Counted from the first letter of the stretch, positions 1-53,074 are shown. The stretch: 53,074 nucleotides of DNA from Patescibacteria group bacterium (GCA_004322205.1 SCSN01000002.1:1-53074), one strand, 5' to 3'. The notes: generated by a model from the letters alone, not told the origin. Numbers and translations: made by a program.

Positions 1-1
1 T

Positions 2-1393
2 TACGCCAAACTCTCGGTGGTCGGTGAGACGGTCTCTGCCTACTTCACTGCTACCACTACCAGCAACTCGACCTTCCCCAGATTTACCTTCACGGCGGCT
101 ACGGGCACAGATGCCACCACTACCTCTCTCTTCGCCACCATCGCTTCCTCAACAAATCTCTACGGGGCGGGATTGCCGGGAGCGGGATGCTCCGGCAGCG
201 CCAACAAAGTTACTTGGTCAGGTGGAAAATTTAGCTGCGAGACCGATCAAGCGGGTGGTGCGGGTGGAGGAGGGAACTCCAAGTGGGCGACTACAACCGC
301 CAACAGCTCGGCTATTATTCCAAACTCCGCACTTTATGTCGGTATTGGCACCTCAACCATCTACTCCGACGCCCGCTTCAGTCTCTGGGGCATTGGCACC
401 ACTTCCACTTCCACCGCCTTTCAAGTACTCAACAACGCTTCCTCTTCTCTCTTCCAGATCCTGGACTCTGGCAATGTCGGTATCGGCACCACTTCTCCTT
501 ACGCCAAACTCTCGGTGGTGGGGGAGACAGTAGCGGCGTATTTCACGGGCACAACCACGGCAACCTCAACCTTCGGCGGACCTATTCTCACCAACACCAT
601 CGCTACCGACATTTCTTCCACCGCCGGTCTTATTCTCGGCGCCACCGGCACTCCGCAGATTGTGGCTCTCGATACCGTCAACAAGCGGGTGCAGATCGGT
701 CTTGGCAGCGGCTCGGCTAGCCCAGCACTTTTTGTGCTTGATACCAAAAATACTTCCGGCGACCCGACCGGAGTCAACGGCGCCATTTACTACAATAGCA
801 ACACCAACCTTTTCCGATGTTATGAAAATTCAGCCTGGGTTAATTGCGGGGGGCAAGCTACTACTACGAATGTCTGGGTTGACTGCAATATGCCCAAGAC
901 TTCTTCTTCCAACTTCGCGCCGGGCGGAGCGTGGTTTGCTCCGCTTGATATGACAAACAATACTGCCAACCCCGGAGCCTGGACTTTTCAAAACGCCACC
1001 TCGTCCGAGGTAATCTGTCTAGCTCATATTCCCAAGAATCTTAATGCCACACCTGCGGCAAAGGTCTGGACAGTTCTTGTCGGAACCACCACAAGCACCA
1101 ACATTGCTCTGGATATTGACGTTGCGCTCGTCAATCCAAACAGCGGCACTTATGACATTGCGGCTGCGGGTTGGACGAACATTCTGGCGGGTTCAACCAC
1201 GGCGGCTAAGTTGTTTGTAACCGACAGCACGGCTTGGGACGGGGCTTCCACCTCCACCTCAATCAGCTCCGTAACGGCGGGGCAGGATTTGCTTATTCGC
1301 TACCGCAGATGGGGAGCTGACGCCGATGATACGGGCAACAACGACATCTTCATGCCCTCGCAATGGCTGGAGGTGGTAACAGACGCGCAATGA
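2..1393 (+). CDS. 5'-partial Thr/Gly-rich repetitive surface protein (tail-fibre-like repeats)
   Basis: The reading frame is open from the window edge. The motif GIGTTSPYAKLSVVGETV(S/A)AYFT occurs twice (nt 2-50 and 497-545). The protein is extremely Thr/Ser/Gly/Ala-rich, and the IGT-SPxAKL-V motif is typical of tail-fibre/adhesin-like proteins. It ends 1 nt before the next gene. Confidence 0.6.
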   Translation, partial: YAKLSVVGETVSAYFTATTTSNSTFPRFTFTAATGTDATTTSLFATIASSTNLYGAGLPGAGCSGSANKVTWSGGKFSCETDQAGGAGGGGNSKWATTTANSSAIIPNSALYVGIGTSTIYSDARFSLWGIGTTSTSTAFQVLNNASSSLFQILDSGNVGIGTTSPYAKLSVVGETVAAYFTGTTTATSTFGGPILTNTIATDISSTAGLILGATGTPQIVALDTVNKRVQIGLGSGSASPALFVLDTKNTSGDPTGVNGAIYYNSNTNLFRCYENSAWVNCGGQATTTNVWVDCNMPKTSSSNFAPGGAWFAPLDMTNNTANPGAWTFQNATSSEVICLAHIPKNLNATPAAKVWTVLVGTTTSTNIALDIDVALVNPNSGTYDIAAAGWTNILAGSTTAAKLFVTDSTAWDGASTSTSISSVTAGQDLLIRYRRWGADADDTGNNDIFMPSQWLEVVTDAQ

Positions 1394-1394
1394 T

Positions 1395-2105
1395 ATGAAA
1401 AAACACATACTCGCCATTATGTCTATCTTCCTTCTCTCGCTTCCGCCCGAGGCGCTGGCTTTATATTTTACCGGGGGCACAAATTATGTGGGAGTGCCGC
1501 TTGCCACGGCAGAGCCGACAGTCGCTATTACGCTCATGGGCTGGGCGTATTCCACAACAACCGCTTCAGGCCAAGGCGTTGTCGGCAGGACTATCTCAAG
1601 TGGAGGTCCCGGACCCTACTACTTAAGTATCCAAACGACGGGAAATATCCGTTTTTCCTTGAGAACGAGCGCAGTAACGAACTTCACCACCGACAACACG
1701 CCGTTTACGGCTGACAGGTGGTATCATCTGGCGGGCACCTGGGACGGCTCCACCATGAATATCTATATTAACGGGCTATTTTCAACCTCAACCGCAAAAA
1801 CAGGGACACTTTCAACGGCTACTGTAGGCACCGTCATCGAGATAGGAAAGCAGGGAGTCGGGAGTAACAGCCCCATGCAGGGGCATATCGCAGACGTTAG
1901 AATATACAATCGCGCGCTTACCGCCGCCGAGATTAGAAACATTTATTACACCGGTTCCGCCCGCTCCATCCGAGGAGGGCTTCTGCTCCACATGCCGCTT
2001 TGGACACTGCCCGCTTTTGACATATCCGGGCAGCAAAGACACGGGACTTCAACGTCGGGGATAATGATGGGTGGGTTGCCGCCGATTGGGAGGTATAGGA
2101 GATGA
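1395..2105 (+). CDS. secreted LamG/concanavalin-A-like lectin domain protein
   Basis: N-terminal signal peptide (MKKHILAIMSIFLLSLPPEALA). The segment WYHLAGTWDGSTMNIYINGL...IGK...HIADVRIYNRALTAAEIRNIY is the canonical LamG_3 jelly-roll signature. Confidence 0.75.
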   Translation: MKKHILAIMSIFLLSLPPEALALYFTGGTNYVGVPLATAEPTVAITLMGWAYSTTTASGQGVVGRTISSGGPGPYYLSIQTTGNIRFSLRTSAVTNFTTDNTPFTADRWYHLAGTWDGSTMNIYINGLFSTSTAKTGTLSTATVGTVIEIGKQGVGSNSPMQGHIADVRIYNRALTAAEIRNIYYTGSARSIRGGLLLHMPLWTLPAFDISGQQRHGTSTSGIMMGGLPPIGRYRR

Positions 2106-3208
2106 ATATTATGAATAATAAATTTTTAAAAATTATGAAAAAAATTATAGCGATACTTGTTATCGTATTACTAACTGTGCCTGGTGTTGCCTTCTCGCAG
2201 GAAGTTGAAGACGAAAATGCACCCCAGACTGTTGCGGTAGAACCGCAATCAGATCTAAACTCGCCTTCAGAAACTCAAGCAGATCCAAGCTCAACGGCGG
2301 TGAGTGTTACCGTCTCACCCGATGTCCAAGCAACACAGCTCGATCTGCAGGGAAACTCTTCTTTCCAGGACAGCCTTTCTCCACAGGGCACAGCAATTGA
2401 GCAAGAGACAGCAAGCAGCTCGGACCTTGAAGGCACAGTAAATCCCCAAGCTGATGTTTCGACTGCTCCTGCCGACCAAACCTCCACCTCTACATCGTCA
2501 ACCACCCCGCCGACTGCGCCTGACATAATCCCGCTTGACTCTTCTCTTTCCGATTCTACCGGAACGCCGGATGTAGTCATTCCCATTCCGCCTGACACAA
2601 CTTCGACAACGACTAGCACCTCGACAACTCCCGACACTCTCCCGCAGGGTGAAGTACTTGGGGAAGAGAATCCGCAACCTCAAATTCTTGAATATCACGA
2701 GGAAGTGGTCAATCAGGTCCAGCCTGAACCGGAAAAGCCCATTACAGAGATTCGGGCTGAAAAACTAAAGCCCGAAAAGCGCTACACCTTCAAACTTAAA
2801 GGAGGAGTAATTGCCGCCAAAGAAAAACCCGACTGGAAGAGATCAAATGCCGAGAAGAAGGAGAGAACAAAGAGGAAACAGGCGGAGCAGACCATTGCCG
2901 CCACTCCCGCCCTGACCCCCGACGATACTCTCGGCGCCCTTGACATTTCCGGGTCCTGTAGCGATCCGTATTTCGTGATTCTTGTCTATGCCCAACCGGA
3001 AGACTATGATACCAACCCTTCTTCGTATATATTCAATAAGGCCTATCCATGCGTGAGTGGCAGCTACTCGTATTCTCTCAAAGAATTGCCGTCCACTCTT
3101 CCTTCGGGGACGTATTACCTTCTTGTTGGAGGTCAGGGTTCTGAAGGTTCGTGGAAGCCGGTCAGTGCGCTCGTTCCAATTGACATAAAAAATGAACATG
3201 GCAACTAA
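2102..3208 (+). CDS. secreted low-complexity S/T/P-rich (mucin-like) protein
   Basis: N-terminal hydrophobic anchor/signal, followed by long Ser/Thr/Pro/Gln-rich low-complexity regions and a Cys-containing C-terminal domain. The start overlaps the upstream stop by 4 nt (ATGA). Confidence 0.5.
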   Translation: MNIMNNKFLKIMKKIIAILVIVLLTVPGVAFSQEVEDENAPQTVAVEPQSDLNSPSETQADPSSTAVSVTVSPDVQATQLDLQGNSSFQDSLSPQGTAIEQETASSSDLEGTVNPQADVSTAPADQTSTSTSSTTPPTAPDIIPLDSSLSDSTGTPDVVIPIPPDTTSTTTSTSTTPDTLPQGEVLGEENPQPQILEYHEEVVNQVQPEPEKPITEIRAEKLKPEKRYTFKLKGGVIAAKEKPDWKRSNAEKKERTKRKQAEQTIAATPALTPDDTLGALDISGSCSDPYFVILVYAQPEDYDTNPSSYIFNKAYPCVSGSYSYSLKELPSTLPSGTYYLLVGGQGSEGSWKPVSALVPIDIKNEHGN

Positions 3209-3614
3209 TACAATCGTCAGACTCGCCTTGGGGACGCTTCTTCTCTACGCCGCCGTCCTTGGGAGCATCGCGGTTTTTGGGCAATCGGATGCTCTGCCGC
3301 CTCTCTCTCCCAGCCGGTGGCAGGCAGTTTTTCTCTCTGACGGACAGGTCTACTTCGGACATCTTGAAAATTACAACCGCCGATTTGCTCGTCTGACCAA
3401 AGTCTATTACCTCAAGTACGCCAACGATCTTCAGCAGGATCTCTCGGCTTCGGGAGCGCGCTCGTCGGCTCAAAATCTCAACCTCATCAAGCTGGGTGGA
3501 GAAGTGCACGGTCCGGAAGACGCTATGTTTCTCGCTAAGGACAAAATTCTCTTCATTGAAAATTTGAAGGATTCTTCCATAGTGGTGCAGGCGATAAAAA
3601 AGAGCCAGCCGTAA
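3192..3614 (+). CDS. small membrane-anchored hypothetical protein
   Basis: 140-aa ORF with an N-terminal TM helix. It overlaps the upstream gene by 17 nt and is followed by a strong hairpin. Confidence 0.4.
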   Translation: MNMATNTIVRLALGTLLLYAAVLGSIAVFGQSDALPPLSPSRWQAVFLSDGQVYFGHLENYNRRFARLTKVYYLKYANDLQQDLSASGARSSAQNLNLIKLGGEVHGPEDAMFLAKDKILFIENLKDSSIVVQAIKKSQP

Positions 3615-3625
3615 TTCTCGCTCAT

Positions 3626-3660
3626 CAAGGTTAAACCTCGCTAAGCAAGGTTTAACCTTG
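3626..3660 (+). terminator. hairpin terminator (12-bp stem)
   Basis: caaggttaaacc-tcgctaagcaa-ggtttaaccttg is a perfect 12-bp inverted repeat, 12 nt after the stop at 3614. Confidence 0.5.
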
Positions 3661-3739
3661 ATGACTTGCTTAGATGGTCTGTCCGCCTGACCTTGATTAT
3701 TTGGTATTTTTATGTATACTAAATGTGCTTGTGTCGGGT

Positions 3740-4200
3740 GGTTGCCCTATGAGATAGAGTTCGCAAGAGCTCGCTATCTCACGGGGAGGAAAGTCCGAAC
3801 ACGTCCAGCACTTAGCTTACTAAGTGCTGGAGGACGGTAGCGGCTCTGACGTCCCGCGGATGCGGGGTGCGGAGCTCCGACCTCCGCTAAAACGGAGCGT
3901 TGGAGGTAACACCCGTCGAGGGTAATCCCAGAGGTGCGAACAGAGACGTCTCGAGGCGAAAGCCGAGAGACGTCCAGCCCCGCTCGGCGGGGCTGGACGA
4001 ATCCCGCAGTAATGCGGGAGGTGAAACGGCTAAATCCTTACCTACGTGCAAGGCCGTACTCTGGTTGCTAGTGACTAGTTGCTAGAAACCAGTTTGTGCC
4101 GCTTGATCCCGAGAGTAATCGAGGGGCTAGAGAAATGACCATCGTCCCTCACAATAATTTTGTGGGGGATACAGAATTCGGCTTATAGACACAGGCAACC
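3740..4200 (+). ncRNA. rnpB: RNase P RNA (bacterial type A-like)
   Basis: It carries the conserved P4 strands GGAGGAAAGTCCGAACAC (5') and ACAGAATTCGGCTTATAG (3'), with compensatory GG/CC to AA/TT changes. The P1 stem ggttgcc/ggcaacc closes the molecule, and a rho-independent terminator follows directly. No credible ORF is present (the 61-aa ORF inside is spurious). Confidence 0.85.
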
Positions 4201-4240
4201 AAAACAACAAAACCCGCCTAAAGCGGGTTTTGTTGTTTTG
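4201..4240 (+). terminator. rho-independent terminator of rnpB
   Basis: aaaacaacaaaacccgc-ctaaa-gcgggttttgttgtttt is a perfect long hairpin with a T-tract. Confidence 0.8.
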
Positions 4241-4343
4241 CGAGAGGCTTAATTTATGATAAATTTCCCCAAGAATTTCTGGCTTGAAAATATGGTTAAG
4301 TCGGTTATAATGTAAAAATTACTTCTAATATCCAGCAAATATC

Positions 4344-6767
4344 ATGGATAGTGAACAAACAACATCAGACGAAAAAGCGACATCGCAGTTATCAAAACTC
4401 TCATTAGAAAAAATTTCCTATCTTGTCCTCGGCGTCTTCGCCCTGATTCTTCCTTTCTTTCATATTCCTTCGCGACTTTTTAACATTTCTCTCTCCAAAA
4501 GTTTTCTGCTTGCTCTGGCAATTCTCTCGGCGGCGATACTTTATCTCGTAACTCTTATTCGTGAGGGTAGGCTTTCTTTTCAGAAGAATCTCTTGGCGCT
4601 CTCTCTTATTTTGGTGCCGGCTATTGCTCTGTTCTCGGCGATAGTCAATGGCGCAAGGAGTGTCATGATATTTGGTTTTATCTTTGAGCTCGGCACCGTC
4701 GTTTCAGTATTTCTTGGATTTCTCCTCCTTTATCTGACAGGACAGCTCTTCCGCTCCAAGGAAAGAATTTTTTACGCCTATCTCGGTTTCTTCATTTCCT
4801 TTGCTGTCATCGCGCTCTACCACATTATTCGTTTTGTTTTCGGACCCAGCCTTCTCTCTTTTGGCACGCTGACGCTTCAGATCAACAATCTTATCGGGAA
4901 CTGGAACGACCTTACCGTCTTCTTTGCGGCGGCAACTCTTCTCTCGCTCACCACCCTCGAGATGGTGCGGCTCAACCGGCTACTTTCTATTGTCCTTTCC
5001 GTGATTTTTGTTCTCTCCCTTGCTTTTCTTGCGGTTGTGAACTTCTCGACGATTTGGGTGGTGCTCGGTGTTTTCGCTCTCATTCTCTTTCTCTATATCA
5101 TTTCCTTTGATCGTTTTGTTCAAAGCCGGAGCCCTGCTTCAGCGGCGGGAGAGGCGGGGGAGCGGGAAGTTGTTTTTCGCCGAAAAATTTCCTACCGATC
5201 GCTCGCGGTGGTGCTTATTTGTCTTTTCTTTATTATTTTCGGCAAGAGTACTGGAACGCCCGTGGCCGATTTTTTCGGCATCGCCAATATCGAAGTGCGG
5301 CCTTCCTGGACATCAACACTCTCGGTTGCCGGCAAAGTGCTCAAAGAATCACCGCTAGTCGGCAGCGGTCCAAACACATTTACCAGCGACTGGCTGCAGC
5401 ACAAACCGGCAGGCATTAACGAGACGCTCTTTTGGAATACTGATTTTGTCTACGGCATCGGCTTCATCCCGACCACCCTTGTAACTACTGGTGTTCTCGG
5501 ACTCTTCTCCTGGTTGTTCTTTCTCGCCGCGGTTCTCTATTTTGGCGTCCGGGCAGTCTTCTTCACTTTTCCCGATCTTCTCTCGCGCTATCTCATTACC
5601 TCCTCGCTTCTCCTCTCTCTTTTCTTTTGGACCGCCGCTTTCGTCTATGTGCCGAGCATCGTGAATATTTTCCTCGCCTTCTTTTTCACCGGCTTGTTTG
5701 CCGCGTCGCTTTATCGAGAGGGCGTGGTTCGAGAGAATACCGTTCTTCTCTCCATTTATCCCAAGGTTAGTTTTCTCTCAACGCTTCTTTTGGTTGTGCT
5801 TATTATCGGCTTGCTGACTCTTGGCTTTCGCACCATGACGAATTTATTCTCCTTTGTTTCGTTCCAAAAAAGTCTCTTTGCGCTCAACACTAAAGGTGAT
5901 CTTGATGAGGCGGAGCGGCAGATGAGTCGAGCTCTAAATCGCGGCCCGTTCGATCTCTACAGCCGTGCCTTGGCGGAGCTCTACTTTATTCGTTTGAGTA
6001 ACATTATCGCGCAGCCGGTCACCGCTACCAGCGTCGAAGAATTCCGCACTGTTCTTGCCAAAAGCATCGAAAGCGGCCAGAAAGCAGTGTCCGGCGACCC
6101 TAAAAATTACCAAAACTGGCTAACACTGGCTCGGATTTATAGCTCTCTTGTGCCGCCCACAGTTGGTATTCCGGGTGCTTATGAGAGCGCTAAAACCAGC
6201 TATGAGGAAGCTCTTAAAGTCAATCCTCACAGCCCGCTCATTTATCTTGAGCTTAGTAGTCTTGAAGCCGCCCGCGGCGACCTGGAAGCGGCCAGGAACT
6301 ATGTCGACAAGGCTCTTGCCGAAAAACCCAATTACGCCGATGCCCACTTCTTTGTCGCCCGGATCGAGATTACCAGAGGAAACATAACTCAAGCTATTTC
6401 CTCTCTTGAAACGACAGTTCTTCTCAGCCCCGGGAACCCCGGTCTCTTCTTCCAGCTGGGTATTCTTAAATACAGCATTGCTGATTACAATGGGGCGATT
6501 GAAGCCCTTGAGCGGGCGGTCGGGCTCGTTCCCGTTTACGCCAATGCTAAATATTTCTTGGGCTTAAGCTATGCGCGGACGGGGCGCGGGGATGAAGCGA
6601 TTGTTCAATTTGAAGGTGTCGAAAAGACAAACCCCGACAATCAGGAAGTGAAAAATATTCTTACGAACCTGCGCGCCAGCCGTGACCCTTTCGCCAACGT
6701 CAAGCCTCCCCTCGACCGCTCGCCGGAGCGACGAGCTAAACCCCCCATCGAGGAGACAGGAAACTAA
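4344..6767 (+). CDS. polytopic membrane protein (O-antigen ligase/Wzy_C-like) fused to C-terminal TPR repeats
   Basis: About 12 predicted TM helices fill the first ~480 aa. The C-terminal ~300 aa has tandem TPR-like repeats (ARIYSSL..., AHFFVARIEITRGNITQAISSLE..., AKYFLGLSYARTGRGDEAIVQFEGV). This architecture is typical of Wzy_C-family ligase/O-oligosaccharyltransferase-like proteins. The gene sits next to murJ. Confidence 0.55.
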   Translation: MDSEQTTSDEKATSQLSKLSLEKISYLVLGVFALILPFFHIPSRLFNISLSKSFLLALAILSAAILYLVTLIREGRLSFQKNLLALSLILVPAIALFSAIVNGARSVMIFGFIFELGTVVSVFLGFLLLYLTGQLFRSKERIFYAYLGFFISFAVIALYHIIRFVFGPSLLSFGTLTLQINNLIGNWNDLTVFFAAATLLSLTTLEMVRLNRLLSIVLSVIFVLSLAFLAVVNFSTIWVVLGVFALILFLYIISFDRFVQSRSPASAAGEAGEREVVFRRKISYRSLAVVLICLFFIIFGKSTGTPVADFFGIANIEVRPSWTSTLSVAGKVLKESPLVGSGPNTFTSDWLQHKPAGINETLFWNTDFVYGIGFIPTTLVTTGVLGLFSWLFFLAAVLYFGVRAVFFTFPDLLSRYLITSSLLLSLFFWTAAFVYVPSIVNIFLAFFFTGLFAASLYREGVVRENTVLLSIYPKVSFLSTLLLVVLIIGLLTLGFRTMTNLFSFVSFQKSLFALNTKGDLDEAERQMSRALNRGPFDLYSRALAELYFIRLSNIIAQPVTATSVEEFRTVLAKSIESGQKAVSGDPKNYQNWLTLARIYSSLVPPTVGIPGAYESAKTSYEEALKVNPHSPLIYLELSSLEAARGDLEAARNYVDKALAEKPNYADAHFFVARIEITRGNITQAISSLETTVLLSPGNPGLFFQLGILKYSIADYNGAIEALERAVGLVPVYANAKYFLGLSYARTGRGDEAIVQFEGVEKTNPDNQEVKNILTNLRASRDPFANVKPPLDRSPERRAKPPIEETGN

Positions 6768-6800
6768 CATTAGAAATCCCCGCGCTTCCTGCCCGTCTCT

Positions 6801-8477
6801 ATGGTAGAGAGATTTTTTTCATTCATTAATAAAGAGACGAACGGTGTCGAGGCGGCAGCTTATCTTCTCGCTTTCTTTGCTGTCAGTTCGCAAATTCTGG
6901 CTTTGGTGCGGGACAAACTTCTGGCTTTTTCTTTTGGTGCCAGCCATTCGCTCGATCTCTACTACGCCGCCTTCCGAATTCCCGATTTTCTTTTTGTGAC
7001 CGTTGGTTCTCTGGTTTCGCTCTCGGTTCTGGTGCCCTTTTATACGCGAGAGCGAGAGCTCGGTGCGGCGGCGGCAAAATCATTCCTTGACAGTGTCTTT
7101 ACCAGTTTTCTCATCTGTATTGTGGCCGCCGCCGCTCTTGCCTTTGTTCTAATGCCGACACTCGTCTCTTTCTTCTTCCCGGGGTTTACCGGCGAAAGCC
7201 GCGAGACGATAACTCTCATCACCCGCATTCTTCTCCTCTCTCCGGTTCTTCTCGGTGTCTCCAATTTATTTGGTACTGTGAGCCAGGTGAGAAATCGTTT
7301 TTTTGTCTACGCTCTTAGCCCCTTGCTCTACAATCTCGGGATTATTATCGGAGTGGTCGCCCTCTATCCGCTCCTCGGGGTAGTGGGGCTCGCTCTCGGA
7401 GTAGTTATTGGCGCCCTACTCCATGCCAGCGTCCAGCTTCCAACCTTACTTTCACTTGGTTCTCTGCCGCGTCTTGTTGCTCGGCCGGATTTTTCTCTTC
7501 TCCTTCGTCTTGCCCGACATGCGGTGCCGCGAACTGTTACCCTTTCGTTCACCCATATAGCCATTTTCATTCTTCTCTCCTTCGCCTCACTCATGCCGGC
7601 GGGTTCCATTTCCATTTTTTCTCTGGCTTATAACCTCCAATCGGTGCCCCTCTCCATCATTGGCGTCAGTTACTCGCTTGCCGCTTTTCCCGCTCTCTCC
7701 CGATTCTTTGCCTCTGGCGAGAAGATTTCCTTTCTTACCCAAGCGGTTGTATCTGCTCGCCACATCATTTTCTGGTCGGCGCCGGCGACAGTGTTCTTTA
7801 TTGTCCTGCGTGCTCACATTGTCCGCGTCGTTCTTGGGGCGGGAGAGTTCGGCTGGAATGACACGCGCCTCACCGCCGCCGCTCTGGCACTCTTTGTTGT
7901 CTCGGTGGTATTCCAGTCTTTAACGCTCCTTTTTCTCCGGGCGCTCTATGCTTCGGGGCTTACCGGAAGACCCTTCTGGATTACCGCTGTTTCAAGCGCT
8001 CTTATTGTTTTTTCTTCACTTGCGATTACCCGTTTCTTTACGGAGTCGGAGGTCTTCCGGTATTTTCTCGAGTCTCTTCTCAAGGTCGCTGACCTGCCGG
8101 GCACCGTGGTGCTTGCTCTGCCCCTCGGCTTTACTCTCGGCTCGATTCTGGAAGGGGTTCTCATCTGGAGATTATTTGCAAAACGGACGCCGGGTTTTTC
8201 CAATCCGGTTATTCAGAGTTTCTTCCAAAATACGGGAGCGGCAATTGTCGGCGGCTTCGCCATATATCTGGCGCTGCGAATCTTCGACAACATCTTTTCC
8301 CTTGAGCGGTTTTGGGGAGTGTTTTTCCAAGCCGCCCTCTCGGCTCTGGTCGGGCTGGCAGTTTGGATGATTGTCTTGCGAGTGCTTCGCAACCAAGAAC
8401 AAAGAGAAGTTTGGCAGGTGCTCCATAAACGGTTTTGGAAAGCGCCCGTTATCGGTCCTGATACCGGAATGGTCTAG
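6801..8477 (+). CDS. murJ: lipid II flippase MurJ
   Basis: 558 aa with 14 or more TM helices. The N-terminal motif LVRDKLLAFSFGASHSLDLYYAAFRIPDFLF matches the MurJ/MviN signature (FGAS..D.Y..AFRIP). Confidence 0.8.
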   Translation: MVERFFSFINKETNGVEAAAYLLAFFAVSSQILALVRDKLLAFSFGASHSLDLYYAAFRIPDFLFVTVGSLVSLSVLVPFYTRERELGAAAAKSFLDSVFTSFLICIVAAAALAFVLMPTLVSFFFPGFTGESRETITLITRILLLSPVLLGVSNLFGTVSQVRNRFFVYALSPLLYNLGIIIGVVALYPLLGVVGLALGVVIGALLHASVQLPTLLSLGSLPRLVARPDFSLLLRLARHAVPRTVTLSFTHIAIFILLSFASLMPAGSISIFSLAYNLQSVPLSIIGVSYSLAAFPALSRFFASGEKISFLTQAVVSARHIIFWSAPATVFFIVLRAHIVRVVLGAGEFGWNDTRLTAAALALFVVSVVFQSLTLLFLRALYASGLTGRPFWITAVSSALIVFSSLAITRFFTESEVFRYFLESLLKVADLPGTVVLALPLGFTLGSILEGVLIWRLFAKRTPGFSNPVIQSFFQNTGAAIVGGFAIYLALRIFDNIFSLERFWGVFFQAALSALVGLAVWMIVLRVLRNQEQREVWQVLHKRFWKAPVIGPDTGMV

Positions 8478-8531
8478 CGGCAGATGACCACGGTTTAGCT
8501 ATCCGTCCAGACGATTTCAGAAGAACAGGTT

Positions 8532-10385
8532 ATGGACAATATACGTAATTTCTCCATCATTGCTCACATTGACCACGGGAAGAGTACTCTTGCTGACCGA
8601 ATGCTTGAGCTAACAGGCACTGTCGAGAAGCGAAAAATGCGCGAGCAGGTGCTTGACAGCATGGAACTCGAACGGGAGCGCGGCATCACCATTAAAATGC
8701 GACCGGTTCGGATGAATTACGAATATCGAATAACGAATAACGAAAAAGAAAATCAGTATTCATCATTCGCTATTCCTCATTCATCAAATTCAAAACAAAC
8801 CTTTGTTTTGAATTTGATTGATACCCCCGGACACATTGATTTTTATTACGAAGTTTCCCGGGCACTCAAGGCGGTTGAGGGTTCGCTTCTCCTTGTTGAT
8901 GCCACTCAAGGAGTGCAAGCGCAAACTGTCACCACCCTCTCGGCGGCTCGAGCCGCCGGCCTCGTCATCATTCCTGTCGTTACGAAAATTGACGCTGCCT
9001 TGGCGCGAATCAAAGAAACCGCCCGGGAAGTGGAAGAGCTTCTCGGCTGCGCCTCCGAAGACATTGTCTATGTATCCGGTAAAACTGGGGAGGGGGTGGC
9101 GGCGCTACTTTCCGAAATTGTGAGAAGGGTTCCTCCGCCGAAGAGCGAATTGCCCAAGGACGAAGTTTTCCGAAGTCTGGTGTTTGATTTTACATACTCG
9201 AATCATACCGGTGTGACGGTCTATGTTCGGGCGGTAAACGGCACCGTTTCGCGAGGCGAGAAACTTCGCTTTGCGGTAGCGGGCAGTGACTTTAAAGCTC
9301 TGGAAGTTGGAGTTTTTACTCCAGAGCAATCTCCCAAACCCTCGCTCCTCTGCGGAGAAATTGGTTATATTGTCACGGGTATCAAGGAGCCGGGCATTGC
9401 CTCGGTGGGTGACACAGTCGCAGCTTTTGCCGATCGACACCAAGCTCTTGCCGGCTACGAGGAGCCGCGGCCAGTTGTTTGGGCATCGCTCTACCCGGAG
9501 AATCAGGACGACTTCGGCTACCTCAAAACGGCCCTCTCTCGTTTGCGGCTTTCTGATTCTTCCCTTGTCTACGAGGAGGAGTCATCAGGGGCACTCGGCA
9601 GGGGATTTCGTTGCGGCTTTCTCGGTATGCTTCATTTAGAGATTGTGACCGAGCGGCTGCGCCGCGAATTTTCGCTTTCGCTCACGATTACCGCTCCGAG
9701 TATCACCTATGAAGTTCTCAAGAAAAAAGGAAAGCGCGAAGCTGTATATTCCGCCGCCTTCTTTCCCGACGATCACGAAATTTTCTCGGTTGATGAGCCG
9801 TGGGTGAAAATAACCGTTATCACTCCGCCTGCCTACCTTGCCGCCCTTGTCAAACTTCTTTTTACCAGAGGGGCGGAGGTGGGAGAAACTTCTCACTTCG
9901 GCGAAAGCCGCCTGGCTCTCGAGGCGGGGCTTCCGCTCTCGGAGCTCGTGCGCGGTCTCTTCGATAGCATCAAAAGTCTTTCGTCAGGTTTTGCTTCTCT
10001 CTCGTACGAAATGGCGGGTAAGCGTCCGGCTGATGTTCTGCGAATGGACATTCTGGTGGCTGGCGAGGTAGTTCCGGCCTTTTCGCGGGTGGTACCGCGC
10101 CGCTTTCTTGAGACAGAAGCGAAGGCGACTGTCGAGAAACTCTCTGAAATTCTTCCGCGCCAGCTCTTTGCTGCGAAGATTCAGGCGCAAGCGTCCGGCA
10201 GAATTATTGCCTCCCGCACTCTTCCTGCCTTGCGAAAAGATGTCACGGGGTATCTCTACGGCGGTGATGTAACGCGCAAGAAGAAGTTATGGGAGAAACA
10301 AAAGCGGGGCAAAAAGAGACTCAAGGAGATAGGAAAAGTCAATATTCCCCATGATGTGTTTTTGAAAATGATGAGATCCGAGTGA
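8532..10385 (+). CDS. lepA: elongation factor 4 (LepA)
   Basis: NFSIIAHIDHGKSTLADR (G1), DTPGHIDF (G3) and the LepA-specific C-terminal domain ending GKKRLKEIGKVNIPHDVFL. A ~18-aa low-complexity insertion sits in the G domain. Confidence 0.95.
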   Translation: MDNIRNFSIIAHIDHGKSTLADRMLELTGTVEKRKMREQVLDSMELERERGITIKMRPVRMNYEYRITNNEKENQYSSFAIPHSSNSKQTFVLNLIDTPGHIDFYYEVSRALKAVEGSLLLVDATQGVQAQTVTTLSAARAAGLVIIPVVTKIDAALARIKETAREVEELLGCASEDIVYVSGKTGEGVAALLSEIVRRVPPPKSELPKDEVFRSLVFDFTYSNHTGVTVYVRAVNGTVSRGEKLRFAVAGSDFKALEVGVFTPEQSPKPSLLCGEIGYIVTGIKEPGIASVGDTVAAFADRHQALAGYEEPRPVVWASLYPENQDDFGYLKTALSRLRLSDSSLVYEEESSGALGRGFRCGFLGMLHLEIVTERLRREFSLSLTITAPSITYEVLKKKGKREAVYSAAFFPDDHEIFSVDEPWVKITVITPPAYLAALVKLLFTRGAEVGETSHFGESRLALEAGLPLSELVRGLFDSIKSLSSGFASLSYEMAGKRPADVLRMDILVAGEVVPAFSRVVPRRFLETEAKATVEKLSEILPRQLFAAKIQAQASGRIIASRTLPALRKDVTGYLYGGDVTRKKKLWEKQKRGKKRLKEIGKVNIPHDVFLKMMRSE

Positions 10386-10440
10386 AGTTGAAACAAAAGC
10401 AGGATACCGCTATCATCTGTTGGAAACTCTCAATGTCCAA

Positions 10441-10474
10441 TTTCCTCGGGGCAAGCCCCGAGGAATCTTTATTG
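10441..10474 (+). terminator. rho-independent terminator after lepA
   Basis: ttcctcgggg-caag-ccccgaggaa is a perfect hairpin followed by tctttatt. Confidence 0.6.
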
Positions 10475-10612
10475 AAAAATAGGTGTGTAGAGCAAAACCA
10501 TGCTAATAATGATGAGAACAACAACGACAGCCCAGATGAGTTTTATTGTCTTGCGGTGTTTTTTCTGGAAGAGCATTGTTGAAAGTAGAATATAATTAAG
10601 CATACCGCAGAC

Positions 10613-11005
10613 ATGGAAGATTTTCAACGCCGCAAACGTATTCGCCGCCGACTCTATTCGCCACTCTCGCTTTTGGTGGTGGCGGTGCTGGCTGCTCTCT
10701 TCCTCCGGGGCGCCTGGCAGATTTGGCAGAAGGAAAGGGAGAGCGGGAGGAACATCAATCAAGTCAGCCGAGCGCTTGAAGAAGCCCGGCGCAAAGAGAG
10801 ACAGCTCTCGGCTGGTATTGAGCGACTCCAGACCGAGCGAGGGAAAGAAGAAGAAATCAGGGAGAAGTTCAGCGTGGCCAGAACGGGCGAGGAAGTGGCT
10901 GTGATTGTCGAGCGCGGCGGTGCAGGTAAACAAGAGCAAGGTGGAGCGCAGAGCATCTGGCAGAAAATTAAGAATTGGATCTCCGATTTGTTTAGTACGG
11001 AATAG
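10613..11005 (+). CDS. FtsB/DivIC-like septum formation initiator (coiled-coil, single TM)
   Basis: An N-terminal TM helix, a coiled-coil and the C-terminal motif EEEIREKFSVARTGEEVAVIVE resemble the Septum_form family (FtsB ...ARe.lg..kpgE.v). Confidence 0.5.
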   Translation: MEDFQRRKRIRRRLYSPLSLLVVAVLAALFLRGAWQIWQKERESGRNINQVSRALEEARRKERQLSAGIERLQTERGKEEEIREKFSVARTGEEVAVIVERGGAGKQEQGGAQSIWQKIKNWISDLFSTE

Positions 11006-11146
11006 TCAGCGTCAAATGTCCGCGGGTATAGTTTAGTGGCAGAATACTATTTTCCTCCCGAAAACAAGAAGCGAAGCGACTATGTTTTCGGAATCCCGTT
11101 AATTAAGAGCGCGACTTGATTTGGCAGCGTTACACTAATATAACTG

Positions 11147-11216
11147 CGAGTGTAGTATAGTGGCAGTACGTCTGCTTCCCAAGCAGATGGCGCGGGTCCG
11201 ATTCCCGCCACTCGCA
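11147..11216 (+). tRNA. tRNA-Gly (anticodon CCC)
   Basis: Cloverleaf: acceptor gcgagtg/cactcgc, anticodon stem tctgc/gcaga with loop ttCCCaa, and T arm gcggg-tccgatt-cccgc. No encoded CCA. Confidence 0.8.
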
Positions 11217-11303
11217 TAACATTCAATACAAAATCCCTTCGGTCAATGCCGGTGGTGCGGCGGCTATGTTATACTTGAACTCTTACCACTAAGAAGAAGC
11301 CTC

Positions 11304-11543
11304 ATGAAGAAAGTTGTCATATACTCAACACCAACCTGTGTTTATTGCAATGCCACTAAAGAATTTTTCCGCGAACATAATGTCCAATTCGAAGATTACA
11401 ATGTTGCCACCGATCTCGCCAAGCGCCAGGAAATGATTAAGCGCAGCAGCCAGATGGGAGTGCCGGTGATTTTTATAGATAGTGAGATGGTTGTTGGGTT
11501 TGACAAGGAACGGCTGGCTGAACTGCTTGGTATAAAAATCTAA
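11304..11543 (+). CDS. glutaredoxin-like protein (NrdH/Grx family)
   Basis: 79 aa with the CxxC motif YSTPTCVYCNATKEFF and a thioredoxin-fold C-terminus (GVPVIFID). It is followed by a terminator. Confidence 0.8.
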   Translation: MKKVVIYSTPTCVYCNATKEFFREHNVQFEDYNVATDLAKRQEMIKRSSQMGVPVIFIDSEMVVGFDKERLAELLGIKI

Positions 11544-11552
11544 TATGTTTAG

Positions 11553-11595
11553 AAACCAGCCCCCACATAGCCTTGTGGGGGCTGGTTTGTTTTGT
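11553..11595 (+). terminator. rho-independent terminator
   Basis: aaccagcccccaca-tagcct-tgtgggggctggtt followed by gttttgt. Confidence 0.7.
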
Positions 11596-11624
11596 CCCCA
11601 TGATATATTGTTTATTGCTTCTAA

Positions 11625-11699
11625 GCCGCCGTAGTTCAACGGATAGAACGAGGGACTCCTAAGCCTTAAATGGAGGTTCAATTCCCCCCGGTGGCACCA
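11625..11699 (+). tRNA. tRNA-Arg (anticodon CCT)
   Basis: Acceptor gccgccg/cggtggc, D arm gttc-aacggat-gaac, anticodon loop ctCCTaa, T loop ttcaatt and an encoded CCA. There is one mismatch in the anticodon stem and one in the T stem. Confidence 0.7.
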
Positions 11700-11730
11700 G
11701 AATCTGATTTTCGGGAGAGAACAGAAATGT

Positions 11731-11804
11731 GTCCCCGTAGCTCAATTGGATAGAGCGTCTCCCTCCGGAGGAGAAGATTGCGCGTTCGAGTCGCGCTGGG
11801 GGCA
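11731..11804 (+). tRNA. tRNA-Arg (anticodon CCG)
   Basis: Acceptor gtccccg/tgggggc (G-U closing pairs), D arm gctc-aattggat-gagc, anticodon stem tctcc/ggaga with loop ctCCGga, and T arm gcgcg-ttcgagt-cgcgc. Confidence 0.8.
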
Positions 11805-11853
11805 TAGTGAAATTCTTGTTTCGAAAATATTTTTTGTTATACTGAATTGGTTC

Positions 11854-12099
11854 ATGGATTCAGAAGACAAAAGAATATTAGGAAGAACCCTCGAGCTTGC
11901 GGAGGAGAACAATAAAATGCTCAAGAAGCTTATCCGCGGAGCGCGGTGGGCGCGGATCGTGCGGTTTATCTATATTCTTATCATCGTAGGGTCCGCCGTG
12001 GGTATTTTCTACTATATCCAGCCGTATTTGAACCAGCTGGTCGAAACGTACGGCAGTTTTAAAGAAGGCATTAACAGTCTTGGCGGCGTTCTGCGATGA
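11854..12099 (+). CDS. small membrane protein (hypothetical)
   Basis: ORF from ATG 11854 (MDSEDKRILG...) with one TM helix (IVRFIYILIIVGSAVGIFYYI). The longer ORF in the table (from 11746) runs into tRNA-Arg and is unlikely. Confidence 0.4.
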   Translation: MDSEDKRILGRTLELAEENNKMLKKLIRGARWARIVRFIYILIIVGSAVGIFYYIQPYLNQLVETYGSFKEGINSLGGVLR

Positions 12100-12109
12100 A
12101 ACCAGAAAT

Positions 12110-12184
12110 GCCGGAGTAGCTCAGTGGTAGAGCTCTCGCCTGAAGAGCGAGGAGTCGTCAGTTCGATTCTGACCTCCGGCACCA
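12110..12184 (+). tRNA. tRNA-Phe (anticodon GAA)
   Basis: gccggag-ta-gctc-agtggta-gagc, anticodon stem ctcgc/gcgag with loop ctGAAga, T arm gtcag-ttcgatt-ctgac, acceptor ctccggc-a, and an encoded CCA. Confidence 0.9.
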
Positions 12185-12186
12185 GA

Positions 12187-12300
12187 CAGGAAAAGTCAAA
12201 GAGTTTTGGTTCGCCTCGCCCGCCCCGCCTGCTGGCGGGGCAAGCTCGGCGACTAATTCGTATTCAATTTTGGGTGCAAAAACGAATTAGCGGTTTCGTT
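12187..12300 (+). repeat. tRNA-downstream conserved element, copy 1 (GGAAAAGTCAA.G ... CCCCGCC-loop-GGCGGGG ... CTCGGCGACTAAT)
   Basis: It shares an ordered set of motifs with the segment following tRNA-Val (23098-23180). Partial copies occur at 13028-13053, 23307-23332 and 53040-53074. Confidence 0.5.
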
Positions 12301-12447
12301 TGGGAAAAGAAAATTTTTTCATAAGAATTTTTCTAAAAACATAAACTAGAAATGGTTTTCGTTTTCGCTTGTAATTTTTTCGTTTTCTTGATACATTACT
12401 TGTGGGGTTTCCCAGCAACTTTCCAACCGAAAAGGAGGTGAGCGGAA

Positions 12448-12849
12448 ATGCGAATCGGTATCAAGCTCCTTGTGGAGCCAGGAACGCGAGTACCGAAATG
12501 GGTCAGGAATCAGACGCTGAACGTCGAGGTTGGTCGTGAGAGTCTCAACGGAAGGATAGTCCGCTCCCTCAAGATTCGTAAGGGAGAGACATCGTTCTTT
12601 CCGGGTGGTGGCGTTGTGGTAAAGATGCCGGGGTCAGATGAATTTTGGGTAGCCTTCCAGCCGATGAAGGTTCTCGAGATTCGCGACCTCAAAGGCAACC
12701 TCATCAAGCGCAACCACTATCTCTGCACAGAGTGTGCTACCCTAACCGGCAAGGTGGAAAACCACAAGCCGAGCGATGTGGCAGGTCTCGTGGATGCGGA
12801 CTTCAAATGCACCCAGTGCAGACATCAGTGGGAACTGAAGAGGATATGA
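12448..12849 (+). CDS. hypothetical protein with C-terminal zinc-ribbon (CxxC...CxxC)
   Basis: Strong RBS (aaaggaggtgagcggaaATG). It has a CTEC...CTQC cysteine pair and no recognisable family. Confidence 0.5.
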   Translation: MRIGIKLLVEPGTRVPKWVRNQTLNVEVGRESLNGRIVRSLKIRKGETSFFPGGGVVVKMPGSDEFWVAFQPMKVLEIRDLKGNLIKRNHYLCTECATLTGKVENHKPSDVAGLVDADFKCTQCRHQWELKRI

Positions 12850-13062
12850 GTACTCTCTACGTTCCCGACACATGGGCCGCGCGCAGACCTCTTGCGCCGG
12901 CCCTATTTCTTTTTTAAATTTGAAAGAACAAAGAATTTACCGCCAAAGAAAAACTTGCTCGTCCGCCATAGCCTGAAAGGCAACGGCGGAAAATTGTCCC
13001 CAGTAGTAAAGCAAAGCTTACTACTGAGGTTCGGACTAATTCAAGAATACTGCACACAAATC

Positions 13063-13111
13063 AAAAACACCCCGTGAGATAGGCGAAGGCGCCATCTCAC
13101 GGGGTGTTTTT
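13063..13111. terminator. bidirectional terminator between convergent genes
   Basis: aaaaacaccccgtgagat-aggcgaaggcgcc-atctcacggggtgttttt has a 16-bp stem with T/A tracts on both sides. Confidence 0.75.
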
Positions 13112-13113
13112 GA

Positions 13114-13569
13114 TTAAGCTCCTTTGACCTTGAGTCTGGCTTCCTTATTCTTGTCGAGTTTGGGGAGTTTCAAAATGAGCAAACCATACTTCTCGACTGC
13201 TTCGGCTTCTTCGATGTCAACTTCCTTGGGAAGAACAATCGTGCGGGAGAATGAGCCCCAATAGAGTTCGCGGTGATAGTAGTCTTCGCCGGAGACCGTT
13301 CTATCCTCTTCACGCTTGCCGCGAATGGTTACCATCTCGCGGGTGATGGCGACGTCGAGATCTTCCGGTTTGACTCCGGCAACCATCGTTTTGATGATGA
13401 TGTCGTTCGGGGTCTCGTAGACGTCAATTGTCAGCTGCGCTTCCTCCGGGCTCTCTTCCATGAGGTTCCCGCGCGTAGGGGTAGCTGGTGCTTCTTGCGC
13501 CCCCTCATCTTCTTCCATTCGTACCGCCCCCGTTAATCGCTCAAAGAATGATGGTTTACTTCGGAACAT
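13114..13569 (-). CDS. Hsp20/alpha-crystallin family small heat-shock protein
   Basis: The alpha-crystallin domain: IDVYETPNDIIIKTMVAGVKPEDLDVAITREMVTIRGKR...YHRELYWGSFSRTIVLPKEVD...EKYGLLILKLPK. Confidence 0.85.
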   Translation of the reverse strand: MFRSKPSFFERLTGAVRMEEDEGAQEAPATPTRGNLMEESPEEAQLTIDVYETPNDIIIKTMVAGVKPEDLDVAITREMVTIRGKREEDRTVSGEDYYHRELYWGSFSRTIVLPKEVDIEEAEAVEKYGLLILKLPKLDKNKEARLKVKGA

Positions 13570-13573
13570 AGTT

Positions 13574-14278
13574 TCAGATTTTATTTACCGGGTGAATAGT
13601 TTTTACTTTTTCGAAGAGAAGCATCAGGGTGACGATTGCGATCCAGACGAATCCAAAGGCGGCAAGGGTGGTGGAGTTCGTCTCTTTAATTATAGATAAA
13701 TTGAAAGCTGCGTGCAATATGATAGCGAGGATAAGTCCCACCACCACCGCTAGCCTCTTGGTCGAGGGGCTTTTGTAAAACGAAAGAGCCATGGCGATGC
13801 CTACGGTGGCGGAGGAAATGGTGTGAAGGAGACTCGCTCCGATGAATCGTAGATTGCCTGTGATGAGACCTTCGGTGATGTTGCCGAGGATGATTGGCTT
13901 TAGAATAAAAAGAGTGTTTTCGACCGCCACAAAGCCAAGTGCTGTTGTCATCATATAGATGAGTGCGTCAATCGGCTCGTTCATTTCTTTGCGATGCAGG
14001 GCGGTGACTGAAGCAGACCCGTACTTGAAAAGCTCCTCAAGCGCCGCCCAGAGGAGAAAGGTCCAGAAGATATTATTGGCGACGAGGTCTTGGGAGATTT
14101 TCTGGAAAGGGATGACGAGCGGCACGGCAATCATTCCGCCGACAAAAGCTAGAGCTATGAGCCCTCGCGGTTCCGGCCGTTTTTTGTCTTCTCGTAGCCA
14201 GAAGAGAAGCCAGACAATCGCCGGGATGATGCCACCGGCCAGGGAGTAAAAAATTGCTTCAGGAGTGGGCAGAGTCAT
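13574..14278 (-). CDS. PrsW-family intramembrane protease-like membrane protein
   Basis: Six to seven TM helices with an EELFK (EExxK) motif and an HAAFN (HxxxN) motif in TM segments, as in PrsW. The start overlaps the valS stop (ATGA). Confidence 0.5.
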   Translation of the reverse strand: MTLPTPEAIFYSLAGGIIPAIVWLLFWLREDKKRPEPRGLIALAFVGGMIAVPLVIPFQKISQDLVANNIFWTFLLWAALEELFKYGSASVTALHRKEMNEPIDALIYMMTTALGFVAVENTLFILKPIILGNITEGLITGNLRFIGASLLHTISSATVGIAMALSFYKSPSTKRLAVVVGLILAIILHAAFNLSIIKETNSTTLAAFGFVWIAIVTLMLLFEKVKTIHPVNKI

Positions 14279-16506
14279 GATGAGAGAGTGGGCCAGGGTT
14301 CAACCATAAGCAAAGTTTGTCTGCCTTTCGGAAGGTATGACCAGAGCTCTTCGGTAATGAATGGCATGAAGGGGTGAAGCAACTTTAGACAGCTGGAGAG
14401 AATTTCAAGAAGCGACGCCTCGGCGGCAAAGCGCTCCTCCGGAGAGCCGCCTTTGAGATGTGGCTTGCTCTCTTCAATAATTTTATCAGCAAAGGTGTGC
14501 CAGAAGTAGTGATAAAGTTTTTCGGCTGCCAGATGGAAACGGAAGCTCTCCAGATCATTCGTCAATTCAGCTACCAGAAGATCAAGTTCTGCGATATGGT
14601 TTTTGAGAGCGGCAATGCGAGGGTTTGAGGAGGACAGTTCACGAACTTGAGGTAGTGATTGGAGTGAGGTGCTGTTAATACTCTCCAGAACAAAACGGGT
14701 AGCGTTCCAGATTTTGTTGGCAAAATGTTTGTAGGCCTTTATTTTTTCCTCGGAGATTTTGCTGTCGTTTCCCGCCCCCGCGCCGACAATGAGTGCCATT
14801 CGCAGGGCATCGGCGCCGTATTTGGTAATCATGGCGAGGGGGTCGCCGGCGTTGCCGAGCGACTTTGAGAGTTTCTGACCGCGTTCGTCTCGCACCAAGC
14901 CGTGCAGATAAACTTTTCGAAATGGGATGTCGCCGAGGAGAAATCCGGACATGAGAATCATCCGCGCCACCCAGAAGAAGAGAATGTCGTAACCGGTTTC
15001 AAGAACGCTTGTTGGATGGAAGAGACGCAAATCATCTGTCTCTTCCGGCCAGCCGAGGGTGGAAAATGTCCAGAGACCGGCGGAAAACCAGGTGTCGAGA
15101 GTGTCTTCGTCTTGAGTCCAGCCCGCCCCAGCGGGAGGTGTTACGCCAACGTAAATTTCTTCGCCAGCCCGAGGCTGGTCGGCCTTGGGCCGATACCAGA
15201 CTGGAATTCGATGCCCGTACCAGATTTGTCGGCTGATACACCAGTCACGAAGGTTGTCGATCCAGTGGAAGTAAATCTTTACAAAACGGTCGGGGATCAT
15301 TTGAATTTGTCCACTCTCAACTGTTTTTCTCATGATTTCCTTGAGTGTTGTATCTGATCCGGAGGGAATGCCGTCAATTTTTGAATTTTCGATCCGGAAT
15401 TTTGAGTTGACGCTCACAAACCACTGCCGCAGTATCTGCGGCTCGACTGTCTTACCACTGCGCTCACTCACTGCCACATTGTGCGTGTAGTGTTCGTCAA
15501 CTCGCTCGACGAGTCCTTTAGCTTTCAGTTTCTCGATGATAAGTGGCCTTGCTTTTTTGATATGCATGCCCGCGAACTCTCCGGCAACCCCGGTCAACTT
15601 TCCGGTAAGATCGATAATCTGTTCTTTTTCAAGGTTGTGCCGCTCGGCAATTTCGAAGTCAGTTCTGTCATGCCAAGGAGTGATGGTCATCGCTCCGGTT
15701 CCAAATTCTATGTCTATTGAGCTGTCCTTGATGACGGTCGCCGTGACCGGTCCGTTAATCCATTCGAGTGAAATTTTCTGGCCATGGGAAAACCGCGCGT
15801 AACGCTTGTCATCGGGGTGCATAACAACGTATTTGTCTCCGAATTTTGTTTCGGGTCTGGCAGTACCGATGGTAAATGGTCCGTATTTGAGATAGTAGAA
15901 CGGTGTTTTTTCCTCCTTGTAAACAAGCTCGTCGTCAGAGAGAGTTGTCTGAAGCTTGGGATCCCAATTAACAATCCGAAGCCCCCGGTAAATCAGTCCG
16001 GCTTCAAACATTCGCTTGAAGGCTTCTTTCACTGCAATAGAGCGTCTCTCGTCTAAAGTAAATGCCTCTCGCGTCCAGTCCAGTGAACAGCCAATTTTCT
16101 TGATTTGGTTGACGATAATGTCGTGGTTTTGCTGGGAGAAATCGTCAACGCTCTTAAGGAACACATCCCGCCCTATATCCTTCTTGGTTTTTTGCTCTTT
16201 CTCATATAAAAGCCGCTCCACCCTTGCTTGAGTAGCGATCGCCGCGTGATCGGTTCCGGGCAGCCAGAGGGTAGTGAATCCCCGCATTCTATGAAAGCGA
16301 ACCATAATGTCCTCAATAGTCAACCCAAAAGCATGCCCCATGTGAAGCTCGCCGGTAACATTGGGCGGCGGCAGAGCAATGGAAAAAACCTCCTTTTCCG
16401 CGGCTTTATCTGTATCGTGAGTGAAATAACCGCTGCTCTCCCAGGTCTTGTAAATTCGATCTTCGGTTTCCTTCCAGTCGTAGGGCCGGAGTAGTTTATC
16501 GTTCAT
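14275..16506 (-). CDS. valS: valine--tRNA ligase (compact, lacks long C-terminal coiled coil)
   Basis: PPPNVTGELHMGHAF (HIGH region; the PPPNVTG box is ValRS-specific), a KLSKSLGN KMSKS motif and WCISRQ. At 743 aa it is shorter than E. coli ValS. Confidence 0.85.
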   Translation of the reverse strand: MNDKLLRPYDWKETEDRIYKTWESSGYFTHDTDKAAEKEVFSIALPPPNVTGELHMGHAFGLTIEDIMVRFHRMRGFTTLWLPGTDHAAIATQARVERLLYEKEQKTKKDIGRDVFLKSVDDFSQQNHDIIVNQIKKIGCSLDWTREAFTLDERRSIAVKEAFKRMFEAGLIYRGLRIVNWDPKLQTTLSDDELVYKEEKTPFYYLKYGPFTIGTARPETKFGDKYVVMHPDDKRYARFSHGQKISLEWINGPVTATVIKDSSIDIEFGTGAMTITPWHDRTDFEIAERHNLEKEQIIDLTGKLTGVAGEFAGMHIKKARPLIIEKLKAKGLVERVDEHYTHNVAVSERSGKTVEPQILRQWFVSVNSKFRIENSKIDGIPSGSDTTLKEIMRKTVESGQIQMIPDRFVKIYFHWIDNLRDWCISRQIWYGHRIPVWYRPKADQPRAGEEIYVGVTPPAGAGWTQDEDTLDTWFSAGLWTFSTLGWPEETDDLRLFHPTSVLETGYDILFFWVARMILMSGFLLGDIPFRKVYLHGLVRDERGQKLSKSLGNAGDPLAMITKYGADALRMALIVGAGAGNDSKISEEKIKAYKHFANKIWNATRFVLESINSTSLQSLPQVRELSSSNPRIAALKNHIAELDLLVAELTNDLESFRFHLAAEKLYHYFWHTFADKIIEESKPHLKGGSPEERFAAEASLLEILSSCLKLLHPFMPFITEELWSYLPKGRQTLLMVEPWPTLSS

Positions 16507-16825
16507 TGAATTTACATCATAACAGAATTAACCTTTATTTACCTCATTTTTGTGAGAAATGCTCATTATATTTTGAATAAAGGAAAAAGTGTAATGTAGA
16601 GGACATTTATAAAGTACATTTTTATTAAGTATGATTTTACAAATGTCAAGCGATAATTGCTTTAATCTACGGGACTTTTTTAGACAAGCTTAGGAATTAT
16701 TTATTTTTTGTTTATAAAGGACATTTCTTGAAATACGTTCAAAATACTTGTGTTTTTAAATATCAGCTTGAATACACGAAACTTGACACTGGCGCTGAAA
16801 TGGGTAGGTTTTGAAACACTTCTTA

Positions 16826-18610
16826 ATGATTTATCGAGATAACAAACAGAACAGATATCTAAGAGGAGTCACTTTTTTTGCACTTTCTCTTATCGGGATA
16901 TTTTCTCTGTTTGTAGCTCTTTTAAAGATTGATGCTTCCTACGCGCTTTTGGCACGAATCGTGCACGCTGCCACGTCGTTCAACTCGGATCCGCTGGATT
17001 TTCCCACAGTTCGTGTTTCTAACTATACAGAGCACCCTGACTCAACAGAGGATTGGGCGACTTCGACAACCGCTAAGCCTGGTGATGTCATAAGCTTTAC
17101 TATCTATTACCACAATACCGGATCTGAAGATGCACAAAATGTTAAATTATCGCTTTCTGTGCCTGCCAATGATGGAATGTTAATAATTGGGTCCGGTACT
17201 CTCTGGACTGATAATGCTCCGGTGGTCAGTGGACAAGCCTCGGTGTTGCTTTCCGAAACCCAGCACCTCACCTATATTGCCGGTTCCGCCCGCTGGTATC
17301 CGAATCAAACCCAAACCAATCCAACCCCCTTTCCTTTTGGTCAGACAGGGGATGAATTTGTGACGCCCCAAGGTATAAATATCGGAATAATCCCGCCGGG
17401 CTGGACGTTGCAGGGTAGTGTGGTTGTGCGTTTCCAAGTGTCGCAGGCCGCTCCGCCACCGGTGCCGCTGCTGCCATCCGTTGATTTAAAGGCAAATAAC
17501 TCGGACGGCCCGCTTGCGATTGCACCCGGAGAAGTATTGACACTCTCTTGGTCATCAAGCTACGCCGCGCAATGTGCGTTTGGAGATCCCATTAACTCTT
17601 CTGTGGGCTTGAGTGGCCAAACAGCTTATTCTTCAGGTTATCCGGCATATCCTATCGCTGGGACGAGCACCGTTTATACCATCACCTGCAGCAATGATCA
17701 GGGCACAAGCGCATCGGATAGTGTTCAGGTTTCTTTTAGCTCTCCCTCCGTGGACATTACCGCCAATAATTTGCAGGGACCGGTCACGCTTGCGCCCAGC
17801 CAGCCTTTCACTCTTGAATGGACTTCTTCCGGCGTGATAAGACCATGTAATCTTGATATTGATGGGTTTGGCTCATCGGGTATTGAACCGGTAGGGAATA
17901 CCTCTCCAATTTATCCCGGCCACCCTTTTTATCCAGCCGTCGGTCAGTCGAAGACTTTTACTTTCTCGTGCGCGACGGCGGGCGGTGCTACTGTCTCTGA
18001 TGCAGTTGTCGTTTCAGTGTTAGTACCGCCCATAACTCTCACCGCTCAAGCGCAATCGTGCCGCGGAGTTGCCTTTTCTTGGTACTACGATGTTACGCGG
18101 GCCAGAACTTTTAAGATTCTCCGCGACGGTGTTCTCATTGCAACGCAAAATGCGACTTTTGGTAACAACTTCTTCTTTGACGGCAGTTTAAATCCGAATA
18201 CTGTCTACAGATACCAGGTTATTGGAAATGACGGCAGCACTGATTTTGTCTCGTCAAACACTGAAACCGTCACAACTCCGACCTGTCCGCCCTCTGTTGT
18301 GCCTCCAGTGGTTCCAACTGTTACTGCTGCAACTGGCAGTCAGTGCGGGGGCTCGATAAATCTTTCATGGAATGTGGTGAGCGGCGCGACTTTTTATAAA
18401 ATTTTCCGCGATGGCGGAGCTTCACCGATTTTTGTGGGAAACGTTAATACATTTCTTGATGTTGGTCTTTCTCCCGGCAGTTTTCACAACTATCAAGTTG
18501 TAGCTTCAAACAGCGCAGGCAATTCGCCCCGCTCGAATCAAGCCGCAGCTGTCGCCTCCAAACGCTTGCGTCGGAGCACCGGTTTCAGTTACTTTAACGA
18601 CTTCTCCTAG
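16826..18610 (+). CDS. giant surface repeat protein, N-terminal part (DUF11-like plus Ig/FN3-like repeats); frame breaks near 18530-18560
   Basis: Signal/anchor helix, then a DUF11-like segment (GDVISFTIYYHNTGSEDAQNVKLSLSVP), repeated about 90-aa Ig-like units (SVDLKANNSDGPLAIAPGEVLTLSWSS...) and two FN3-like units (FKILRDG...YRYQVIGNDG; FYKIFRDG...YQVVASNSAGNS). The first ATG is at 16826; a TTG at 16811 is also possible. Confidence 0.6.
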   Translation: MIYRDNKQNRYLRGVTFFALSLIGIFSLFVALLKIDASYALLARIVHAATSFNSDPLDFPTVRVSNYTEHPDSTEDWATSTTAKPGDVISFTIYYHNTGSEDAQNVKLSLSVPANDGMLIIGSGTLWTDNAPVVSGQASVLLSETQHLTYIAGSARWYPNQTQTNPTPFPFGQTGDEFVTPQGINIGIIPPGWTLQGSVVVRFQVSQAAPPPVPLLPSVDLKANNSDGPLAIAPGEVLTLSWSSSYAAQCAFGDPINSSVGLSGQTAYSSGYPAYPIAGTSTVYTITCSNDQGTSASDSVQVSFSSPSVDITANNLQGPVTLAPSQPFTLEWTSSGVIRPCNLDIDGFGSSGIEPVGNTSPIYPGHPFYPAVGQSKTFTFSCATAGGATVSDAVVVSVLVPPITLTAQAQSCRGVAFSWYYDVTRARTFKILRDGVLIATQNATFGNNFFFDGSLNPNTVYRYQVIGNDGSTDFVSSNTETVTTPTCPPSVVPPVVPTVTAATGSQCGGSINLSWNVVSGATFYKIFRDGGASPIFVGNVNTFLDVGLSPGSFHNYQVVASNSAGNSPRSNQAAAVASKRLRRSTGFSYFNDFS

Positions 18611-20657
18611 CACCATCACTGCTGGCGCTACCAGTACTCTCCTCTGGCGGGCGCTAAACGCCGTCTCTTGTTCTGCTGCCTGGACTTCTTCAACTGCGAC
18701 CCAAGGAGCGCAGAGTGTAAGCCCGGCTACCACCACGATATATATCATTTCCTGCCAAGGATCAGGTGGTGTGGGACAGGACTCCGCCACAGTTACGGTT
18801 GTACCACCGGGAGGTCCCGCCTGTTCTCCCCCGACAATCACTAGCCCGACTTTCGCAACCTCAACTGTCGGAGAGTTTTTCTCCTATACGATTACTGCAA
18901 CGTCAAGTTCTAAAAGCACAATGTCCTTTAGCGTAGGAACCTCAACACTGCCAGCCGGTTTGTCCTTTACAGACGATACCATTTCAGGGACATCTACAGT
19001 TTCAGGGACATTTTCCGTGTCCTTAATGGCAACTATGGCAACTAATGAATGCGGGACAACAACGCAAAATCTCACTATTACAATTGAGTCTCAAGATGGC
19101 GGCGGTGGTGGCGGAGAGTCCAGTGCTCCGTTTGTTTCTCTCGTTGCAAATCCAACCACGATAACTCTTGGAGCAACTTCGACTCTGTCATGGACATCTA
19201 CCGGTGCAACGGTTTGTTCGGCGGATTGGACGCAAGCTACTTCGACGTCTGGTTTTCAGGTGGTAAGTCCAGCAACTACCACTACCTACACCCTGTCGTG
19301 CAGCGGTGTGGGGGGTACTGGTCAGGCACAAGCTATCGTCACTGTAGTCCATCCGTCGAGTTCGCAATGTGTTATTGCGATTAACAGCGCTCTTTCAGCT
19401 TCAGGAAAAGTTGCGGAAACATTCGTGTATACTCTGACTGCCACAACCACTGGTACCTCCACTCCACCTCTTGCAATTGCCACCTCTTCGCTTCCAGAAG
19501 GTCTATCTGTTTCCGGGAACGTGATATCAGGCATACCGACAGAGTCCGGCACGTTTCAAATCTCTCTTTCAGCGGAGAACAACTGTGGGTCGGACAGCGA
19601 GACTTTGATAATCACTATTGTCCCCGCCGATGACGGCGGAGCCTCTCCGCCGTCATCGGGCGGTACAGCTGGTGGCGGAGGCGGCGGTGGCGGCGGAGGG
19701 GGCGGGGGGACACGCCGGCGAATGCCACCTCTTGCTGTTGCTGCCGTCGCGCCGGAGGTCCTTGGCGCGCAAATAAGCTGCGAATACCTACGTGACTACT
19801 TGCGCATCGATTGGCAAAACGACCCGACAGAGGTTTTGAAGCTCCAGATTTTTTTGAGAGAGCTTGAAAGTTTTTCGGGTCTTGCGCTGACAGGAATTTT
19901 TGACAAAGCGACATTTGACGCTGTCGGCGATTTCCAGGAGCGCTATTTCGGCGACATTTTGGAGCCATGGGGTCACGAGCGTCGCACCGGCTTTGTTTAC
20001 ATTCTCACCAAAAAGAAAATTAACGAAATTGTCTGCAATAAAACATTTCCGCTCACTGGAGTCCAAGAGGAGGAAATTCGACAGTTTCGAGCTTTCCTTG
20101 AGAGTCTAAAACAAAGAGGGATCGGGATCTCAGGGGCTGCGGGAGAAGGGGTAGCAGAGCCAGACGCAGTCTCAACCACTGGAGAAGGAACTGGAACAGA
20201 AAACTTGCCAATTGGAGGAATTGTGAATGGATCTAACTTCGGAGCACTCGCTGGAGCGATTCTCGCCGGGCCAAAAGGCGTTAAAGAAACTGTTCTTGCT
20301 CTAGGGTTCTTTCTTCTCACCATTCTTCTTCTTTATCTGGCAGTAGGAAAACTCACGAAGACGAAGAGTGGGCAAGAGAGACCAGGGTCTGACAGAGATT
20401 TGAAAGTAAGAAAACTTTCTTACTTTAATGGCGGTCTTCTTCTTGTGATTGTGGCCTTTCTTCTAATCCGATTCTATTTAATTATTCTTCCGCTTCTGGG
20501 ACTACTCGTGTTTTTGGTTTTCACTCTCCTTTGGCGGCTGGCGGCAAGAGGAAGCGCGGTAGAGAAGGCAATTTCAGATCCGCAAAGTGGTGTTGCTGGT
20601 CGACCGGGAGCAGTGATTCCAAGAGAGCGATCAATCCTCAAGATGTCAGACAAGTAA
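18504..20657 (+). CDS. giant surface repeat protein, C-terminal part (Ig-like repeats, poly-Gly, PG-binding-like domain, C-terminal TM helices)
   Basis: Frame 0 is open from 18504 and already encodes the same repeat type upstream of the tabulated ATG at 18771 (APVSVTLTTSPSTITAGATSTLLW...CSAAWT... versus later PFVSLVANPTTITLGATSTLSWT...CSADWT). It contains G13 and G8 runs, the stretch VLKLQIFLRELESFSGLALTGIFDKATFDAVGDFQERYFG (peptidoglycan-binding-1-like) and two or three C-terminal TM helices. Confidence 0.55.
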   Translation, partial: LQTAQAIRPARIKPQLSPPNACVGAPVSVTLTTSPSTITAGATSTLLWRALNAVSCSAAWTSSTATQGAQSVSPATTTIYIISCQGSGGVGQDSATVTVVPPGGPACSPPTITSPTFATSTVGEFFSYTITATSSSKSTMSFSVGTSTLPAGLSFTDDTISGTSTVSGTFSVSLMATMATNECGTTTQNLTITIESQDGGGGGGESSAPFVSLVANPTTITLGATSTLSWTSTGATVCSADWTQATSTSGFQVVSPATTTTYTLSCSGVGGTGQAQAIVTVVHPSSSQCVIAINSALSASGKVAETFVYTLTATTTGTSTPPLAIATSSLPEGLSVSGNVISGIPTESGTFQISLSAENNCGSDSETLIITIVPADDGGASPPSSGGTAGGGGGGGGGGGGGTRRRMPPLAVAAVAPEVLGAQISCEYLRDYLRIDWQNDPTEVLKLQIFLRELESFSGLALTGIFDKATFDAVGDFQERYFGDILEPWGHERRTGFVYILTKKKINEIVCNKTFPLTGVQEEEIRQFRAFLESLKQRGIGISGAAGEGVAEPDAVSTTGEGTGTENLPIGGIVNGSNFGALAGAILAGPKGVKETVLALGFFLLTILLLYLAVGKLTKTKSGQERPGSDRDLKVRKLSYFNGGLLLVIVAFLLIRFYLIILPLLGLLVFLVFTLLWRLAARGSAVEKAISDPQSGVAGRPGAVIPRERSILKMSDK

Positions 20658-21827
20658 GTGCTCGATTTTTGCACCGCCACTCGCTCTGATCCTCCTTTTT
20701 TCTTTGAGTATGGTTGGTTGCGAACGAATTTTTATGTAAGCGGCGAGGGCGATCATGATGCTGTTGTCAGTTGAAAGCTCAATTGGAGGGATGTGAAGCG
20801 ATAGTGGGCGGAACTGCCGGATGAGTTTTTGAAATTTTCTTCGAAGTTCTCTGTTGGCAATCACTCCTCCAGCGACAATCAAGCTTTTTGGTTTGAAGTG
20901 AAGGATGGCGCGTCTGGTTTTCTCGACGAGAACATCCGCTACAGCGTCCTCAAAAGCACGCGCAATTTTAATTTTGTCGGCTCTTGAAAGTTTTTTGCCC
21001 TTGATTCGGTAGAGGACCGCTGTCTTGAGTCCCGCGAAAGAAAAATCAAAGTCATTTGAATGAATCATGGGGCGGGGAAGTATCCACCTTGGGTCTGCTT
21101 GCCGATGGCGCTTCCGCCCCGCTTCCGCGAGGTGGGCGATCTGCGGTCCGCCGGGGTAGGAGAGGCCGAGCATCCGCGCCACTTTATCGTATGCTTCGCC
21201 GACCGCATCGTCTCTGGTTTGACCGACGCGCCGGTAATGAAGCGAGTGCGGGGAGTAAATTAGTTCGGTGTGACCGCCAGAGATAAGAAGAGCAAGGGCG
21301 GGGTATCTAAACTCGGTTTTCGAATTTTTCCTTATAAGCACAGAAAGAAAATGAGCTTCCATGTGGTTTACGGGAATAACCGACAAATTCCAGACAAGAC
21401 CCAGAGCGCGGGCAAAATTTACCCCGACCCAAAGCGCCGGCTCAAGCCCCGGTCCATAGGTGACGGCAACAGCATTCACTGACGGTTTTTTAATTTTCGG
21501 AATGAATTCAACGAACTGCGCTAACAATTCCGGCTCTCTTTCAAGTATTTTCTCTACTCCTCTTTCAACTTTCAACTTTTCATTTTTAACTTTTAACTTC
21601 AAAAAATTTGATTCCGTTAAGACTATTTTCAAAAGTGGTATCAGATTTTTTGCATGCTCGCGCTTGGCAAGGTTGGGATACACTCCGCCGTATTTCCTGT
21701 GGAGGCGAGCTTGAGAATAGAGCGCGTTTCCGAGCACTTTGAAAGAAGGTTTTTTAACTGACCCCCTCGCCTCCAGAATAGTCACTGCTGTTTCGTCACA
21801 GCTTGTTTCTATGCTCAAAATTTTCAT
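20646..21827 (-). CDS. tsaD: tRNA N6-adenosine threonylcarbamoyltransferase TsaD (Kae1/Gcp family)
   Basis: MKILSIETSCDETAVTILEA at the N-terminus, a metal-binding HMEAH motif and GVIANRELR near the C-terminus. It carries a ~50-aa insertion relative to E. coli TsaD. Confidence 0.8.
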   Translation of the reverse strand: MKILSIETSCDETAVTILEARGSVKKPSFKVLGNALYSQARLHRKYGGVYPNLAKREHAKNLIPLLKIVLTESNFLKLKVKNEKLKVERGVEKILEREPELLAQFVEFIPKIKKPSVNAVAVTYGPGLEPALWVGVNFARALGLVWNLSVIPVNHMEAHFLSVLIRKNSKTEFRYPALALLISGGHTELIYSPHSLHYRRVGQTRDDAVGEAYDKVARMLGLSYPGGPQIAHLAEAGRKRHRQADPRWILPRPMIHSNDFDFSFAGLKTAVLYRIKGKKLSRADKIKIARAFEDAVADVLVEKTRRAILHFKPKSLIVAGGVIANRELRRKFQKLIRQFRPLSLHIPPIELSTDNSIMIALAAYIKIRSQPTILKEKRRIRASGGAKIEHLLV

Positions 21828-21850
21828 AAGAAGAGAATCAAGAGCCGCTT

Positions 21851-22324
21851 TTATTTACTAGCAATCTCTAGGAACCGCTCAAGGAAAGGAATTTGCGCAG
21901 GGTTAATTTTCCTTCTGGCTGTTTCGACATCAAAAAATTCAGCTCTGTCAATTTCTGGAAATTCCTGAAACTTCCCCGATTTCGGCGGCCATTCCAGTGT
22001 GAAGGTGTTACTTCTAACTTTTAGCAAATCCAAATCTGCCTTGAGAGCCCATGCATATACCACCTTTCCGCTTTTTTGCTCGATTGATCCAAGGGGTAGA
22101 GGAGTTTCGCTTGGCAGTTGAATGCCGAGTTCTTCTTCAAATTCTCTTTTGGCTGCCTCAAGCAAATCTTCGTTTTCTTCTATCTCTCCTTTGGGAATGC
22201 CCCAAGCGCCGTCGTCTTTATTTTTCCAAAACGGCCCGCCCGGATAGACAAGCAGGCATTCAAGCTCACCAGCGCGCTCTCGATACAGAAGAATTCCCGA
22301 ACTTGTCTTTCGTTTTTGCACCAA
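21851..22324 (-). CDS. NUDIX hydrolase
   Basis: Nudix box GEIEENEDLLEAAKREFEEELG (Gx5Ex7REUxEExGU). Confidence 0.85.
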   Translation of the reverse strand: MVQKRKTSSGILLYRERAGELECLLVYPGGPFWKNKDDGAWGIPKGEIEENEDLLEAAKREFEEELGIQLPSETPLPLGSIEQKSGKVVYAWALKADLDLLKVRSNTFTLEWPPKSGKFQEFPEIDRAEFFDVETARRKINPAQIPFLERFLEIASK

Positions 22325-22396
22325 TGACCCTACCGGGAATCGAACCCGGATTCCGAGCTTGAAAAGCTCGTGTCCTGACCATTAGACGATAGGGCC
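22325..22396 (-). tRNA. tRNA-Glu (anticodon TTC)
   Basis: Reverse complement ggcccta-tc-gtct-aatggtcag-gac...cgagc-ttTTCaa-gctcg...ccggg-ttcgatt-cccgg-tagggtc-a. It abuts the NUDIX gene start. Confidence 0.85.
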
Positions 22397-22512
22397 TAAA
22401 ACATTTTTATAAACAAAAATGTTCGGCCGAACGATTTGCTAGGCAAATTGTTTTAGGCCTTCAGAATATATCACTTTTTGAAAAATTATCAAAAATGATG
22501 TAGATTAGTGAA

Positions 22513-22595
22513 GGAAGGGTGTTCCGAATGGTAAGGAGCCGCTCTCGAAAAGCGGTGCCCGCAAGGGCGTGTGGGTTCAAGTCCCACCCCTTCCG
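22513..22595 (+). tRNA. tRNA-Ser (anticodon CGA)
   Basis: Acceptor ggaaggg/cccttcc, anticodon stem ccgct/agcgg with loop ctCGAaa, a long variable arm (tgcccgcaagggcg) and T arm gtggg-ttcaagt-cccac. Confidence 0.8.
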
Positions 22596-22676
22596 CCGTT
22601 TGGCATCTGTGGGTATTCCAATTCTCAATTTCTTAAGAAATTGAGAATTGGAAATGAGAGGTGTTAAAGTAATGGT

Positions 22677-22946
22677 ATGAAAAAATATCGTGAACTTGAG
22701 TTGATAGCAAAAGGCTTTGCGAATCACAGGAGAATTCAGGTTCTTGAGCTTTTGTCGCGCGAAACGGATGTATCCTTAGTGGAAATAGCAGACAGACTGA
22801 AAATGAACGTTAAAACTGCTTCTGATCACGTTCGTCGGATGGTACTTGGTGGTCTGGTGTGGAAGAAGACAGCGGGGAACATGGTTTACCACACGTTATC
22901 TCCGCGCGGAAAATCTATTCTAGTTTTCTTAAGAAAACTAGAATAG
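22677..22946 (+). CDS. ArsR/SmtB-family winged-helix transcriptional regulator
   Basis: 89 aa; HRRIQVLELLSRETDVSLVEIADRLKMNVKTASDHVRRMVLGGLV matches the ArsR HTH pattern. Confidence 0.7.
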   Translation: MKKYRELELIAKGFANHRRIQVLELLSRETDVSLVEIADRLKMNVKTASDHVRRMVLGGLVWKKTAGNMVYHTLSPRGKSILVFLRKLE

Positions 22947-23022
22947 ATTCGGTGTGATGAGGTGGTGTGATGGCAGAAGCCTTTATTTTGTTTGGGGTTT
23001 GGGTAAAATGTATCTACACGAT

Positions 23023-23097
23023 GCGCGCTTAGCTCAGTGGTAGAGCGTCTCGTTGACGTCGAGAAGGTCATAGGTTCAATCCCTATAGCGCGTACCA
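23023..23097 (+). tRNA. tRNA-Val (anticodon GAC)
   Basis: gcgcgct-ta-gctc-agtggta-gagc, anticodon stem tctcg/cgaga with loop ttGACgt, T arm atagg-ttcaatc-cctat, acceptor agcgcgt-a, and an encoded CCA. Confidence 0.9.
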
Positions 23098-23180
23098 CGT
23101 TGGAAAAGTCAATGCCTCACCCCGCCTCGGGCGGGGCTCGGCGACCAAATCGTACGGACTTTTCGGGGCAAAAAGAAATT
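23098..23180 (+). repeat. tRNA-downstream conserved element, copy 2
   Basis: GGAAAAGTCAATG...CCCCGCC-tcg-GGCGGGG-CTCGGCGACCAAATCGTA...TTTTCGGGGCAAAAAG parallels the element after tRNA-Phe motif by motif. Confidence 0.5.
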
Positions 23181-23447
23181 CCCGATTCCGTAAAATATGG
23201 TTCGAGCCGATGTTTTTAACGGGTTCTTTTGCGGTTTTGATTCGTGCGGCTCCGCCTTTCCAGATTTTCGCAGGGGGCCTTCCTCGCCGCCGCAAGCGGC
23301 GAAAGCGGTTCGGACTAATTCAAGTATTCTGCCCAGAATCTGACTTTCACATTATCCCATCTCATTTTACGCTATACATTTATGTAGTAGTATGCGCATG
23401 GAAACACACCTCGTAAATTCCCAGAACATCTGACGGAGAGTGATTAT

Positions 23448-24290
23448 GTGTGGAGACTGCCACTTTGTCTCGCCGCTGTTCTCGCTATTGCTCCGGCGTC
23501 AACTTCCCAGGGACAAGAACCGCAATTCAGAGGTTTGCCAATGTTCAATCCGCGTTTCACGAAGGAGCAAATAATCCGAGCTGTAAAGGACAAATGCCCC
23601 AAACCAATATTCAACGTGGACTGCGAGGAATTCATCGCGCACAGGTTCAAGCAAGGGTCCCGGACGCCGGGCTACAAGGCACTCAAGACCTTGTGGCTTT
23701 CTTGGAGAAGAGCACGGAGAAGCCCTGCCCACAGAGGGAGTGGGTATTTGCCCGGATTGCGGTCTACCCGGATGGCAGGCGTATCATTCAGAGTTGACTG
23801 GAAGCGGCCCTGTAACAAGGATGAGACATTTCTCTTTGACGAGCACGATCGACCATTCATGTCTGAGGATTGCGGTAATGTGCCTTTTCCTCTGACTCCG
23901 ATATCTCTTGTCGCGCAGGAACCCCCCGTCCCGCCGACGGCAGCCCAAGCTCCGGAGGCAGAGCCAACTACGTCAAAAGTAGATACGGTCAGAGTAGTTG
24001 TGACCAAGAACTCTGTTACAGTAAAAAGTCCTTTTGGCCAGAGAAATGTCCGAGATTCTCTCGAAATGTCTTTAACGAACCATCTAGTCGTGAAAGTTAT
24101 CGTAAAGGACATAAAGAGAGGACCGAACCGGTTGGAGCGAGTCGGCTTCTTTACGGCCGGAGCTGTTGTCGGTTATGTCTTTGGACACGAGGGCGGAGCA
24201 TGTCAGACCCTTGGCTCTCCGGTGAATCCTCCAAACGAAAGAGCCAGGATTATTATTCCGCTGGCACGAATAGTACTCCGACTCCCGTAA
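23448..24290 (+). CDS. secreted hypothetical protein (signal peptide), in a GC-richer tRNA-proximal segment
   Basis: MWRLPLCLAAVLAIAPASTSQG is a signal peptide. No recognisable domain. A possible terminator sits at 24312-24345. Confidence 0.45.
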   Translation: MWRLPLCLAAVLAIAPASTSQGQEPQFRGLPMFNPRFTKEQIIRAVKDKCPKPIFNVDCEEFIAHRFKQGSRTPGYKALKTLWLSWRRARRSPAHRGSGYLPGLRSTRMAGVSFRVDWKRPCNKDETFLFDEHDRPFMSEDCGNVPFPLTPISLVAQEPPVPPTAAQAPEAEPTTSKVDTVRVVVTKNSVTVKSPFGQRNVRDSLEMSLTNHLVVKVIVKDIKRGPNRLERVGFFTAGAVVGYVFGHEGGACQTLGSPVNPPNERARIIIPLARIVLRLP

Positions 24291-24476
24291 TTTACCCCCT
24301 CGTTCTAGCATGGGCGGCGCCGTCGGGCCCCGCCTTTTTCTTTTAGGTGGCCTTGGGCGATTCTTCTTGTGCGGGGTTGACCGATGCACGACGGCGGGTA
24401 TACTGGTCTGAGAAAGAGAACTTACTTGACACGTTGTAGATGATAGTGTATAAATGCAGCTGTCAAACTATTATTA

Positions 24477-27400
24477 TTGCAACACCTAAAAAGCCAGCAA
24501 AATATGATTATTTTTCTCGGACGGGAGAAGCGATTGTATGCTAAATCTCTCCTTGTCCCTCTGCTTGTTGTTACTCTAGCGCTTCAGACACTCGGGTTTT
24601 TTACCTATATTCGTGAAGCAGCGGCTGCGCCAGTGACGATATTTTCCGACGGATTTGAGAACACTCCGCAATTTACCAATCCTTTGTGGGAGGATGCTGA
24701 TCCCCTTTGGAATGTAAGTTCCAGCAATGCTCACAGCGGAACGAGAAAAGCCTTTGTGATTGGCAACACTGGAGGCTTTGACGATATGTTAAGGCAGGAT
24801 GAGTCAACTGTGGGGTATCAAAATATAGTCTTAACCTATTGGTTTCGGGCTGATGACTTGGAATCCAGCCAAAACGATAAAGTTGATGTGCAGTGGTCTC
24901 CTGACGCCGGTGTTACCTGGAACACACTCTTTTCTATAGACGATAATTGGGACGCCGATCCCAATCTGTGGATACAGCAAACTCATTCACTGCCGGCGGG
25001 AGCGAACAACAATCCCAATTTTAGGTTTCGCTTCAAAGCCAAGTTAAACACCCCCAACGACAAGGTTTATCTTGACGATGTGAGCCTAGAAGGTGATGTT
25101 GTGCCGGCAAACCTCACTGTAAACAAGGTTGTTGTCAACAACAACGGCGGCGCAAAAACAGTCTCTGATTTTCCTCTCTTTGTGAATGGCCAGCCGGTAG
25201 TTAGCGCTCAGGCGAACCAATTTGCGCCCGGACAATACACGGTTTCCGAAACAAATCAGATGGGCTACACCGCGACCATTGGCGGTGACTGTGATGCACA
25301 AGGCAATGTCACTCTTAGCTCCGGTGATAACAAAATCTGCACCGTAACAAACGATGACGTCGCGCCGATACTCACGGTTGTCAAAGTTGTTGATAACGGA
25401 AACAACCCGCATCCGAAACAGGTTTCCGATTTTCTGCTCTTTGTGGACGGACTGCCGGTTGTAAGCGGCCTGGCAACCACGACTCCTGCTGGAACTCACA
25501 CTGTTACCGAGACCACTCATGAACTCTATACTTCTTCCTACAGCCCCGAGTGTCCGAGCGGTCAGGCAACTCTCTTGCCGGGAGACAACGTTACCTGCAC
25601 GGTAACCAACACTTACACCCCACCGGCATCTACCAGCACCGGGGCGATTCTCATTACCAAGTTTCTCTGCCCCGGGGGGACAGAATTAAGCCGTGACGCC
25701 AACGGTCCGGCTGCAGACGGTGCAATAACTCCGCCTGAAAGTTGCATACCTGATCCCGGTGAGCACTTCGGTTATATTCATGAACCCAACAGACCAAACG
25801 GCGATTTCTCCGGACCGTTTCCTGGTCTCGACGACAGCCAACTCTTCACCGTCGCTGGCCAAACTGACGCCAACGGGCATTTGGAAATTAGAAGATTGTC
25901 ACGACTCGGCCGCTATGATCTTGCTGAAGTGCGGGAAAGCGGAGAGAGGATTCCTCAAGGTCCTGTTTTAGGTTTCTTCTGTGTTGGGGACACCAATTCC
26001 GGCAGCGACAACTATGACTCAACATTTTTCCCCGAGCGGGGCGCAATGTTCTGCGCAGTCTACAATGAAGGCAGGGTAGAAGCCCCGCCCGAAGACGACG
26101 AGTGCAATCCGACGGAAGATTCGGTGGTAAGTGACAGCAATACAATTGTCCTTGAAGCAAGTAGCAGCCCGGCGGCGGAACTCTCTTTCATTCATCCCGC
26201 TTGGAGTGCCACGGTGGGAAGCCCCGACGCTCGCTGGATTTGGGAAATCGACGGAGTCGCCAATCCAACCACTGATGAGGAAAAGACATTTGTTCGGGCC
26301 TTTAATCTCATTGGTGATCCAACCGGCGGCAGCCTTCGTCTTGCCTCGGACAACTCGTATGAGGCGCGGCTTAACGGGCAGCCGGTCGGCTCCGATCTCT
26401 CGGAGAACAACTTCTCCTCTTCTGATGAATGGGATGTTGGCTCAATTCTGCGCACCGGCGCCAATGAACTAATCATCAAAGTGAAAAACTGGGCGCTTCC
26501 CGAAGGAACGCCTCAAACCAATCCGGCCGGCCTTCTCTATCGTCTGCGCTGGACCGGCAGGCAGTGCGGAGGTGAGGAAGAACCGCCGAGAGAAGACCCA
26601 GGAACTTCGATGATCTTCATCCGGAAATATATTGACGGCGCGAGGGCGACCATAACGAGCGCGCTGGAAAGGCTTTTTAAAGTGCTGGTGGTTGGCGGGC
26701 CAAACGGTGACCTTTTGCTTTCACCGGAGAATCAATATCAAAATCAGAGCACTGAAATACTAAATTTCCAAAATCACTGGGAAATGCAGGAAGAGACGAC
26801 CTTTCTTAATGGTGAGAGCAATGTTATTCCAGCAGGTGGTGAATGCAGTCAGGGAAAATTTCGTCTGGTTGGCTATACCTTCGGAGATAGCTGGGACGAA
26901 GCCCAATCTTCTGCTGGAACATCGACAACTGATGTCATCCTAAACAGTATTAGCAGCGACAAATATATTATCGTCTGGAACGAAGTGTGTCCTGATGATG
27001 AAGACAATGGAGGAGGCGGCGGAGGCGGTCCGACCACGGGGGAGTTGATCGTGACAAAAATCGTGGAGAACGGCGACAACCCCACGCCTAAAAGCATTTC
27101 AGATTTTTCTCTTTTCGTGTTCTCGACTTCAACTGGCACAACAACTCTCACCTCGAGCGCAACTTCAACGCTCTCGGCAGGTGATTATCAGGTTTCTGAA
27201 ACGATTGATCCCGACTATGACGCTGTTATCGGCGGAGATTGCAGCTCGAGCGGCAATGTGACAGTTGTTGCGGGTCAAACAAAAACCTGCACCATCACAA
27301 ACACCTACGCTCCGGCGATCGGCGGCAACCCTGAAGACGGCGGAGGCAACGGTGACGGAAGTGCTGACTCAAGCGTCAGCGGAGCTTCAACCGGAGGTGG

Positions 27401-27704
27401 CGGTGGTGGTGGGGGCTCGCACCGGAGATTTCCGCCGCCTCCTGCCGAAGAAGTGCTTGGCGCATTCTCTGTTGTTTTACCTGAACTCGGCGGTTCTGCT
27501 GGAGAAGTACTCGGAGCTTCCGGCGGGCTTCCGCAGGAGGTAATTGAAGAAACTGATGAAACGGAGCAAGTGATTCCGGAACTCGCGGCCGTCGAGGAAG
27601 CAGCCGGGAATCTCGGATTTAACAAATCTATTCTGCTCTGGATCATTCTTCTCCTCGTTCTTATCTTTATCATTTACAGGATTTTTAGACCAAGAAAGGA
27701 CTGA
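24477..27704 (+). CDS. giant secreted surface protein with tandem prealbumin-fold (SpaA/Cna-B-like) repeat domains, poly-Gly tracts and a C-terminal TM anchor
   Basis: N-terminal TM/signal. Three repeats of the type VVKVVDNGNNPHPKQVSDFLLFVDGLPVVSG...YTVTET...GY..S...CPSGQATLLPGDNVTCTVTNTY (also at 25090 and 27050). It has G7/G9 runs and the C-terminus ILLWIILLLVLIFIIYRIFRPRKD. Confidence 0.7.
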   Translation: MQHLKSQQNMIIFLGREKRLYAKSLLVPLLVVTLALQTLGFFTYIREAAAAPVTIFSDGFENTPQFTNPLWEDADPLWNVSSSNAHSGTRKAFVIGNTGGFDDMLRQDESTVGYQNIVLTYWFRADDLESSQNDKVDVQWSPDAGVTWNTLFSIDDNWDADPNLWIQQTHSLPAGANNNPNFRFRFKAKLNTPNDKVYLDDVSLEGDVVPANLTVNKVVVNNNGGAKTVSDFPLFVNGQPVVSAQANQFAPGQYTVSETNQMGYTATIGGDCDAQGNVTLSSGDNKICTVTNDDVAPILTVVKVVDNGNNPHPKQVSDFLLFVDGLPVVSGLATTTPAGTHTVTETTHELYTSSYSPECPSGQATLLPGDNVTCTVTNTYTPPASTSTGAILITKFLCPGGTELSRDANGPAADGAITPPESCIPDPGEHFGYIHEPNRPNGDFSGPFPGLDDSQLFTVAGQTDANGHLEIRRLSRLGRYDLAEVRESGERIPQGPVLGFFCVGDTNSGSDNYDSTFFPERGAMFCAVYNEGRVEAPPEDDECNPTEDSVVSDSNTIVLEASSSPAAELSFIHPAWSATVGSPDARWIWEIDGVANPTTDEEKTFVRAFNLIGDPTGGSLRLASDNSYEARLNGQPVGSDLSENNFSSSDEWDVGSILRTGANELIIKVKNWALPEGTPQTNPAGLLYRLRWTGRQCGGEEEPPREDPGTSMIFIRKYIDGARATITSALERLFKVLVVGGPNGDLLLSPENQYQNQSTEILNFQNHWEMQEETTFLNGESNVIPAGGECSQGKFRLVGYTFGDSWDEAQSSAGTSTTDVILNSISSDKYIIVWNEVCPDDEDNGGGGGGGPTTGELIVTKIVENGDNPTPKSISDFSLFVFSTSTGTTTLTSSATSTLSAGDYQVSETIDPDYDAVIGGDCSSSGNVTVVAGQTKTCTITNTYAPAIGGNPEDGGGNGDGSADSSVSGASTGGGGGGGGSHRRFPPPPAEEVLGAFSVVLPELGGSAGEVLGASGGLPQEVIEETDETEQVIPELAAVEEAAGNLGFNKSILLWIILLLVLIFIIYRIFRPRKD

Positions 27705-27726
27705 CCTGTGTTAAAAAGTAAGGGAA

Positions 27727-27759
27727 CAAAAAGTGCCCCACCAGTCGGGGCACTTTTTG
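27727..27759 (+). terminator. rho-independent terminator
   Basis: aaaaagtgcccc-accagtc-ggggcactttttg. Confidence 0.75.
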
Positions 27760-27833
27760 TATGGAAAATCCCCATAATTTGTCCAACTCAAGTTTCTTGA
27801 ATATAAGTGTAAATCGTGATATAATATAGGAAA

Positions 27834-28859
27834 GTGCATACACAACTGAAAGATAAGAAACATTTGAAAAAGTATTTCATTCCAAATCGCGACAACGACT
27901 ACAAACCACACATTTTGCGGGAAACTTCTGTTGCGGTAATTGCCTTTATTGCGGTGGTTGTGTTTTTTGGTGGCGTTCTCCATAGCGTTGTTCTCACTAA
28001 GACGGATCTTTTAAGCGCCGTCATTCCAAAGATTCTCGCCGACTTGGCAAACAGCGATCGGTTCTCAAGCAATCTTGACGCTCTTCAAGTTAGTTCCCTG
28101 CTCGAAGAAGCGGCCCGGCGGAAAGCAGAAGATATGGCGGCCAAGAGTTACTTCGCTCACGACAGTCCCGACGGAAAGACGCCTTGGCATTGGTTTGGCG
28201 AAGTCGGCTACAACTTTAGCTATGCCGGCGAAAATTTAGCGGTCAATTTTACCGATTCCGAAGCAGTCAATGCCGCCTGGATGGCTTCGCCTGCCCACCG
28301 CGCCAATATCTTAAACAGCACCTTTACAGAAATTGGAATAGCAACAGCTAAAGGGATATACAAGGGGCAGGAGACGATTTTTGTAGTGCAGATGTTCGGC
28401 AAACCCCGTTTCGCGGGGCAGCTTGCGTCTCTGCAAACGTTCCAAGGCGCAACAGTAACCACTATTCCCGCTCCTGCAAGCTCTGCAGGAACCGCTGCGG
28501 CACCAGAAACTAAGCCGCCAGAAACTGCGCCACGATCTGTCCTCGGAGAGGCGGGAGGAGCCCCGTCTGCTGACGAAACAGTGGCTCTAGCGCAAAACTC
28601 TCCCCTGGGAGAGGAGCGGTTGCCGGAGCCGCAGGGAAATCCCACCGAGCGTCTTCTTACCAATCCTTCACAAATCATTCGTTTTCTTTACGGTACCCTA
28701 TTTGCGCTGGTTGTAATCTCGCTTATTCTTATGATTTTCATCGAGGTTCGCAAACAGCACCCTCTTCACATTTTCTACGGCCTAGCTCTTCTTGCACTTA
28801 TTATCGGCCTGTTCTTTGCTTACAAAACATTTATTATTGATAGAGTCATTATTTTGTAA
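27834..28859 (+). CDS. CAP/SCP (PR-1-like) domain protein, membrane-anchored at both ends
   Basis: AAKSYFAHDSPDGKTPWHWFGEVGYNFSYAGENLAVNF...AWMASPAHRANIL is the CAP domain signature (HxxxxxGENla; W..S..H..N.L). It has an N-terminal TM helix, an Ala/Pro-rich linker and a C-terminal TM helix. Confidence 0.7.
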   Translation: MHTQLKDKKHLKKYFIPNRDNDYKPHILRETSVAVIAFIAVVVFFGGVLHSVVLTKTDLLSAVIPKILADLANSDRFSSNLDALQVSSLLEEAARRKAEDMAAKSYFAHDSPDGKTPWHWFGEVGYNFSYAGENLAVNFTDSEAVNAAWMASPAHRANILNSTFTEIGIATAKGIYKGQETIFVVQMFGKPRFAGQLASLQTFQGATVTTIPAPASSAGTAAAPETKPPETAPRSVLGEAGGAPSADETVALAQNSPLGEERLPEPQGNPTERLLTNPSQIIRFLYGTLFALVVISLILMIFIEVRKQHPLHIFYGLALLALIIGLFFAYKTFIIDRVIIL

Positions 28860-28861
28860 TT

Positions 28862-29755
28862 ATGGAACGCATACCAGAAACATCGCCGGAGTCTTTTGAG
28901 GGCGATGGTAAAAATGAAAAGACGCCAGCGGAAGGAAAAAGAGATAGAGATTCAGGTCAAACCGTTGGTCGCAAACTCACGAAGCTGGGGAGAAAAATTG
29001 CTCTGGCTGCTACTCTGGCTGGAGCCGTACCGGGCCAAGCCAAAGCCGAGACGCCTAGAGATATTGATTCTAACAAACCAACCGCTGCTGCTGTGGTAGA
29101 GGAGGGAAAAGAAAAAACCACAGCCCAAGCAGATACGCTTCGCGTCGGAGGCACGATTGAAGCAGGCGGCAGAATTCGAACTGCTCGCCCTCTTCGCGGC
29201 ATCGGCGGGGATGTTCGCGCCGGTGGAGACGTTCGAGGCACTCGAAGGAACCCGGTTGGGGGAGACGTAAGGAGAACCGGCGGCTGGGTACCCTTTGCCG
29301 GCGGAGATGTTCCGGCTGGTGGTGTTGTCTACGGCGCCGGAGGGACAGTAGAAGCTGGCGGGAACATTCAAACACTAGCTGATACAACTACGCTTAAGGA
29401 GAAGACCGATTCTTTGCACAATATTATCAAATCAATGAACAAAAGTGAGCGAGAAGCATGGCCTCCTCCTCAGGGGATGGAAGGACTGTTGGCTAGTAAG
29501 GAAATTGTCCTTATGACGACTGAACGAGGAATGAGGAGAGCGATTGAAATCATACTAAGACTTCAGTCAGTGGGTGTGAAAGTTTCGTATAAAGTTGTTC
29601 CATCACGTCCCAATATGTCGAGGGCTGCCAACGCGCGCTATCATAATCGTGATTTGCAGACCATGCAGGCGATTGAATCAATCATCAATGATGTAGTTCC
29701 AATCAAATCTGATTCAACGTCTGAACCGATCGATCTGGAGATTTTCATCGATTAA
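28862..29755 (+). CDS. secreted protein with GGDV(R) pentapeptide-like repeats
   Basis: Signal-peptide-like segment RKIALAATLAGAVPGQAKA. The repeats are GGDVRAGGDVRGTRRNPVGGDVRRTGG...GGDVPAGGVV.GAGGTVEAGG. Confidence 0.45.
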   Translation: MERIPETSPESFEGDGKNEKTPAEGKRDRDSGQTVGRKLTKLGRKIALAATLAGAVPGQAKAETPRDIDSNKPTAAAVVEEGKEKTTAQADTLRVGGTIEAGGRIRTARPLRGIGGDVRAGGDVRGTRRNPVGGDVRRTGGWVPFAGGDVPAGGVVYGAGGTVEAGGNIQTLADTTTLKEKTDSLHNIIKSMNKSEREAWPPPQGMEGLLASKEIVLMTTERGMRRAIEIILRLQSVGVKVSYKVVPSRPNMSRAANARYHNRDLQTMQAIESIINDVVPIKSDSTSEPIDLEIFID

Positions 29756-30041
29756 CAGGTTTAATTGCACTAATTTTATCGTCTCTTCTGGATGTCTGGA
29801 TGCGGAAAATTCCACATCCAACAATTCCATGGAATTATTGGATGGACAATACAACCTGAGCTAATGAGCTAATGTGAGCTTTCGTTTGCTACACCTTTTT
29901 CCACATAATCAAATAATCAATTTACCTGCATTGTCGGTTGGTAGTTTTTAGCGGCAGCTTATTTCAACGAGCGAGAGACGGGTGGACAAGTATTATTGTA
30001 CACAGCGTCCGAGCGAAGTTGAAACAAAGGTTCGGTACCCT

Positions 30042-30962
30042 TTATTTCGTATGCAGATACATATAGATGTCTTCCAGAGCTCGTACCGCGTCGCCGGCGG
30101 CAATGTTGTTTTGATGGTAGAGCACGTCGCTGGCGTCACCGGCGGCCCAGATCCCAGACACTGATGTTTTTTGGGTGCGCGGGTCAATAATAATCTGACT
30201 GTATTGATTCATTTCAACAAGTCCTTTCACAAAGTCCGTTGCTGGCATAAAACCAATTTCAACAAAAATTCCCTCGGCTGGAATTTCCAGGTGCTCTTTG
30301 GTGTTGGCATCTTCGTAGACAATTGAGCTTACAAACTTCTCTCCTTTTATTTCCGCCGGCACGGCATTTTTGATTGCTTTCATTTTCGGGTTAGCAAGCA
30401 CTTTCTCCACTGTTACCGGATCGGCTTTGAATTCGCCGCTGCGATTTAGAAGGGTGACGCTTTTGCAATAAGCGAGGAGTTGGGCGGCGGTTTCAAAGCC
30501 GGCATTGCCTCCGCCAATGACCACAACGTCTTTGCCGGCAAAAAGAGGACCGTCGCAGGAGGCGCAGTAGGTGATACCCTTATTTTCAAATCCGGCAGCC
30601 CCGGGGATTTCAAGCTTTCGACGGTGACTGCCGGTAGTTATAAGAACTGTTTTTGTCTCGTACTCGCCCTTGTCAGTTTTTACAACAAATCCGGCATCTT
30701 TCTTTGTGACTGACTGCGCATATCCCCCCCCCTTTACAAGAACGGAGTCTCCGGCATAAGCCAAAAGGTGCTCTTTTAGAACTTCAGCAAACTTTATACC
30801 CGGAATGTGAGAGAAGCCAATCCAGTTCTGAATATCTTCAGAAACAACGCTCTGCCCGCCCCATTCGGCAGTAATGAAGATAGTTTTGAGCTTCTTGCGG
30901 GCGGCATAAACGCCGGCGGCAACACCGGCCGGGCCGCCACCTAAAATTGTTAAATCGTACAT
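30042..30962 (-). CDS. trxB: thioredoxin-disulfide reductase
   Basis: FAD motif ILGGGPAGVAAGVYAA, redox CASCDG motif and NAD(P)H motif VVVIGGGNAGFE. Confidence 0.9.
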   Translation of the reverse strand: MYDLTILGGGPAGVAAGVYAARKKLKTIFITAEWGGQSVVSEDIQNWIGFSHIPGIKFAEVLKEHLLAYAGDSVLVKGGGYAQSVTKKDAGFVVKTDKGEYETKTVLITTGSHRRKLEIPGAAGFENKGITYCASCDGPLFAGKDVVVIGGGNAGFETAAQLLAYCKSVTLLNRSGEFKADPVTVEKVLANPKMKAIKNAVPAEIKGEKFVSSIVYEDANTKEHLEIPAEGIFVEIGFMPATDFVKGLVEMNQYSQIIIDPRTQKTSVSGIWAAGDASDVLYHQNNIAAGDAVRALEDIYMYLHTK

Positions 30963-31023
30963 GCTAGTTTATTAGCTTTTTAGCTTAGGGACAACAGGTA
31001 AAGAATATCAGAAAAAAGAGAAA

Positions 31024-31060
31024 ACAAAAATTTCCCCGCGGCCGCGGGGAAATTTTTGTT
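31024..31060 (-). terminator. hairpin terminator downstream of ftsZ
   Basis: aaatttccccgcgg-ccgcggggaaattt is a perfect palindrome with flanking T/A tracts. Confidence 0.7.
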
Positions 31061-31108
31061 TTCTACTTTCTTAAGCTAAAGCTAACTAGCTAATGAAGCT
31101 AAAAAGCT

Positions 31109-32239
31109 TTATTTTAGTTTTGACCTTCTCAAAAATGCCGGCACTGCTCCCCAGTCGTCTTCGTCTTCGCCTCGCTCGGTTTTTTTCTCTTCTGATTTCT
31201 CTGTCTTGCCGACGGGCACAACATTGTAAATTTTACCTTTTTTGTCTTCGCTTACGTCCTGGAAGAGAGATTTTTTGGGAGCGTTTTCCGGGAAACCCGA
31301 GGCAATGACGGTGATTTTAATTTCTCCTTTCTTGAGCCTGTCGTCCCGGACTGTGCCGAAGATAATCTTGGCATTGGGGTCGACAGATTCAGTAATGACC
31401 TTTGCTGCCTCTTGAATCTCAAACATGGTGAGATCATCGCCCCCGGCAATGGAGAAGAGTACGCCTTTCGCTCCGGCGATGGAAACTTCGAGAAGGGGAG
31501 AGTTGATTGCTATGCGAGCCGCTTCCTCCGCTCGGCGCTCGCCGCTACCGTAACCAATGCCCATCAGTGCCGCGCCGGCATTCTCCATCACCGCTTTGAT
31601 GTCAGCAAAGTCAATGTTAATGATGCCGGGCGTTGTGACTAAATCAGAGATGCCTTCCACGGCGCGCTTGAGAATGTCATCACACATGGCAAAGGCGCTT
31701 TTGGCTGTTGTTTCTTTATCAATCGTCTGGAGCAGGCGGTCATTAGGGATGATGATAATGGCATCGACCGAGCCCTTGAGCTCATCAATGCCCACTTCCG
31801 CAATCCGCATTCGTTGGGCGCCTTCAAAGAAAAATGGCTTAGTGACAACGGCTACCGTTAGACACCCCGCCTCTCTGGCGGTGCGAGCGACAATCGGTGC
31901 CGCCCCCGTGCCAGTTCCGCCGCCCATGCCGCAGGCGATGAAGACCATGTCCGCACCTTTTACCGTTTCTAAAATTTCCTCCTTTGTTTCTTCCGCCGCC
32001 CGTTTGCCGATCTCCGGATTCATTCCGGTGCCCAGTCCGCGCGTCAAATTTTTTCCGATGTGGATCTTTTTCTTCGCCAGGCATTGATGTAAGTCCTGCG
32101 CATCGCAGTTGATTGCAATGAAATCAACTCCGCGAACCTTCAAGCTGATCATGTGATTGGTGGCGTTCTTCCCCGATCCGCCAAGCCCGATTACTTTGAT
32201 CCGCGCGAAAGTCTCAACTTCAGGTTTAATTTGTGGCAT
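31109..32239 (-). CDS. ftsZ: cell division protein FtsZ
   Basis: Tubulin signature GGGTGTGAAPIVA, VIGLGGSGKNATNHMI and a C-terminal conserved peptide DDWGAVPAFLRRS. Confidence 0.95.
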   Translation of the reverse strand: MPQIKPEVETFARIKVIGLGGSGKNATNHMISLKVRGVDFIAINCDAQDLHQCLAKKKIHIGKNLTRGLGTGMNPEIGKRAAEETKEEILETVKGADMVFIACGMGGGTGTGAAPIVARTAREAGCLTVAVVTKPFFFEGAQRMRIAEVGIDELKGSVDAIIIIPNDRLLQTIDKETTAKSAFAMCDDILKRAVEGISDLVTTPGIINIDFADIKAVMENAGAALMGIGYGSGERRAEEAARIAINSPLLEVSIAGAKGVLFSIAGGDDLTMFEIQEAAKVITESVDPNAKIIFGTVRDDRLKKGEIKITVIASGFPENAPKKSLFQDVSEDKKGKIYNVVPVGKTEKSEEKKTERGEDEDDWGAVPAFLRRSKLK

Positions 32240-32395
32240 GGTATTTGTGGGTTTGGGCTGCTTTTAATTGGTATGACCATACTAGCAAAGACGCCAAAAA
32301 AAGGAAGAATCTTGACAAGATTAGACTAGACTGTTATTTTTTGAGAGGAAAAGTTCCAACGAAATGACATTGCAAGTAAGAAAAGCGAGGTTACC

Positions 32396-32857
32396 GTGAA
32401 GCGACTGGTCATTGCGCCCGTCGGTGCCAATGAGTGGCGGCCGGAGGGTTCTCCTGCCTATCTGTGCCGGTTTGATAAAGTTCGAGAACTTCTTGCGCGC
32501 TGGAGCGACCCGCTTCTTCTTGCCGCGCAAGATCGCATCAAGGCAGTTGCGGGGTACGCTCAAGCGATTGCCAGTTTTGGCGATTTGCCGGCAGGCAGAA
32601 CAAAGAAGATCCAGGTGCTGGCAGATGTTTATGAATTCCGTCTTCTGCCGGAGTGCAGAGAGGGAACTGTCATCGCAGTGTTTCTCGCGGACGGCAAGAT
32701 CTTCAAGGAGTTTGTCCGCGAGATTGACTTCTGGTCGCAGTGTTTCGGCGCACTGCTGGTAAACTGGCGCGGGGGGCGCGAGGACTGGAGCAAGGTTACC
32801 GCCATCGTCGTTGAGCGCAGACAGCGCTCAATCGAAGTAGTCTCACTTGGACTCTAG
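32396..32857 (+). CDS. hypothetical protein (GC-rich, inserted between ftsA and ftsZ on the opposite strand)
   Basis: GTG start preceded by gcgagg. 153 aa with no confident family; the weak pattern VYEFRLLPECREGTVIAVFL resembles a RelE/HigB-like core. Confidence 0.35.
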   Translation: MKRLVIAPVGANEWRPEGSPAYLCRFDKVRELLARWSDPLLLAAQDRIKAVAGYAQAIASFGDLPAGRTKKIQVLADVYEFRLLPECREGTVIAVFLADGKIFKEFVREIDFWSQCFGALLVNWRGGREDWSKVTAIVVERRQRSIEVVSLGL

Positions 32858-32865
32858 GAGGAGCC

Positions 32866-33084
32866 TTGAAATTCAATGCGATTTTGGCCGGTCTGGCAGC
32901 CGGGTTGGGGCTTGTCGCGATCGTCTGCCTGCTCTACATTCTTGGACAGCTCATTCAGAGTCTCCGGGCAAAAGACAGAACAGACAGTCGGTTGTGGGCT
33001 TGGCTCTCACTCGTTGCTCTTCTTGTAGTGGCGGCGGCGACTGCCACCACAGCTCTTTTCCAGCGTCTCTACCGCTTGCGGTAG
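32866..33084 (+). CDS. small two-TM membrane protein (hypothetical)
   Basis: Strong RBS ggagg 8 nt upstream. Two hydrophobic helices (LAGLAAGLGLVAIVCLLYIL and WAWLSLVALLVVAAATATTALF). Confidence 0.45.
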   Translation: MKFNAILAGLAAGLGLVAIVCLLYILGQLIQSLRAKDRTDSRLWAWLSLVALLVVAAATATTALFQRLYRLR

Positions 33085-33161
33085 AGACGCTTTACGTTGT
33101 TGCTAAATCAATTTTGCCCAAGCAAAATTGATCGCCCGAACATTTTACAAAGTAAAATGTT

Positions 33162-34352
33162 TTAGGGTAAAAATTGCCGGACCCACTCCTTGACGGGACC
33201 GAAGACACTCCTGTGGCTGCGCATGAGTTTCCCAACAGTCCTGCCGTTATCTTCGTCAGAAAGTCCGATGATGCAGAGACCTAAAGCAACGGCAAAAAAG
33301 GCGTCTTTGATTTTCCCTTTTTCCTTTTCTGGAAAGTTGATGTGAGCAATTCGCGAGGGGAGCTTGAGGGAAGCTTTAGCGAAGTCCTCGACCATAGAGA
33401 TACTTGATCCTCCGCCGGTGATGACGATGCCAGCAGGTAGGAGCCCATTTCTTCCTATTTTCTTGAGATGAGCTTCAATCAATTCAAACATGTCGGAGAG
33501 CCGGGCACCAACTATTTCTTCAAGTTTTTTTCTGGGGTATTCGGTGGTGGTCACGCCTCCAAGCTTGATGCTCTCCGCTTCCTCGAGCGAGATGCGCAGC
33601 CCCAAGGCAATGTCGTTGGTGATGTCGGTCGAGCCGATAGGAAAGATTTCGAGCGAAACGGGAATGTTGTTTTCAAAAACCACAATGGAAAGAGTCTCGG
33701 AGCCGATGTTGGCAAGGACGCAGCCGGCGACTTTTTGGGTTTTGGTGAGGGTGACGAAACTGGCGGCGATGGGAGCGGCGAGAACATCAACTACCTCCAC
33801 ACCCGCCTCTTCGACCGCTTCAACCAAATCTTTCAAGTGATGCTCAAGGGAGGTGATAAAAAGCGCTCTAACCTCGAGCTTGGAACCTTTCATTCCCATC
33901 GGGCGGGTTCCGAGAATCGGCTTGCTGTCAATTTTGTATTGGATAGGAATGCTCGCGATGACGCGGCGGTTCTGGATGAACACCGGCGGAATGTCCTGCT
34001 CCGCCGCTTCGAGGGCTTTAAGGGTGTCGAGTTCGGTGATTTCTGAATCTGCTCTGGTGATGATGACCGAACCACTTCCGGTGATGCCCGATAAACCAAT
34101 GCCTCCAACTCCCAAGTATGCCCGTCGAATCGAGGTACCAGAGGATTTTTCGGCTTGTGCCAGCGCGACTTTAAGGCTTTTGGTGACTTCGGGGATGTTG
34201 ACAATATAGCCGTGCCGAAGCCCCCGCGATTCGGCGAAGCCGGTGCCGAGAATTGTCGGGAGCGATTTGTCGTTGCCGCTTAAGTGCTGGGCAACGACAA
34301 TTTTTATCTGGTAGCTGCCGATATCAATACCGGTAGCGATGGGACGTGCCAT
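33162..34352 (-). CDS. ftsA: cell division protein FtsA (actin-like ATPase)
   Basis: GIDIGSYQIKIVVAQ (phosphate-1), DIGSETLSIVVFENN and GIVITGGGSSISMVEDFA (actin-fold adenosine motif). Confidence 0.85.
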   Translation of the reverse strand: MARPIATGIDIGSYQIKIVVAQHLSGNDKSLPTILGTGFAESRGLRHGYIVNIPEVTKSLKVALAQAEKSSGTSIRRAYLGVGGIGLSGITGSGSVIITRADSEITELDTLKALEAAEQDIPPVFIQNRRVIASIPIQYKIDSKPILGTRPMGMKGSKLEVRALFITSLEHHLKDLVEAVEEAGVEVVDVLAAPIAASFVTLTKTQKVAGCVLANIGSETLSIVVFENNIPVSLEIFPIGSTDITNDIALGLRISLEEAESIKLGGVTTTEYPRKKLEEIVGARLSDMFELIEAHLKKIGRNGLLPAGIVITGGGSSISMVEDFAKASLKLPSRIAHINFPEKEKGKIKDAFFAVALGLCIIGLSDEDNGRTVGKLMRSHRSVFGPVKEWVRQFLP

Positions 34353-34473
34353 GAAATTAAAAAGACGACAAAGGATTTACAACCTCGACCAACAACTTGT
34401 AACGGGAGATCAAATGAATTCGTTTCTCGCAGAGCGGTCATCGGTTGGTAGTTGTTTTGTTGTTGGTTGTTGG

Positions 34474-34884
34474 TCAGAGGAGATTAAATTTCTTAAGAAA
34501 TTTAATCTCCTCTCGTTCCATTCTACTACCGTGACGCCGACCTTTCAAATGAAGCATGCCGTGGATAAAGAGCCCCCCGAGGTAAAGTGAGAGGGGTGTA
34601 CTACTCGCCAGCGCTTCTCTGCGCGCCCGGGGGAGGTCAATGAAAATTTCGCCGCTCGCTGGACCAAGGGAAAAACTCAAAACATTTGCTGGCTGGTTTC
34701 TGCCGCGGTAGCGGCGATTGAGTTTCCGCGAGAGGTTCGAGCCGCTAAAAACCAAACTTAATTCGTAGCGAACCCCCAGTAGGCGCTCCTTAAGCAAGGC
34801 AAAAGGCAAGCGGGGAAGCTTGCCTTTAGTGATATTTGTGACTGCAAACCGGTCGCTATTTTTTTCTTCTGCCATTTCTGCCAT
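34474..34884 (-). CDS. ybeY: rRNA maturation endoribonuclease YbeY
   Basis: Metal-binding H...H.....H motif LFIHGMLHLKGRRHG of UPF0054/YbeY. Confidence 0.7.
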   Translation of the reverse strand: MAEMAEEKNSDRFAVTNITKGKLPRLPFALLKERLLGVRYELSLVFSGSNLSRKLNRRYRGRNQPANVLSFSLGPASGEIFIDLPRARREALASSTPLSLYLGGLFIHGMLHLKGRRHGSRMEREEIKFLKKFNLL

Positions 34885-35107
34885 TTTCCGGAATTTTTCC
34901 GAGTTTAACGAGTTCGGCGAGTGTTGCTCTGTGACGAAGGTATTTGAGAGTTTTCTTGCGCTTGACGATTTCGGAGATGGAACGACTTGAGTATCGAATA
35001 GAACGCAGGCGCGGCAGAATGCCGGCGGTTTGCACCCGCTTGGAGAAGCGGCGTAAAAGGCTCAAGTTGTTCTCATTTCCTGTTCGCTCAACTTCGACGT
35101 TAATCAT
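34856..35107 (-). CDS. rpsU: 30S ribosomal protein S21
   Basis: 83 aa basic protein; LSLLRRFSKRVQTAGILPRLRSIRYSSRSISEIVKRKK follows the S21 pattern (LRRFKR...G.L.E.RRR..YEKPS..RKR). It overlaps ybeY by 29 nt. Confidence 0.65.
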   Translation of the reverse strand: MINVEVERTGNENNLSLLRRFSKRVQTAGILPRLRSIRYSSRSISEIVKRKKTLKYLRHRATLAELVKLGKIPENGRNGRRKK

Positions 35108-35300
35108 AGAGCAGACAGCTTATCATGGATGATTGGCCTCGGCAAGCTCTTTTTAAATCACAACCGCATAATATAGCAAGATTTATTGCGCATAGCAGTC
35201 AGTAAATTAGTAAACAGTAATAGTAATTAGTAAATAGAAAAAGAAATCGCCGCACCTCCTTTTGCTAAAGGTGGTGCGGCGAGGCGCTCGCGCCGGCTGG

Positions 35301-35564
35301 TCAGCGGGTTACTGAAAATCTCTTCCGCCTTCTTGCCCAGACAACGAGATTGACAGCGGTGATTGCGACCACGATGGTTGCGAAGGTGGGCGCGAAGCCG
35401 AAGCTCAAGAATGCCAGAGCAATGGCGGCGCCTGCCAAAGTGCCGAGATTCCAGACGAGACCCTAGACGAGATCCCAGACGAGACCTCCGGCGAGACACC
35501 AGACGAGATTCCCTCCACTTCTCTCATTCACTGCTTTGAGCCGCTGACAGATGCGTGCGAACAT
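35301..35564 (-). pseudogene. small membrane protein gene carrying an in-frame TAG inside a 15-bp tandem repeat (GLVWD-type pentapeptide repeats)
   Basis: Minus-strand frame MFARICQRLKAVNERSGGNLVWCLAGGLVWDLV-TAG-GLVWNLGTLAGAAIALAFLSFGFAPTFATIVVAITAVNLVVWARRRKRFSVTR. The neighbouring repeat copies read TGG (Trp) where this copy reads TAG. Confidence 0.4.
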
Positions 35565-35734
35565 ATGAAGAACTCCTTTCTGTGTAGATTGATTTACCTT
35601 TAGGTTCTTTTTGTATTATATCATATTCAGTGTTTAATTGTCAAGAATTTCAAAAAGAGTCAATATACCTCTACAATCGTGGGGTTATATTGACGTCTGT
35701 TTTTAGCCACATTAGCTACAACCAAAAAACCCCG

Positions 35735-35769
35735 CCCTCTGTCAGAGGGCGGGGTTTTTCTATGTTCGA
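35735..35769. terminator. bidirectional rho-independent terminator
   Basis: aaaaaccccgccctctg-tca-gagggcggggttttt. Confidence 0.8.
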
Positions 35770-35799
35770 AACTCGTCATTCTTTCAATATTCGTTATTT

Positions 35800-36993
35800 C
35801 TATTTCAATTTCTTGAGATACGCCGCCAGTTCGGGGGTTGGCACTGTTTCCTGTTCTCGAGTATTCATGTCCCGAACGGTGACGGAGTCTTCGAGCGCTT
35901 CTTTTTGTCCGACAATGAGCAGGTGACTGACCTTCATATTCTCCGCTGAACCCATTTGGCTGGTGAGTTTGTCTTTGACCAGGGAATGAAAAACGGGAAT
36001 TTTCGCTCGGCGAAGCAGTTCAATGATATTGAGCGTTTTGAGCTTTGCGACAAAACCGATTTGCATGAGGTAAAAGCGCGGCGAGGGCCTCCGCGCCGGG
36101 CGCGCCGGCGCCCCCTTTGATCGGCAGACGATGTTTATCCCGAAGCAGGGGAGTTCCCGCTTTAGCCCGGCGCGTTTGGCAAGTCGGCTGTAGCGGCAAC
36201 CGCTGGCCAAGGCGATTTCCCCTCCGCCTTTGTCAGAAACGATTTCAAAAAGAACATGGGAGAGATATCGCGGATTGCCGACGAGATCAGGAGCAATCCG
36301 GTAGGAAAAGCCAAGTGCCTCAACATACTCCAACACTTCTTTGAAGTACTCCCGCGATTCGTCAGAGAGAAAGCTCATCGACTTGGGGACGGCTTCGCGC
36401 CACGGCTCGCTCCTTGACTCAGAGCCGCGCGGCAGCCCAAAGGGGTTATCTCTCACTAGGCGCCGCACCTCCGGTTGCATTTCGCTGAGATGTTTGCGGA
36501 TATAGGAGATAGTCGCGCGCTCAAAGTCGGTGATTGAATCTTTGTCGCCGATGGAATTAAGCCGCAGCTCTAGGTTCTCGTGTCCCTCGTCTTCAAGAAT
36601 GGAAGCGGCGGTGCGAATACCTATTGCTTCGGCGATCGGGCTTGCAATGCCAAAAATCTCGAGCCCGAATTCAAGGTAGCCAGCCCGTTTTGAATGCGTG
36701 CCGGGAATCGGTCTGTGGAAGGAAAAGAAAAGAGGATGCGGAAGTGAAGCGCAGTTGCGCTCCAGATATGCTCGCAACAGAGCGCTCTTTTCTGCGGCAC
36801 TTGCCGAGAGCCGCCCGGGCAGAGTTTCTTCTCCTACTGTTCGGGCGATAAGTTCGTCGCTTCGTTCAATTCGCGGCGGCTTCCACGGAGAAAAACCGAA
36901 GTAAGCCGCTACCAGCGAAGGATGATTAAGTCTGCTTAAGGCAGAGCTATTTGCCCGGGCGGACGTGTCTGATCTCACTCGCTTTCGTTTCAT
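35800..36993 (-). CDS. histidyl-tRNA synthetase-like class IIa protein with divergent catalytic motifs (HisS/HisZ-like)
   Basis: C-terminal HGPT anticodon-binding domain (HLLIVGQKEALEDSVTVRDMNTREQETV). Motif-3 region LVGNPRYLSHVLFEIVSDKGGGEIALASGCRYSRLAK is like RGLDYY..TVFE...G..GGGRYD. The motif-2 region FFSFHRPIPGTHSKRAGYLEF is degenerate relative to FRYERPQ.GR.REF. The start overlaps the lepB stop. Confidence 0.55.
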   Translation of the reverse strand: MKRKRVRSDTSARANSSALSRLNHPSLVAAYFGFSPWKPPRIERSDELIARTVGEETLPGRLSASAAEKSALLRAYLERNCASLPHPLFFSFHRPIPGTHSKRAGYLEFGLEIFGIASPIAEAIGIRTAASILEDEGHENLELRLNSIGDKDSITDFERATISYIRKHLSEMQPEVRRLVRDNPFGLPRGSESRSEPWREAVPKSMSFLSDESREYFKEVLEYVEALGFSYRIAPDLVGNPRYLSHVLFEIVSDKGGGEIALASGCRYSRLAKRAGLKRELPCFGINIVCRSKGAPARPARRPSPRFYLMQIGFVAKLKTLNIIELLRRAKIPVFHSLVKDKLTSQMGSAENMKVSHLLIVGQKEALEDSVTVRDMNTREQETVPTPELAAYLKKLK

Positions 36994-37601
36994 TGTTGCT
37001 CGCGTAAAGTTTTACTCCCGTCACCGGGCAGAAGTGCGATGCGAGTAAATGGGAATAGACGGATGATGGGACGCCCAACCACAAGACTCACAGGCAACGG
37101 TCCCCAGAGCCGCGAGTCGGCACTTCCCAAACGGTTGTCGCCGAGCACGAAGAATTCACTCTCCTCTAGAGTAACGGTAAAATTGTCGCGCTTAATAAAG
37201 CTCACATAAGGTTCCGAGATGGCAAATCCTTCCGGATGCTCGCTGTTTTTGATATATACCCTCCCGTTGCTTATTGTCACTGTTTCGCCGGGCAGGCCAA
37301 TAAGGCGTTTAATGAAGAATTTCTTTGGATCTTTGGGGAAACGGAAGATGAGCACTTCCCCGCGCTCTGGCGGCTCAAAGCGGTAAGTGAGCTGGTCGAC
37401 GATGAGATATTCGCCGTTATCAAAGGTTGGTTCCATCGAGGCGCCGTTTACCACAAACGGCTGGGCGATGAATAGGCGAAAGGGTACAACGACGACAAGA
37501 GCGACAATGAGGAGTTCGAGAAGCTCGCGGAAGAATCCTTTTTGTTTTTTCGGCTCGGGCTCTGAATTGCGAGAGATTTTTTCTTCCGACGAATCAATCA
37601 T
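36990..37601 (-). CDS. lepB: signal peptidase I
   Basis: S26 catalytic Ser box GASMEPTF, Lys box IKRLIGLPGE and the motif VLGDNRLGSADSRLWGPL. Confidence 0.9.
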   Translation of the reverse strand: MIDSSEEKISRNSEPEPKKQKGFFRELLELLIVALVVVVPFRLFIAQPFVVNGASMEPTFDNGEYLIVDQLTYRFEPPERGEVLIFRFPKDPKKFFIKRLIGLPGETVTISNGRVYIKNSEHPEGFAISEPYVSFIKRDNFTVTLEESEFFVLGDNRLGSADSRLWGPLPVSLVVGRPIIRLFPFTRIALLPGDGSKTLREQQ

Positions 37602-37836
37602 GGCCTAGGCATTGTATTATGAAAGATGCTTTTGACACAAGGGCTCGCTCGGGTTCTGGTTTAAAAGACATGAATAATTTTCTGCTGAAAATTTTCTCTG
37701 CTCGGCCCGACGGCCCTTGCAAGATCTTTTAAACCAGAACCTTCGCTCGCTGTAGCCTTCACTCGCATAGAAAACTTCCGCAATGTTTCTCAAGCACATC
37801 CCTCGTTCGCCGGCAAAAACAGGAATAATTTTTTTG

Positions 37837-37845
37837 TGTTACAAT
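37837..37845 (+). promoter_or_regulatory. extended -10 element TGTTACAAT overlapping the annotated pth start (possible leaderless transcript from the second ATG)
   Basis: TGnTACAAT at 37837-37845. The second ATG at 37853 gives the canonical Pth N-terminus MFIVVGLGNPG. No SD sequence lies upstream. Confidence 0.3.
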
Positions 37846-38440
37846 GGCCCGCATGTTTATTGTTGTCGGTTTAGGAAATCCGGGAGTGCAGTACGAAGGG
37901 ACGCGGCACAATACTGGACGGCTAGTCGTTGGTGCCTTTCTCAAGATGTTTGCCTTCCCCGAGTCCCTCTTTCAGAAGAAATATCAAGCACTTGCCGCAG
38001 AGGGGAAAGTTGGCAGGGAGAAAGTGCTGGTGCTTTTTCCGGAAACCTTCATGAATAAGTCCGGGGCAAGCGTTTCGACTATTGTTACCAGCAAAAAGAA
38101 AGCCGAGAGTCTTGTCGTTGTCCACGATGATCTGGATTTGCCATTAGGCAAAATAAAAATTTCTTTCAACCGCGGCAATGCCGGCCACCGCGGCGTGGCC
38201 TCAATTGTCAGAGCAATAAAGACAGAAGCTTTTGTCCGTATTCGCGTTGGCATAAGTCCCGCCACACCCTCCGGTAAACTTAAAAAACCGCAGGGCGATA
38301 GGGAAGTGGAGAGACACATTCTGGGAGAATTTAAACCAAGCGAGCTGGAGATGCTTAAAAAGGTTTCAAAGAAGGTAGCACAGGCGCTTGAGACGATTGT
38401 TCTTGAGGGAAGAGAAGGGGCGATGAATAAGTTCAACTAA
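37844..38440 (+). CDS. pth: peptidyl-tRNA hydrolase
   Basis: FIVVGLGNPGVQYEGTRHNTG, the catalytic His region, VVHDDLDLPLGKIK and GHRGVASI. The true start is probably the ATG at 37853. Confidence 0.9.
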   Translation: MARMFIVVGLGNPGVQYEGTRHNTGRLVVGAFLKMFAFPESLFQKKYQALAAEGKVGREKVLVLFPETFMNKSGASVSTIVTSKKKAESLVVVHDDLDLPLGKIKISFNRGNAGHRGVASIVRAIKTEAFVRIRVGISPATPSGKLKKPQGDREVERHILGEFKPSELEMLKKVSKKVAQALETIVLEGREGAMNKFN

Positions 38441-38442
38441 TT

Positions 38443-38778
38443 ATGAATTTCGAAAGCGAGCAGAAAGAATCAAACATAGAAATCATTCGCCGGGTGATTG
38501 CTGAATCTCCTCAAGAAGTTGAAAGGGAGTACAAAAATACTCCCAACACTTGGCTTGCCTGTGTGATTACCAGATTGCAGGCTATTGTTGCGCATTTGGA
38601 GTTCGCTGAAGAGGAAGGGGAGATTTCCGCGGAGGAAGCGCAGAAGTACAGAGCGCGCCGCAAATCTCTCACCGACTACATTCGCGAGCTTAAAGGAACG
38701 TATGTGAGGAAGGAGGATGAAGTGCCGGAGGAAATCAAGAGAGAAATTTTGCAGCGTCTGGATATCCTGCGGGAGTGA
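38443..38778 (+). CDS. hypothetical acidic coiled-coil protein
   Basis: 111-aa ORF tightly coupled to pth (2-nt gap). No family recognised. Confidence 0.45.
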   Translation: MNFESEQKESNIEIIRRVIAESPQEVEREYKNTPNTWLACVITRLQAIVAHLEFAEEEGEISAEEAQKYRARRKSLTDYIRELKGTYVRKEDEVPEEIKREILQRLDILRE

Positions 38779-39257
38779 AAAAGCTCCGCAGGCGAGCTGC
38801 GGAGCCAGATTCGTTTTCTCTCTTCTGTTATTCCTCCCACTACTCCGGCCATTCGCCGCGTTTGTATGCCACGACGGTCTCTTCCGCAATCCTGCTCACC
38901 GCTTTCCACTCCGGAACGTGCTTGGGGAGCTCTACGCACATTCCCGGCGAGAGAAGGAGGTGGAATCCGGCCACCCTCTTCATGCAAGAGGGGAGAGATG
39001 AGACCGCCGTAGATGAGCTCTTTGAGGATTCTGACGAGTTCGAGGCATGAACCGGTTGCGGTGTTCAGGTAATAAAATGGAGTCCCCGCTTCCGAGAGGT
39101 CAAGACGAGCAACAAATCCTCTGAAGATTCTGTCGAGCCTAGAGAGAACAATGTGGTCGTGTCCTCTGTTGCGAAAACACACCAAGAGAGCCAGGACAAT
39201 GTCTTCCTGTCTCTGCTCAATAGTGCGCGGGGTTCTCTGCTCGGTTGACCCAGCCAT
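38676..39257 (-). CDS. hypothetical protein (N-terminal ~100 aa plausible; C-terminal Arg-rich half doubtful)
   Basis: GC-rich ORF. The N-terminal part (TIEQRQEDIVLALLVCFRNRGHDHIVLSRLDRIFRGFVARLDL...) looks protein-like. The 3' half overlaps the + strand ORF at 38443-38778 and is low-complexity. Confidence 0.3.
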   Translation of the reverse strand: MAGSTEQRTPRTIEQRQEDIVLALLVCFRNRGHDHIVLSRLDRIFRGFVARLDLSEAGTPFYYLNTATGSCLELVRILKELIYGGLISPLLHEEGGRIPPPSLAGNVRRAPQARSGVESGEQDCGRDRRGIQTRRMAGVVGGITEERKRIWLRSSPAELFHSRRISRRCKISLLISSGTSSSFLTYVPLSSRM

Positions 39258-39361
39258 AATATCCTCCGATGGAATGAGTGATTTCCAAGAAGAACCTTCC
39301 TTTGGTCAGTCTATATTTTTTTTGTTTCTTTGCAACCAAGACCTCACTCCAATGCCTCGTT

Positions 39362-40510
39362 TCATTTTTTGTTTGCCTCTGTATAAGAGAGCGCCATCTT
39401 CTGCTCCTTGGGGTCAAAGAGAGTAATTTGAAAGTCGTAGGTTTTGCCGAGTTCAAGCACCTCTCGCAGCTTCTCTTCGCTGCCAAATTCGGAGATGTGC
39501 ACCAATCCTGCCACACCTTCTTCAATTGAAGCCAGAGCGCCGTGCTTGTTGAACTTGATGATTACCCCTTTCACTACATCGTCTTTCTTGTATTTTTTCG
39601 TTGCCTCAATCCAGGGATTTTCCTTGAGAGCTTTGATGGAGAGAGAAATTTTTCCGTCCTTGATATCGATGACTTTCACTCTGACCTTGTCGCCGACTTT
39701 GTATAGGGCGCGCGGGTTTTCCACCAATCCCCAGTCCATCTCCGAGATGTGCACCAGTCCTTCTAGTCCCTCTTCAATTTTCACGAAGACGCCGAAGTCT
39801 ACGATACCCGTCACTTCACCCGTCAGTTCGTCGCCGAGCGTATATTTATCGATAATTTCCGTTTTGTCTTTCTGGTCGTGATCTTTTTCGGAGAAGATAA
39901 GTTTTCCTTCTTTTGGTGAGGCGGTGATTATGGAAACGGCGAGCTTGCTCCCCACCAGCTTGCGAAGTTCCTCGAGAATTTTATCCTTGTCGGCGTCGGG
40001 GACTCGCGGGTAGTGATTGGGCTTAAGCTGGGAGGCGGGCAAGAAACCCCCAATACCCTGCCAGAGAAGAATGAGCCCTCCTTTGTTGGCGTCAGAGACG
40101 GTCAGTTCATAAATACGCTTTTCTCTAATAGCGTCATCCGCTTCGCTCCAGATGAGCGCCTGCCGCGCTTCTTTGAGGGAGATTTCAATGTAGCCGTCTG
40201 GGTTTTCCAGGGAAACAACCTTGCCGGCGACTGTGTCGCCGGCGTTGATTTTCTTTATGATGTCGCGGGCGGCAAGAAACTCCCGTCCGTAGATGATGCC
40301 GGTGCCAAAGGGCGGCAAGTCAATATAGACCGCGGACTTGTCAATGCCGATGACCCTTCCCTCAACCAGTTCGTCAGCCGATGGGGGGGTTGGCGTCTCT
40401 GCCGCGAGCTTCCCCATCGGACTCTCTTTTTTCGTTGATTTTTCTTTTTCCGCTGTTTCTTTTTCTTTCTCTTCGTTTTTGAGAGCTGTTTGGTCTTTTA
40501 TTTCATCCAT
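39362..40510 (-). CDS. rpsA: 30S ribosomal protein S1 (four S1 domains)
   Basis: Repeated S1 OB-fold motifs (GDTVAGKVVSL..., GDELTGEVTGIVDFGVFVKI..., GLVHISEM...VGDKVRVKVIDIKDGKISLSIK, GVIIKFNKHGALASIEEGVAGLVHISE). Confidence 0.85.
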   Translation of the reverse strand: MDEIKDQTALKNEEKEKETAEKEKSTKKESPMGKLAAETPTPPSADELVEGRVIGIDKSAVYIDLPPFGTGIIYGREFLAARDIIKKINAGDTVAGKVVSLENPDGYIEISLKEARQALIWSEADDAIREKRIYELTVSDANKGGLILLWQGIGGFLPASQLKPNHYPRVPDADKDKILEELRKLVGSKLAVSIITASPKEGKLIFSEKDHDQKDKTEIIDKYTLGDELTGEVTGIVDFGVFVKIEEGLEGLVHISEMDWGLVENPRALYKVGDKVRVKVIDIKDGKISLSIKALKENPWIEATKKYKKDDVVKGVIIKFNKHGALASIEEGVAGLVHISEFGSEEKLREVLELGKTYDFQITLFDPKEQKMALSYTEANKK

Positions 40511-40861
40511 ATACGCCTGCGCCCGCTTTCCTGTCGTGCCTGTGCCGTCTTTCTCTGACAGGAGGTTATGAAAGCGCCGATAAAGGTCCTTGCGAAAACA
40601 AGGTGGCAGTATTCTATACGATATAAGTTCTCTTGTCTATCCGGATATGGCGAATGAGTATTTGTCGAGAAAATGAGTATTTGCCGAGAATGAGAATAAT
40701 AAATGAGAATGATAAGATAAGAGAATAACGAGAGTACGTTAAAATTAGCCGACCGTCGCATTTTAACGTAGTGGCGGGAGGGGATTTGCCGAAAGGGATA
40801 CTGTCAGAACGGAAAGAAACGAAAGCGGAATGTAACGAAAAGACCGGAGGGTGATCCGGTC

Positions 40862-41260
40862 CTAGACCTCTTTGTAATCGAGGTTATTTGTTATACAGTA
40901 GAGCGCGCTTCCGAATGGTCCGGCGTGGCGCAGAAGACTGGCGCCGTAGCGCGAGCGAGTGTTTCCGGTGTAGTAGAGCACCACAAATTGACCGCGCTGA
41001 ACCGGAAGATCGTGGGTGCCATAAAACCGCATCGTCCGGCCTCCCGTGAATGAAATGTCCGTGACCACGATCTGCTTTTTCGTTGTCTCCCCGGGAGAGT
41101 TGTGAGACTCTTGGCGCGCTGTGATCACGGTGTCAACTTTGATGACGACGGTGTCCACAGCTCCGCAGGCAACCCGGGGTATGATGGCAACCGAAGGTCG
41201 TCTGGCGTCCGCCACAAGCACAAAAACGATGCCAATCGGCAGAAGCAGCCACTTCGGCAT
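40862..41260 (-). CDS. secreted hypothetical protein
   Basis: Signal peptide MPKWLLLPIGIVFVLVADA. 132 aa with no recognised domain. Confidence 0.45.
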   Translation of the reverse strand: MPKWLLLPIGIVFVLVADARRPSVAIIPRVACGAVDTVVIKVDTVITARQESHNSPGETTKKQIVVTDISFTGGRTMRFYGTHDLPVQRGQFVVLYYTGNTRSRYGASLLRHAGPFGSALYCITNNLDYKEV

Positions 41261-41360
41261 ATTTACGCTCCTTTGAGTGAGGAACAGTCTAGCCTCTAAA
41301 AAGCACAGTCCTGTACAACCGTCAAGTGACGAAATATCTTATTTATGCTATAATTAGAAT

Positions 41361-42002
41361 ATGGTTATCACTTACCACGGCGTAGAATCTTTCAAAATTC
41401 AGTTCGGCGAGACGGTGATTGCTTACAACCCGATCTCCAAATCATCCGAATTTAAAAGAGCCAACTACGGCGCCGATATTGTAATGGTTTCCTTGAACCA
41501 TCCCGATATGAATGGCGTCGAGAACGCTTCTCGCGGGGATAAGGCGCCGTTTGTAGTTAGTGGCCCCGGCGAGTACGAACTCGGCGGCATTACCATCCGC
41601 GGCTTTCTCTCAAAGTCTAGCTACGGCGGCGTGGAGCGGATCAATACTATTTATCTGCTTTCTATGGAGGGTATGAATCTCTGCTTTCTCGGCGCTCTTG
41701 CTTCACCCGAAAGTCTCTCTCTCGAGACGAAGGAAACCATTGACGGCATTGATGTTCTGTTTATCCCCATCGGCGGCAGTGGTGTTCTTAACCCTGAACA
41801 AGCCTATAAGCTTGCCGTCAACCTTGAGCCGGCACTCTCGATTCCTATGCACTACGGCGAGGGGCTAAACGAGACGGCCCTGCGGACCTTCCTCAAGGAG
41901 GGAGGTGAGGAAAAGATCGAACGGGAGGAGAAACTCACTCTGAAGAAAAAAGATCTGGAGGGGAAAGAAGGTGAGATTATTGTCTTGCAAGCGGCGCTGT
42001 GA
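41361..42002 (+). CDS. MBL-fold (Lactamase_B_3-like) putative metal-dependent hydrolase, degenerate motifs
   Basis: An N-terminal ITYHGVESFKIQFGETVIAYNP beta-strand pattern and a late IPMHYGE motif are typical of the UPF0173/MBL fold. The canonical HxHxDH motif is not intact. Confidence 0.5.
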   Translation: MVITYHGVESFKIQFGETVIAYNPISKSSEFKRANYGADIVMVSLNHPDMNGVENASRGDKAPFVVSGPGEYELGGITIRGFLSKSSYGGVERINTIYLLSMEGMNLCFLGALASPESLSLETKETIDGIDVLFIPIGGSGVLNPEQAYKLAVNLEPALSIPMHYGEGLNETALRTFLKEGGEEKIEREEKLTLKKKDLEGKEGEIIVLQAAL

Positions 42003-42014
42003 AATACTAAATAC

Positions 42015-42338
42015 ATGTTTGAGACTATAGCGCGATGGCGGCAGAAGCCGGAGGGGGCACGGCGGCGGATTGCCTTCGGTCTTTCGGCGATTGTCACGGC
42101 TCTAATTTTTCTTGTTTGGGTTTCGGTGATTTTCCCCGGGAGCCGGACTCAAGTGGTGACGGCAAAACCCGCCGGGGAGACCCCCATAGCTACCCTTAGG
42201 AGCGGGGTGGCGCAAGCCTACGAGGCGCTGCGCGGCATCTTCTCTGAAACAAAGTCGCTCGATCTTGAGTCCGAGTACAATCGCATCCGGTCGCAAGTGG
42301 AAAGCGGTGAAATCAAGTTAGTGCCCGGTAGCGAGTAA
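42015..42338 (+). CDS. small single-TM membrane protein (hypothetical)
   Basis: 107 aa with TM helix AFGLSAIVTALIFLVWVSVIF. Confidence 0.4.
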   Translation: MFETIARWRQKPEGARRRIAFGLSAIVTALIFLVWVSVIFPGSRTQVVTAKPAGETPIATLRSGVAQAYEALRGIFSETKSLDLESEYNRIRSQVESGEIKLVPGSE

Positions 42339-42413
42339 TCAGTAGGTAGTGGAGAGTGTAGAAAATGACATTTCTCGTTACTAACTGCTACTGACTACTC
42401 GTTATTTGCCTTT

Positions 42414-44882
42414 ATGGCTAGAGAGAAAAGTAAAAAAGAAGAGAGCGGATCAAGCGCGCGCGCGGCTGTTTTACCGCGCAACATTGTTTCTGAAATGAAG
42501 GAGTCTTATTTGGACTACGCCATGTCGGTCATTACCGCGCGCGCTCTGCCTGACGTTCGCGACGGTCTCAAGCCCGTTCACCGTCGGATTCTTTTCGCTA
42601 TGCAGCAGATGGGACTGACGCAAGCAGCCAAGTTCCGCAAGTCTGCGACTGTGGTCGGAGAAGTCTTGGGAAGTTATCACCCGCACGGCGACGCCTCTGT
42701 TTATGACGCTTTGGTGAAGCTCGCTCAAGATTTTGCCACTCGCTATCCGCTGGTACTCGGGCAAGGAAACTTCGGCTCAATTGACGGCGATGCGCCCGCG
42801 GCCTATCGCTATACCGAAGCGAAAATGTCGCGGCTGGCGGGCGAGCTGCTTGCCGACATTGAAAAAGAGACAGTTGACTTTCGTCCCAATTACGACGGCA
42901 CCAAAGCGGAGCCGACTGTTCTTCCCGCCATCGCTCCCAATCTGCTCTTAAACGGCACTCTCGGCATTGCTGTCGGAATGGCGACAAACATCCCGCCTCA
43001 CAACCTCTCCGAAGTGGCAGATGCGGCCTCATACTTGGTTGATCATCCCGAAGCTACAACCGAAGATTTGCTCCAATTCATCAAGGGACCCGACTTTCCG
43101 ACTGGCGGCGTTATTTTCGGCGAGAAAGATTTGCATCACGCCTACGCCACCGGGCGCGGCGGGGTGGTGGTCCGGGGCGTTGCCGATATTACCGAGACCA
43201 AAGCGGGCAGTTTCCAAATTGTCATAAGCCAGATCCCTTTTCGCGTCAACAAAGCCGACCTCATTGAGAAAATCGCCGGGCTCGTCCGGGAGAAGCGGCT
43301 CGAGGGCGTCAAGGCGCTCCGCGACGAGTCAACCAAGGATATCCGCGTAGTCATTGAACTCAAGGCGGGCAGCCAGCCGCAAAAGATCCTCAACTTCCTC
43401 TACAAACACACCCAGCTGGAGGATGCTTTCCATTTCAACTTGGTGGCGTTGGTGGATGGCGTGCCGCAAACTCTTTCCCTCAAAAATATCATTGAAGAAT
43501 TTGTCAGTCATCGCCGCCGGGTTATCCGCCGGCGAACCGAATTTGATTTGGCGCGGTCAGAGGAACGCGAGCATATTCTTTTTGGCTTGAAGAAAGCTCT
43601 CGACCACATCGACCGCATTATTAAACTAATCAAAGGATCAAGGACCGTCCTCGAGGCTCACGCCGGGCTTCAGAGGGAATTTAAATTCTCTGACAAACAG
43701 GCAACCGCAATTCTCGAGATGAAGCTCCAAAAGCTCGCCGGGCTCGAGCGACAAAAAATCGAGGACGAGCTTCGCCAAGTTCAGGCGCTTATTGCCGAAC
43801 TCCGGGGCATTCTCGAAAACCCCAAGAAGATCTCCGCTATCATCAAAAAAGAGATGGCAGAGCTCGAGGAGCGCTACGGCGATGAGCGTTGCACCAAAAT
43901 CGTCAAGCATGCCGCCAAGTCATTTTCCGCAGAAGATCTCATCCCCGAAGAAGAAAACGCTCTGGTGCTCACGGCCGGCGGATACATCAAGCGCACCAAT
44001 CCGGACGAGTACCGTCGCCAGCGCCGCGGCGGAGTGGGGGTGGTAGATTTAGATACTAAAGAGGAAGATTTCGTCACTCATTTTCTGACCGCCTCGACTC
44101 ACAGTGACCTCTTGTTTTTTACCGATCGCGGCAAGGTTTATCAGATTAAAATGTACGAAATTCCGGAAGGCAAGCGAGCCACCCGCGGCAAGTCTGTCAT
44201 GAACTTTATTTCTCTCGGGAGCGAAGAGAAGATCACTTCCATTCTGCCCGTACCCAAGGAGGCAGGGGGCAATGAAAGTCTTTCTCTCATGATGGTTACG
44301 CGCTGTGGTAGCGGCAAAAAAGTTTCGGCGCAGGCTTTTCGAGATGTTCGCGGAAGCGGCATTATTGCCATCAAATTGCCTGCCGATGACCTTCTAATTT
44401 CCGTCTCACTTGCTGACAGAGGAGATACTATTGCCGTGGTTTCTGCCAAGGGTCAGTCTATTCGCTTTAAGGAATCCGACGTCCGCGAAATGGGACGAGG
44501 TGCCGCCGGCGTGCGAGTCATGAAGCTCGGCAAGGGAGACAGGGTGATTGGGGCGCAGGTTGTAAAAAAGGGTGCTCTCGACGCCAAACTTATGGTGGTA
44601 AGCGAGCTCGGCTTCGGTAAGAAAACCGCTCTCAAGGAATACAAGATCCAGCGCCGCGGCGGCTCCGGCGTCAAAACTGCCAAAGTTACCGCCAAGACGG
44701 GCAGTCTCATCTCTTCGGCAATCATTGACGAAGGGACTGAAGAAGTTGTCGCTATTTCGCAGAAAAGCCATGTTATCCGCACTGGCATTGGCGAAATTCC
44801 GAATCTCGGACGGCAGACTCAAGGGGTTCGGATTATGAGGCTGCGCCAAGGTGACAGATTGGCATCGCTTATTTGCCTTTGA
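42414..44882 (+). CDS. gyrA: DNA gyrase subunit A
   Basis: [22 protein letters not shown], the catalytic Tyr region [11 protein letters not shown], a GyrA box-like beta-pinwheel C-terminal domain and the QRRGG(S/V)G repeats. Confidence 0.95.
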
Positions 44883-45061
44883 ATAAGGAGTCCCGCAGAG
44901 CGGGACGACTATATTCAAAGAGCACCCAGCACTTACTGTGGTATTATTTACTCACAGGTAGTGTAACAGGTGTGTTTATGTAATCTGTCTTTATGTTGAG
45001 TCCTTTGAGGTAGGTGCTGGGTGAAAGTTTTTATACTCGCTACACTCGTTAAAAACTATTC

Positions 45062-45589
45062 ATGTTCACTGATCCGATTAAAAACGTAGAGCAATTTGGA
45101 CTTCAGAGCGGTATGAGAGTGGCTGATTTGGGAGCGGGCTCGGGGTTTTATGCCAAAGCCGCCGCTCGAGCGGTGGGAAGCGCCGGTAGAGTCTATGCAG
45201 TCGATATTCAAAAAGAGCTTCTCACCAAGATCAAGACTGAGGCGGCGGGAGAGAAGCTTTTTAACATTGAAGTCATTTGGGGAGATATTGAGAAGCCGCT
45301 CGGCACCTCACTCCGAGACGGGGCGCTTGATGCCGTTATTCTTTCAAACATTCTCTTCCAGCTGCGAGGTAAAAGCGAGATGGCGGATGAAGTCAAGCGA
45401 ATCCTCAAACCTGGCGGCAGAGTACTTGTTGTCGACTGGACTGACTCTTTCGGCGGTTTGGGTCCCCAACCAGGAGACATTGTCTCCAGAGATTCTGTCA
45501 AAGAGCTCTTTGAGCCGCGCGGCTTCGTTGTTGAAAAAGAGATTCAAGCCGGCGCGCATCACTTCGGCTTAATTCTTAAGAAAGCGTAA
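45062..45589 (+). CDS. class I SAM-dependent methyltransferase
   Basis: Motif I VADLGAGSGFYA, a motif post-I acidic residue (YAVDIQ) and motif III LKPGGRVLVVDW. Confidence 0.8.
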   Translation: MFTDPIKNVEQFGLQSGMRVADLGAGSGFYAKAAARAVGSAGRVYAVDIQKELLTKIKTEAAGEKLFNIEVIWGDIEKPLGTSLRDGALDAVILSNILFQLRGKSEMADEVKRILKPGGRVLVVDWTDSFGGLGPQPGDIVSRDSVKELFEPRGFVVEKEIQAGAHHFGLILKKA

Positions 45590-45656
45590 TGCAGTGCATT
45601 ACTATTTTCGCAGGATATAATGAGTTTAGCCGTGATTAACGAATCGGAACTCTGCC

Positions 45657-46952
45657 ATGGGAAATTTGAGTAAATTTCAACTCATCCTAATCGGTGTTTT
45701 CGCTTTTTTCATCATCGTTGGCGTTGTTGTCTTTGCTTTCTCAAAGGGAAAGGGCCAAGTTCAGGCGGAGGTGACGATTTGGGGGACAGTCCCAGAGGCA
45801 ACCTTTTCCAAAGTTTTTGTCGAATTGCCGCTCTATCAGGACAGGACGGTATCGGTGAGGTACGTTGAAAAGCCTCAAGCGAACTTTAGTGGTGAGTATG
45901 TGGAAGCGCTGGCGCGAGATGCCGGTCCGGATATTATACTTGCGCCGCATGAAGTGATTCTTTCCGAGCGCCGAAAGCTCTTTGCTATTCCCTACAATTC
46001 TTTTCCCGAACGCATCTTTCGCGATACTTTTCTTGAGGAGGGAGAGCTTTTCTTTTTTCCGGAGGGGATTCTGGGCTTGCCGCTCACTGTTGACCCTCTT
46101 CTTCTCTACTGGAATCGGGATATCTTTTCGGGCGCCGGTTTGGCACAGCCGCCGAAGTTCTGGGCAGAATTCTTTGAGCTTTCGCAAAAACTTACCCAGC
46201 GCGACGGGCTACTCAACATTACCCAGTCGGCGGTGGCGCTCGGAGAGTATCGCAACATTCGCGGAAGCAAAGAGCTTATTGTCACCTTGGTGATGCAGGC
46301 GGGCAACCCCATTGTTCTCAAAAGCGAAAACGCGTTTGCTTCTGTTCTTGCCGAGACGCTTAATAAAGCCGCGCCGCCCGCCGAATCGGCGCTGAATTTT
46401 TATACTCAATTTTCCAATCCGGCCAAGCCGTTTTATTCTTGGAATCGCTCCCTGCCGGATTCCCAGCAAATGTTTCTAGCCGGCGATCTGGCCCTTTATA
46501 CGGGCCTTGCTTCGGAGTTACCGCTTCTCAAGCTCAAAAATCCCAATCTTAATTTTGACATTGCTCTCCTGCCGCAATCGCAGTCTGATGAGCGCAATTC
46601 AATCTACGGCAAAATGCTTGCTTTCGCCATCTCCAAACAGACGCGCAACCTGCCGGCGGCTTTTAAGGTTGCCACGCAACTAATCGGCCGAGATTCAGCA
46701 AAAGGTTTTGCTGACTCTCTCTCTATGGCACCTGCCCGCCGAGATCTTCTCTCGCGCCCGCCAGGGGATGCCTTCGGTGCCGTGCTCTACCAGAGTGCTC
46801 TCATCGCTCGCGGCTGGCTCGACCCCAATCAAGAAGGAACTTCAAAAATTTTTAGCGAAATGATTGAGGACACGACTAGCGGACACCTGCGGCTCGAGCA
46901 GGCGATTAGAGTGGCGGCCGGAAAAATTAGCGAGCTTCTCAAATCATGGTAG
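45657..46952 (+). CDS. membrane-anchored extracellular solute-binding-protein-like protein (SBP family 1-like)
   Basis: N-terminal TM anchor, then VTIWGT...LYWNRDIF...PKFWAEFFEL, typical of sugar-type ABC substrate-binding proteins. No permease or ATPase genes lie adjacent. Confidence 0.5.
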   Translation: MGNLSKFQLILIGVFAFFIIVGVVVFAFSKGKGQVQAEVTIWGTVPEATFSKVFVELPLYQDRTVSVRYVEKPQANFSGEYVEALARDAGPDIILAPHEVILSERRKLFAIPYNSFPERIFRDTFLEEGELFFFPEGILGLPLTVDPLLLYWNRDIFSGAGLAQPPKFWAEFFELSQKLTQRDGLLNITQSAVALGEYRNIRGSKELIVTLVMQAGNPIVLKSENAFASVLAETLNKAAPPAESALNFYTQFSNPAKPFYSWNRSLPDSQQMFLAGDLALYTGLASELPLLKLKNPNLNFDIALLPQSQSDERNSIYGKMLAFAISKQTRNLPAAFKVATQLIGRDSAKGFADSLSMAPARRDLLSRPPGDAFGAVLYQSALIARGWLDPNQEGTSKIFSEMIEDTTSGHLRLEQAIRVAAGKISELLKSW

Positions 46953-47404
46953 GAAAGAATGTGCGAAACGTTATAAGTGTTATAGCTGTTATAAGTGTTC
47001 TAGCTGTCGTGAGCGTTCTATTGATTGCGCCGTTTTTTGTTTCTGCCGCAGAACCGACCGTTCCGCCTCCGCCGCGCTCGGGAGGGTCGTTTCCGAGTTT
47101 AATAGTTTGTGATGGTCCGGACTGCAACTTCAGCAGTTTTATCCTCTTCATAAAAAATCTCATTACCGCCCTCGTCTACACTTCTATTCCTCTTGCCGCC
47201 ATTTCGTTTGCCTGGGCAGGGTTTCTGCTTCTGACGTCCGGTGGAAGTGTTGCTAAAAAAGATGAAGCCAAAGGAATTTTCAAAAAGGCCGCCCTCGGCT
47301 TCATTTTTGTTCTTGCTGCCTGGCTCATCGTCTACTTTATTACGAGCATTTTGCTCAATACTCGAGTTGATCCGAATCTTATTCTACTTCAGCCGTCTTC
47401 GTGA
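46946..47404 (+). CDS. pilin-like two-helix small membrane protein, paralog 1 (VirB2/TrbC-like)
   Basis: Signal/TM, a PPPP linker and the conserved C-terminal module LAAISFAWAGFLLLTSGGSVAKKDEAKGIFKKAALGFIFVLAAW, shared with the five downstream paralogs. Confidence 0.6.
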   Translation: MVGKNVRNVISVIAVISVLAVVSVLLIAPFFVSAAEPTVPPPPRSGGSFPSLIVCDGPDCNFSSFILFIKNLITALVYTSIPLAAISFAWAGFLLLTSGGSVAKKDEAKGIFKKAALGFIFVLAAWLIVYFITSILLNTRVDPNLILLQPSS

Positions 47405-47421
47405 CATGCTAGAATACGTAC

Positions 47422-47829
47422 ATGAAAATTAGGCACAGAAGTCTTGTGTTTTTGGGCTTATTTTTTATTTTGTTTGGAACTTTTGTCCTGTCGGTTTCTG
47501 CTGTTCATCAGGGCACAGAGCATCCCCCTGTCCCGGGCACAGAGCCTCCCGGTATCATCACACTCCAAAACCCCTTCAAGCACGGCGACAATCTCTACGA
47601 TTTCATTGTGGCAGTCATTAAAAATATCATTCTTCCTGTCGGCGGCGTGATTGCCGTTATGGCTTTTATCTACTCCGGCTTTCTCTTTGTCACGGCGCAG
47701 GGCAATGAGGAAAAACTCAAGACCGCCAAAAAGGCTTTTCTCTACACCGTCATCGGCACTGTCATTCTCCTCGGAGCTTGGGTCATCGCTCTTCTCATTG
47801 AAACAACAATAAATCAGCTCACTAGCTAA
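47422..47829 (+). CDS. pilin-like two-helix small membrane protein, paralog 2
   Basis: Signal peptide, then VIAVMAFIYSGFLFVTAQGNEEKLKTAKKAFLYTVIGTVILLGAW. Confidence 0.6.
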   Translation: MKIRHRSLVFLGLFFILFGTFVLSVSAVHQGTEHPPVPGTEPPGIITLQNPFKHGDNLYDFIVAVIKNIILPVGGVIAVMAFIYSGFLFVTAQGNEEKLKTAKKAFLYTVIGTVILLGAWVIALLIETTINQLTS

Positions 47830-47830
47830 T

Positions 47831-48265
47831 ATGCGTTCCGCTATCGTCTCTCTTTTCCTTGTTCTTGCTGTAGCTGCTCTAGCACCGCAGCCAGTCTCGG
47901 CACTTAACTGCGGCACTACTCTTTCAGTAGTGTCCACCGATATCAGCGGGATTCCGTCCGGATTTACGGTCAACCAGCCGAAAAATTTTGAGGAGCTAGT
48001 CTGCTTTGCCGTCATTCACATTAACACCATCCTCTTTATCCTCGCCAGCGCCACTCTTCTCGTCTTTTTCTGGGGGGTGGCGAAGTTTGTTCTTGCTGCC
48101 GGAGATGAAAAGAAGATTGGTGAGGGTAAAGAGCTCATGAAATGGGGGATTATTGCGCTCTTTGTAATGTTTTCCGTCTGGGGGATTCTGCAGCTTTTTT
48201 ATAGCGACCTTTTTGGCGGAAGAATCGGCATCCCCAAACTTCCTGAAGCCACCCGAACACCATGA
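47831..48265 (+). CDS. pilin-like two-helix small membrane protein, paralog 3
   Basis: Signal peptide (AAL-APQPVSA), then LLVFFWGVAKFVLAAGDEKKIGEGKELMKWGIIALFVMFSVW. Starts 1 nt after paralog 2. Confidence 0.65.
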   Translation: MRSAIVSLFLVLAVAALAPQPVSALNCGTTLSVVSTDISGIPSGFTVNQPKNFEELVCFAVIHINTILFILASATLLVFFWGVAKFVLAAGDEKKIGEGKELMKWGIIALFVMFSVWGILQLFYSDLFGGRIGIPKLPEATRTP

Positions 48266-48540
48266 CACTACTCAATGTTCTCTTCGGCATAGCATTACTT
48301 ATAAAAAAGCTAATTCCTCTGGCTTTTGTGGCGGCGCTTTTGTTTTTCTTTTGGGGCATCGCTAAGTTTATTTTTAAATCTGGGGACGAAAAAGCGATAG
48401 AAGAAGGAAAACGCATTATAAAGTGGGGTCTAATCGCCCTCTTTGTCATTGCGGCCATTGGCGGAATCATAAGTTTTCTCCAGCAGGATATTTTAGGAGG
48501 AAGCGTTCCCATTTCTATTATTCAAGATCAGAAGCCCTAA
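48262..48540 (+). CDS. pilin-like two-helix small membrane protein, paralog 4
   Basis: LLFFFWGIAKFIFKSGDEKAIEEGKRIIKWGLIALFVIAAIGG. Overlaps paralog 3 by 4 nt. Confidence 0.65.
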   Translation: MTLLNVLFGIALLIKKLIPLAFVAALLFFFWGIAKFIFKSGDEKAIEEGKRIIKWGLIALFVIAAIGGIISFLQQDILGGSVPISIIQDQKP

Positions 48541-48626
48541 TTATCCCCAACCCCTTGTTTTTCAATGTTTTTTTGATATTATTGGATTTATACCCTAAAG
48601 GTCTTTATAAGTAACCTGAAATAATA

Positions 48627-48995
48627 ATGAAAAAAGTTTTAGGAGGTGCTGCTCTTGCCTATGCTCTTCCGCTGGTGGCGCTTGCCGCCCCCTTGAGCAA
48701 TGTTCAGCAGCTTATCCAAGCGCTTGGCAATGTTGTTGATATTCTGCTGCCGATCGTTGTTGCCATTGCTCTTCTCGCCTTTTTCTGGGGACTGGCAAGT
48801 TTCATCTTTGCCGCTGGTGATGAGGAGAAGAGGGATAAGGGGAAGCAGATTATGAAGTGGGGTCTCATTGCCCTCTTCGTAATGGTGGCAGTCTGGGGCA
48901 TTGTGAGCTTCATCGGCAACGCTCTCGGCATTGGCATCGGTCAAGACTTGCCTTCTGTTCCCGGTGTCAGTTTGACTCCCGGTTCTACGCCGTAA
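48627..48995 (+). CDS. pilin-like two-helix small membrane protein, paralog 5
   Basis: Signal peptide, then LLAFFWGLASFIFAAGDEEKRDKGKQIMKWGLIALFVMVAVWG. Confidence 0.65.
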   Translation: MKKVLGGAALAYALPLVALAAPLSNVQQLIQALGNVVDILLPIVVAIALLAFFWGLASFIFAAGDEEKRDKGKQIMKWGLIALFVMVAVWGIVSFIGNALGIGIGQDLPSVPGVSLTPGSTP

Positions 48996-49012
48996 CCCCC
49001 TCTCCATAAGGA

Positions 49013-49279
49013 ATGGACGCCTCCGGCATCTTAAACAAAATAAATGCCGTTATTCTGAATCCGCTGATTCTCCTTCTCTTTACGATTGCACTTCTCTTTT
49101 TTTTCTGGGGAATTTTTCAGTTCGTCAGCCGCACCGGGGACGAGACAAAGCGGGCAGAAGGCAAGAAACATATTCTCTGGGGGCTTGTTGGAATGTTCAT
49201 TATGTTTTCCGTCTTCGGTCTGATTCGGATTATTCTCAACACTCTCGGAGTAACTCCGACTTATCCTTTTAATCCCTAG
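49013..49279 (+). CDS. pilin-like two-helix small membrane protein, paralog 6
   Basis: LLFFFWGIFQFVSRTGDETKRAEGKKHILWGLVGMFIMFSVFG. Followed by a strong terminator. Confidence 0.65.
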   Translation: MDASGILNKINAVILNPLILLLFTIALLFFFWGIFQFVSRTGDETKRAEGKKHILWGLVGMFIMFSVFGLIRIILNTLGVTPTYPFNP

Positions 49280-49303
49280 AGTCGGTTTACAGAAGTTTGA
49301 TTC

Positions 49304-49337
49304 AACCCCCCAGATGCGCGCATCTGGGGGGTTTTGC
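49304..49337. terminator. bidirectional rho-independent terminator between the pilin array and the convergent GC-rich module
   Basis: caacccccc-agatgcgcgcatct-ggggggttttg. Confidence 0.8.
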
Positions 49338-49388
49338 AAATGAAAAGGCGAGTTGTTCTCTTAAGAGCCGAGAACAACTCGCCGTCTG

Positions 49389-51449
49389 CTACATCGCGAC
49401 AGGGCTCGTCGGCAGCCGCCGCGTTACTCTGATTCGTACGATAGAATCAGGTGAATCTGACCGAAACCGCCAAGGTCCGACCTCGTAGGGGAGCCGAACG
49501 TCCGAGAGAATCTCCACCTTTCGCTCTCTTCCTGATGGTGTCAGGACCCAAAAGGCCCTTCGCCGCTCCTCGGGGAAGTCGAACATAAGTGGGGCGATGA
49601 GCTCGACTGGCTCGCTCCAGTTGGATCCCGCCCTCGGTCCGATGACAAGCGAATCTCGGAACTCTCCTGCGGTGAACCGAACTGGTACTGCCACTGCTTG
49701 CCCCGGCAATTCGTGCCCGAGCCAGCAGGGAGCCGACTCCCGCCAGTGACCCCAACCTCCTTTGGTGTTCCGGTAGAGCCACTTGGCGAATCTCGTATTT
49801 CCATCCAACGTCTCGATGTTGTAATCGAGGCCGTCAGCGGCCGTGAGAGAGTCAGCGGTGCGCCGCCAGCGAGGCATGATCTGGAACGCTCCCATCGCGC
49901 CGCTCTGGGGATTTGCGGTGACTCGCGTGTGTGCCGAGTCGGCCCAGTGATTGAAGCCGCTCTCGCAGGCTGCGATCTCCGCCAGAATCGAATCTTCCGG
50001 TGCCTTGAGCAGAACAAGAATTGAATCCCTGTCTCGCCCGCGCCATCTGTCCCGCGGATTCCCTTCGAACTTCCGCGAGAGGGAAGCCGGCTGAACCGCA
50101 ATCGGCGCCGTTGATTCCATCTTCTCCTTGGAGAAAATCTTCTCTCCCACCTTCCATAGTGCGAATAGCACTAGTGTGGCTAGGGCGGTGATTTTCAAGA
50201 AGGAAAAGCTTCTCTTGCCGCTTGAGAAGTAATCGGTTGTGGCCCGCCAGTACTCCTTCCGCTTTCTGAAGATTGCTACCAGCACCCATAAGCCCAGTGC
50301 CCCAAGCAGGAGGAAGAGCCAGAGTCCGAGTAGGAAGAACAGAATTGCTTTGCTCCATGATGGGACAGAGGAGAGAGAACCGGCGAGCTTCCCGTATGGA
50401 ATCTGCCGGACGAGCCAGACCCCAAGAGCAAGTACCAGAAGAGCGAATGCTACACGACGTGGTTTCTTGGGCTTCGGGACTCTCGTCCATAACCTCTTCA
50501 TTTCGCCCAACAGGCTTGTGGTGAATGTACTACCGGCTTTCACTACAGATCTCGCGGCGGTTCTTGCTGCGCCTACTGCAATGGTGATAACAATCATCAC
50601 CACTGCGAACATGAGTCCAGCAAACCACCAGAGACTGTCTCTAATGATTTTCCCAGTTGCGGCCCCGGCGGGGACAATTTGTCTCCTCCAGAGGCGGAGT
50701 GCAAGGAGAGCTAGACGCAATCTCCCATGCCTAGCACTTCTTGCTTTTCTTCTCCAAAAGTTGCGGAACGAAGCCAGTGCGGTTCTCCATGCGCCCGCCG
50801 CGCAATTTATTGTGCGACGGTAGTTGTGAGATGTTCGCGCCCGCCACCTGCGGATATGCTCGGTTACCCACAGGATTGCGTTCGCGACTATTGCGATTCC
50901 TCTGACGGGTAGCGTCACGACACGCAGGAGAAGTACTGCGGAGAACCGGAGTGTGTTTTGCAGCCATCCCGCGATGTCTCCTCCCGTCCCCCACGCGAGG
51001 TTTCGGAGAAGGAGTGTCTGAAGTCCTGCGGACCGCAGACCGCTTTCCCGCACCTCGTAAGGTGTTCCGTGCGGCATGACTTTTGCCCGCTGCATCGTGA
51101 GAGTCAGTGCTCCCCATCGCAGGCAGAGCTGCCTCTTGGCGCGGTAGCGTTGCATCCGGTGCCTGTGCTTCCGCCGAATTTTCCGCCACTTACTCCACGC
51201 TTCTGTGAAGCTGTAGCGATAAGGACCCGGCGGCCCAACGCGGAACCACCTGCGCCACTCCTTACTTCTGACGGTTGCCAAGATTTCTCGAGGCAAGTGT
51301 CGAAGAAGTAGAGAGAGTTGTCCCACCAACTTTACCCACTTCCACTCCTCTCGAGTTGGAACTTCTTCCGGTTCAGGTTCGACGGGCCAAATTACCCCGT
51401 CGCTGAAGACAAATCCCCGATCTCTGTTCAACGGGCGTTGCGGAGTCAT
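49389..51449 (-). CDS. polytopic membrane protein with C-terminal lytic transglycosylase (SLT/VirB1-like) domain
   Basis: SLT catalytic motif ILAEIAACESGFNHWA (E-S), GAMGAFQIMPRW (GLMQIMP-like) and a downstream Y/W-rich segment. The N-terminal ~450 aa have 6 or more TM helices and an extremely Arg/Trp-rich composition. The region is GC-rich by eye. Confidence 0.6.
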   Translation of the reverse strand: MTPQRPLNRDRGFVFSDGVIWPVEPEPEEVPTREEWKWVKLVGQLSLLLRHLPREILATVRSKEWRRWFRVGPPGPYRYSFTEAWSKWRKIRRKHRHRMQRYRAKRQLCLRWGALTLTMQRAKVMPHGTPYEVRESGLRSAGLQTLLLRNLAWGTGGDIAGWLQNTLRFSAVLLLRVVTLPVRGIAIVANAILWVTEHIRRWRARTSHNYRRTINCAAGAWRTALASFRNFWRRKARSARHGRLRLALLALRLWRRQIVPAGAATGKIIRDSLWWFAGLMFAVVMIVITIAVGAARTAARSVVKAGSTFTTSLLGEMKRLWTRVPKPKKPRRVAFALLVLALGVWLVRQIPYGKLAGSLSSVPSWSKAILFFLLGLWLFLLLGALGLWVLVAIFRKRKEYWRATTDYFSSGKRSFSFLKITALATLVLFALWKVGEKIFSKEKMESTAPIAVQPASLSRKFEGNPRDRWRGRDRDSILVLLKAPEDSILAEIAACESGFNHWADSAHTRVTANPQSGAMGAFQIMPRWRRTADSLTAADGLDYNIETLDGNTRFAKWLYRNTKGGWGHWRESAPCWLGHELPGQAVAVPVRFTAGEFRDSLVIGPRAGSNWSEPVELIAPLMFDFPEERRRAFWVLTPSGRERKVEILSDVRLPYEVGPWRFRSDSPDSIVRIRVTRRLPTSPVAM

Positions 51450-51584
51450 AACTTTTCCTTTCTATGTTTCGGTCTGTGTAAATGAGCGTCTGATCGGATT
51501 ATATCATAAAAACAACTAATGTCAAACAAATGAAAAGGGACCAGACACTCCTACTGTGAATGGCCCCATGCGACACAGTGTCGC

Positions 51585-52778
51585 TTATTTTTTGTCTTCC
51601 TTCTTCTCTCCTTGTCCGAGAGGGATTGCCGGAACTACGCCTGCCCCGCCCTCAACGTAGGTGTTGAGTTGGCTGACATTCTGCCACTTCCAGGCGACAA
51701 CTCGAGCAGGATCCTCGGCCACGTAGCCAATCGTGCTCTCGAGGAAGCTCCGCTCTCCCTGACCGGCGAGCACTCTTTGTCTCTTTTGCCGTTCGGCTTC
51801 GTACTCGAGGGTGGTGAGCTCGCGGTACTTGTCTCCGAGCTCTCCCGACGGCTCGATGTTATCGATCTGGACAAGCCGCACCCTAACACCGTAGTGCAGA
51901 GTGAAGTCAGCGAGAATCTCGAGGGACGAAAGTGTTCTCGAGACAGAATCTCGATCCGAGACAGAATCTCGATCCTTGTCCTTGCCTATGTCCATCTTTG
52001 CGTATTCCATCGAACGAGTCCAGCTTCGAACGCGGTCAGCGAGCTGGTTTTCGAGTGCCTCAAGCCAGTGCACAGCTCCGTACACCGCCTTGTAGGGGTT
52101 GACGATCTGCGCGGTGATGGCGAGCACAATCCTAAGAGGCACTCCGTCCTTGTCCTCGGCGTTCTTGATTGCGACGTAGTAGACATCGTCCTGACGAACA
52201 AGAACGTAGTCGAGGCTCCGCTTCTCTGTCTTGTACTGGTACCTGATATCCTCCCCTTGCTGCTCCACCTGCTCTCTGCTTGTCCAGGTCAGGGTGTAAA
52301 GCTTAACTTGGTCGAGGTAGGGAATACCGAGGATGTGAATTCCCCCCGTGAGCCGATCCAGCCGCGATGGAGTGGTGGTAGTTATGGATGAGTCGGGGAC
52401 AACATCCCACTGATGCGGTTTGACAAACTCGAGCTTGCTGTCCAGGAACAGCTGTTTGATCTCTTTCTCATTCCCGCCGCCGATGAGATTTTGCTCGCCC
52501 TTGGTCCATTGGTCACTGTCGCGCCAGTGGTGTCCGGTACAGGCCATTACTGCCTTGCGGAACTTCCCACCCCGCTCAATGATGATCGCTTGCCGCTCAA
52601 GGGCTAGGACGAGAAAGAATCGTAGTTCGGCGAGACCCCTTGCAATGAGAAGGAGTAAGAATGGTGAGAGAACTACGAGAACAATTCCCAACACGACCAG
52701 AAGTGCCAGTGCGGCCGATGCGAAGCTTGCCATAATTAACGTCCCTTCGTTTGTGAAGGAAAATATGTGATAGAACAA
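51585..52778 (-). CDS. SPFH/band-7 (stomatin/HflK-like) domain membrane protein
   Basis: N-terminal TM helix plus SPFH core (GVPLRIVLAITAQIVNPYKAVYGAV...LVQIDNIEPSGELGDKYRELTTLEYEAERQKRQRVLAGQGE). It contains a perfect 2x18-bp tandem duplication (DRDSVS x2) at 51939-51974. Confidence 0.7.
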   Translation of the reverse strand: MFYHIFSFTNEGTLIMASFASAALALLVVLGIVLVVLSPFLLLLIARGLAELRFFLVLALERQAIIIERGGKFRKAVMACTGHHWRDSDQWTKGEQNLIGGGNEKEIKQLFLDSKLEFVKPHQWDVVPDSSITTTTPSRLDRLTGGIHILGIPYLDQVKLYTLTWTSREQVEQQGEDIRYQYKTEKRSLDYVLVRQDDVYYVAIKNAEDKDGVPLRIVLAITAQIVNPYKAVYGAVHWLEALENQLADRVRSWTRSMEYAKMDIGKDKDRDSVSDRDSVSRTLSSLEILADFTLHYGVRVRLVQIDNIEPSGELGDKYRELTTLEYEAERQKRQRVLAGQGERSFLESTIGYVAEDPARVVAWKWQNVSQLNTYVEGGAGVVPAIPLGQGEKKEDKK

Positions 52779-52825
52779 ATATCTGTCCGTGATTCTATCA
52801 CAGTAATTTAAAAAGTCAAATTTTG

Positions 52826-52906
52826 TGCTGGGGAGAGGACTTGCACCTCCACGCCTTGCGGCACTAGCTCCTAGGGCTAGCGTGTCTTCTGTTTCACCAC
52901 CCCAGC
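52826..52906 (-). tRNA. atypical tRNA-Leu-like gene (anticodon TAG; type II variable arm), possibly degenerate
   Basis: Reverse complement gctgggg-tg-gtg-aaacagaaga-cac-g-ctagc-ccTAGga-gctag-(t gcc gcaa ggc gt)-ggagg-tgcaagt-cctct-ccccagc-a. The acceptor stem is perfect and the Leu-like D arm has a 3-bp stem. However, the D loop lacks G18G19, T-loop position 55 is G, and position 33 is C. Confidence 0.5.
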
Positions 52907-53007
52907 ACTTTTCTAATTGAGCTAATTAAGCTAATTAGCTAACTAGTTTCCTAGTGTCCTCAATTCTAAACCACGCGCGAACCTATTTTGAGCGAAGCGA
53001 CTGACTA

Positions 53008-53030
53008 ATGCCGCGCCTGCGGCGCGGCAT
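53008..53030. terminator. GC-rich perfect hairpin (atgccgcgcc-tgc-ggcgcggcat)
   Basis: A 10-bp perfect inverted repeat, followed by a partial copy of the CTCGGGCGGGGC motif at the window end. Confidence 0.4.
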
Positions 53031-53074
53031 TCCCGCCCACCACCCAACGCTCGGGCGGGGCGGGCAGGAAAGGG

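What the first reader, a model, noticed from the sequence alone, without database searches (positions are those of the whole stretch)
19660..27704. Shared C-terminal module in the two largest surface proteins: poly-Gly, RR(M/F)PP, (P/E)EVLGA, then hydrophobic anchor
Protein 18771-20657 has GGGGGGGGGGGGGTRRRMPPLAVAAVAPEVLGAQ. Protein 24477-27704 has GGGGGGGGSHRRFPPPPAEEVLGAF, then GEVLGAS, then ILLWIILLLVLIFIIYRIFRPRKD. Gly8-13, a di-Arg, a Pro-rich stretch and EVLGA occur in the same order in two otherwise different proteins, and each is followed by TM helices. This suggests a conserved processing, sorting or anchoring signal, an analogue of the sortase/exosortase tripartite signals, specific to this lineage. 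At the DNA level the Gly runs are GGN homopolymer-like tracts (19669-19710, 27007-27030, 27392-27415) that could also mediate slippage.
Basis: seen in the sequence. Interest (0 to 1): 0.6.

Follow-up and report, generated by a model that had tools for sequence, protein, structure and literature searches.

The report
Stalk motif before surface-protein anchors
The shared poly-Gly / Arg-Arg / Pro / EVLGA stretch is real and widespread in Patescibacteria (ultrasmall, mostly uncultured bacteria), but it is a stalk segment just outside the anchor of surface proteins, in relatives directly in front of ordinary sortase LPxTG signals, and not a new kind of sorting signal.

Summary
Both proteins carry poly-Gly, a basic pair, Pro residues and EVLGA in that order, followed by membrane helices.

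The module is neither private to these two proteins nor a product of recent paralogy. About half of 77 relatives of protein 1 have x[VI]LG[A/E] just before a peptidoglycan-binding-like domain. Among 150 protein 2 homologues found through their repeat domains, about 26 of 33 with a sortase-type tail have [VI]LG 0-12 residues upstream of the LPxTG-like pentapeptide (about 0.1 expected). Every such gene whose neighbourhood I examined, at eight places, lies within about 1 kb of a sortase gene.

Protein 2 is the positional orthologue of such sortase substrates. Its tail reads LPELG and LPQEV where relatives read LPNTG. The sortase gene that relatives encode just downstream is missing at the syntenic site.

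So the motif is an upstream part of an extended anchoring region and can be combined with three anchor types. It is not an autonomous analogue of a sortase or exosortase signal. What the VLGA core does is unresolved: a sortase exosite, a cleavage site or a wall contact. The Gly runs use mixed codons, so slippage is unlikely. Interest is moderate, as a new variant of a known kind.

The parts
16811..18610 (+). N-terminal part of the protein 1 gene: signal anchor, DUF11-type and fn3-like repeats
   Evidence: ORF and Pfam. The protein 1 frame is open from 18504 and encodes another Ig-like repeat upstream of the listed GTG start. Relatives have a single gene of 883-2007 codons at this position.
18504..20657 (+). 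Protein 1 reading frame (listed ORF 18771-20657): He_PIG Ig domains, stalk module, peptidoglycan-binding-like domain, membrane helices
   Evidence: Homologues. 230 confirmed loci among the GTDB (genome taxonomy database) species representatives.
19671..19709 (+). Gly13 run of protein 1, encoded by mixed GGN codons
   Evidence: AlphaFold pLDDT is below 50, so it is predicted disordered.
19710..19730 (+). Basic and Pro segment TRRRMPP of protein 1
   Evidence: Relatives have GG(R/H)R(R/H) or SSSSRR at the same place.
19752..19769 (+). PEVLGA core motif of protein 1
   Evidence: Consensus G-E-[VI]-L-G-A-[TS] in alignment A1. Present in 34 of 77 family members.
19779..20114 (+). Peptidoglycan-binding-like helical domain. 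Cys337-Cys422 span 19779-20036; the last helix ends near 20114.
   Evidence: Pfam PG_binding_1 at 22.7 bits against a cut-off of 23. AlphaFold pLDDT above 90. Best Foldseek matches are the peptidoglycan-binding domains of CtpB, SleB and a phage endolysin. Both Cys are invariant in A1.
20289..20546 (+). Membrane-spanning segments of protein 1 (20289-20345 and 20430-20546), separated by a basic loop
   Evidence: Read from the translation. Conserved in homologues.
24477..27704 (+). Protein 2: signal anchor, three SpaA_2 prealbumin-like domains, stalk module, C-terminal membrane helix
   Evidence: Positional orthologue of sortase substrates in L003, L004, L010 and L209.
27393..27443 (+). Gly8 run (27393-27416) and SHRRFPPPP (27417-27443) of protein 2
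27447..27491 (+). First EEVLGA (27447-27464), followed four residues later by LPELG (27477-27491)
   Evidence: Resembles GEVLGAFTG-LPNTG of L010.
27501..27542 (+). Second GEVLGA (27501-27518), followed three residues later by LPQEV (27528-27542), at the position of the sortase pentapeptide in relatives
   Evidence: Alignments A3 and A4 place LPQEV in the LPNTG/LPNAG column.
27543..27701 (+). Acidic linker (27543-27608), membrane helix (27630-27686) and basic tail RPRKD (27687-27701)
   Evidence: The same tail class (VLG, acidic linker, helix, basic tail) occurs in 10 of 27 helix-only homologues.
27705..27833 (.). 130-base gap between protein 2 and the CAP-domain gene. Relatives encode a small CAP/YkwD protein and a sortase here.
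   Evidence: tblastn with three sortases finds L003 and L004 but nothing in the window. Gene orders. The window CAP protein is 61% identical to the L004 gene that follows the sortase.
28533..28550 (+). RSVLGE in the linker of the CAP-domain membrane protein (gene 27834-28859)
   Evidence: The L209 orthologue has NLVLGT in the same linker.
2648..2665 (+). GEVLGE in secreted protein 2102-3208, at the border between a Ser/Thr/Pro-rich half and a C-terminal domain
   Evidence: A single case with no orthologues examined.

Best explanation
The feature is an anchor-proximal stalk cassette of Patescibacteria surface proteins. It consists of a disordered Gly run, a short basic and often Pro-containing segment, and one or two copies of a short hydrophobic core, x[VI]LG[A/E].

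Shown:
- The cassette sits directly outside whichever device holds the protein on the cell. The three devices seen are an LPxTG-type sortase signal, a peptidoglycan-binding-like domain with membrane helices (protein 1), and an acidic linker with one C-terminal membrane helix (protein 2).
- In relatives the core lies 0-12 residues (most often 4) in front of the sortase pentapeptide, and a class-F-like sortase gene is next door.
- Protein 2 occupies the chromosomal position of such a substrate. It reads LPELG and LPQEV where relatives read LPNTG, and the neighbouring sortase gene is absent.

Inferred:
- Protein 2 is now held by its membrane helix instead of being linked to the wall.
- Protein 1 is held by its helices and by non-covalent wall binding.
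- The Gly run is a flexible spacer across the wall. The basic segment and VLGA core form a short recognition or contact element for the envelope.
- In LPxTG proteins the core most likely acts as an upstream extension (exosite) of the sortase recognition site. It has been kept for a second, sortase-independent contact or processing role in the other two contexts.
For: Protein 1 family:
- C-terminal homologues share poly-Gly, (R/H)R(R/H) and GE[VI]LGA[TS] before C.YL.DYL, while their N-terminal domains differ.
- 230 confirmed loci in Patescibacteria species representatives.

Protein 2 homologues and relatives:
- L003, L004, L010 and P0034-P0046 show the core just upstream of LPNTG, LPNAG or FPTTG, followed by a helix and a basic tail.
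- The 150 homologues were chosen by an exhaustive search through their repeat domains, not their tails. The automatic count was 19 of 26 pentapeptide tails with [VI]LG within 14 residues upstream. After I moved 7 misfiled tails by hand it is about 26 of 33. Expected is about 0.1, from a body rate of 2.9e-4 per residue.
- A separate scan of all fetched proteins found 37 tails with the motif 0-12 residues (mode 4) upstream of a pentapeptide.
- 10 of 27 helix-only tails carry the motif (0.7 expected). 6 of 7 tails ending in a peptidoglycan-binding-like domain carry it.

Sortase:
- A sortase gene lies near every VLG-LPxTG gene examined: L081, L082-84, L085, L208, L209, L210 and L003, L004. The distance is within about 100 bases at five places, about 550 bases on the opposite strand at L085, and about 650 bases beyond one intervening gene at L003, L004 and L209.
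- The four sortases scanned (L081, L082, L085, L004) best match NCBIfam class F.

Synteny and loss:
- Gene order is conserved, and the sortase and small CAP genes are missing in the window.
- LPQEV aligns to the LPNTG column.
- At L210 an LPxTG-type protein with the same cassette occupies the protein 1 position, so anchors are interchangeable.

Structure:
- AlphaFold predicts the Gly and Arg part as disordered. The VLGA part is extended at a mean pLDDT of about 55. The following domain has a peptidoglycan-binding fold.
Against: - No experiment or structure shows that any sortase, or anything else, contacts the VLGA core. The association is positional only.
- An exosite role cannot explain why the core is conserved in the protein 1 family, which never has a pentapeptide. 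It also cannot explain the cores in the CAP-protein linker and in protein 2102-3208.
- About a fifth of pentapeptide tails lack the core. About half of the protein 1 family carries other linkers such as GNGPIVGS..PQVAGAS.
- Only 53 kb of the source genome is visible, so a sortase could be encoded elsewhere.
- The library behind one search carries no taxonomy, so the lineage range of the motif is not established. L207 and L208 have 65-68% G+C, against 35-53% for the other loci measured.
Confidence: 0.6

Rival explanations
1. The x[VI]LG[A/E] core is a cleavage site for an envelope protease. The protease would release or mature the outer passenger part from whatever anchor holds it, and tandem copies would give redundant sites.
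For: - The core always marks a border. It lies between passenger and anchor in all three anchor types. It lies in the CAP-protein linker, conserved in L209. It lies between the low-complexity half and the C-terminal domain of protein 2102-3208.
- It sits in predicted disordered, accessible sequence.
- Tandem copies are frequent.
- The neighbouring basic segment is shared between the two proteins of one genome in 3 of 7 genomes although their codons differ. That would fit co-evolution with one enzyme.
- A PrsW-family protease gene (13574-14278) and a signal peptidase I gene (36990-37601) are in the window.
Against: - No protease co-varies with the motif. The PrsW link is only conserved housekeeping gene order (60 of 80 loci).
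- An independent cleavage site does not need the tight spacing of 0-6 residues to LPxTG or to the domain Cys.
- Cutting four residues before the wall link would undo anchoring.
- The co-variation test is weak (p about 0.04 with hand-picked segments).
Confidence: 0.2
2. One reading: the module is an autonomous, lineage-specific sorting signal with its own dedicated enzyme, working like sortase, exosortase or rhombosortase signals.
For: - It is conserved, lies near the C-terminus, and is followed by hydrophobic helices and, in protein 2, a basic tail.
- It persists in proteins without a pentapeptide and at a locus where the sortase gene is gone.
Against: - It coexists with ordinary LPxTG signals and their sortases in the same tails.
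- Its distance to the helix ranges from about 20 to about 190 residues and can include a folded domain.
- Some carriers end in a peptidoglycan-binding-like domain with no helix at all.
- There are no hits to curated sorting-domain models, and no candidate dedicated enzyme co-occurs in the neighbourhoods examined.
Confidence: 0.1
3. The module has no function of its own. It is a low-complexity linker plus the inherited edge of a shuffled anchor cassette, kept by descent.
For: - Poly-Gly length, the basic segment and even the core vary or are missing in many family members.
- Anchors are exchanged between loci, so a shared junction sequence could reflect common ancestry of the cassettes.
- AlphaFold sees no confident structure.
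Against: A four- to six-residue core that stays constant while its surroundings diverge points to purifying selection. This holds across proteins with unrelated passengers and three anchor types. Enrichment is over 200-fold next to pentapeptides, and synonymous sites have diverged.
Confidence: 0.07
4. The Gly tracts are slippage-prone repeats that vary protein length or phase, or the two modules are similar through recent duplication or gene conversion.
For: The Gly run length differs among homologues, from 4 to about 28 residues.
Against: - Gly runs use all four GGN codons. At most four identical codons occur in a row in runs of up to 24. The longest G homopolymer in the window tracts is six bases.
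- The two window modules, and those of L003, L010 and L029, differ at most synonymous positions.
- Proteins 1 and 2 share no other similarity.
Confidence: 0.03

Closest known systems
LPXTG cell wall sorting signal of sortase substrates (pentapeptide, hydrophobic segment, basic tail), here with class-F-like sortases
   Same: - Relatives of protein 2 end in [LF]P.[TA]G, a hydrophobic segment and Lys/Arg, and lie next to a sortase gene.
- Protein 2 keeps the hydrophobic segment and the basic tail.
- Reviews describe class F enzymes as recognising LPXTG (PMC8225981).
   Different: - The x[VI]LG[A/E] core upstream of the pentapeptide is not part of the described signal. It was not mentioned in the passages I checked in three papers, and none of five literature searches turned up a description of it.
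- Proteins 1 and 2 themselves have no usable pentapeptide.
- No sortase gene is visible in the window.
PG_binding_1 (PF01471) peptidoglycan-binding domains, as in SleB, CtpB and phage endolysins
   Same: The domain after EVLGA in protein 1 scores 22.7 bits against a cut-off of 23. Its confident AlphaFold model matches these domains best: SleB N-terminal domain with TM-score 0.81 on the target and 2.4 A rmsd.
   Different: - It falls just below the Pfam threshold.
- It has a conserved Cys pair and an extra helix.
- It is followed by membrane helices and is not attached to a lytic enzyme.
Wall-spanning Pro/Gly-rich regions upstream of LPXTG in Gram-positive surface proteins (from general knowledge, not tested here)
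   Same: A disordered, Gly- or Pro-rich spacer between the displayed domains and the anchor.
   Different: Those regions are compositionally biased but carry no conserved short core such as x[VI]LG[A/E]. From memory, classical substrates such as protein A and M protein lack it.
Exosortase, archaeosortase and rhombosortase C-terminal signals (PEP-CTERM, PGF-CTERM, GlyGly-CTERM)
   Same: A short conserved motif near a C-terminal helix and basic residues, restricted to certain lineages.
   Different: - In those signals the motif abuts the helix and the unit lies at the extreme C-terminus.
- Here the spacing is variable and the motif precedes other anchoring devices.
- No NCBIfam model matched.

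Membership tests
LPXTG-type sortase sorting signal | Pentapeptide LPXTG or an accepted variant (Thr, Ala or Ser at position 4; Gly, Ala or Asn at position 5) | tested here: not met
   Protein 2 has LPELG (27477-27491) and LPQEV (27528-27542) in the column where relatives have LPNTG, LPNAG or LPDTG. Protein 1 has none.
LPXTG-type sortase sorting signal | Hydrophobic segment and then basic residues at the extreme C-terminus, shortly after the pentapeptide | tested here: inconclusive
   Protein 2 has a helix at 27630-27686 and RPRKD at its end, but 29 residues of acidic linker intervene. In protein 1 the helices come about 170 residues later, behind a folded domain, and are not terminal.
LPXTG-type sortase sorting signal | A sortase encoded in the genome, often next to the substrate gene | tested here: not met
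   tblastn with three neighbouring-type sortases gives no hit in the 53-kb window. L003 and L004 are hit. The syntenic slot 27705-27833 is empty. The rest of the genome is not visible.
LPXTG-type sortase sorting signal | Match to curated anchor models (Pfam PF00746, NCBIfam TIGR01167) | tested here: not met
   The protein 2 tail gives no hit even at E up to 10. Tails of relatives give only weak, sub-threshold PF00746 hits of 11-18 bits against a cut-off of 20. There are no NCBIfam hits.
Exosortase / archaeosortase / rhombosortase C-terminal sorting domains | Signature motif abutting a C-terminal helix and basic cluster, with a match to a curated NCBIfam sorting-domain model | tested here: not met
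   No NCBIfam sorting-domain hit for protein 1 or 2. The spacing between motif and helix is 37 residues in one and about 170 in the other.
PG_binding_1 domain (protein 1, residues 337-448) | Sequence match above the Pfam gathering score | tested here: inconclusive
   22.7 bits against a cut-off of 23, E = 1.1e-4. Two homologues (P0004, P0019) carry a precomputed PF01471 hit.
PG_binding_1 domain (protein 1, residues 337-448) | Helical bundle fold of peptidoglycan-binding domains | tested here: met
   AlphaFold pLDDT above 90 over the domain. The top Foldseek PDB matches are the peptidoglycan-binding domains of CtpB, SleB (TM-score 0.81 on the target), the AP3 endolysin and SleC. E-values are only 0.07-3.
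Anchor-proximal x[VI]LG[A/E] cassette of Patescibacteria surface proteins (defined here) | Core x[VI]LG[A/E] in a disordered, Gly/Ser-rich stretch directly N-terminal to an anchoring device of a secreted protein | tested here: met
   Proteins 1 and 2. Recurrence.
Contingency (slippage) tract | Long perfect repeat of one to a few bases, or of one codon | tested here: not met
   Mixed GGN codons, with at most four identical codons in a row in any of the local Gly runs.

The most novel reading that the evidence does not exclude
x[VI]LG[A/E], together with the adjacent genome-specific basic segment, is a second recognition code of the Patescibacteria envelope. It would be read by an enzyme or receptor other than the catalytic groove of sortase, for example a shedding protease or a wall-attachment factor. 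That would explain why it is kept in front of three unrelated anchors, and why the two carriers in one genome share idiosyncratic strings (RR[MF]PP here, SSSSRR in L003, SG[ST]RHGI in L010) despite different codons.
Probability: 0.25. Interest if true: 0.7.

Novelty: new variant of a known kind. Interest (0 to 1): 0.5.

Why it matters
Patescibacteria live attached to other cells, and their large surface proteins are prime candidates for host contact. How those proteins are held on or released from the envelope is almost unstudied.

A short, strongly enriched motif next to the sortase site gives three things:
- a simple sequence handle for finding displayed proteins in these genomes;
- a testable extension of sortase substrate recognition for class-F-like enzymes;
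- a natural example of one stalk cassette combined with covalent, non-covalent and membrane anchors, including an apparent switch from wall-linked to membrane-held in this genome.

If the core proves to be read by a separate enzyme, it would be a new processing step in a major uncultured phylum.

Tried and rejected
- **Literature.** A search for the peptide strings (VLGARR, EVLGA and others) returned only unrelated matches. Searches combining sortase or LPXTG with Patescibacteria or CPR (candidate phyla radiation, another name for the group) found no description of the motif.
- **Motif-only profile.** The tail profile A3 gave only 11 hits at E up to 10.
- **Metagenome scan with whole protein 2.** Patterns matched, but none was a relative.
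- **Metagenome DNA pattern (poly-Gly, gap, E[VI]LGA).** Only 2 of 38 in-frame matches were real; the rest were chance hits, mostly in open frames with G+C-rich, antisense-like translations.
- **First sortase regular expression.** It missed the local NLITC-type enzymes. It was replaced by tblastn.
- **Cluster look-up for taxonomy.** Only one of ten proteins gave a taxon, and it was Patescibacteria.
- **Intragenome similarity of modules.** 2 of 120 permutations reached the observed score with five genomes. With seven genomes it was 213 of 5040. I keep this as a lead only, because the segments were hand-picked.
- **Rejected ideas.** Recent paralogy or gene conversion (codons differ) and slippage. 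A functional link to the PrsW protease also lacks support: the shared order is conserved housekeeping synteny, with a tRNA synthetase gene in between.


Full report
**1. What is in the window**

The window is a chromosomal stretch of a Patescibacteria-type genome. It carries MurJ, LepA, a class I tRNA synthetase, TsaD, FtsZ, FtsA, signal peptidase I, a PrsW-family protease and eight tRNA genes. The closest related loci are all from Paceibacteria, Zambryskibacteria, Minisyncoccia and similar metagenome-assembled genomes.

- Protein 1 (ORF 18771-20657) reads G13-TRRRMPP-LAVAAVA-PEVLGA at 19671-19769.
- Protein 2 (24477-27704) reads G8-SHRRFPPPP-A-EEVLGA at 27393-27464, then GEVLGA at 27501-27518, an acidic linker, a hydrophobic helix at 27630-27686 and RPRKD.
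- Of four VLGA strings in long open frames of the window, three are in these modules.

Two corrections are needed.
- The listed protein 1 ORF is only the C-terminal part of a gene. Its frame is open from 18504 and encodes a further Ig-like repeat there. ORF 16811-18610 supplies the signal anchor. Relatives have one gene of 883-2007 codons in this position. So there is a frame shift, or a sequencing error, near 18545-18560.
- In protein 1, EVLGA is followed three residues later by a folded domain and not by a helix.

**2. The domain after EVLGA in protein 1**

Pfam gives PG_binding_1 at 22.7 bits, against a cut-off of 23.

An AlphaFold model built on 16 homologues is confident (pLDDT above 90) from Cys337 onwards. 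The Gly run and the Arg/Pro segment are below 50. The block containing EVLGA averages about 55 and is extended.

The best Foldseek matches in the PDB are the peptidoglycan-binding domains of CtpB, SleB (TM-score 0.81 on the target, 2.4 A), a phage endolysin and SleC. E-values are weak. Two Cys residues bracketing the domain are invariant.

Protein 1 is therefore built as: passenger Ig domains, stalk module, wall-binding domain, membrane helices.

**3. The module is widespread in the protein 1 family**

A search with the protein 1 C-terminus found 23 proteins. Their N-terminal domains differ (He_PIG, DUF5011, F5/8 type C). Nearly all read poly-Gly, (R/H)R(R/H), three to ten residues, (G/P)(E/Q)[VI]LG[AVTE], then two or three residues before C.YL.DYL.

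A scan of one genome per species found 230 confirmed loci. In the 80 fetched, I recognised 77 family members.
- 58 have a Gly run of four or more residues upstream of the domain.
- 34 have [VIL]LG just before the Cys.
- 24 have a basic pair.
- Other members carry a different linker, GNGPIVGS[YF]GG...PQVAGAS.

The gene sits in a conserved position: after Hsp20-like, PrsW and a tRNA synthetase gene (60-62 of 80 loci) and before TsaD (74 of 80).

**4. The same module precedes real sortase signals**

In the related loci, a second large protein a few kilobases downstream ends in sequences such as these:
- L003: GGGGGGSSSSRRQNPPLVLGASTENPGEVLGATVG-LPNTG, then a helix and KKRV.
- L004: GEVLGATSELPG-LPNAG.
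- L010: GEVLGAFTG-LPNTG.

Homologues of the protein 2 C-terminus include PPGQVLGAT...LPRTG and PPGQVLGAAVPG-VPNTG.

A tail profile found small proteins of 120-145 residues that are little more than a signal peptide, a Gly/Ser-rich stretch, SSRR, GQVLGAS...GEVLGAT, then FPTTG, FPNAG or LPNTG, a helix and a basic tail.

An unbiased sample came from an exhaustive search with whole protein 2. It gave 5339 hits at E up to 0.001. The best 150 were selected through the SpaA_2 repeats and not through their tails.
- The automatic classification found 26 tails with a sortase-like pentapeptide, helix and basic tail. 19 of them have [VI]LG within 14 residues upstream.
- Seven further pentapeptide tails had been filed as helix-only, because the helix detector started inside the pentapeptide. 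All seven carry the motif. Reassigning them by hand gives about 26 of 33.
- The rate in the bodies of the same proteins predicts about 0.1.
- A separate scan of all fetched proteins found 37 tails with the motif 0-12 residues upstream of a pentapeptide, most often 4.
- Of 27 tails with a helix but no pentapeptide, 10 have [VI]LG[AEDQ] followed by an acidic linker. This is the class to which protein 2 belongs (0.7 expected).
- Of 7 tails ending in a peptidoglycan-binding-like domain without a helix, 6 have one or two copies just before the Cys.

**5. Sortase genes are next door in relatives but missing here**

Every VLG-LPxTG gene whose neighbourhood I examined has a sortase gene within about 1 kb. 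These are L081, L082-L084, L085, L208, L209 and L210 and L003 and L004.

The four sortases I scanned (from L081, L082, L085 and L004) score best against the NCBIfam class F model, at 116-127 bits. That is below its cut-off of 166. Class F enzymes are described as recognising LPXTG (PMC8225981). More than half of CPR genomes are reported to have a sortase (PMC6744442).

Gene order compares as follows.
- L004 and L209, and L003 as far as its locus reaches (it ends inside the sortase gene): protein-1-family gene, TsaD, several genes, large VLG-LPxTG protein, small CAP/YkwD protein, sortase, large CAP-domain membrane protein. In L209 a pyridine nucleotide-disulphide oxidoreductase gene follows.
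- Window: protein 1, TsaD, several genes, protein 2, large CAP protein (61% identical to the L004 gene after the sortase), ORF 28862-29755, oxidoreductase.

Only 130 bases separate protein 2 from the CAP gene. tblastn with three sortases finds nothing in the window.

In alignments of the tails, LPQEV of protein 2 falls in the LPNTG column, and the first copy is followed by LPELG. Pfam's anchor model gives weak hits to relatives' tails and none to protein 2.

The simplest reading is that protein 2 descends from a sortase substrate. It has lost both the Thr-Gly of its pentapeptide and the adjacent sortase, and it is now retained by its C-terminal helix. A sortase elsewhere in the genome cannot be excluded.

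At L210 the reverse arrangement occurs. A VLG-FPNTG protein with poly-Gly and SSSSRRR, followed by a sortase, occupies the protein 1 position. So anchors are exchanged on a common stalk.

**6. What the parts probably do**

Shown: position, order, enrichment, predicted disorder and gene neighbourhood.

Inferred:
- The Gly run is a flexible spacer.
- The VLGA core, with the basic segment, is a short recognition or contact element at the border between passenger and anchor.

Its tight spacing to LPxTG suggests an upstream extension of the sortase site. That is my preferred reading for the LPxTG proteins.

That reading alone does not explain three things:
- conservation in the protein 1 family, which has no pentapeptide;
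- the core in the linker of the CAP membrane protein (RSVLGE at 28533-28550; NLVLGT in the L209 orthologue);
- GEVLGE in the secreted protein 2102-3208.

A cleavage or shedding site, or a wall contact, would cover all contexts and remains a serious rival.

One lead points to a shared reader. In three of seven genomes the two carriers share idiosyncratic strings next to the core: RR[MF]PP here, GGGGGGSSSSRR in L003, SG[ST]RHGI in L010. Their codons differ at synonymous sites. The permutation test is weak: 2 of 120 with five genomes, 213 of 5040 with seven, on hand-chosen segments.

**7. Rejected ideas**

- **Slippage.** Gly runs use all four codons and never have more than four identical codons in a row.
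- **Recent paralogy or conversion.** The codons differ, and there is no similarity beyond the module.
- **Autonomous sorting signal.** The module coexists with ordinary signals, its spacing is variable, and no curated model matches.

**8. Novelty and limits**

Sortase signals, peptidoglycan-binding anchors and Gly/Pro-rich wall spacers are all known. The conserved x[VI]LG[A/E] core in front of them was not described in anything I could find. No Pfam or NCBIfam model covers it. I rate it a new variant of a known kind.

Limits:
- There is no experimental evidence.
- There is no taxonomy for the 150 homologues. One of ten checked is named Patescibacteria. Two carriers lie on contigs of 65-68% G+C: L207, a weak example with its VLG about 30 residues from LPRTG and glycine reductase genes on the contig, and L208.
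- Only 53 kb of the source genome is visible.
- The attempts to survey metagenomes by motif failed.

Noticed in passing
window 16811-20657 (junction near 18545-18560): The protein 1 gene appears split by a frame shift. ORF 16811-18610 (signal anchor, DUF11 and fn3-like repeats) ends at 18610. The protein 1 frame is already open from 18504 and encodes another Ig-like repeat. Relatives have one long gene here. This is either a pseudogene or an assembly error.
   Followed up: partly
window 27705-27833, compared with L003 16682-17737, L004 18439-19676, L209 13605-14856: Relatives encode a small CAP/YkwD protein and a class-F-like sortase between the protein 2 orthologue and the large CAP-domain gene. 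Both genes are absent at this site in the window.
   Followed up: yes
window 28533-28550 (gene 27834-28859); L209 14965-16014: The CAP-domain membrane protein has RSVLGE in the linker before its C-terminal helices. Its L209 orthologue has NLVLGT in the same linker. This is a fourth protein family with the core motif.
   Followed up: partly
window 2648-2665 (gene 2102-3208): GEVLGE sits at the border between a long Ser/Thr/Pro-rich half and a Cys-containing C-terminal domain of a secreted protein with no Pfam match. No anchor follows it.
   Followed up: no
L037, L038, L039, L042, L046, L051, L055, L057, L059, L063, L065, L075 (protein 1 family members): Many family members replace the RR...VLGA linker with a different conserved string, poly-Gly then GNGPIVGS[YF]GG, often followed by PQVAGAS before the domain Cys. 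This may be a second linker type of unknown meaning.
   Followed up: no
P0037-P0046; L081 10001-10387, L082 282-698, L085 3820-4239: Small sortase-adjacent proteins (120-145 residues) have a conserved mature N-terminus (A)SE[VI]TG[TD]LSS. Otherwise they contain only Gly/Ser-rich sequence, VLGA copies and the sorting signal. The one I checked, P0044, has no Lys in its mature part. They may be disordered wall-anchored or polymerised proteins.
   Followed up: no
L208 9370-10101: The sortase-family gene next to P0140 reads TLTLQTS where the catalytic TLxTC Cys is expected. The contig has 65% G+C, which is unusual if it is a Patescibacterium. Possibly an inactive sortase homologue.
   Followed up: no
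L210 6387-23375: In this genome a VLG-FPNTG protein (P0164) and a sortase occupy the protein 1 position after Hsp20, PrsW and the tRNA synthetase. One intervening gene later come type IV pilus genes (T2SSE, T2SSF, N_methyl pilins) and a second poly-Gly-SRR-GEVLGAQ-VPNTG protein (21612-23375).
   Followed up: partly
window 23448-24290; L003 11637-12560; L004 13015-13872; L010 15336-16319: A secreted protein with no Pfam or NCBIfam match (the window copy was scanned) is conserved just upstream of the protein 2 orthologues. Near its C-terminus it shares the string (G)PVNPPN.
   Followed up: no
window 19098-19115 and 27009-27029: Shorter Gly runs (G6, G7) also join folded domains inside proteins 1 and 2. 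Poly-Gly is therefore a general inter-domain linker in these proteins and not only part of the anchor module.
   Followed up: no
window 13574-14278 and 60 of 80 related loci: A PrsW-family intramembrane protease gene keeps a fixed position two genes upstream of the protein 1 family gene, with a tRNA synthetase gene between them. This is probably plain synteny.
   Followed up: partly

What the first reader, a model, noticed from the sequence alone, without database searches (positions are those of the whole stretch)
46946..52906. Six tandem VirB2/TrbC-like pilin paralogs converging on a GC-rich module (SLT-domain polytopic protein, SPFH protein) bounded by an atypical tRNA-Leu
Six consecutive small ORFs (88-152 aa) share one architecture: a variable N-terminus or signal peptide, a hydrophobic helix, the motif FFWG(I/L/V)A.F(I/V)..AGDE.K...GK.(I/L)(I/M)KWG(L/I)IALFV, then a second hydrophobic helix. 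This is the two-helix, charged-loop topology of T4SS VirB2/TrbC-type pilins. The array is co-directional and tightly packed, with 1-nt gaps or 4-nt overlaps, and ends at a strong terminator. The convergent block, which looks higher in GC by eye, encodes a large Arg/Trp-rich polytopic membrane protein. Its C-terminus has lytic-transglycosylase catalytic motifs (AACESGFNHWA, GAMGAFQIMP), the VirB1-like function needed to breach peptidoglycan. Next to it is an SPFH scaffold protein, and the block ends at a structurally odd tRNA-Leu-like gene. This is the profile of a horizontally acquired, tRNA-associated pilus or secretion/conjugation module. The paralog expansion suggests antigenic or functional diversification of the fibre subunit. 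Possible VirB4, VirB6 or VirD4 partners would lie beyond the window end.
Basis: partly seen in the sequence, partly recalled or inferred. Interest (0 to 1): 0.8.

Follow-up and report, generated by a model that had tools for sequence, protein, structure and literature searches.

The report
Conserved six-gene VirB2-like pilin array
This is a chromosomal gene cluster of an ultra-small Patescibacteria (CPR) bacterium that encodes six different VirB2-like pilin subunits next to a cell-wall-cutting enzyme; pilin arrays of this kind are already published for this phylum, and the cluster is inherited with the chromosome rather than recently acquired.

Summary
Six co-directional small ORFs (46946-49279) all pass the Pfam gathering score for PF18895 T4SS_pilin. 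The convergent block encodes a membrane-anchored protein with a lysozyme-like domain, then an SPFH protein, then tRNA-Leu(UAG). The window is a whole 53-kb contig of a Patescibacteria MAG, so nothing lies beyond its end.

The pilin reading is supported but not new. Quinonero-Coronel et al. 2025 report 441 such arrays of 2-11 genes in Patescibacteria. Southlakia has an essential six-pilin cluster.

The "horizontally acquired, tRNA-linked island" reading is not supported. The order GyrA, methyltransferase, SBP, pilins, then convergent lysozyme and SPFH recurs in dozens of Paceibacteria species. I found no integrase and no att repeat. The six pilins are one-to-one positional orthologues across genomes, so the array is old and each type is specialised.

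Three things appear to be unreported in the literature I could search:
- The array is always translationally coupled to a sugar-type solute-binding protein.
- No VirB4 or VirD4 family showed up among the neighbours checked near the array.
- The lysozyme-SPFH pair evolves very fast and is a sharp GC-rich island in most relatives, whatever the host GC. This is unexplained.

Verdict: new member of a known kind, moderate interest.

The parts
45657..46952 (+). Membrane-anchored solute-binding protein (SBP_bac_8/SBP_bac_1, sugar type). It is the first gene of the pilin operon, and its stop codon overlaps the start of pilin p1 by 7 nt.
   Evidence: Pfam 42.0 and 30.8 bits, above the cut-offs. One N-terminal transmembrane segment at residues 9-27. 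The closest solved structures are sugar and maltose ABC binding proteins. A pilin array lies directly downstream of its orthologue in every related locus with enough downstream DNA.
46946..47404 (+). Pilin p1 (152 aa). It has a long signal peptide, a Cys pair (CDGPDC) and a divergent two-helix core.
   Evidence: PF18895 35.5 bits. Positional orthologues in L003 and L005 are 59% and 47% identical. The p1 type comes first in 54 of 56 arrays of five or more pilins.
47422..47829 (+). Pilin p2 (135 aa). It has a signal peptide and is the most TrbC-like member.
   Evidence: PF18895 35.8 bits; TrbC PF04956 25.2 bits, below the 27.9 cut-off; NCBIfam NF045849 30.7 bits, below the 40 cut-off. Orthologues are 52-66% identical.
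47831..48265 (+). Pilin p3 (144 aa). It has a signal peptide, a Cys pair and the FFWG motif.
   Evidence: PF18895 32.5 bits. Orthologues are 53-56% identical.
48262..48540 (+). Pilin p4 (92 aa), FFWG type. It has no signal peptide here, although its orthologues do.
   Evidence: PF18895 30.9 bits. Orthologues L003_p4 and L005_p4 are 57-61% identical and carry a leader.
48627..48995 (+). Pilin p5 (122 aa), FFWG type. It has a 20-aa signal peptide and a Pro/Gly-rich tail. It gives the best family match and is the candidate major subunit. An 86-nt gap precedes it.
   Evidence: PF18895 51.5 bits. 330 homologues found, all of those listed carrying PF18895. AlphaFold2 predicts a helix-loop-helix, mean pLDDT 76. 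In two close genome pairs the fifth pilin of the array is the most conserved (97-99% identity), but in one of those pairs that gene was not shown to be the p5 type.
49013..49279 (+). Pilin p6 (88 aa), a leaderless FFWG type and the last gene of the array.
   Evidence: PF18895 34.8 bits. It is leaderless in all three genomes compared. The p6 type comes last in 53 of 56 arrays.
49304..49333 (+). Intrinsic terminator of the SBP-pilin operon.
   Evidence: A perfect 15-nt inverted repeat followed by TTTT. dG -27.6 kcal/mol, z -4.3.
49347..49383 (-). Terminator hairpin of the convergent LYS gene.
   Evidence: A 14-bp perfect stem, dG -26.1 kcal/mol, z -6.0, followed by a T-run on the minus strand.
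49389..51449 (-). LYS, 686 aa. Residues 1-270 form a basic Arg-rich N-terminal region. Residues ~171-432 contain 4-5 hydrophobic segments. Residues ~484-580 form a lysozyme-like (SLT/SLT_3-type) domain. Residues ~590-686 form a beta-rich C-terminal domain.
51498..51525 (-). Consensus sigma-70-type promoter in front of LYS.
   Evidence: TTGACA, 16-nt spacer, TATAAT with an extended TG: 12 of 12 matches.
51585..52733 (-). SPFH/Band_7 membrane protein (382 aa counted from the ATG), just upstream of LYS on the same strand.
   Evidence: Band_7 28.5 bits against a 23.6 cut-off. One N-terminal transmembrane segment. The ATG-start product exists as an exact protein on a Logan contig. An SPFH-family gene lies directly upstream of LYS in 38 of 40 related loci.
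52792..52819 (-). Promoter-like site in front of SPFH.
   Evidence: TTGACT, 16-nt spacer, TAGAAT with TG: 10 of 12 matches.
52825..52906 (-). tRNA-Leu(UAG), a class II tRNA with an atypical elbow (A18, G55). It is a conserved neighbour of the block.
   Evidence: ARAGORN. Rfam RF00005 44.3 bits. tRNA-Leu(UAG) is in the same relative position in L003, L005, L007, L050 and L067. The alignment shows the two substitutions.

Best explanation
The region is a vertically inherited envelope and host-contact gene cluster of a Paceibacteria-type Patescibacterium. It is made of two convergent operons.

Operon 1 (+ strand) encodes a membrane-anchored sugar-type solute-binding protein that is translationally coupled to six VirB2-like pilins of family PF18895. 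The six pilins belong to six distinct, anciently diverged types.

Inferred for operon 1: four of the pilins (p1, p2, p3, p5) are exported by Sec and cleaved after an AxA site. All six insert in the membrane as helix-loop-helix hairpins. They are then extracted and polymerised by the chromosomal monoderm-type T4SS (VirB4, VirB3/PrgI, VirB6, TrsD) that most Patescibacteria encode elsewhere, usually near dnaA. The product would be a heteromeric pilus or conduit used for contact with, or uptake from, the host cell.

Operon 2 (- strand, with its own consensus promoters) encodes an SPFH scaffold protein and a polytopic membrane protein. The exposed lysozyme-like domain of that protein has the conserved catalytic Glu.

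Inferred for operon 2: the enzyme cuts peptidoglycan locally, either the cell's own or the host's, so that the structure can pass. This is a VirB1-like role. SPFH may organise or restrain it.

The pilins, the lysozyme protein and SPFH all evolve far faster than the neighbouring housekeeping genes, as expected for surface proteins in a host-epibiont arms race.

Shown here: the family memberships, the folds, the synteny, the orthology, the rates and the GC anomaly. Inferred: pilus assembly, dependence on a T4SS, the substrate of the enzyme, and the roles of the SBP and SPFH.
For: - Pilin identity: all six pass PF18895. The hits from NCBIfam and PDB are weak but point the same way, to pilin-like conjugal-transfer proteins and to TraM of pKM101. 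The predicted structure is helix-loop-helix.
- Precedent: 441 VirB2-like arrays of 2-11 genes in 383 Patescibacteria assemblies (PMC12102498). Southlakia epibionticum has an essential cluster of six divergent VirB2-like pilins (PMC12857230).
- Chromosomal and vertical: the window is otherwise housekeeping (LepA, MurJ, aminoacyl-tRNA synthetases, TsaD, FtsZ, FtsA, GyrA and others). The same gene order is seen in L003-L009 and in the loci found with the SBP. 416 relatives were confirmed and 80 loci were kept. Every locus with enough downstream DNA has 2-8 pilins after the SBP. 43 of the new loci have a convergent LYS after the array, usually within about 50-150 nt, and 38 of 40 have SPFH next to it.
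- Specialised subunits: every window pilin has its best hit at the same array position in L003 and L005 (47-66% identity, against 18-52% between paralogues). Of 56 arrays with five or more pilins, 54 start with the p1-p2 types, 52 end with p5-p6, and 47 keep the order of types.
- Fast evolution: for L040 against L036, dN is 0.005 for gyrA, 0.032 for SBP, 0.30 for LYS, 0.14 for SPFH and up to 0.27 for the pilins. LYS is only 59% identical where the SBP is 94% identical.
Against: - No VirB4, VirB6 or VirD4 was found in the 53-kb contig among the ORFs scanned, nor within 10 kb of the array in the three relatives that have precomputed Pfam annotation. A scan of 32 large flanking ORFs from the 80 loci showed none among the 25 families listed, out of 93 that matched.
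- One relative with this same cluster, GCA_001823695.1, is listed as lacking VirB4, although it is a 0.6-Mb draft MAG.
- p4 and p6 have no signal peptide.
- The window's own LYS protein does not reach any Pfam gathering score.
- The membrane topology that would put the catalytic domain outside the cell is not resolved.
- Nothing here shows that a pilus is made.
- The constant coupling to an SBP has no counterpart in known T4SSs.
Confidence: 0.55

Rival explanations
1. The pilin array, the lytic transglycosylase and SPFH together form one horizontally acquired pilus or conjugation island that integrated next to tRNA-Leu, with its ATPases just off the contig.
For: The 49-53 kb block is the strongest GC and tetranucleotide outlier of the contig. 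It abuts the 3' side of a tRNA gene. The LYS protein had no close homologue in the word-indexed search.
Against: The same order of genes, from S1 and GyrA through the pilins to LYS and SPFH, recurs in dozens of Paceibacteria species, and tRNA-Leu(UAG) follows in the five relatives checked. There is no integrase, relaxase or T4SS ATPase among the scanned genes of the contig. No repeat of the tRNA end lies at the far border. The pilin genes are at or below the contig's GC (0.41-0.52). No genome pair has LYS better conserved than the SBP. There are no PHROG hits.
Confidence: 0.04
2. A T4SS-independent module. The PF18895 proteins are two-helix membrane proteins that work with the co-translated solute-binding protein, for example as a surface or uptake complex that captures sugars or wall fragments released by LYS. 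They are not an extracellular pilus built by VirB4.
For: A pilin array follows the SBP orthologue in every related locus with enough downstream DNA, and the two genes overlap in the window, L003 and L005. No T4SS ATPase was found within 10 kb in the relatives examined. A relative with the cluster is scored VirB4-negative. Two of the six proteins lack leaders. The hairpin fold is not diagnostic.
Against: All sequence-family evidence points to VirB2-type pilins. In Saccharibacteria such arrays sit in the T4SS locus and are essential. VirB4 was detected in most Patescibacteria assemblies (2,474 virB4 genes in a set of 3,035 genomes), and about 40% of VirB4-positive assemblies with pilins have the pilin gene away from virB4. 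No ABC permease or ATPase accompanies the SBP.
Confidence: 0.2
3. This rival concerns only the LYS-SPFH pair. The pair is a replaceable cassette that is repeatedly exchanged by recombination or HGT at a fixed chromosomal slot, from a pool richer in GC. This would explain both its GC offset and its extreme divergence. The pilin operon is native.
For: The pair is the GC maximum of the locus in 29 of 40 relatives, against about 5.7 expected by chance (p 1e-16). Its edges are sharp and fall on gene boundaries. Island GC is about 0.44-0.59 in all but three loci and is nearly independent of host GC (r 0.23). LYS identity collapses to about 20%, or to nothing detectable, between genomes whose SBPs are 71-79% identical.
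Against: There are no mobility genes or flanking repeats. In the closest pair the block aligns collinearly at 62-82% nucleotide identity, not as a replaced segment. LYS similarity rises with SBP similarity (Spearman 0.32), and LYS is never better conserved than the SBP. dS is close to that of the SBP. There are no phage-family or defence-family hits.
Confidence: 0.15
4. A holin-endolysin or bacteriocin-like lysis cassette: small two-transmembrane proteins together with a muramidase.
For: The small proteins have two hydrophobic helices and lie next to a protein with a lysozyme fold.
Against: There are no PHROG matches for any component. All six small proteins match a pilin family, not holins. 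The six types are ordered and conserved. LYS has its own membrane anchor and its own promoter on the opposite strand. The cluster is chromosomal and conserved across species.
Confidence: 0.03

Closest known systems
VirB2-like pilin arrays of Patescibacteria (Quinonero-Coronel et al. 2025, PMC12102498; the six-pilin essential cluster of Southlakia epibionticum ML1, Wang et al. 2023 as cited in PMC12857230)
   Same: Same Pfam family (PF18895). Tandem array of 2-11 genes. Low identity between paralogues: 18-45% over the full alignment here, against a published mean of 25% and maximum of 54%. Monoderm CPR host, chromosomal location, no relaxase.
   Different: In this lineage no virB4 was found near the array, either in the 53-kb contig or within 10 kb in the relatives checked. 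The array is translationally coupled to a solute-binding protein. It is followed by a convergent membrane-lysozyme and SPFH pair. [quoted passage not shown] Neither the fixed order of pilin types nor the one-to-one orthology is mentioned in the passages of that paper I read.
TrbC/VirB2 conjugative pilins of diderm T4SSs (Pfam PF04956; for example TraM of pKM101, PDB 8cw4)
   Same: A leader peptide, then two hydrophobic helices joined by a short charged loop. Weak but direct sequence similarity: p2 scores 25.2 bits to PF04956, and the p5-family profile matches 8cw4 at E 0.018.
   Different: The scores are below the PF04956 gathering cut-off. The host is a monoderm. There are six co-encoded types, two of them leaderless. 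There is no evidence of cyclisation, lipid binding or a filament.
Specialised lytic transglycosylases of secretion systems (VirB1, EtgA) and phage or housekeeping lytic transglycosylases (phiKZ gp144, MltE); Pfam SLT PF01464 and SLT_3 PF18896
   Different: The window protein is below every Pfam cut-off. It has a 270-aa Arg-rich N-terminal region, several transmembrane segments and an extra C-terminal beta domain. It lies on the opposite strand with its own promoter, is paired with SPFH, and evolves about ten times faster (dN) than the neighbouring SBP. Whether it acts as a muramidase or as a lytic transglycosylase is unknown.
SPFH/Band_7 (stomatin, flotillin, HflK/C) membrane scaffolds
   Same: Passes the PF01145 cut-off. 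Has an N-terminal membrane anchor.
   Different: Extremely divergent, at about 20% identity between genomes whose GyrA proteins are 78% identical. No NfeD or protease partner. The partner is a membrane lysozyme-like protein, often with a 4-nt gene overlap in relatives.
tRNA-linked genomic islands and integrative elements
   Same: A compositional outlier lying next to the 3' side of a tRNA gene.
   Different: No integrase, no att repeats, no empty sites seen. The same position and content recur across species. The GC anomaly covers only the two genes LYS and SPFH, not the pilins.

Membership tests
Pfam PF18895 T4SS_pilin (CPR VirB2-like pilins) | Score at or above the family gathering cut-off (26.6 bits) | tested here: met
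   All six ORFs score 30.9-51.5 bits. Every listed homologue of p5 carries PF18895.
Pfam PF18895 T4SS_pilin (CPR VirB2-like pilins) | Two hydrophobic helices joined by a short charged loop | tested here: met
Pfam PF18895 T4SS_pilin (CPR VirB2-like pilins) | N-terminal Sec signal peptide that is cleaved to give the mature pilin | tested here: inconclusive
   By inspection, p1, p2, p3 and p5 have a basic n-region, a hydrophobic h-region and an AxA-like site. p4 and p6 have none. No signal-peptide predictor was available.
Type IV secretion system (functional membership of the locus) | A VirB4-family ATPase and VirB3/VirB6 channel components in the same locus or genome | tested here: not met
   None among the scanned ORFs of the 53-kb contig, and none within 10 kb in L003-L009. 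None among the 25 families listed, of 93 matched, for 32 large flanking ORFs from the 80 loci. Presence elsewhere in the genome could not be tested because the other contigs are not held.
Pfam PF04956 TrbC/VirB2 | Score at or above the gathering cut-off (27.9 bits) | tested here: not met
   Only p2 matches, at 25.2 bits.
NCBIfam NF045849 Mbov_0395 pilin-like conjugal transfer protein | Score at or above the cut-off (40 bits) | tested here: not met
   The best scores are 34.3 (p6), 33.4 (p5) and 30.7 (p2) bits.
Lytic transglycosylase / lysozyme-like superfamily (Pfam SLT PF01464, SLT_3 PF18896) | Score at or above the Pfam gathering cut-off | tested here: not met
   The window protein scores 16.5-18.4 bits to SLT, against a 21.3 cut-off, and gives no SLT_3 hit. 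The positional orthologue in L005 passes SLT_3 (32.8 against 27). 12 of 83 homologues match SLT and 3 match SLT_3 at E <= 0.001.
Lytic transglycosylase / lysozyme-like superfamily (Pfam SLT PF01464, SLT_3 PF18896) | Lysozyme-like alpha-helical fold | tested here: met
Lytic transglycosylase / lysozyme-like superfamily (Pfam SLT PF01464, SLT_3 PF18896) | A conserved catalytic glutamate at the end of the first core helix (the E-S motif) | tested here: met
   E in AACES is invariant in 19-sequence and 83-sequence alignments, as are G..Q, N and W.
Lytic transglycosylase / lysozyme-like superfamily (Pfam SLT PF01464, SLT_3 PF18896) | Formation of a 1,6-anhydro-MurNAc product, which separates a lytic transglycosylase from a hydrolytic lysozyme | not testable with these tools
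   This needs biochemistry.
SPFH / Band_7 (PF01145) | Score at or above the gathering cut-off (23.6 bits) | tested here: met
   28.5 bits over residues 143-334. Orthologues score 36.9 and 27.7 bits.
tRNA-integrated genomic island | An integrase or recombinase gene and a direct repeat of the tRNA end at the distal border | tested here: not met
   No integrase domain in the ORFs scanned. No repeat of the tRNA sequence in 49250-53074.
tRNA-integrated genomic island | Variable presence: relatives with an empty site | tested here: not met
   LYS is found directly after the pilin array in 43 related loci, and SPFH is next to it in 38 of 40. No locus with an empty slot was identified, but in loci where the LYS profile found nothing the downstream genes were not examined individually.
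tRNA-integrated genomic island | Composition that deviates from the host | tested here: met
   The window block has GC 0.55 against 0.50, z about 2.9, and tetranucleotide z about 3.5. The same anomaly is seen in 29 of 40 relatives. It covers only LYS and SPFH.

The most novel reading that the evidence does not exclude
Paceibacteria carry a conserved host-interface supra-operon that has not been described as a unit: SBP, then an ordered set of six VirB2-like pilin types (p1, p2, a variable number of the FFWG types p3-p5, then p5 and the leaderless p6), facing a convergent SPFH and membrane-lysozyme pair. No virB4 was found near it. The lysozyme-SPFH pair is held at its own GC level (about 0.44-0.59 in most loci) with sharp edges in genomes of 0.35 to 0.59 GC, while diverging about ten times faster (dN) than the adjacent SBP. 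This would point to a locus-specific evolutionary process, such as GC-biased gene conversion at a recombination hot spot or recurrent allelic replacement, acting on the enzyme that meets the host wall.
Probability: 0.3. Interest if true: 0.6.

Novelty: new member of a known kind. Interest (0 to 1): 0.35.

Why it matters
Patescibacteria make up a large share of uncultivated bacterial diversity and live attached to host cells. In Saccharibacteria, the one class tested genetically, the T4SS and its VirB2-like pilin array are essential, and their function is unknown (PMC11665869, PMC12857230). This locus adds no new kind of system.

The comparative work does sharpen the picture for the largest class, Paceibacteria, in four ways:
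- The array is an ancient, ordered set of specialised subunit types, not a recent expansion.
- It travels with a solute-binding protein and with a membrane-lysozyme and SPFH pair.
- No virB4 was found near it.
- The wall-cutting enzyme is among the fastest-evolving genes of the neighbourhood and lies in a conserved GC-rich island.

These are concrete, testable leads on which proteins touch the host and on how that interface evolves. For the scan itself, the lesson is that a compositional outlier next to a tRNA is not necessarily an acquired island.

Tried and rejected
- Exact look-ups of window proteins to extend the contig found only Logan contigs of about 1.5 kb. The window is the whole contig.
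- Two of the three word-indexed homology searches, on the 686-aa protein and on its family alignment, returned only the query itself. The exhaustive HMMER search found the family.
- Searching for an att-like repeat of the tRNA gave nothing. A 12-nt repeat brackets LYS, but about 0.4 such repeats are expected by chance.
- Phage origin: no PHROG hits. The viral-contig scan with the LYS alignment could not run because the alignment has no conserved stretch.
- Defence-system membership: no PADLOC hits.
- Dual coding as the cause of the high GC3: there is no conserved overlapping ORF in relatives.
- Hypermutation as the cause of the fast divergence: dS of LYS is close to that of the SBP.
- A functional link between the adjacent tRNA-Leu(UAG) and CUN codon use in the island: CUN use is higher in most relatives (0.78 against 0.63), as the GC alone would predict, but not in the window (0.88 against 0.86).
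- Rfam at a permissive threshold found only the tRNA in 46.0-53.1 kb.
- A literature search for a GC-rich lysozyme island in Patescibacteria found nothing relevant.

Full report
WHAT THE WINDOW IS. The 686-aa protein and pilin p5 are both on record at NCBI as hypothetical proteins EPN83_00320 and EPN83_00310 of a 'Patescibacteria group bacterium' MAG. Their longest contig is 53,074 bp, the length of the window. The window is therefore a complete contig, and nothing can be read beyond its end. Apart from the region of interest it carries ordinary chromosomal genes: MurJ, LepA, a class I aminoacyl-tRNA synthetase, TsaD, thioredoxin-reductase-like, FtsZ, FtsA, HisRS, signal peptidase, Pth, S1, GyrA and eight tRNAs. 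None of its ORFs of 550 aa or more is a VirB4-type or VirD4-type ATPase.

THE OBSERVATION. All six exceed the Pfam gathering score of PF18895 'Type IV secretion system pilin' (30.9-51.5 bits against 26.6). p2 also gives a sub-threshold TrbC/VirB2 hit (25.2 against 27.9). Five of the six give sub-threshold hits, at E <= 0.0025, to the NCBIfam 'Mbov_0395 family pilin-like conjugal transfer protein'.

Some details of the observation need correcting:
- The FFWG...GDE...KWG motif is confined to p3-p6. p1 and p2 are only 18-28% identical to the rest.
- The gene spacings are 17, 1, -4, 86 and 17 nt.
- p1 overlaps the stop of the upstream gene by 7 nt.
- The array ends at a 13-bp GC hairpin with a T-run (dG -27.6). 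It is followed by a second hairpin that serves the convergent gene (dG -26.1).

THE CONVERGENT BLOCK. The 686-aa ORF is real. Its first 90 residues resemble the N-terminus of another family member, P0131 (E 1e-4). An exhaustive HMMER search of 1.84 billion representative proteins gave 83 homologues, all matching within residues ~323-676 and most within ~484-580.

The protein has four parts:
- a very basic N-terminal 270 residues (16.7% Arg, net charge +40);
- 4-5 hydrophobic segments;
- a domain of about 95 residues in which E (of AACES), G..Q, N and W are invariant;
- a beta-rich C-terminal domain.

The next gene passes Band_7/SPFH. Its ATG-start product exists as an exact protein elsewhere. 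LYS has a perfect TTGACA-16-TGnTATAAT promoter, and SPFH has a 10-of-12 promoter.

The tRNA-Leu(UAG) is a normal class II tRNA by Rfam (44.3 bits). Compared with four orthologues it has lost G18 and carries G at position 55, so both partners of one elbow contact have changed.

NOT AN ISLAND. Looking up close homologues of p5 and of LYS on longer contigs gave the same gene order in several other genomes: S1, Lactamase_B_3, a hypothetical gene, GyrA, a methyltransferase, the SBP, then six or seven PF18895 genes, then a convergent LYS of 385-553 aa followed by Band_7. tRNA-Leu(UAG) follows in L003, L005, L007, L050 and L067.

A scan of one genome per GTDB species with an alignment of the SBP confirmed 416 relatives. 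I analysed the best 80 loci, which come from Zambryski-, Campbell-, Yonath- and Taylorbacteria and other Paceibacteria.
- Every locus with enough downstream DNA has 2-8 pilin ORFs directly after the SBP.
- 43 of the new loci have a convergent LYS after the array, usually within about 50-150 nt of the last pilin.
- 38 of 40 have an SPFH-family gene directly upstream of LYS, often with a 4-nt overlap.

There is no repeat of the tRNA at the far border of the window block. No integrase was seen among the ORFs scanned. There are no PHROG or PADLOC hits. The pilin genes are at or below the contig's mean GC. The 'horizontally acquired, tRNA-associated module' reading is therefore not supported.

THE ARRAY IS OLD AND ORDERED. 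Each window pilin has its best match at the same position in the L003 and L005 arrays (47-66% identity), whereas paralogues within the window are 18-52% identical. p6 is leaderless in all three genomes. The window's p4 has lost the leader that its orthologues have.

I classified the pilins of the other loci against the six types. Of 56 arrays with five or more genes, 54 begin with p1-p2, 53 end with p6, 52 end with p5-p6, and 47 keep a non-decreasing order of types. Copy number varies in the middle FFWG types. This argues for specialised subunits, such as major and minor pilins or a heteromer. It argues against recent expansion for antigenic variation, although turnover among the middle types could add variety.

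WHAT IS ALREADY KNOWN. Quinonero-Coronel et al. (Microb Genom 2025, PMC12102498) searched 3,035 Patescibacteria genomes with PF04956 and PF18895.
- They report VirB2-like pilins in 1,948 VirB4-positive assemblies, with the pilin gene near virB4 in 1,135 of them.
- They report 441 arrays of 2-11 pilin genes in 383 assemblies, with mean identity 25% and maximum 54%. They note parallels with Bartonella and Anaplasma.
- They place virB4 of Paceibacteria near dnaA and dnaN.

[quoted passage not shown] The core of the finding is thus a further example of a published phenomenon. That paper does not mention solute-binding proteins, SPFH or SLT, and a further literature search found nothing on the features described next.

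FAST EVOLUTION AND AN UNEXPLAINED GC ISLAND. The window and L003 share 78% identity in GyrA and 53% in the SBP, but only 28% over the C-terminal part of LYS and about 20% in SPFH. Across 903 genome pairs LYS is never better conserved than the SBP. Where the SBPs are 94% identical LYS is 59% identical, and where they are 79% identical LYS is 20% identical.

Nei-Gojobori estimates for the closest pair, L040 against L036:
- gyrA: dN 0.005, dS 0.40
- SBP: dN 0.032, dS 0.79
- LYS: dN 0.30, dS 1.07 (dN/dS 0.28)
- SPFH: dN 0.14
- pilins: dN 0.006-0.27

The acceleration is therefore mainly non-synonymous.

Unexpectedly, it is a conserved property of the LYS-SPFH pair:
- LYS GC averages 0.49 and GC3 0.54, against 0.41 and 0.37 for the adjacent SBP. 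LYS is higher in 37 (GC) and 38 (GC3) of 43 loci.
- In L003 the step is from 0.33-0.41 to 0.48-0.61, and its edges fall exactly on the gene boundaries.
- The highest-GC 2-kb window of the locus falls on the pair in 29 of 40 loci, against 5.7 expected by chance (p 1e-16).
- In the one GC-rich genome (L062, 0.58) LYS has a lower GC3 than the SBP.

Several explanations are not supported. Recent HGT is not, because no pair has LYS well conserved across distant backgrounds and the closest pair aligns collinearly. Hypermutation is not, because dS is near that of the SBP. Overlapping genes are not. A link to the neighbouring tRNA-Leu is not. GC-biased gene conversion at a recombination hot spot, recurrent allelic replacement, and selection on composition all remain untested.

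MECHANISM. Shown: family membership, fold, operon structure, synteny, orthology and evolutionary rates.

Inferred: p1, p2, p3 and p5 are Sec substrates cleaved after AxA. All six sit in the membrane as hairpins and are assembled by a monoderm-type T4SS encoded elsewhere, forming a pilus or conduit at the host contact. LYS opens peptidoglycan locally, which is a VirB1-like role. The published survey notes that other glycosidases may fill this role, because classical VirB1 homologues are scarce in the phylum. SPFH may scaffold or restrain LYS. The co-translated sugar-type SBP may bind a host-derived ligand.

The main weakness is that I found no T4SS ATPase in the contig or near the array in the relatives checked. 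In addition, one relative with the cluster is listed as VirB4-negative, although it is an incomplete MAG. A T4SS-independent role together with the SBP therefore stays a serious rival (0.2).

VERDICT. Novelty: new member of a known kind. Interest is moderate (0.35), carried by the conserved SBP-pilin / LYS-SPFH architecture and the unexplained GC island.

Noticed in passing
window 49389-52778; also L003 11324-14024, L070 5906-8606, L045 13997-15797 and others: The LYS-SPFH gene pair is a sharp GC-rich island in most related genomes, whatever the host GC. It is the GC maximum of the locus in 29 of 40 loci. Mean GC3 is 0.54, against 0.37 for the adjacent SBP. No explanation was found.
   Followed up: partly
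window 52825-52906 (-): Compared with four orthologues, tRNA-Leu(UAG) lacks G18 in the D-loop and has G instead of U at position 55 of the T-loop. Both partners of the G18:psi55 elbow contact differ. It still scores 44.3 bits in Rfam.
   Followed up: partly
window 49337-49348 and 51527-51538: An exact 12-nt direct repeat, CAAATGAAAAGG, brackets the LYS gene together with its promoter and terminator. About 0.4 such repeats are expected by chance in this 3.8-kb stretch, so it is probably coincidence.
   Followed up: partly
window 51939-51974: A perfect 18-nt tandem duplication inside the SPFH gene encodes DRDSVS twice.
   Followed up: no
window 51612-52391 (+): A 259-aa ORF runs antisense to SPFH. 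It is longer than 99% of synonymous-codon shuffles, but relatives have no conserved counterpart, so it is probably a by-product of the GC-rich sequence.
   Followed up: yes
window 48541-48626; L003 9855-10000; L005 9818-10000: A non-coding gap of 86-183 nt precedes the p5-type pilin in all three genomes compared, inside an otherwise tightly packed array. It may hold an internal promoter for the candidate major pilin. It gave no Rfam match and no consensus promoter match.
   Followed up: partly
window 48262-48540: Pilin p4 of the window lacks the signal peptide that its positional orthologues in L003 and L005 carry. The ORF cannot be extended upstream.
   Followed up: partly
window 16811-29755: A run of large predicted surface or secreted proteins: DUF11 (599 aa), He_PIG with PG_binding_1 (628 aa), SpaA_2 prealbumin-like (1075 aa), CAP (341 aa) and unannotated neighbours. 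These may be adhesins of the epibiont.
   Followed up: no
window 17-3614: Four co-directional genes at the start of the contig: 458 aa with no Pfam match, a Laminin_G_3 protein of 236 aa, then 368 aa and 140 aa with no Pfam match. Their function is unknown.
   Followed up: no
L003 10744-11094 and 16683-20360: The L003 array has a seventh pilin that is a recent duplicate of the p5 type. Type IV pilus genes (N_methyl pilins, PilC-like T2SSF, PilB-like T2SSE) lie about 5 kb beyond the LYS-SPFH pair. This is not conserved in L005 or L008.
   Followed up: no
L011-L090 record titles: Many related MAG records are titled 'uncultured Candidatus Saccharibacteria bacterium', although their loci are collinear with Zambryskibacteria and Campbellbacteria (class Paceibacteria). 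One is labelled Nitrospira sp. (L078). These are probably labelling or binning errors.
   Followed up: no
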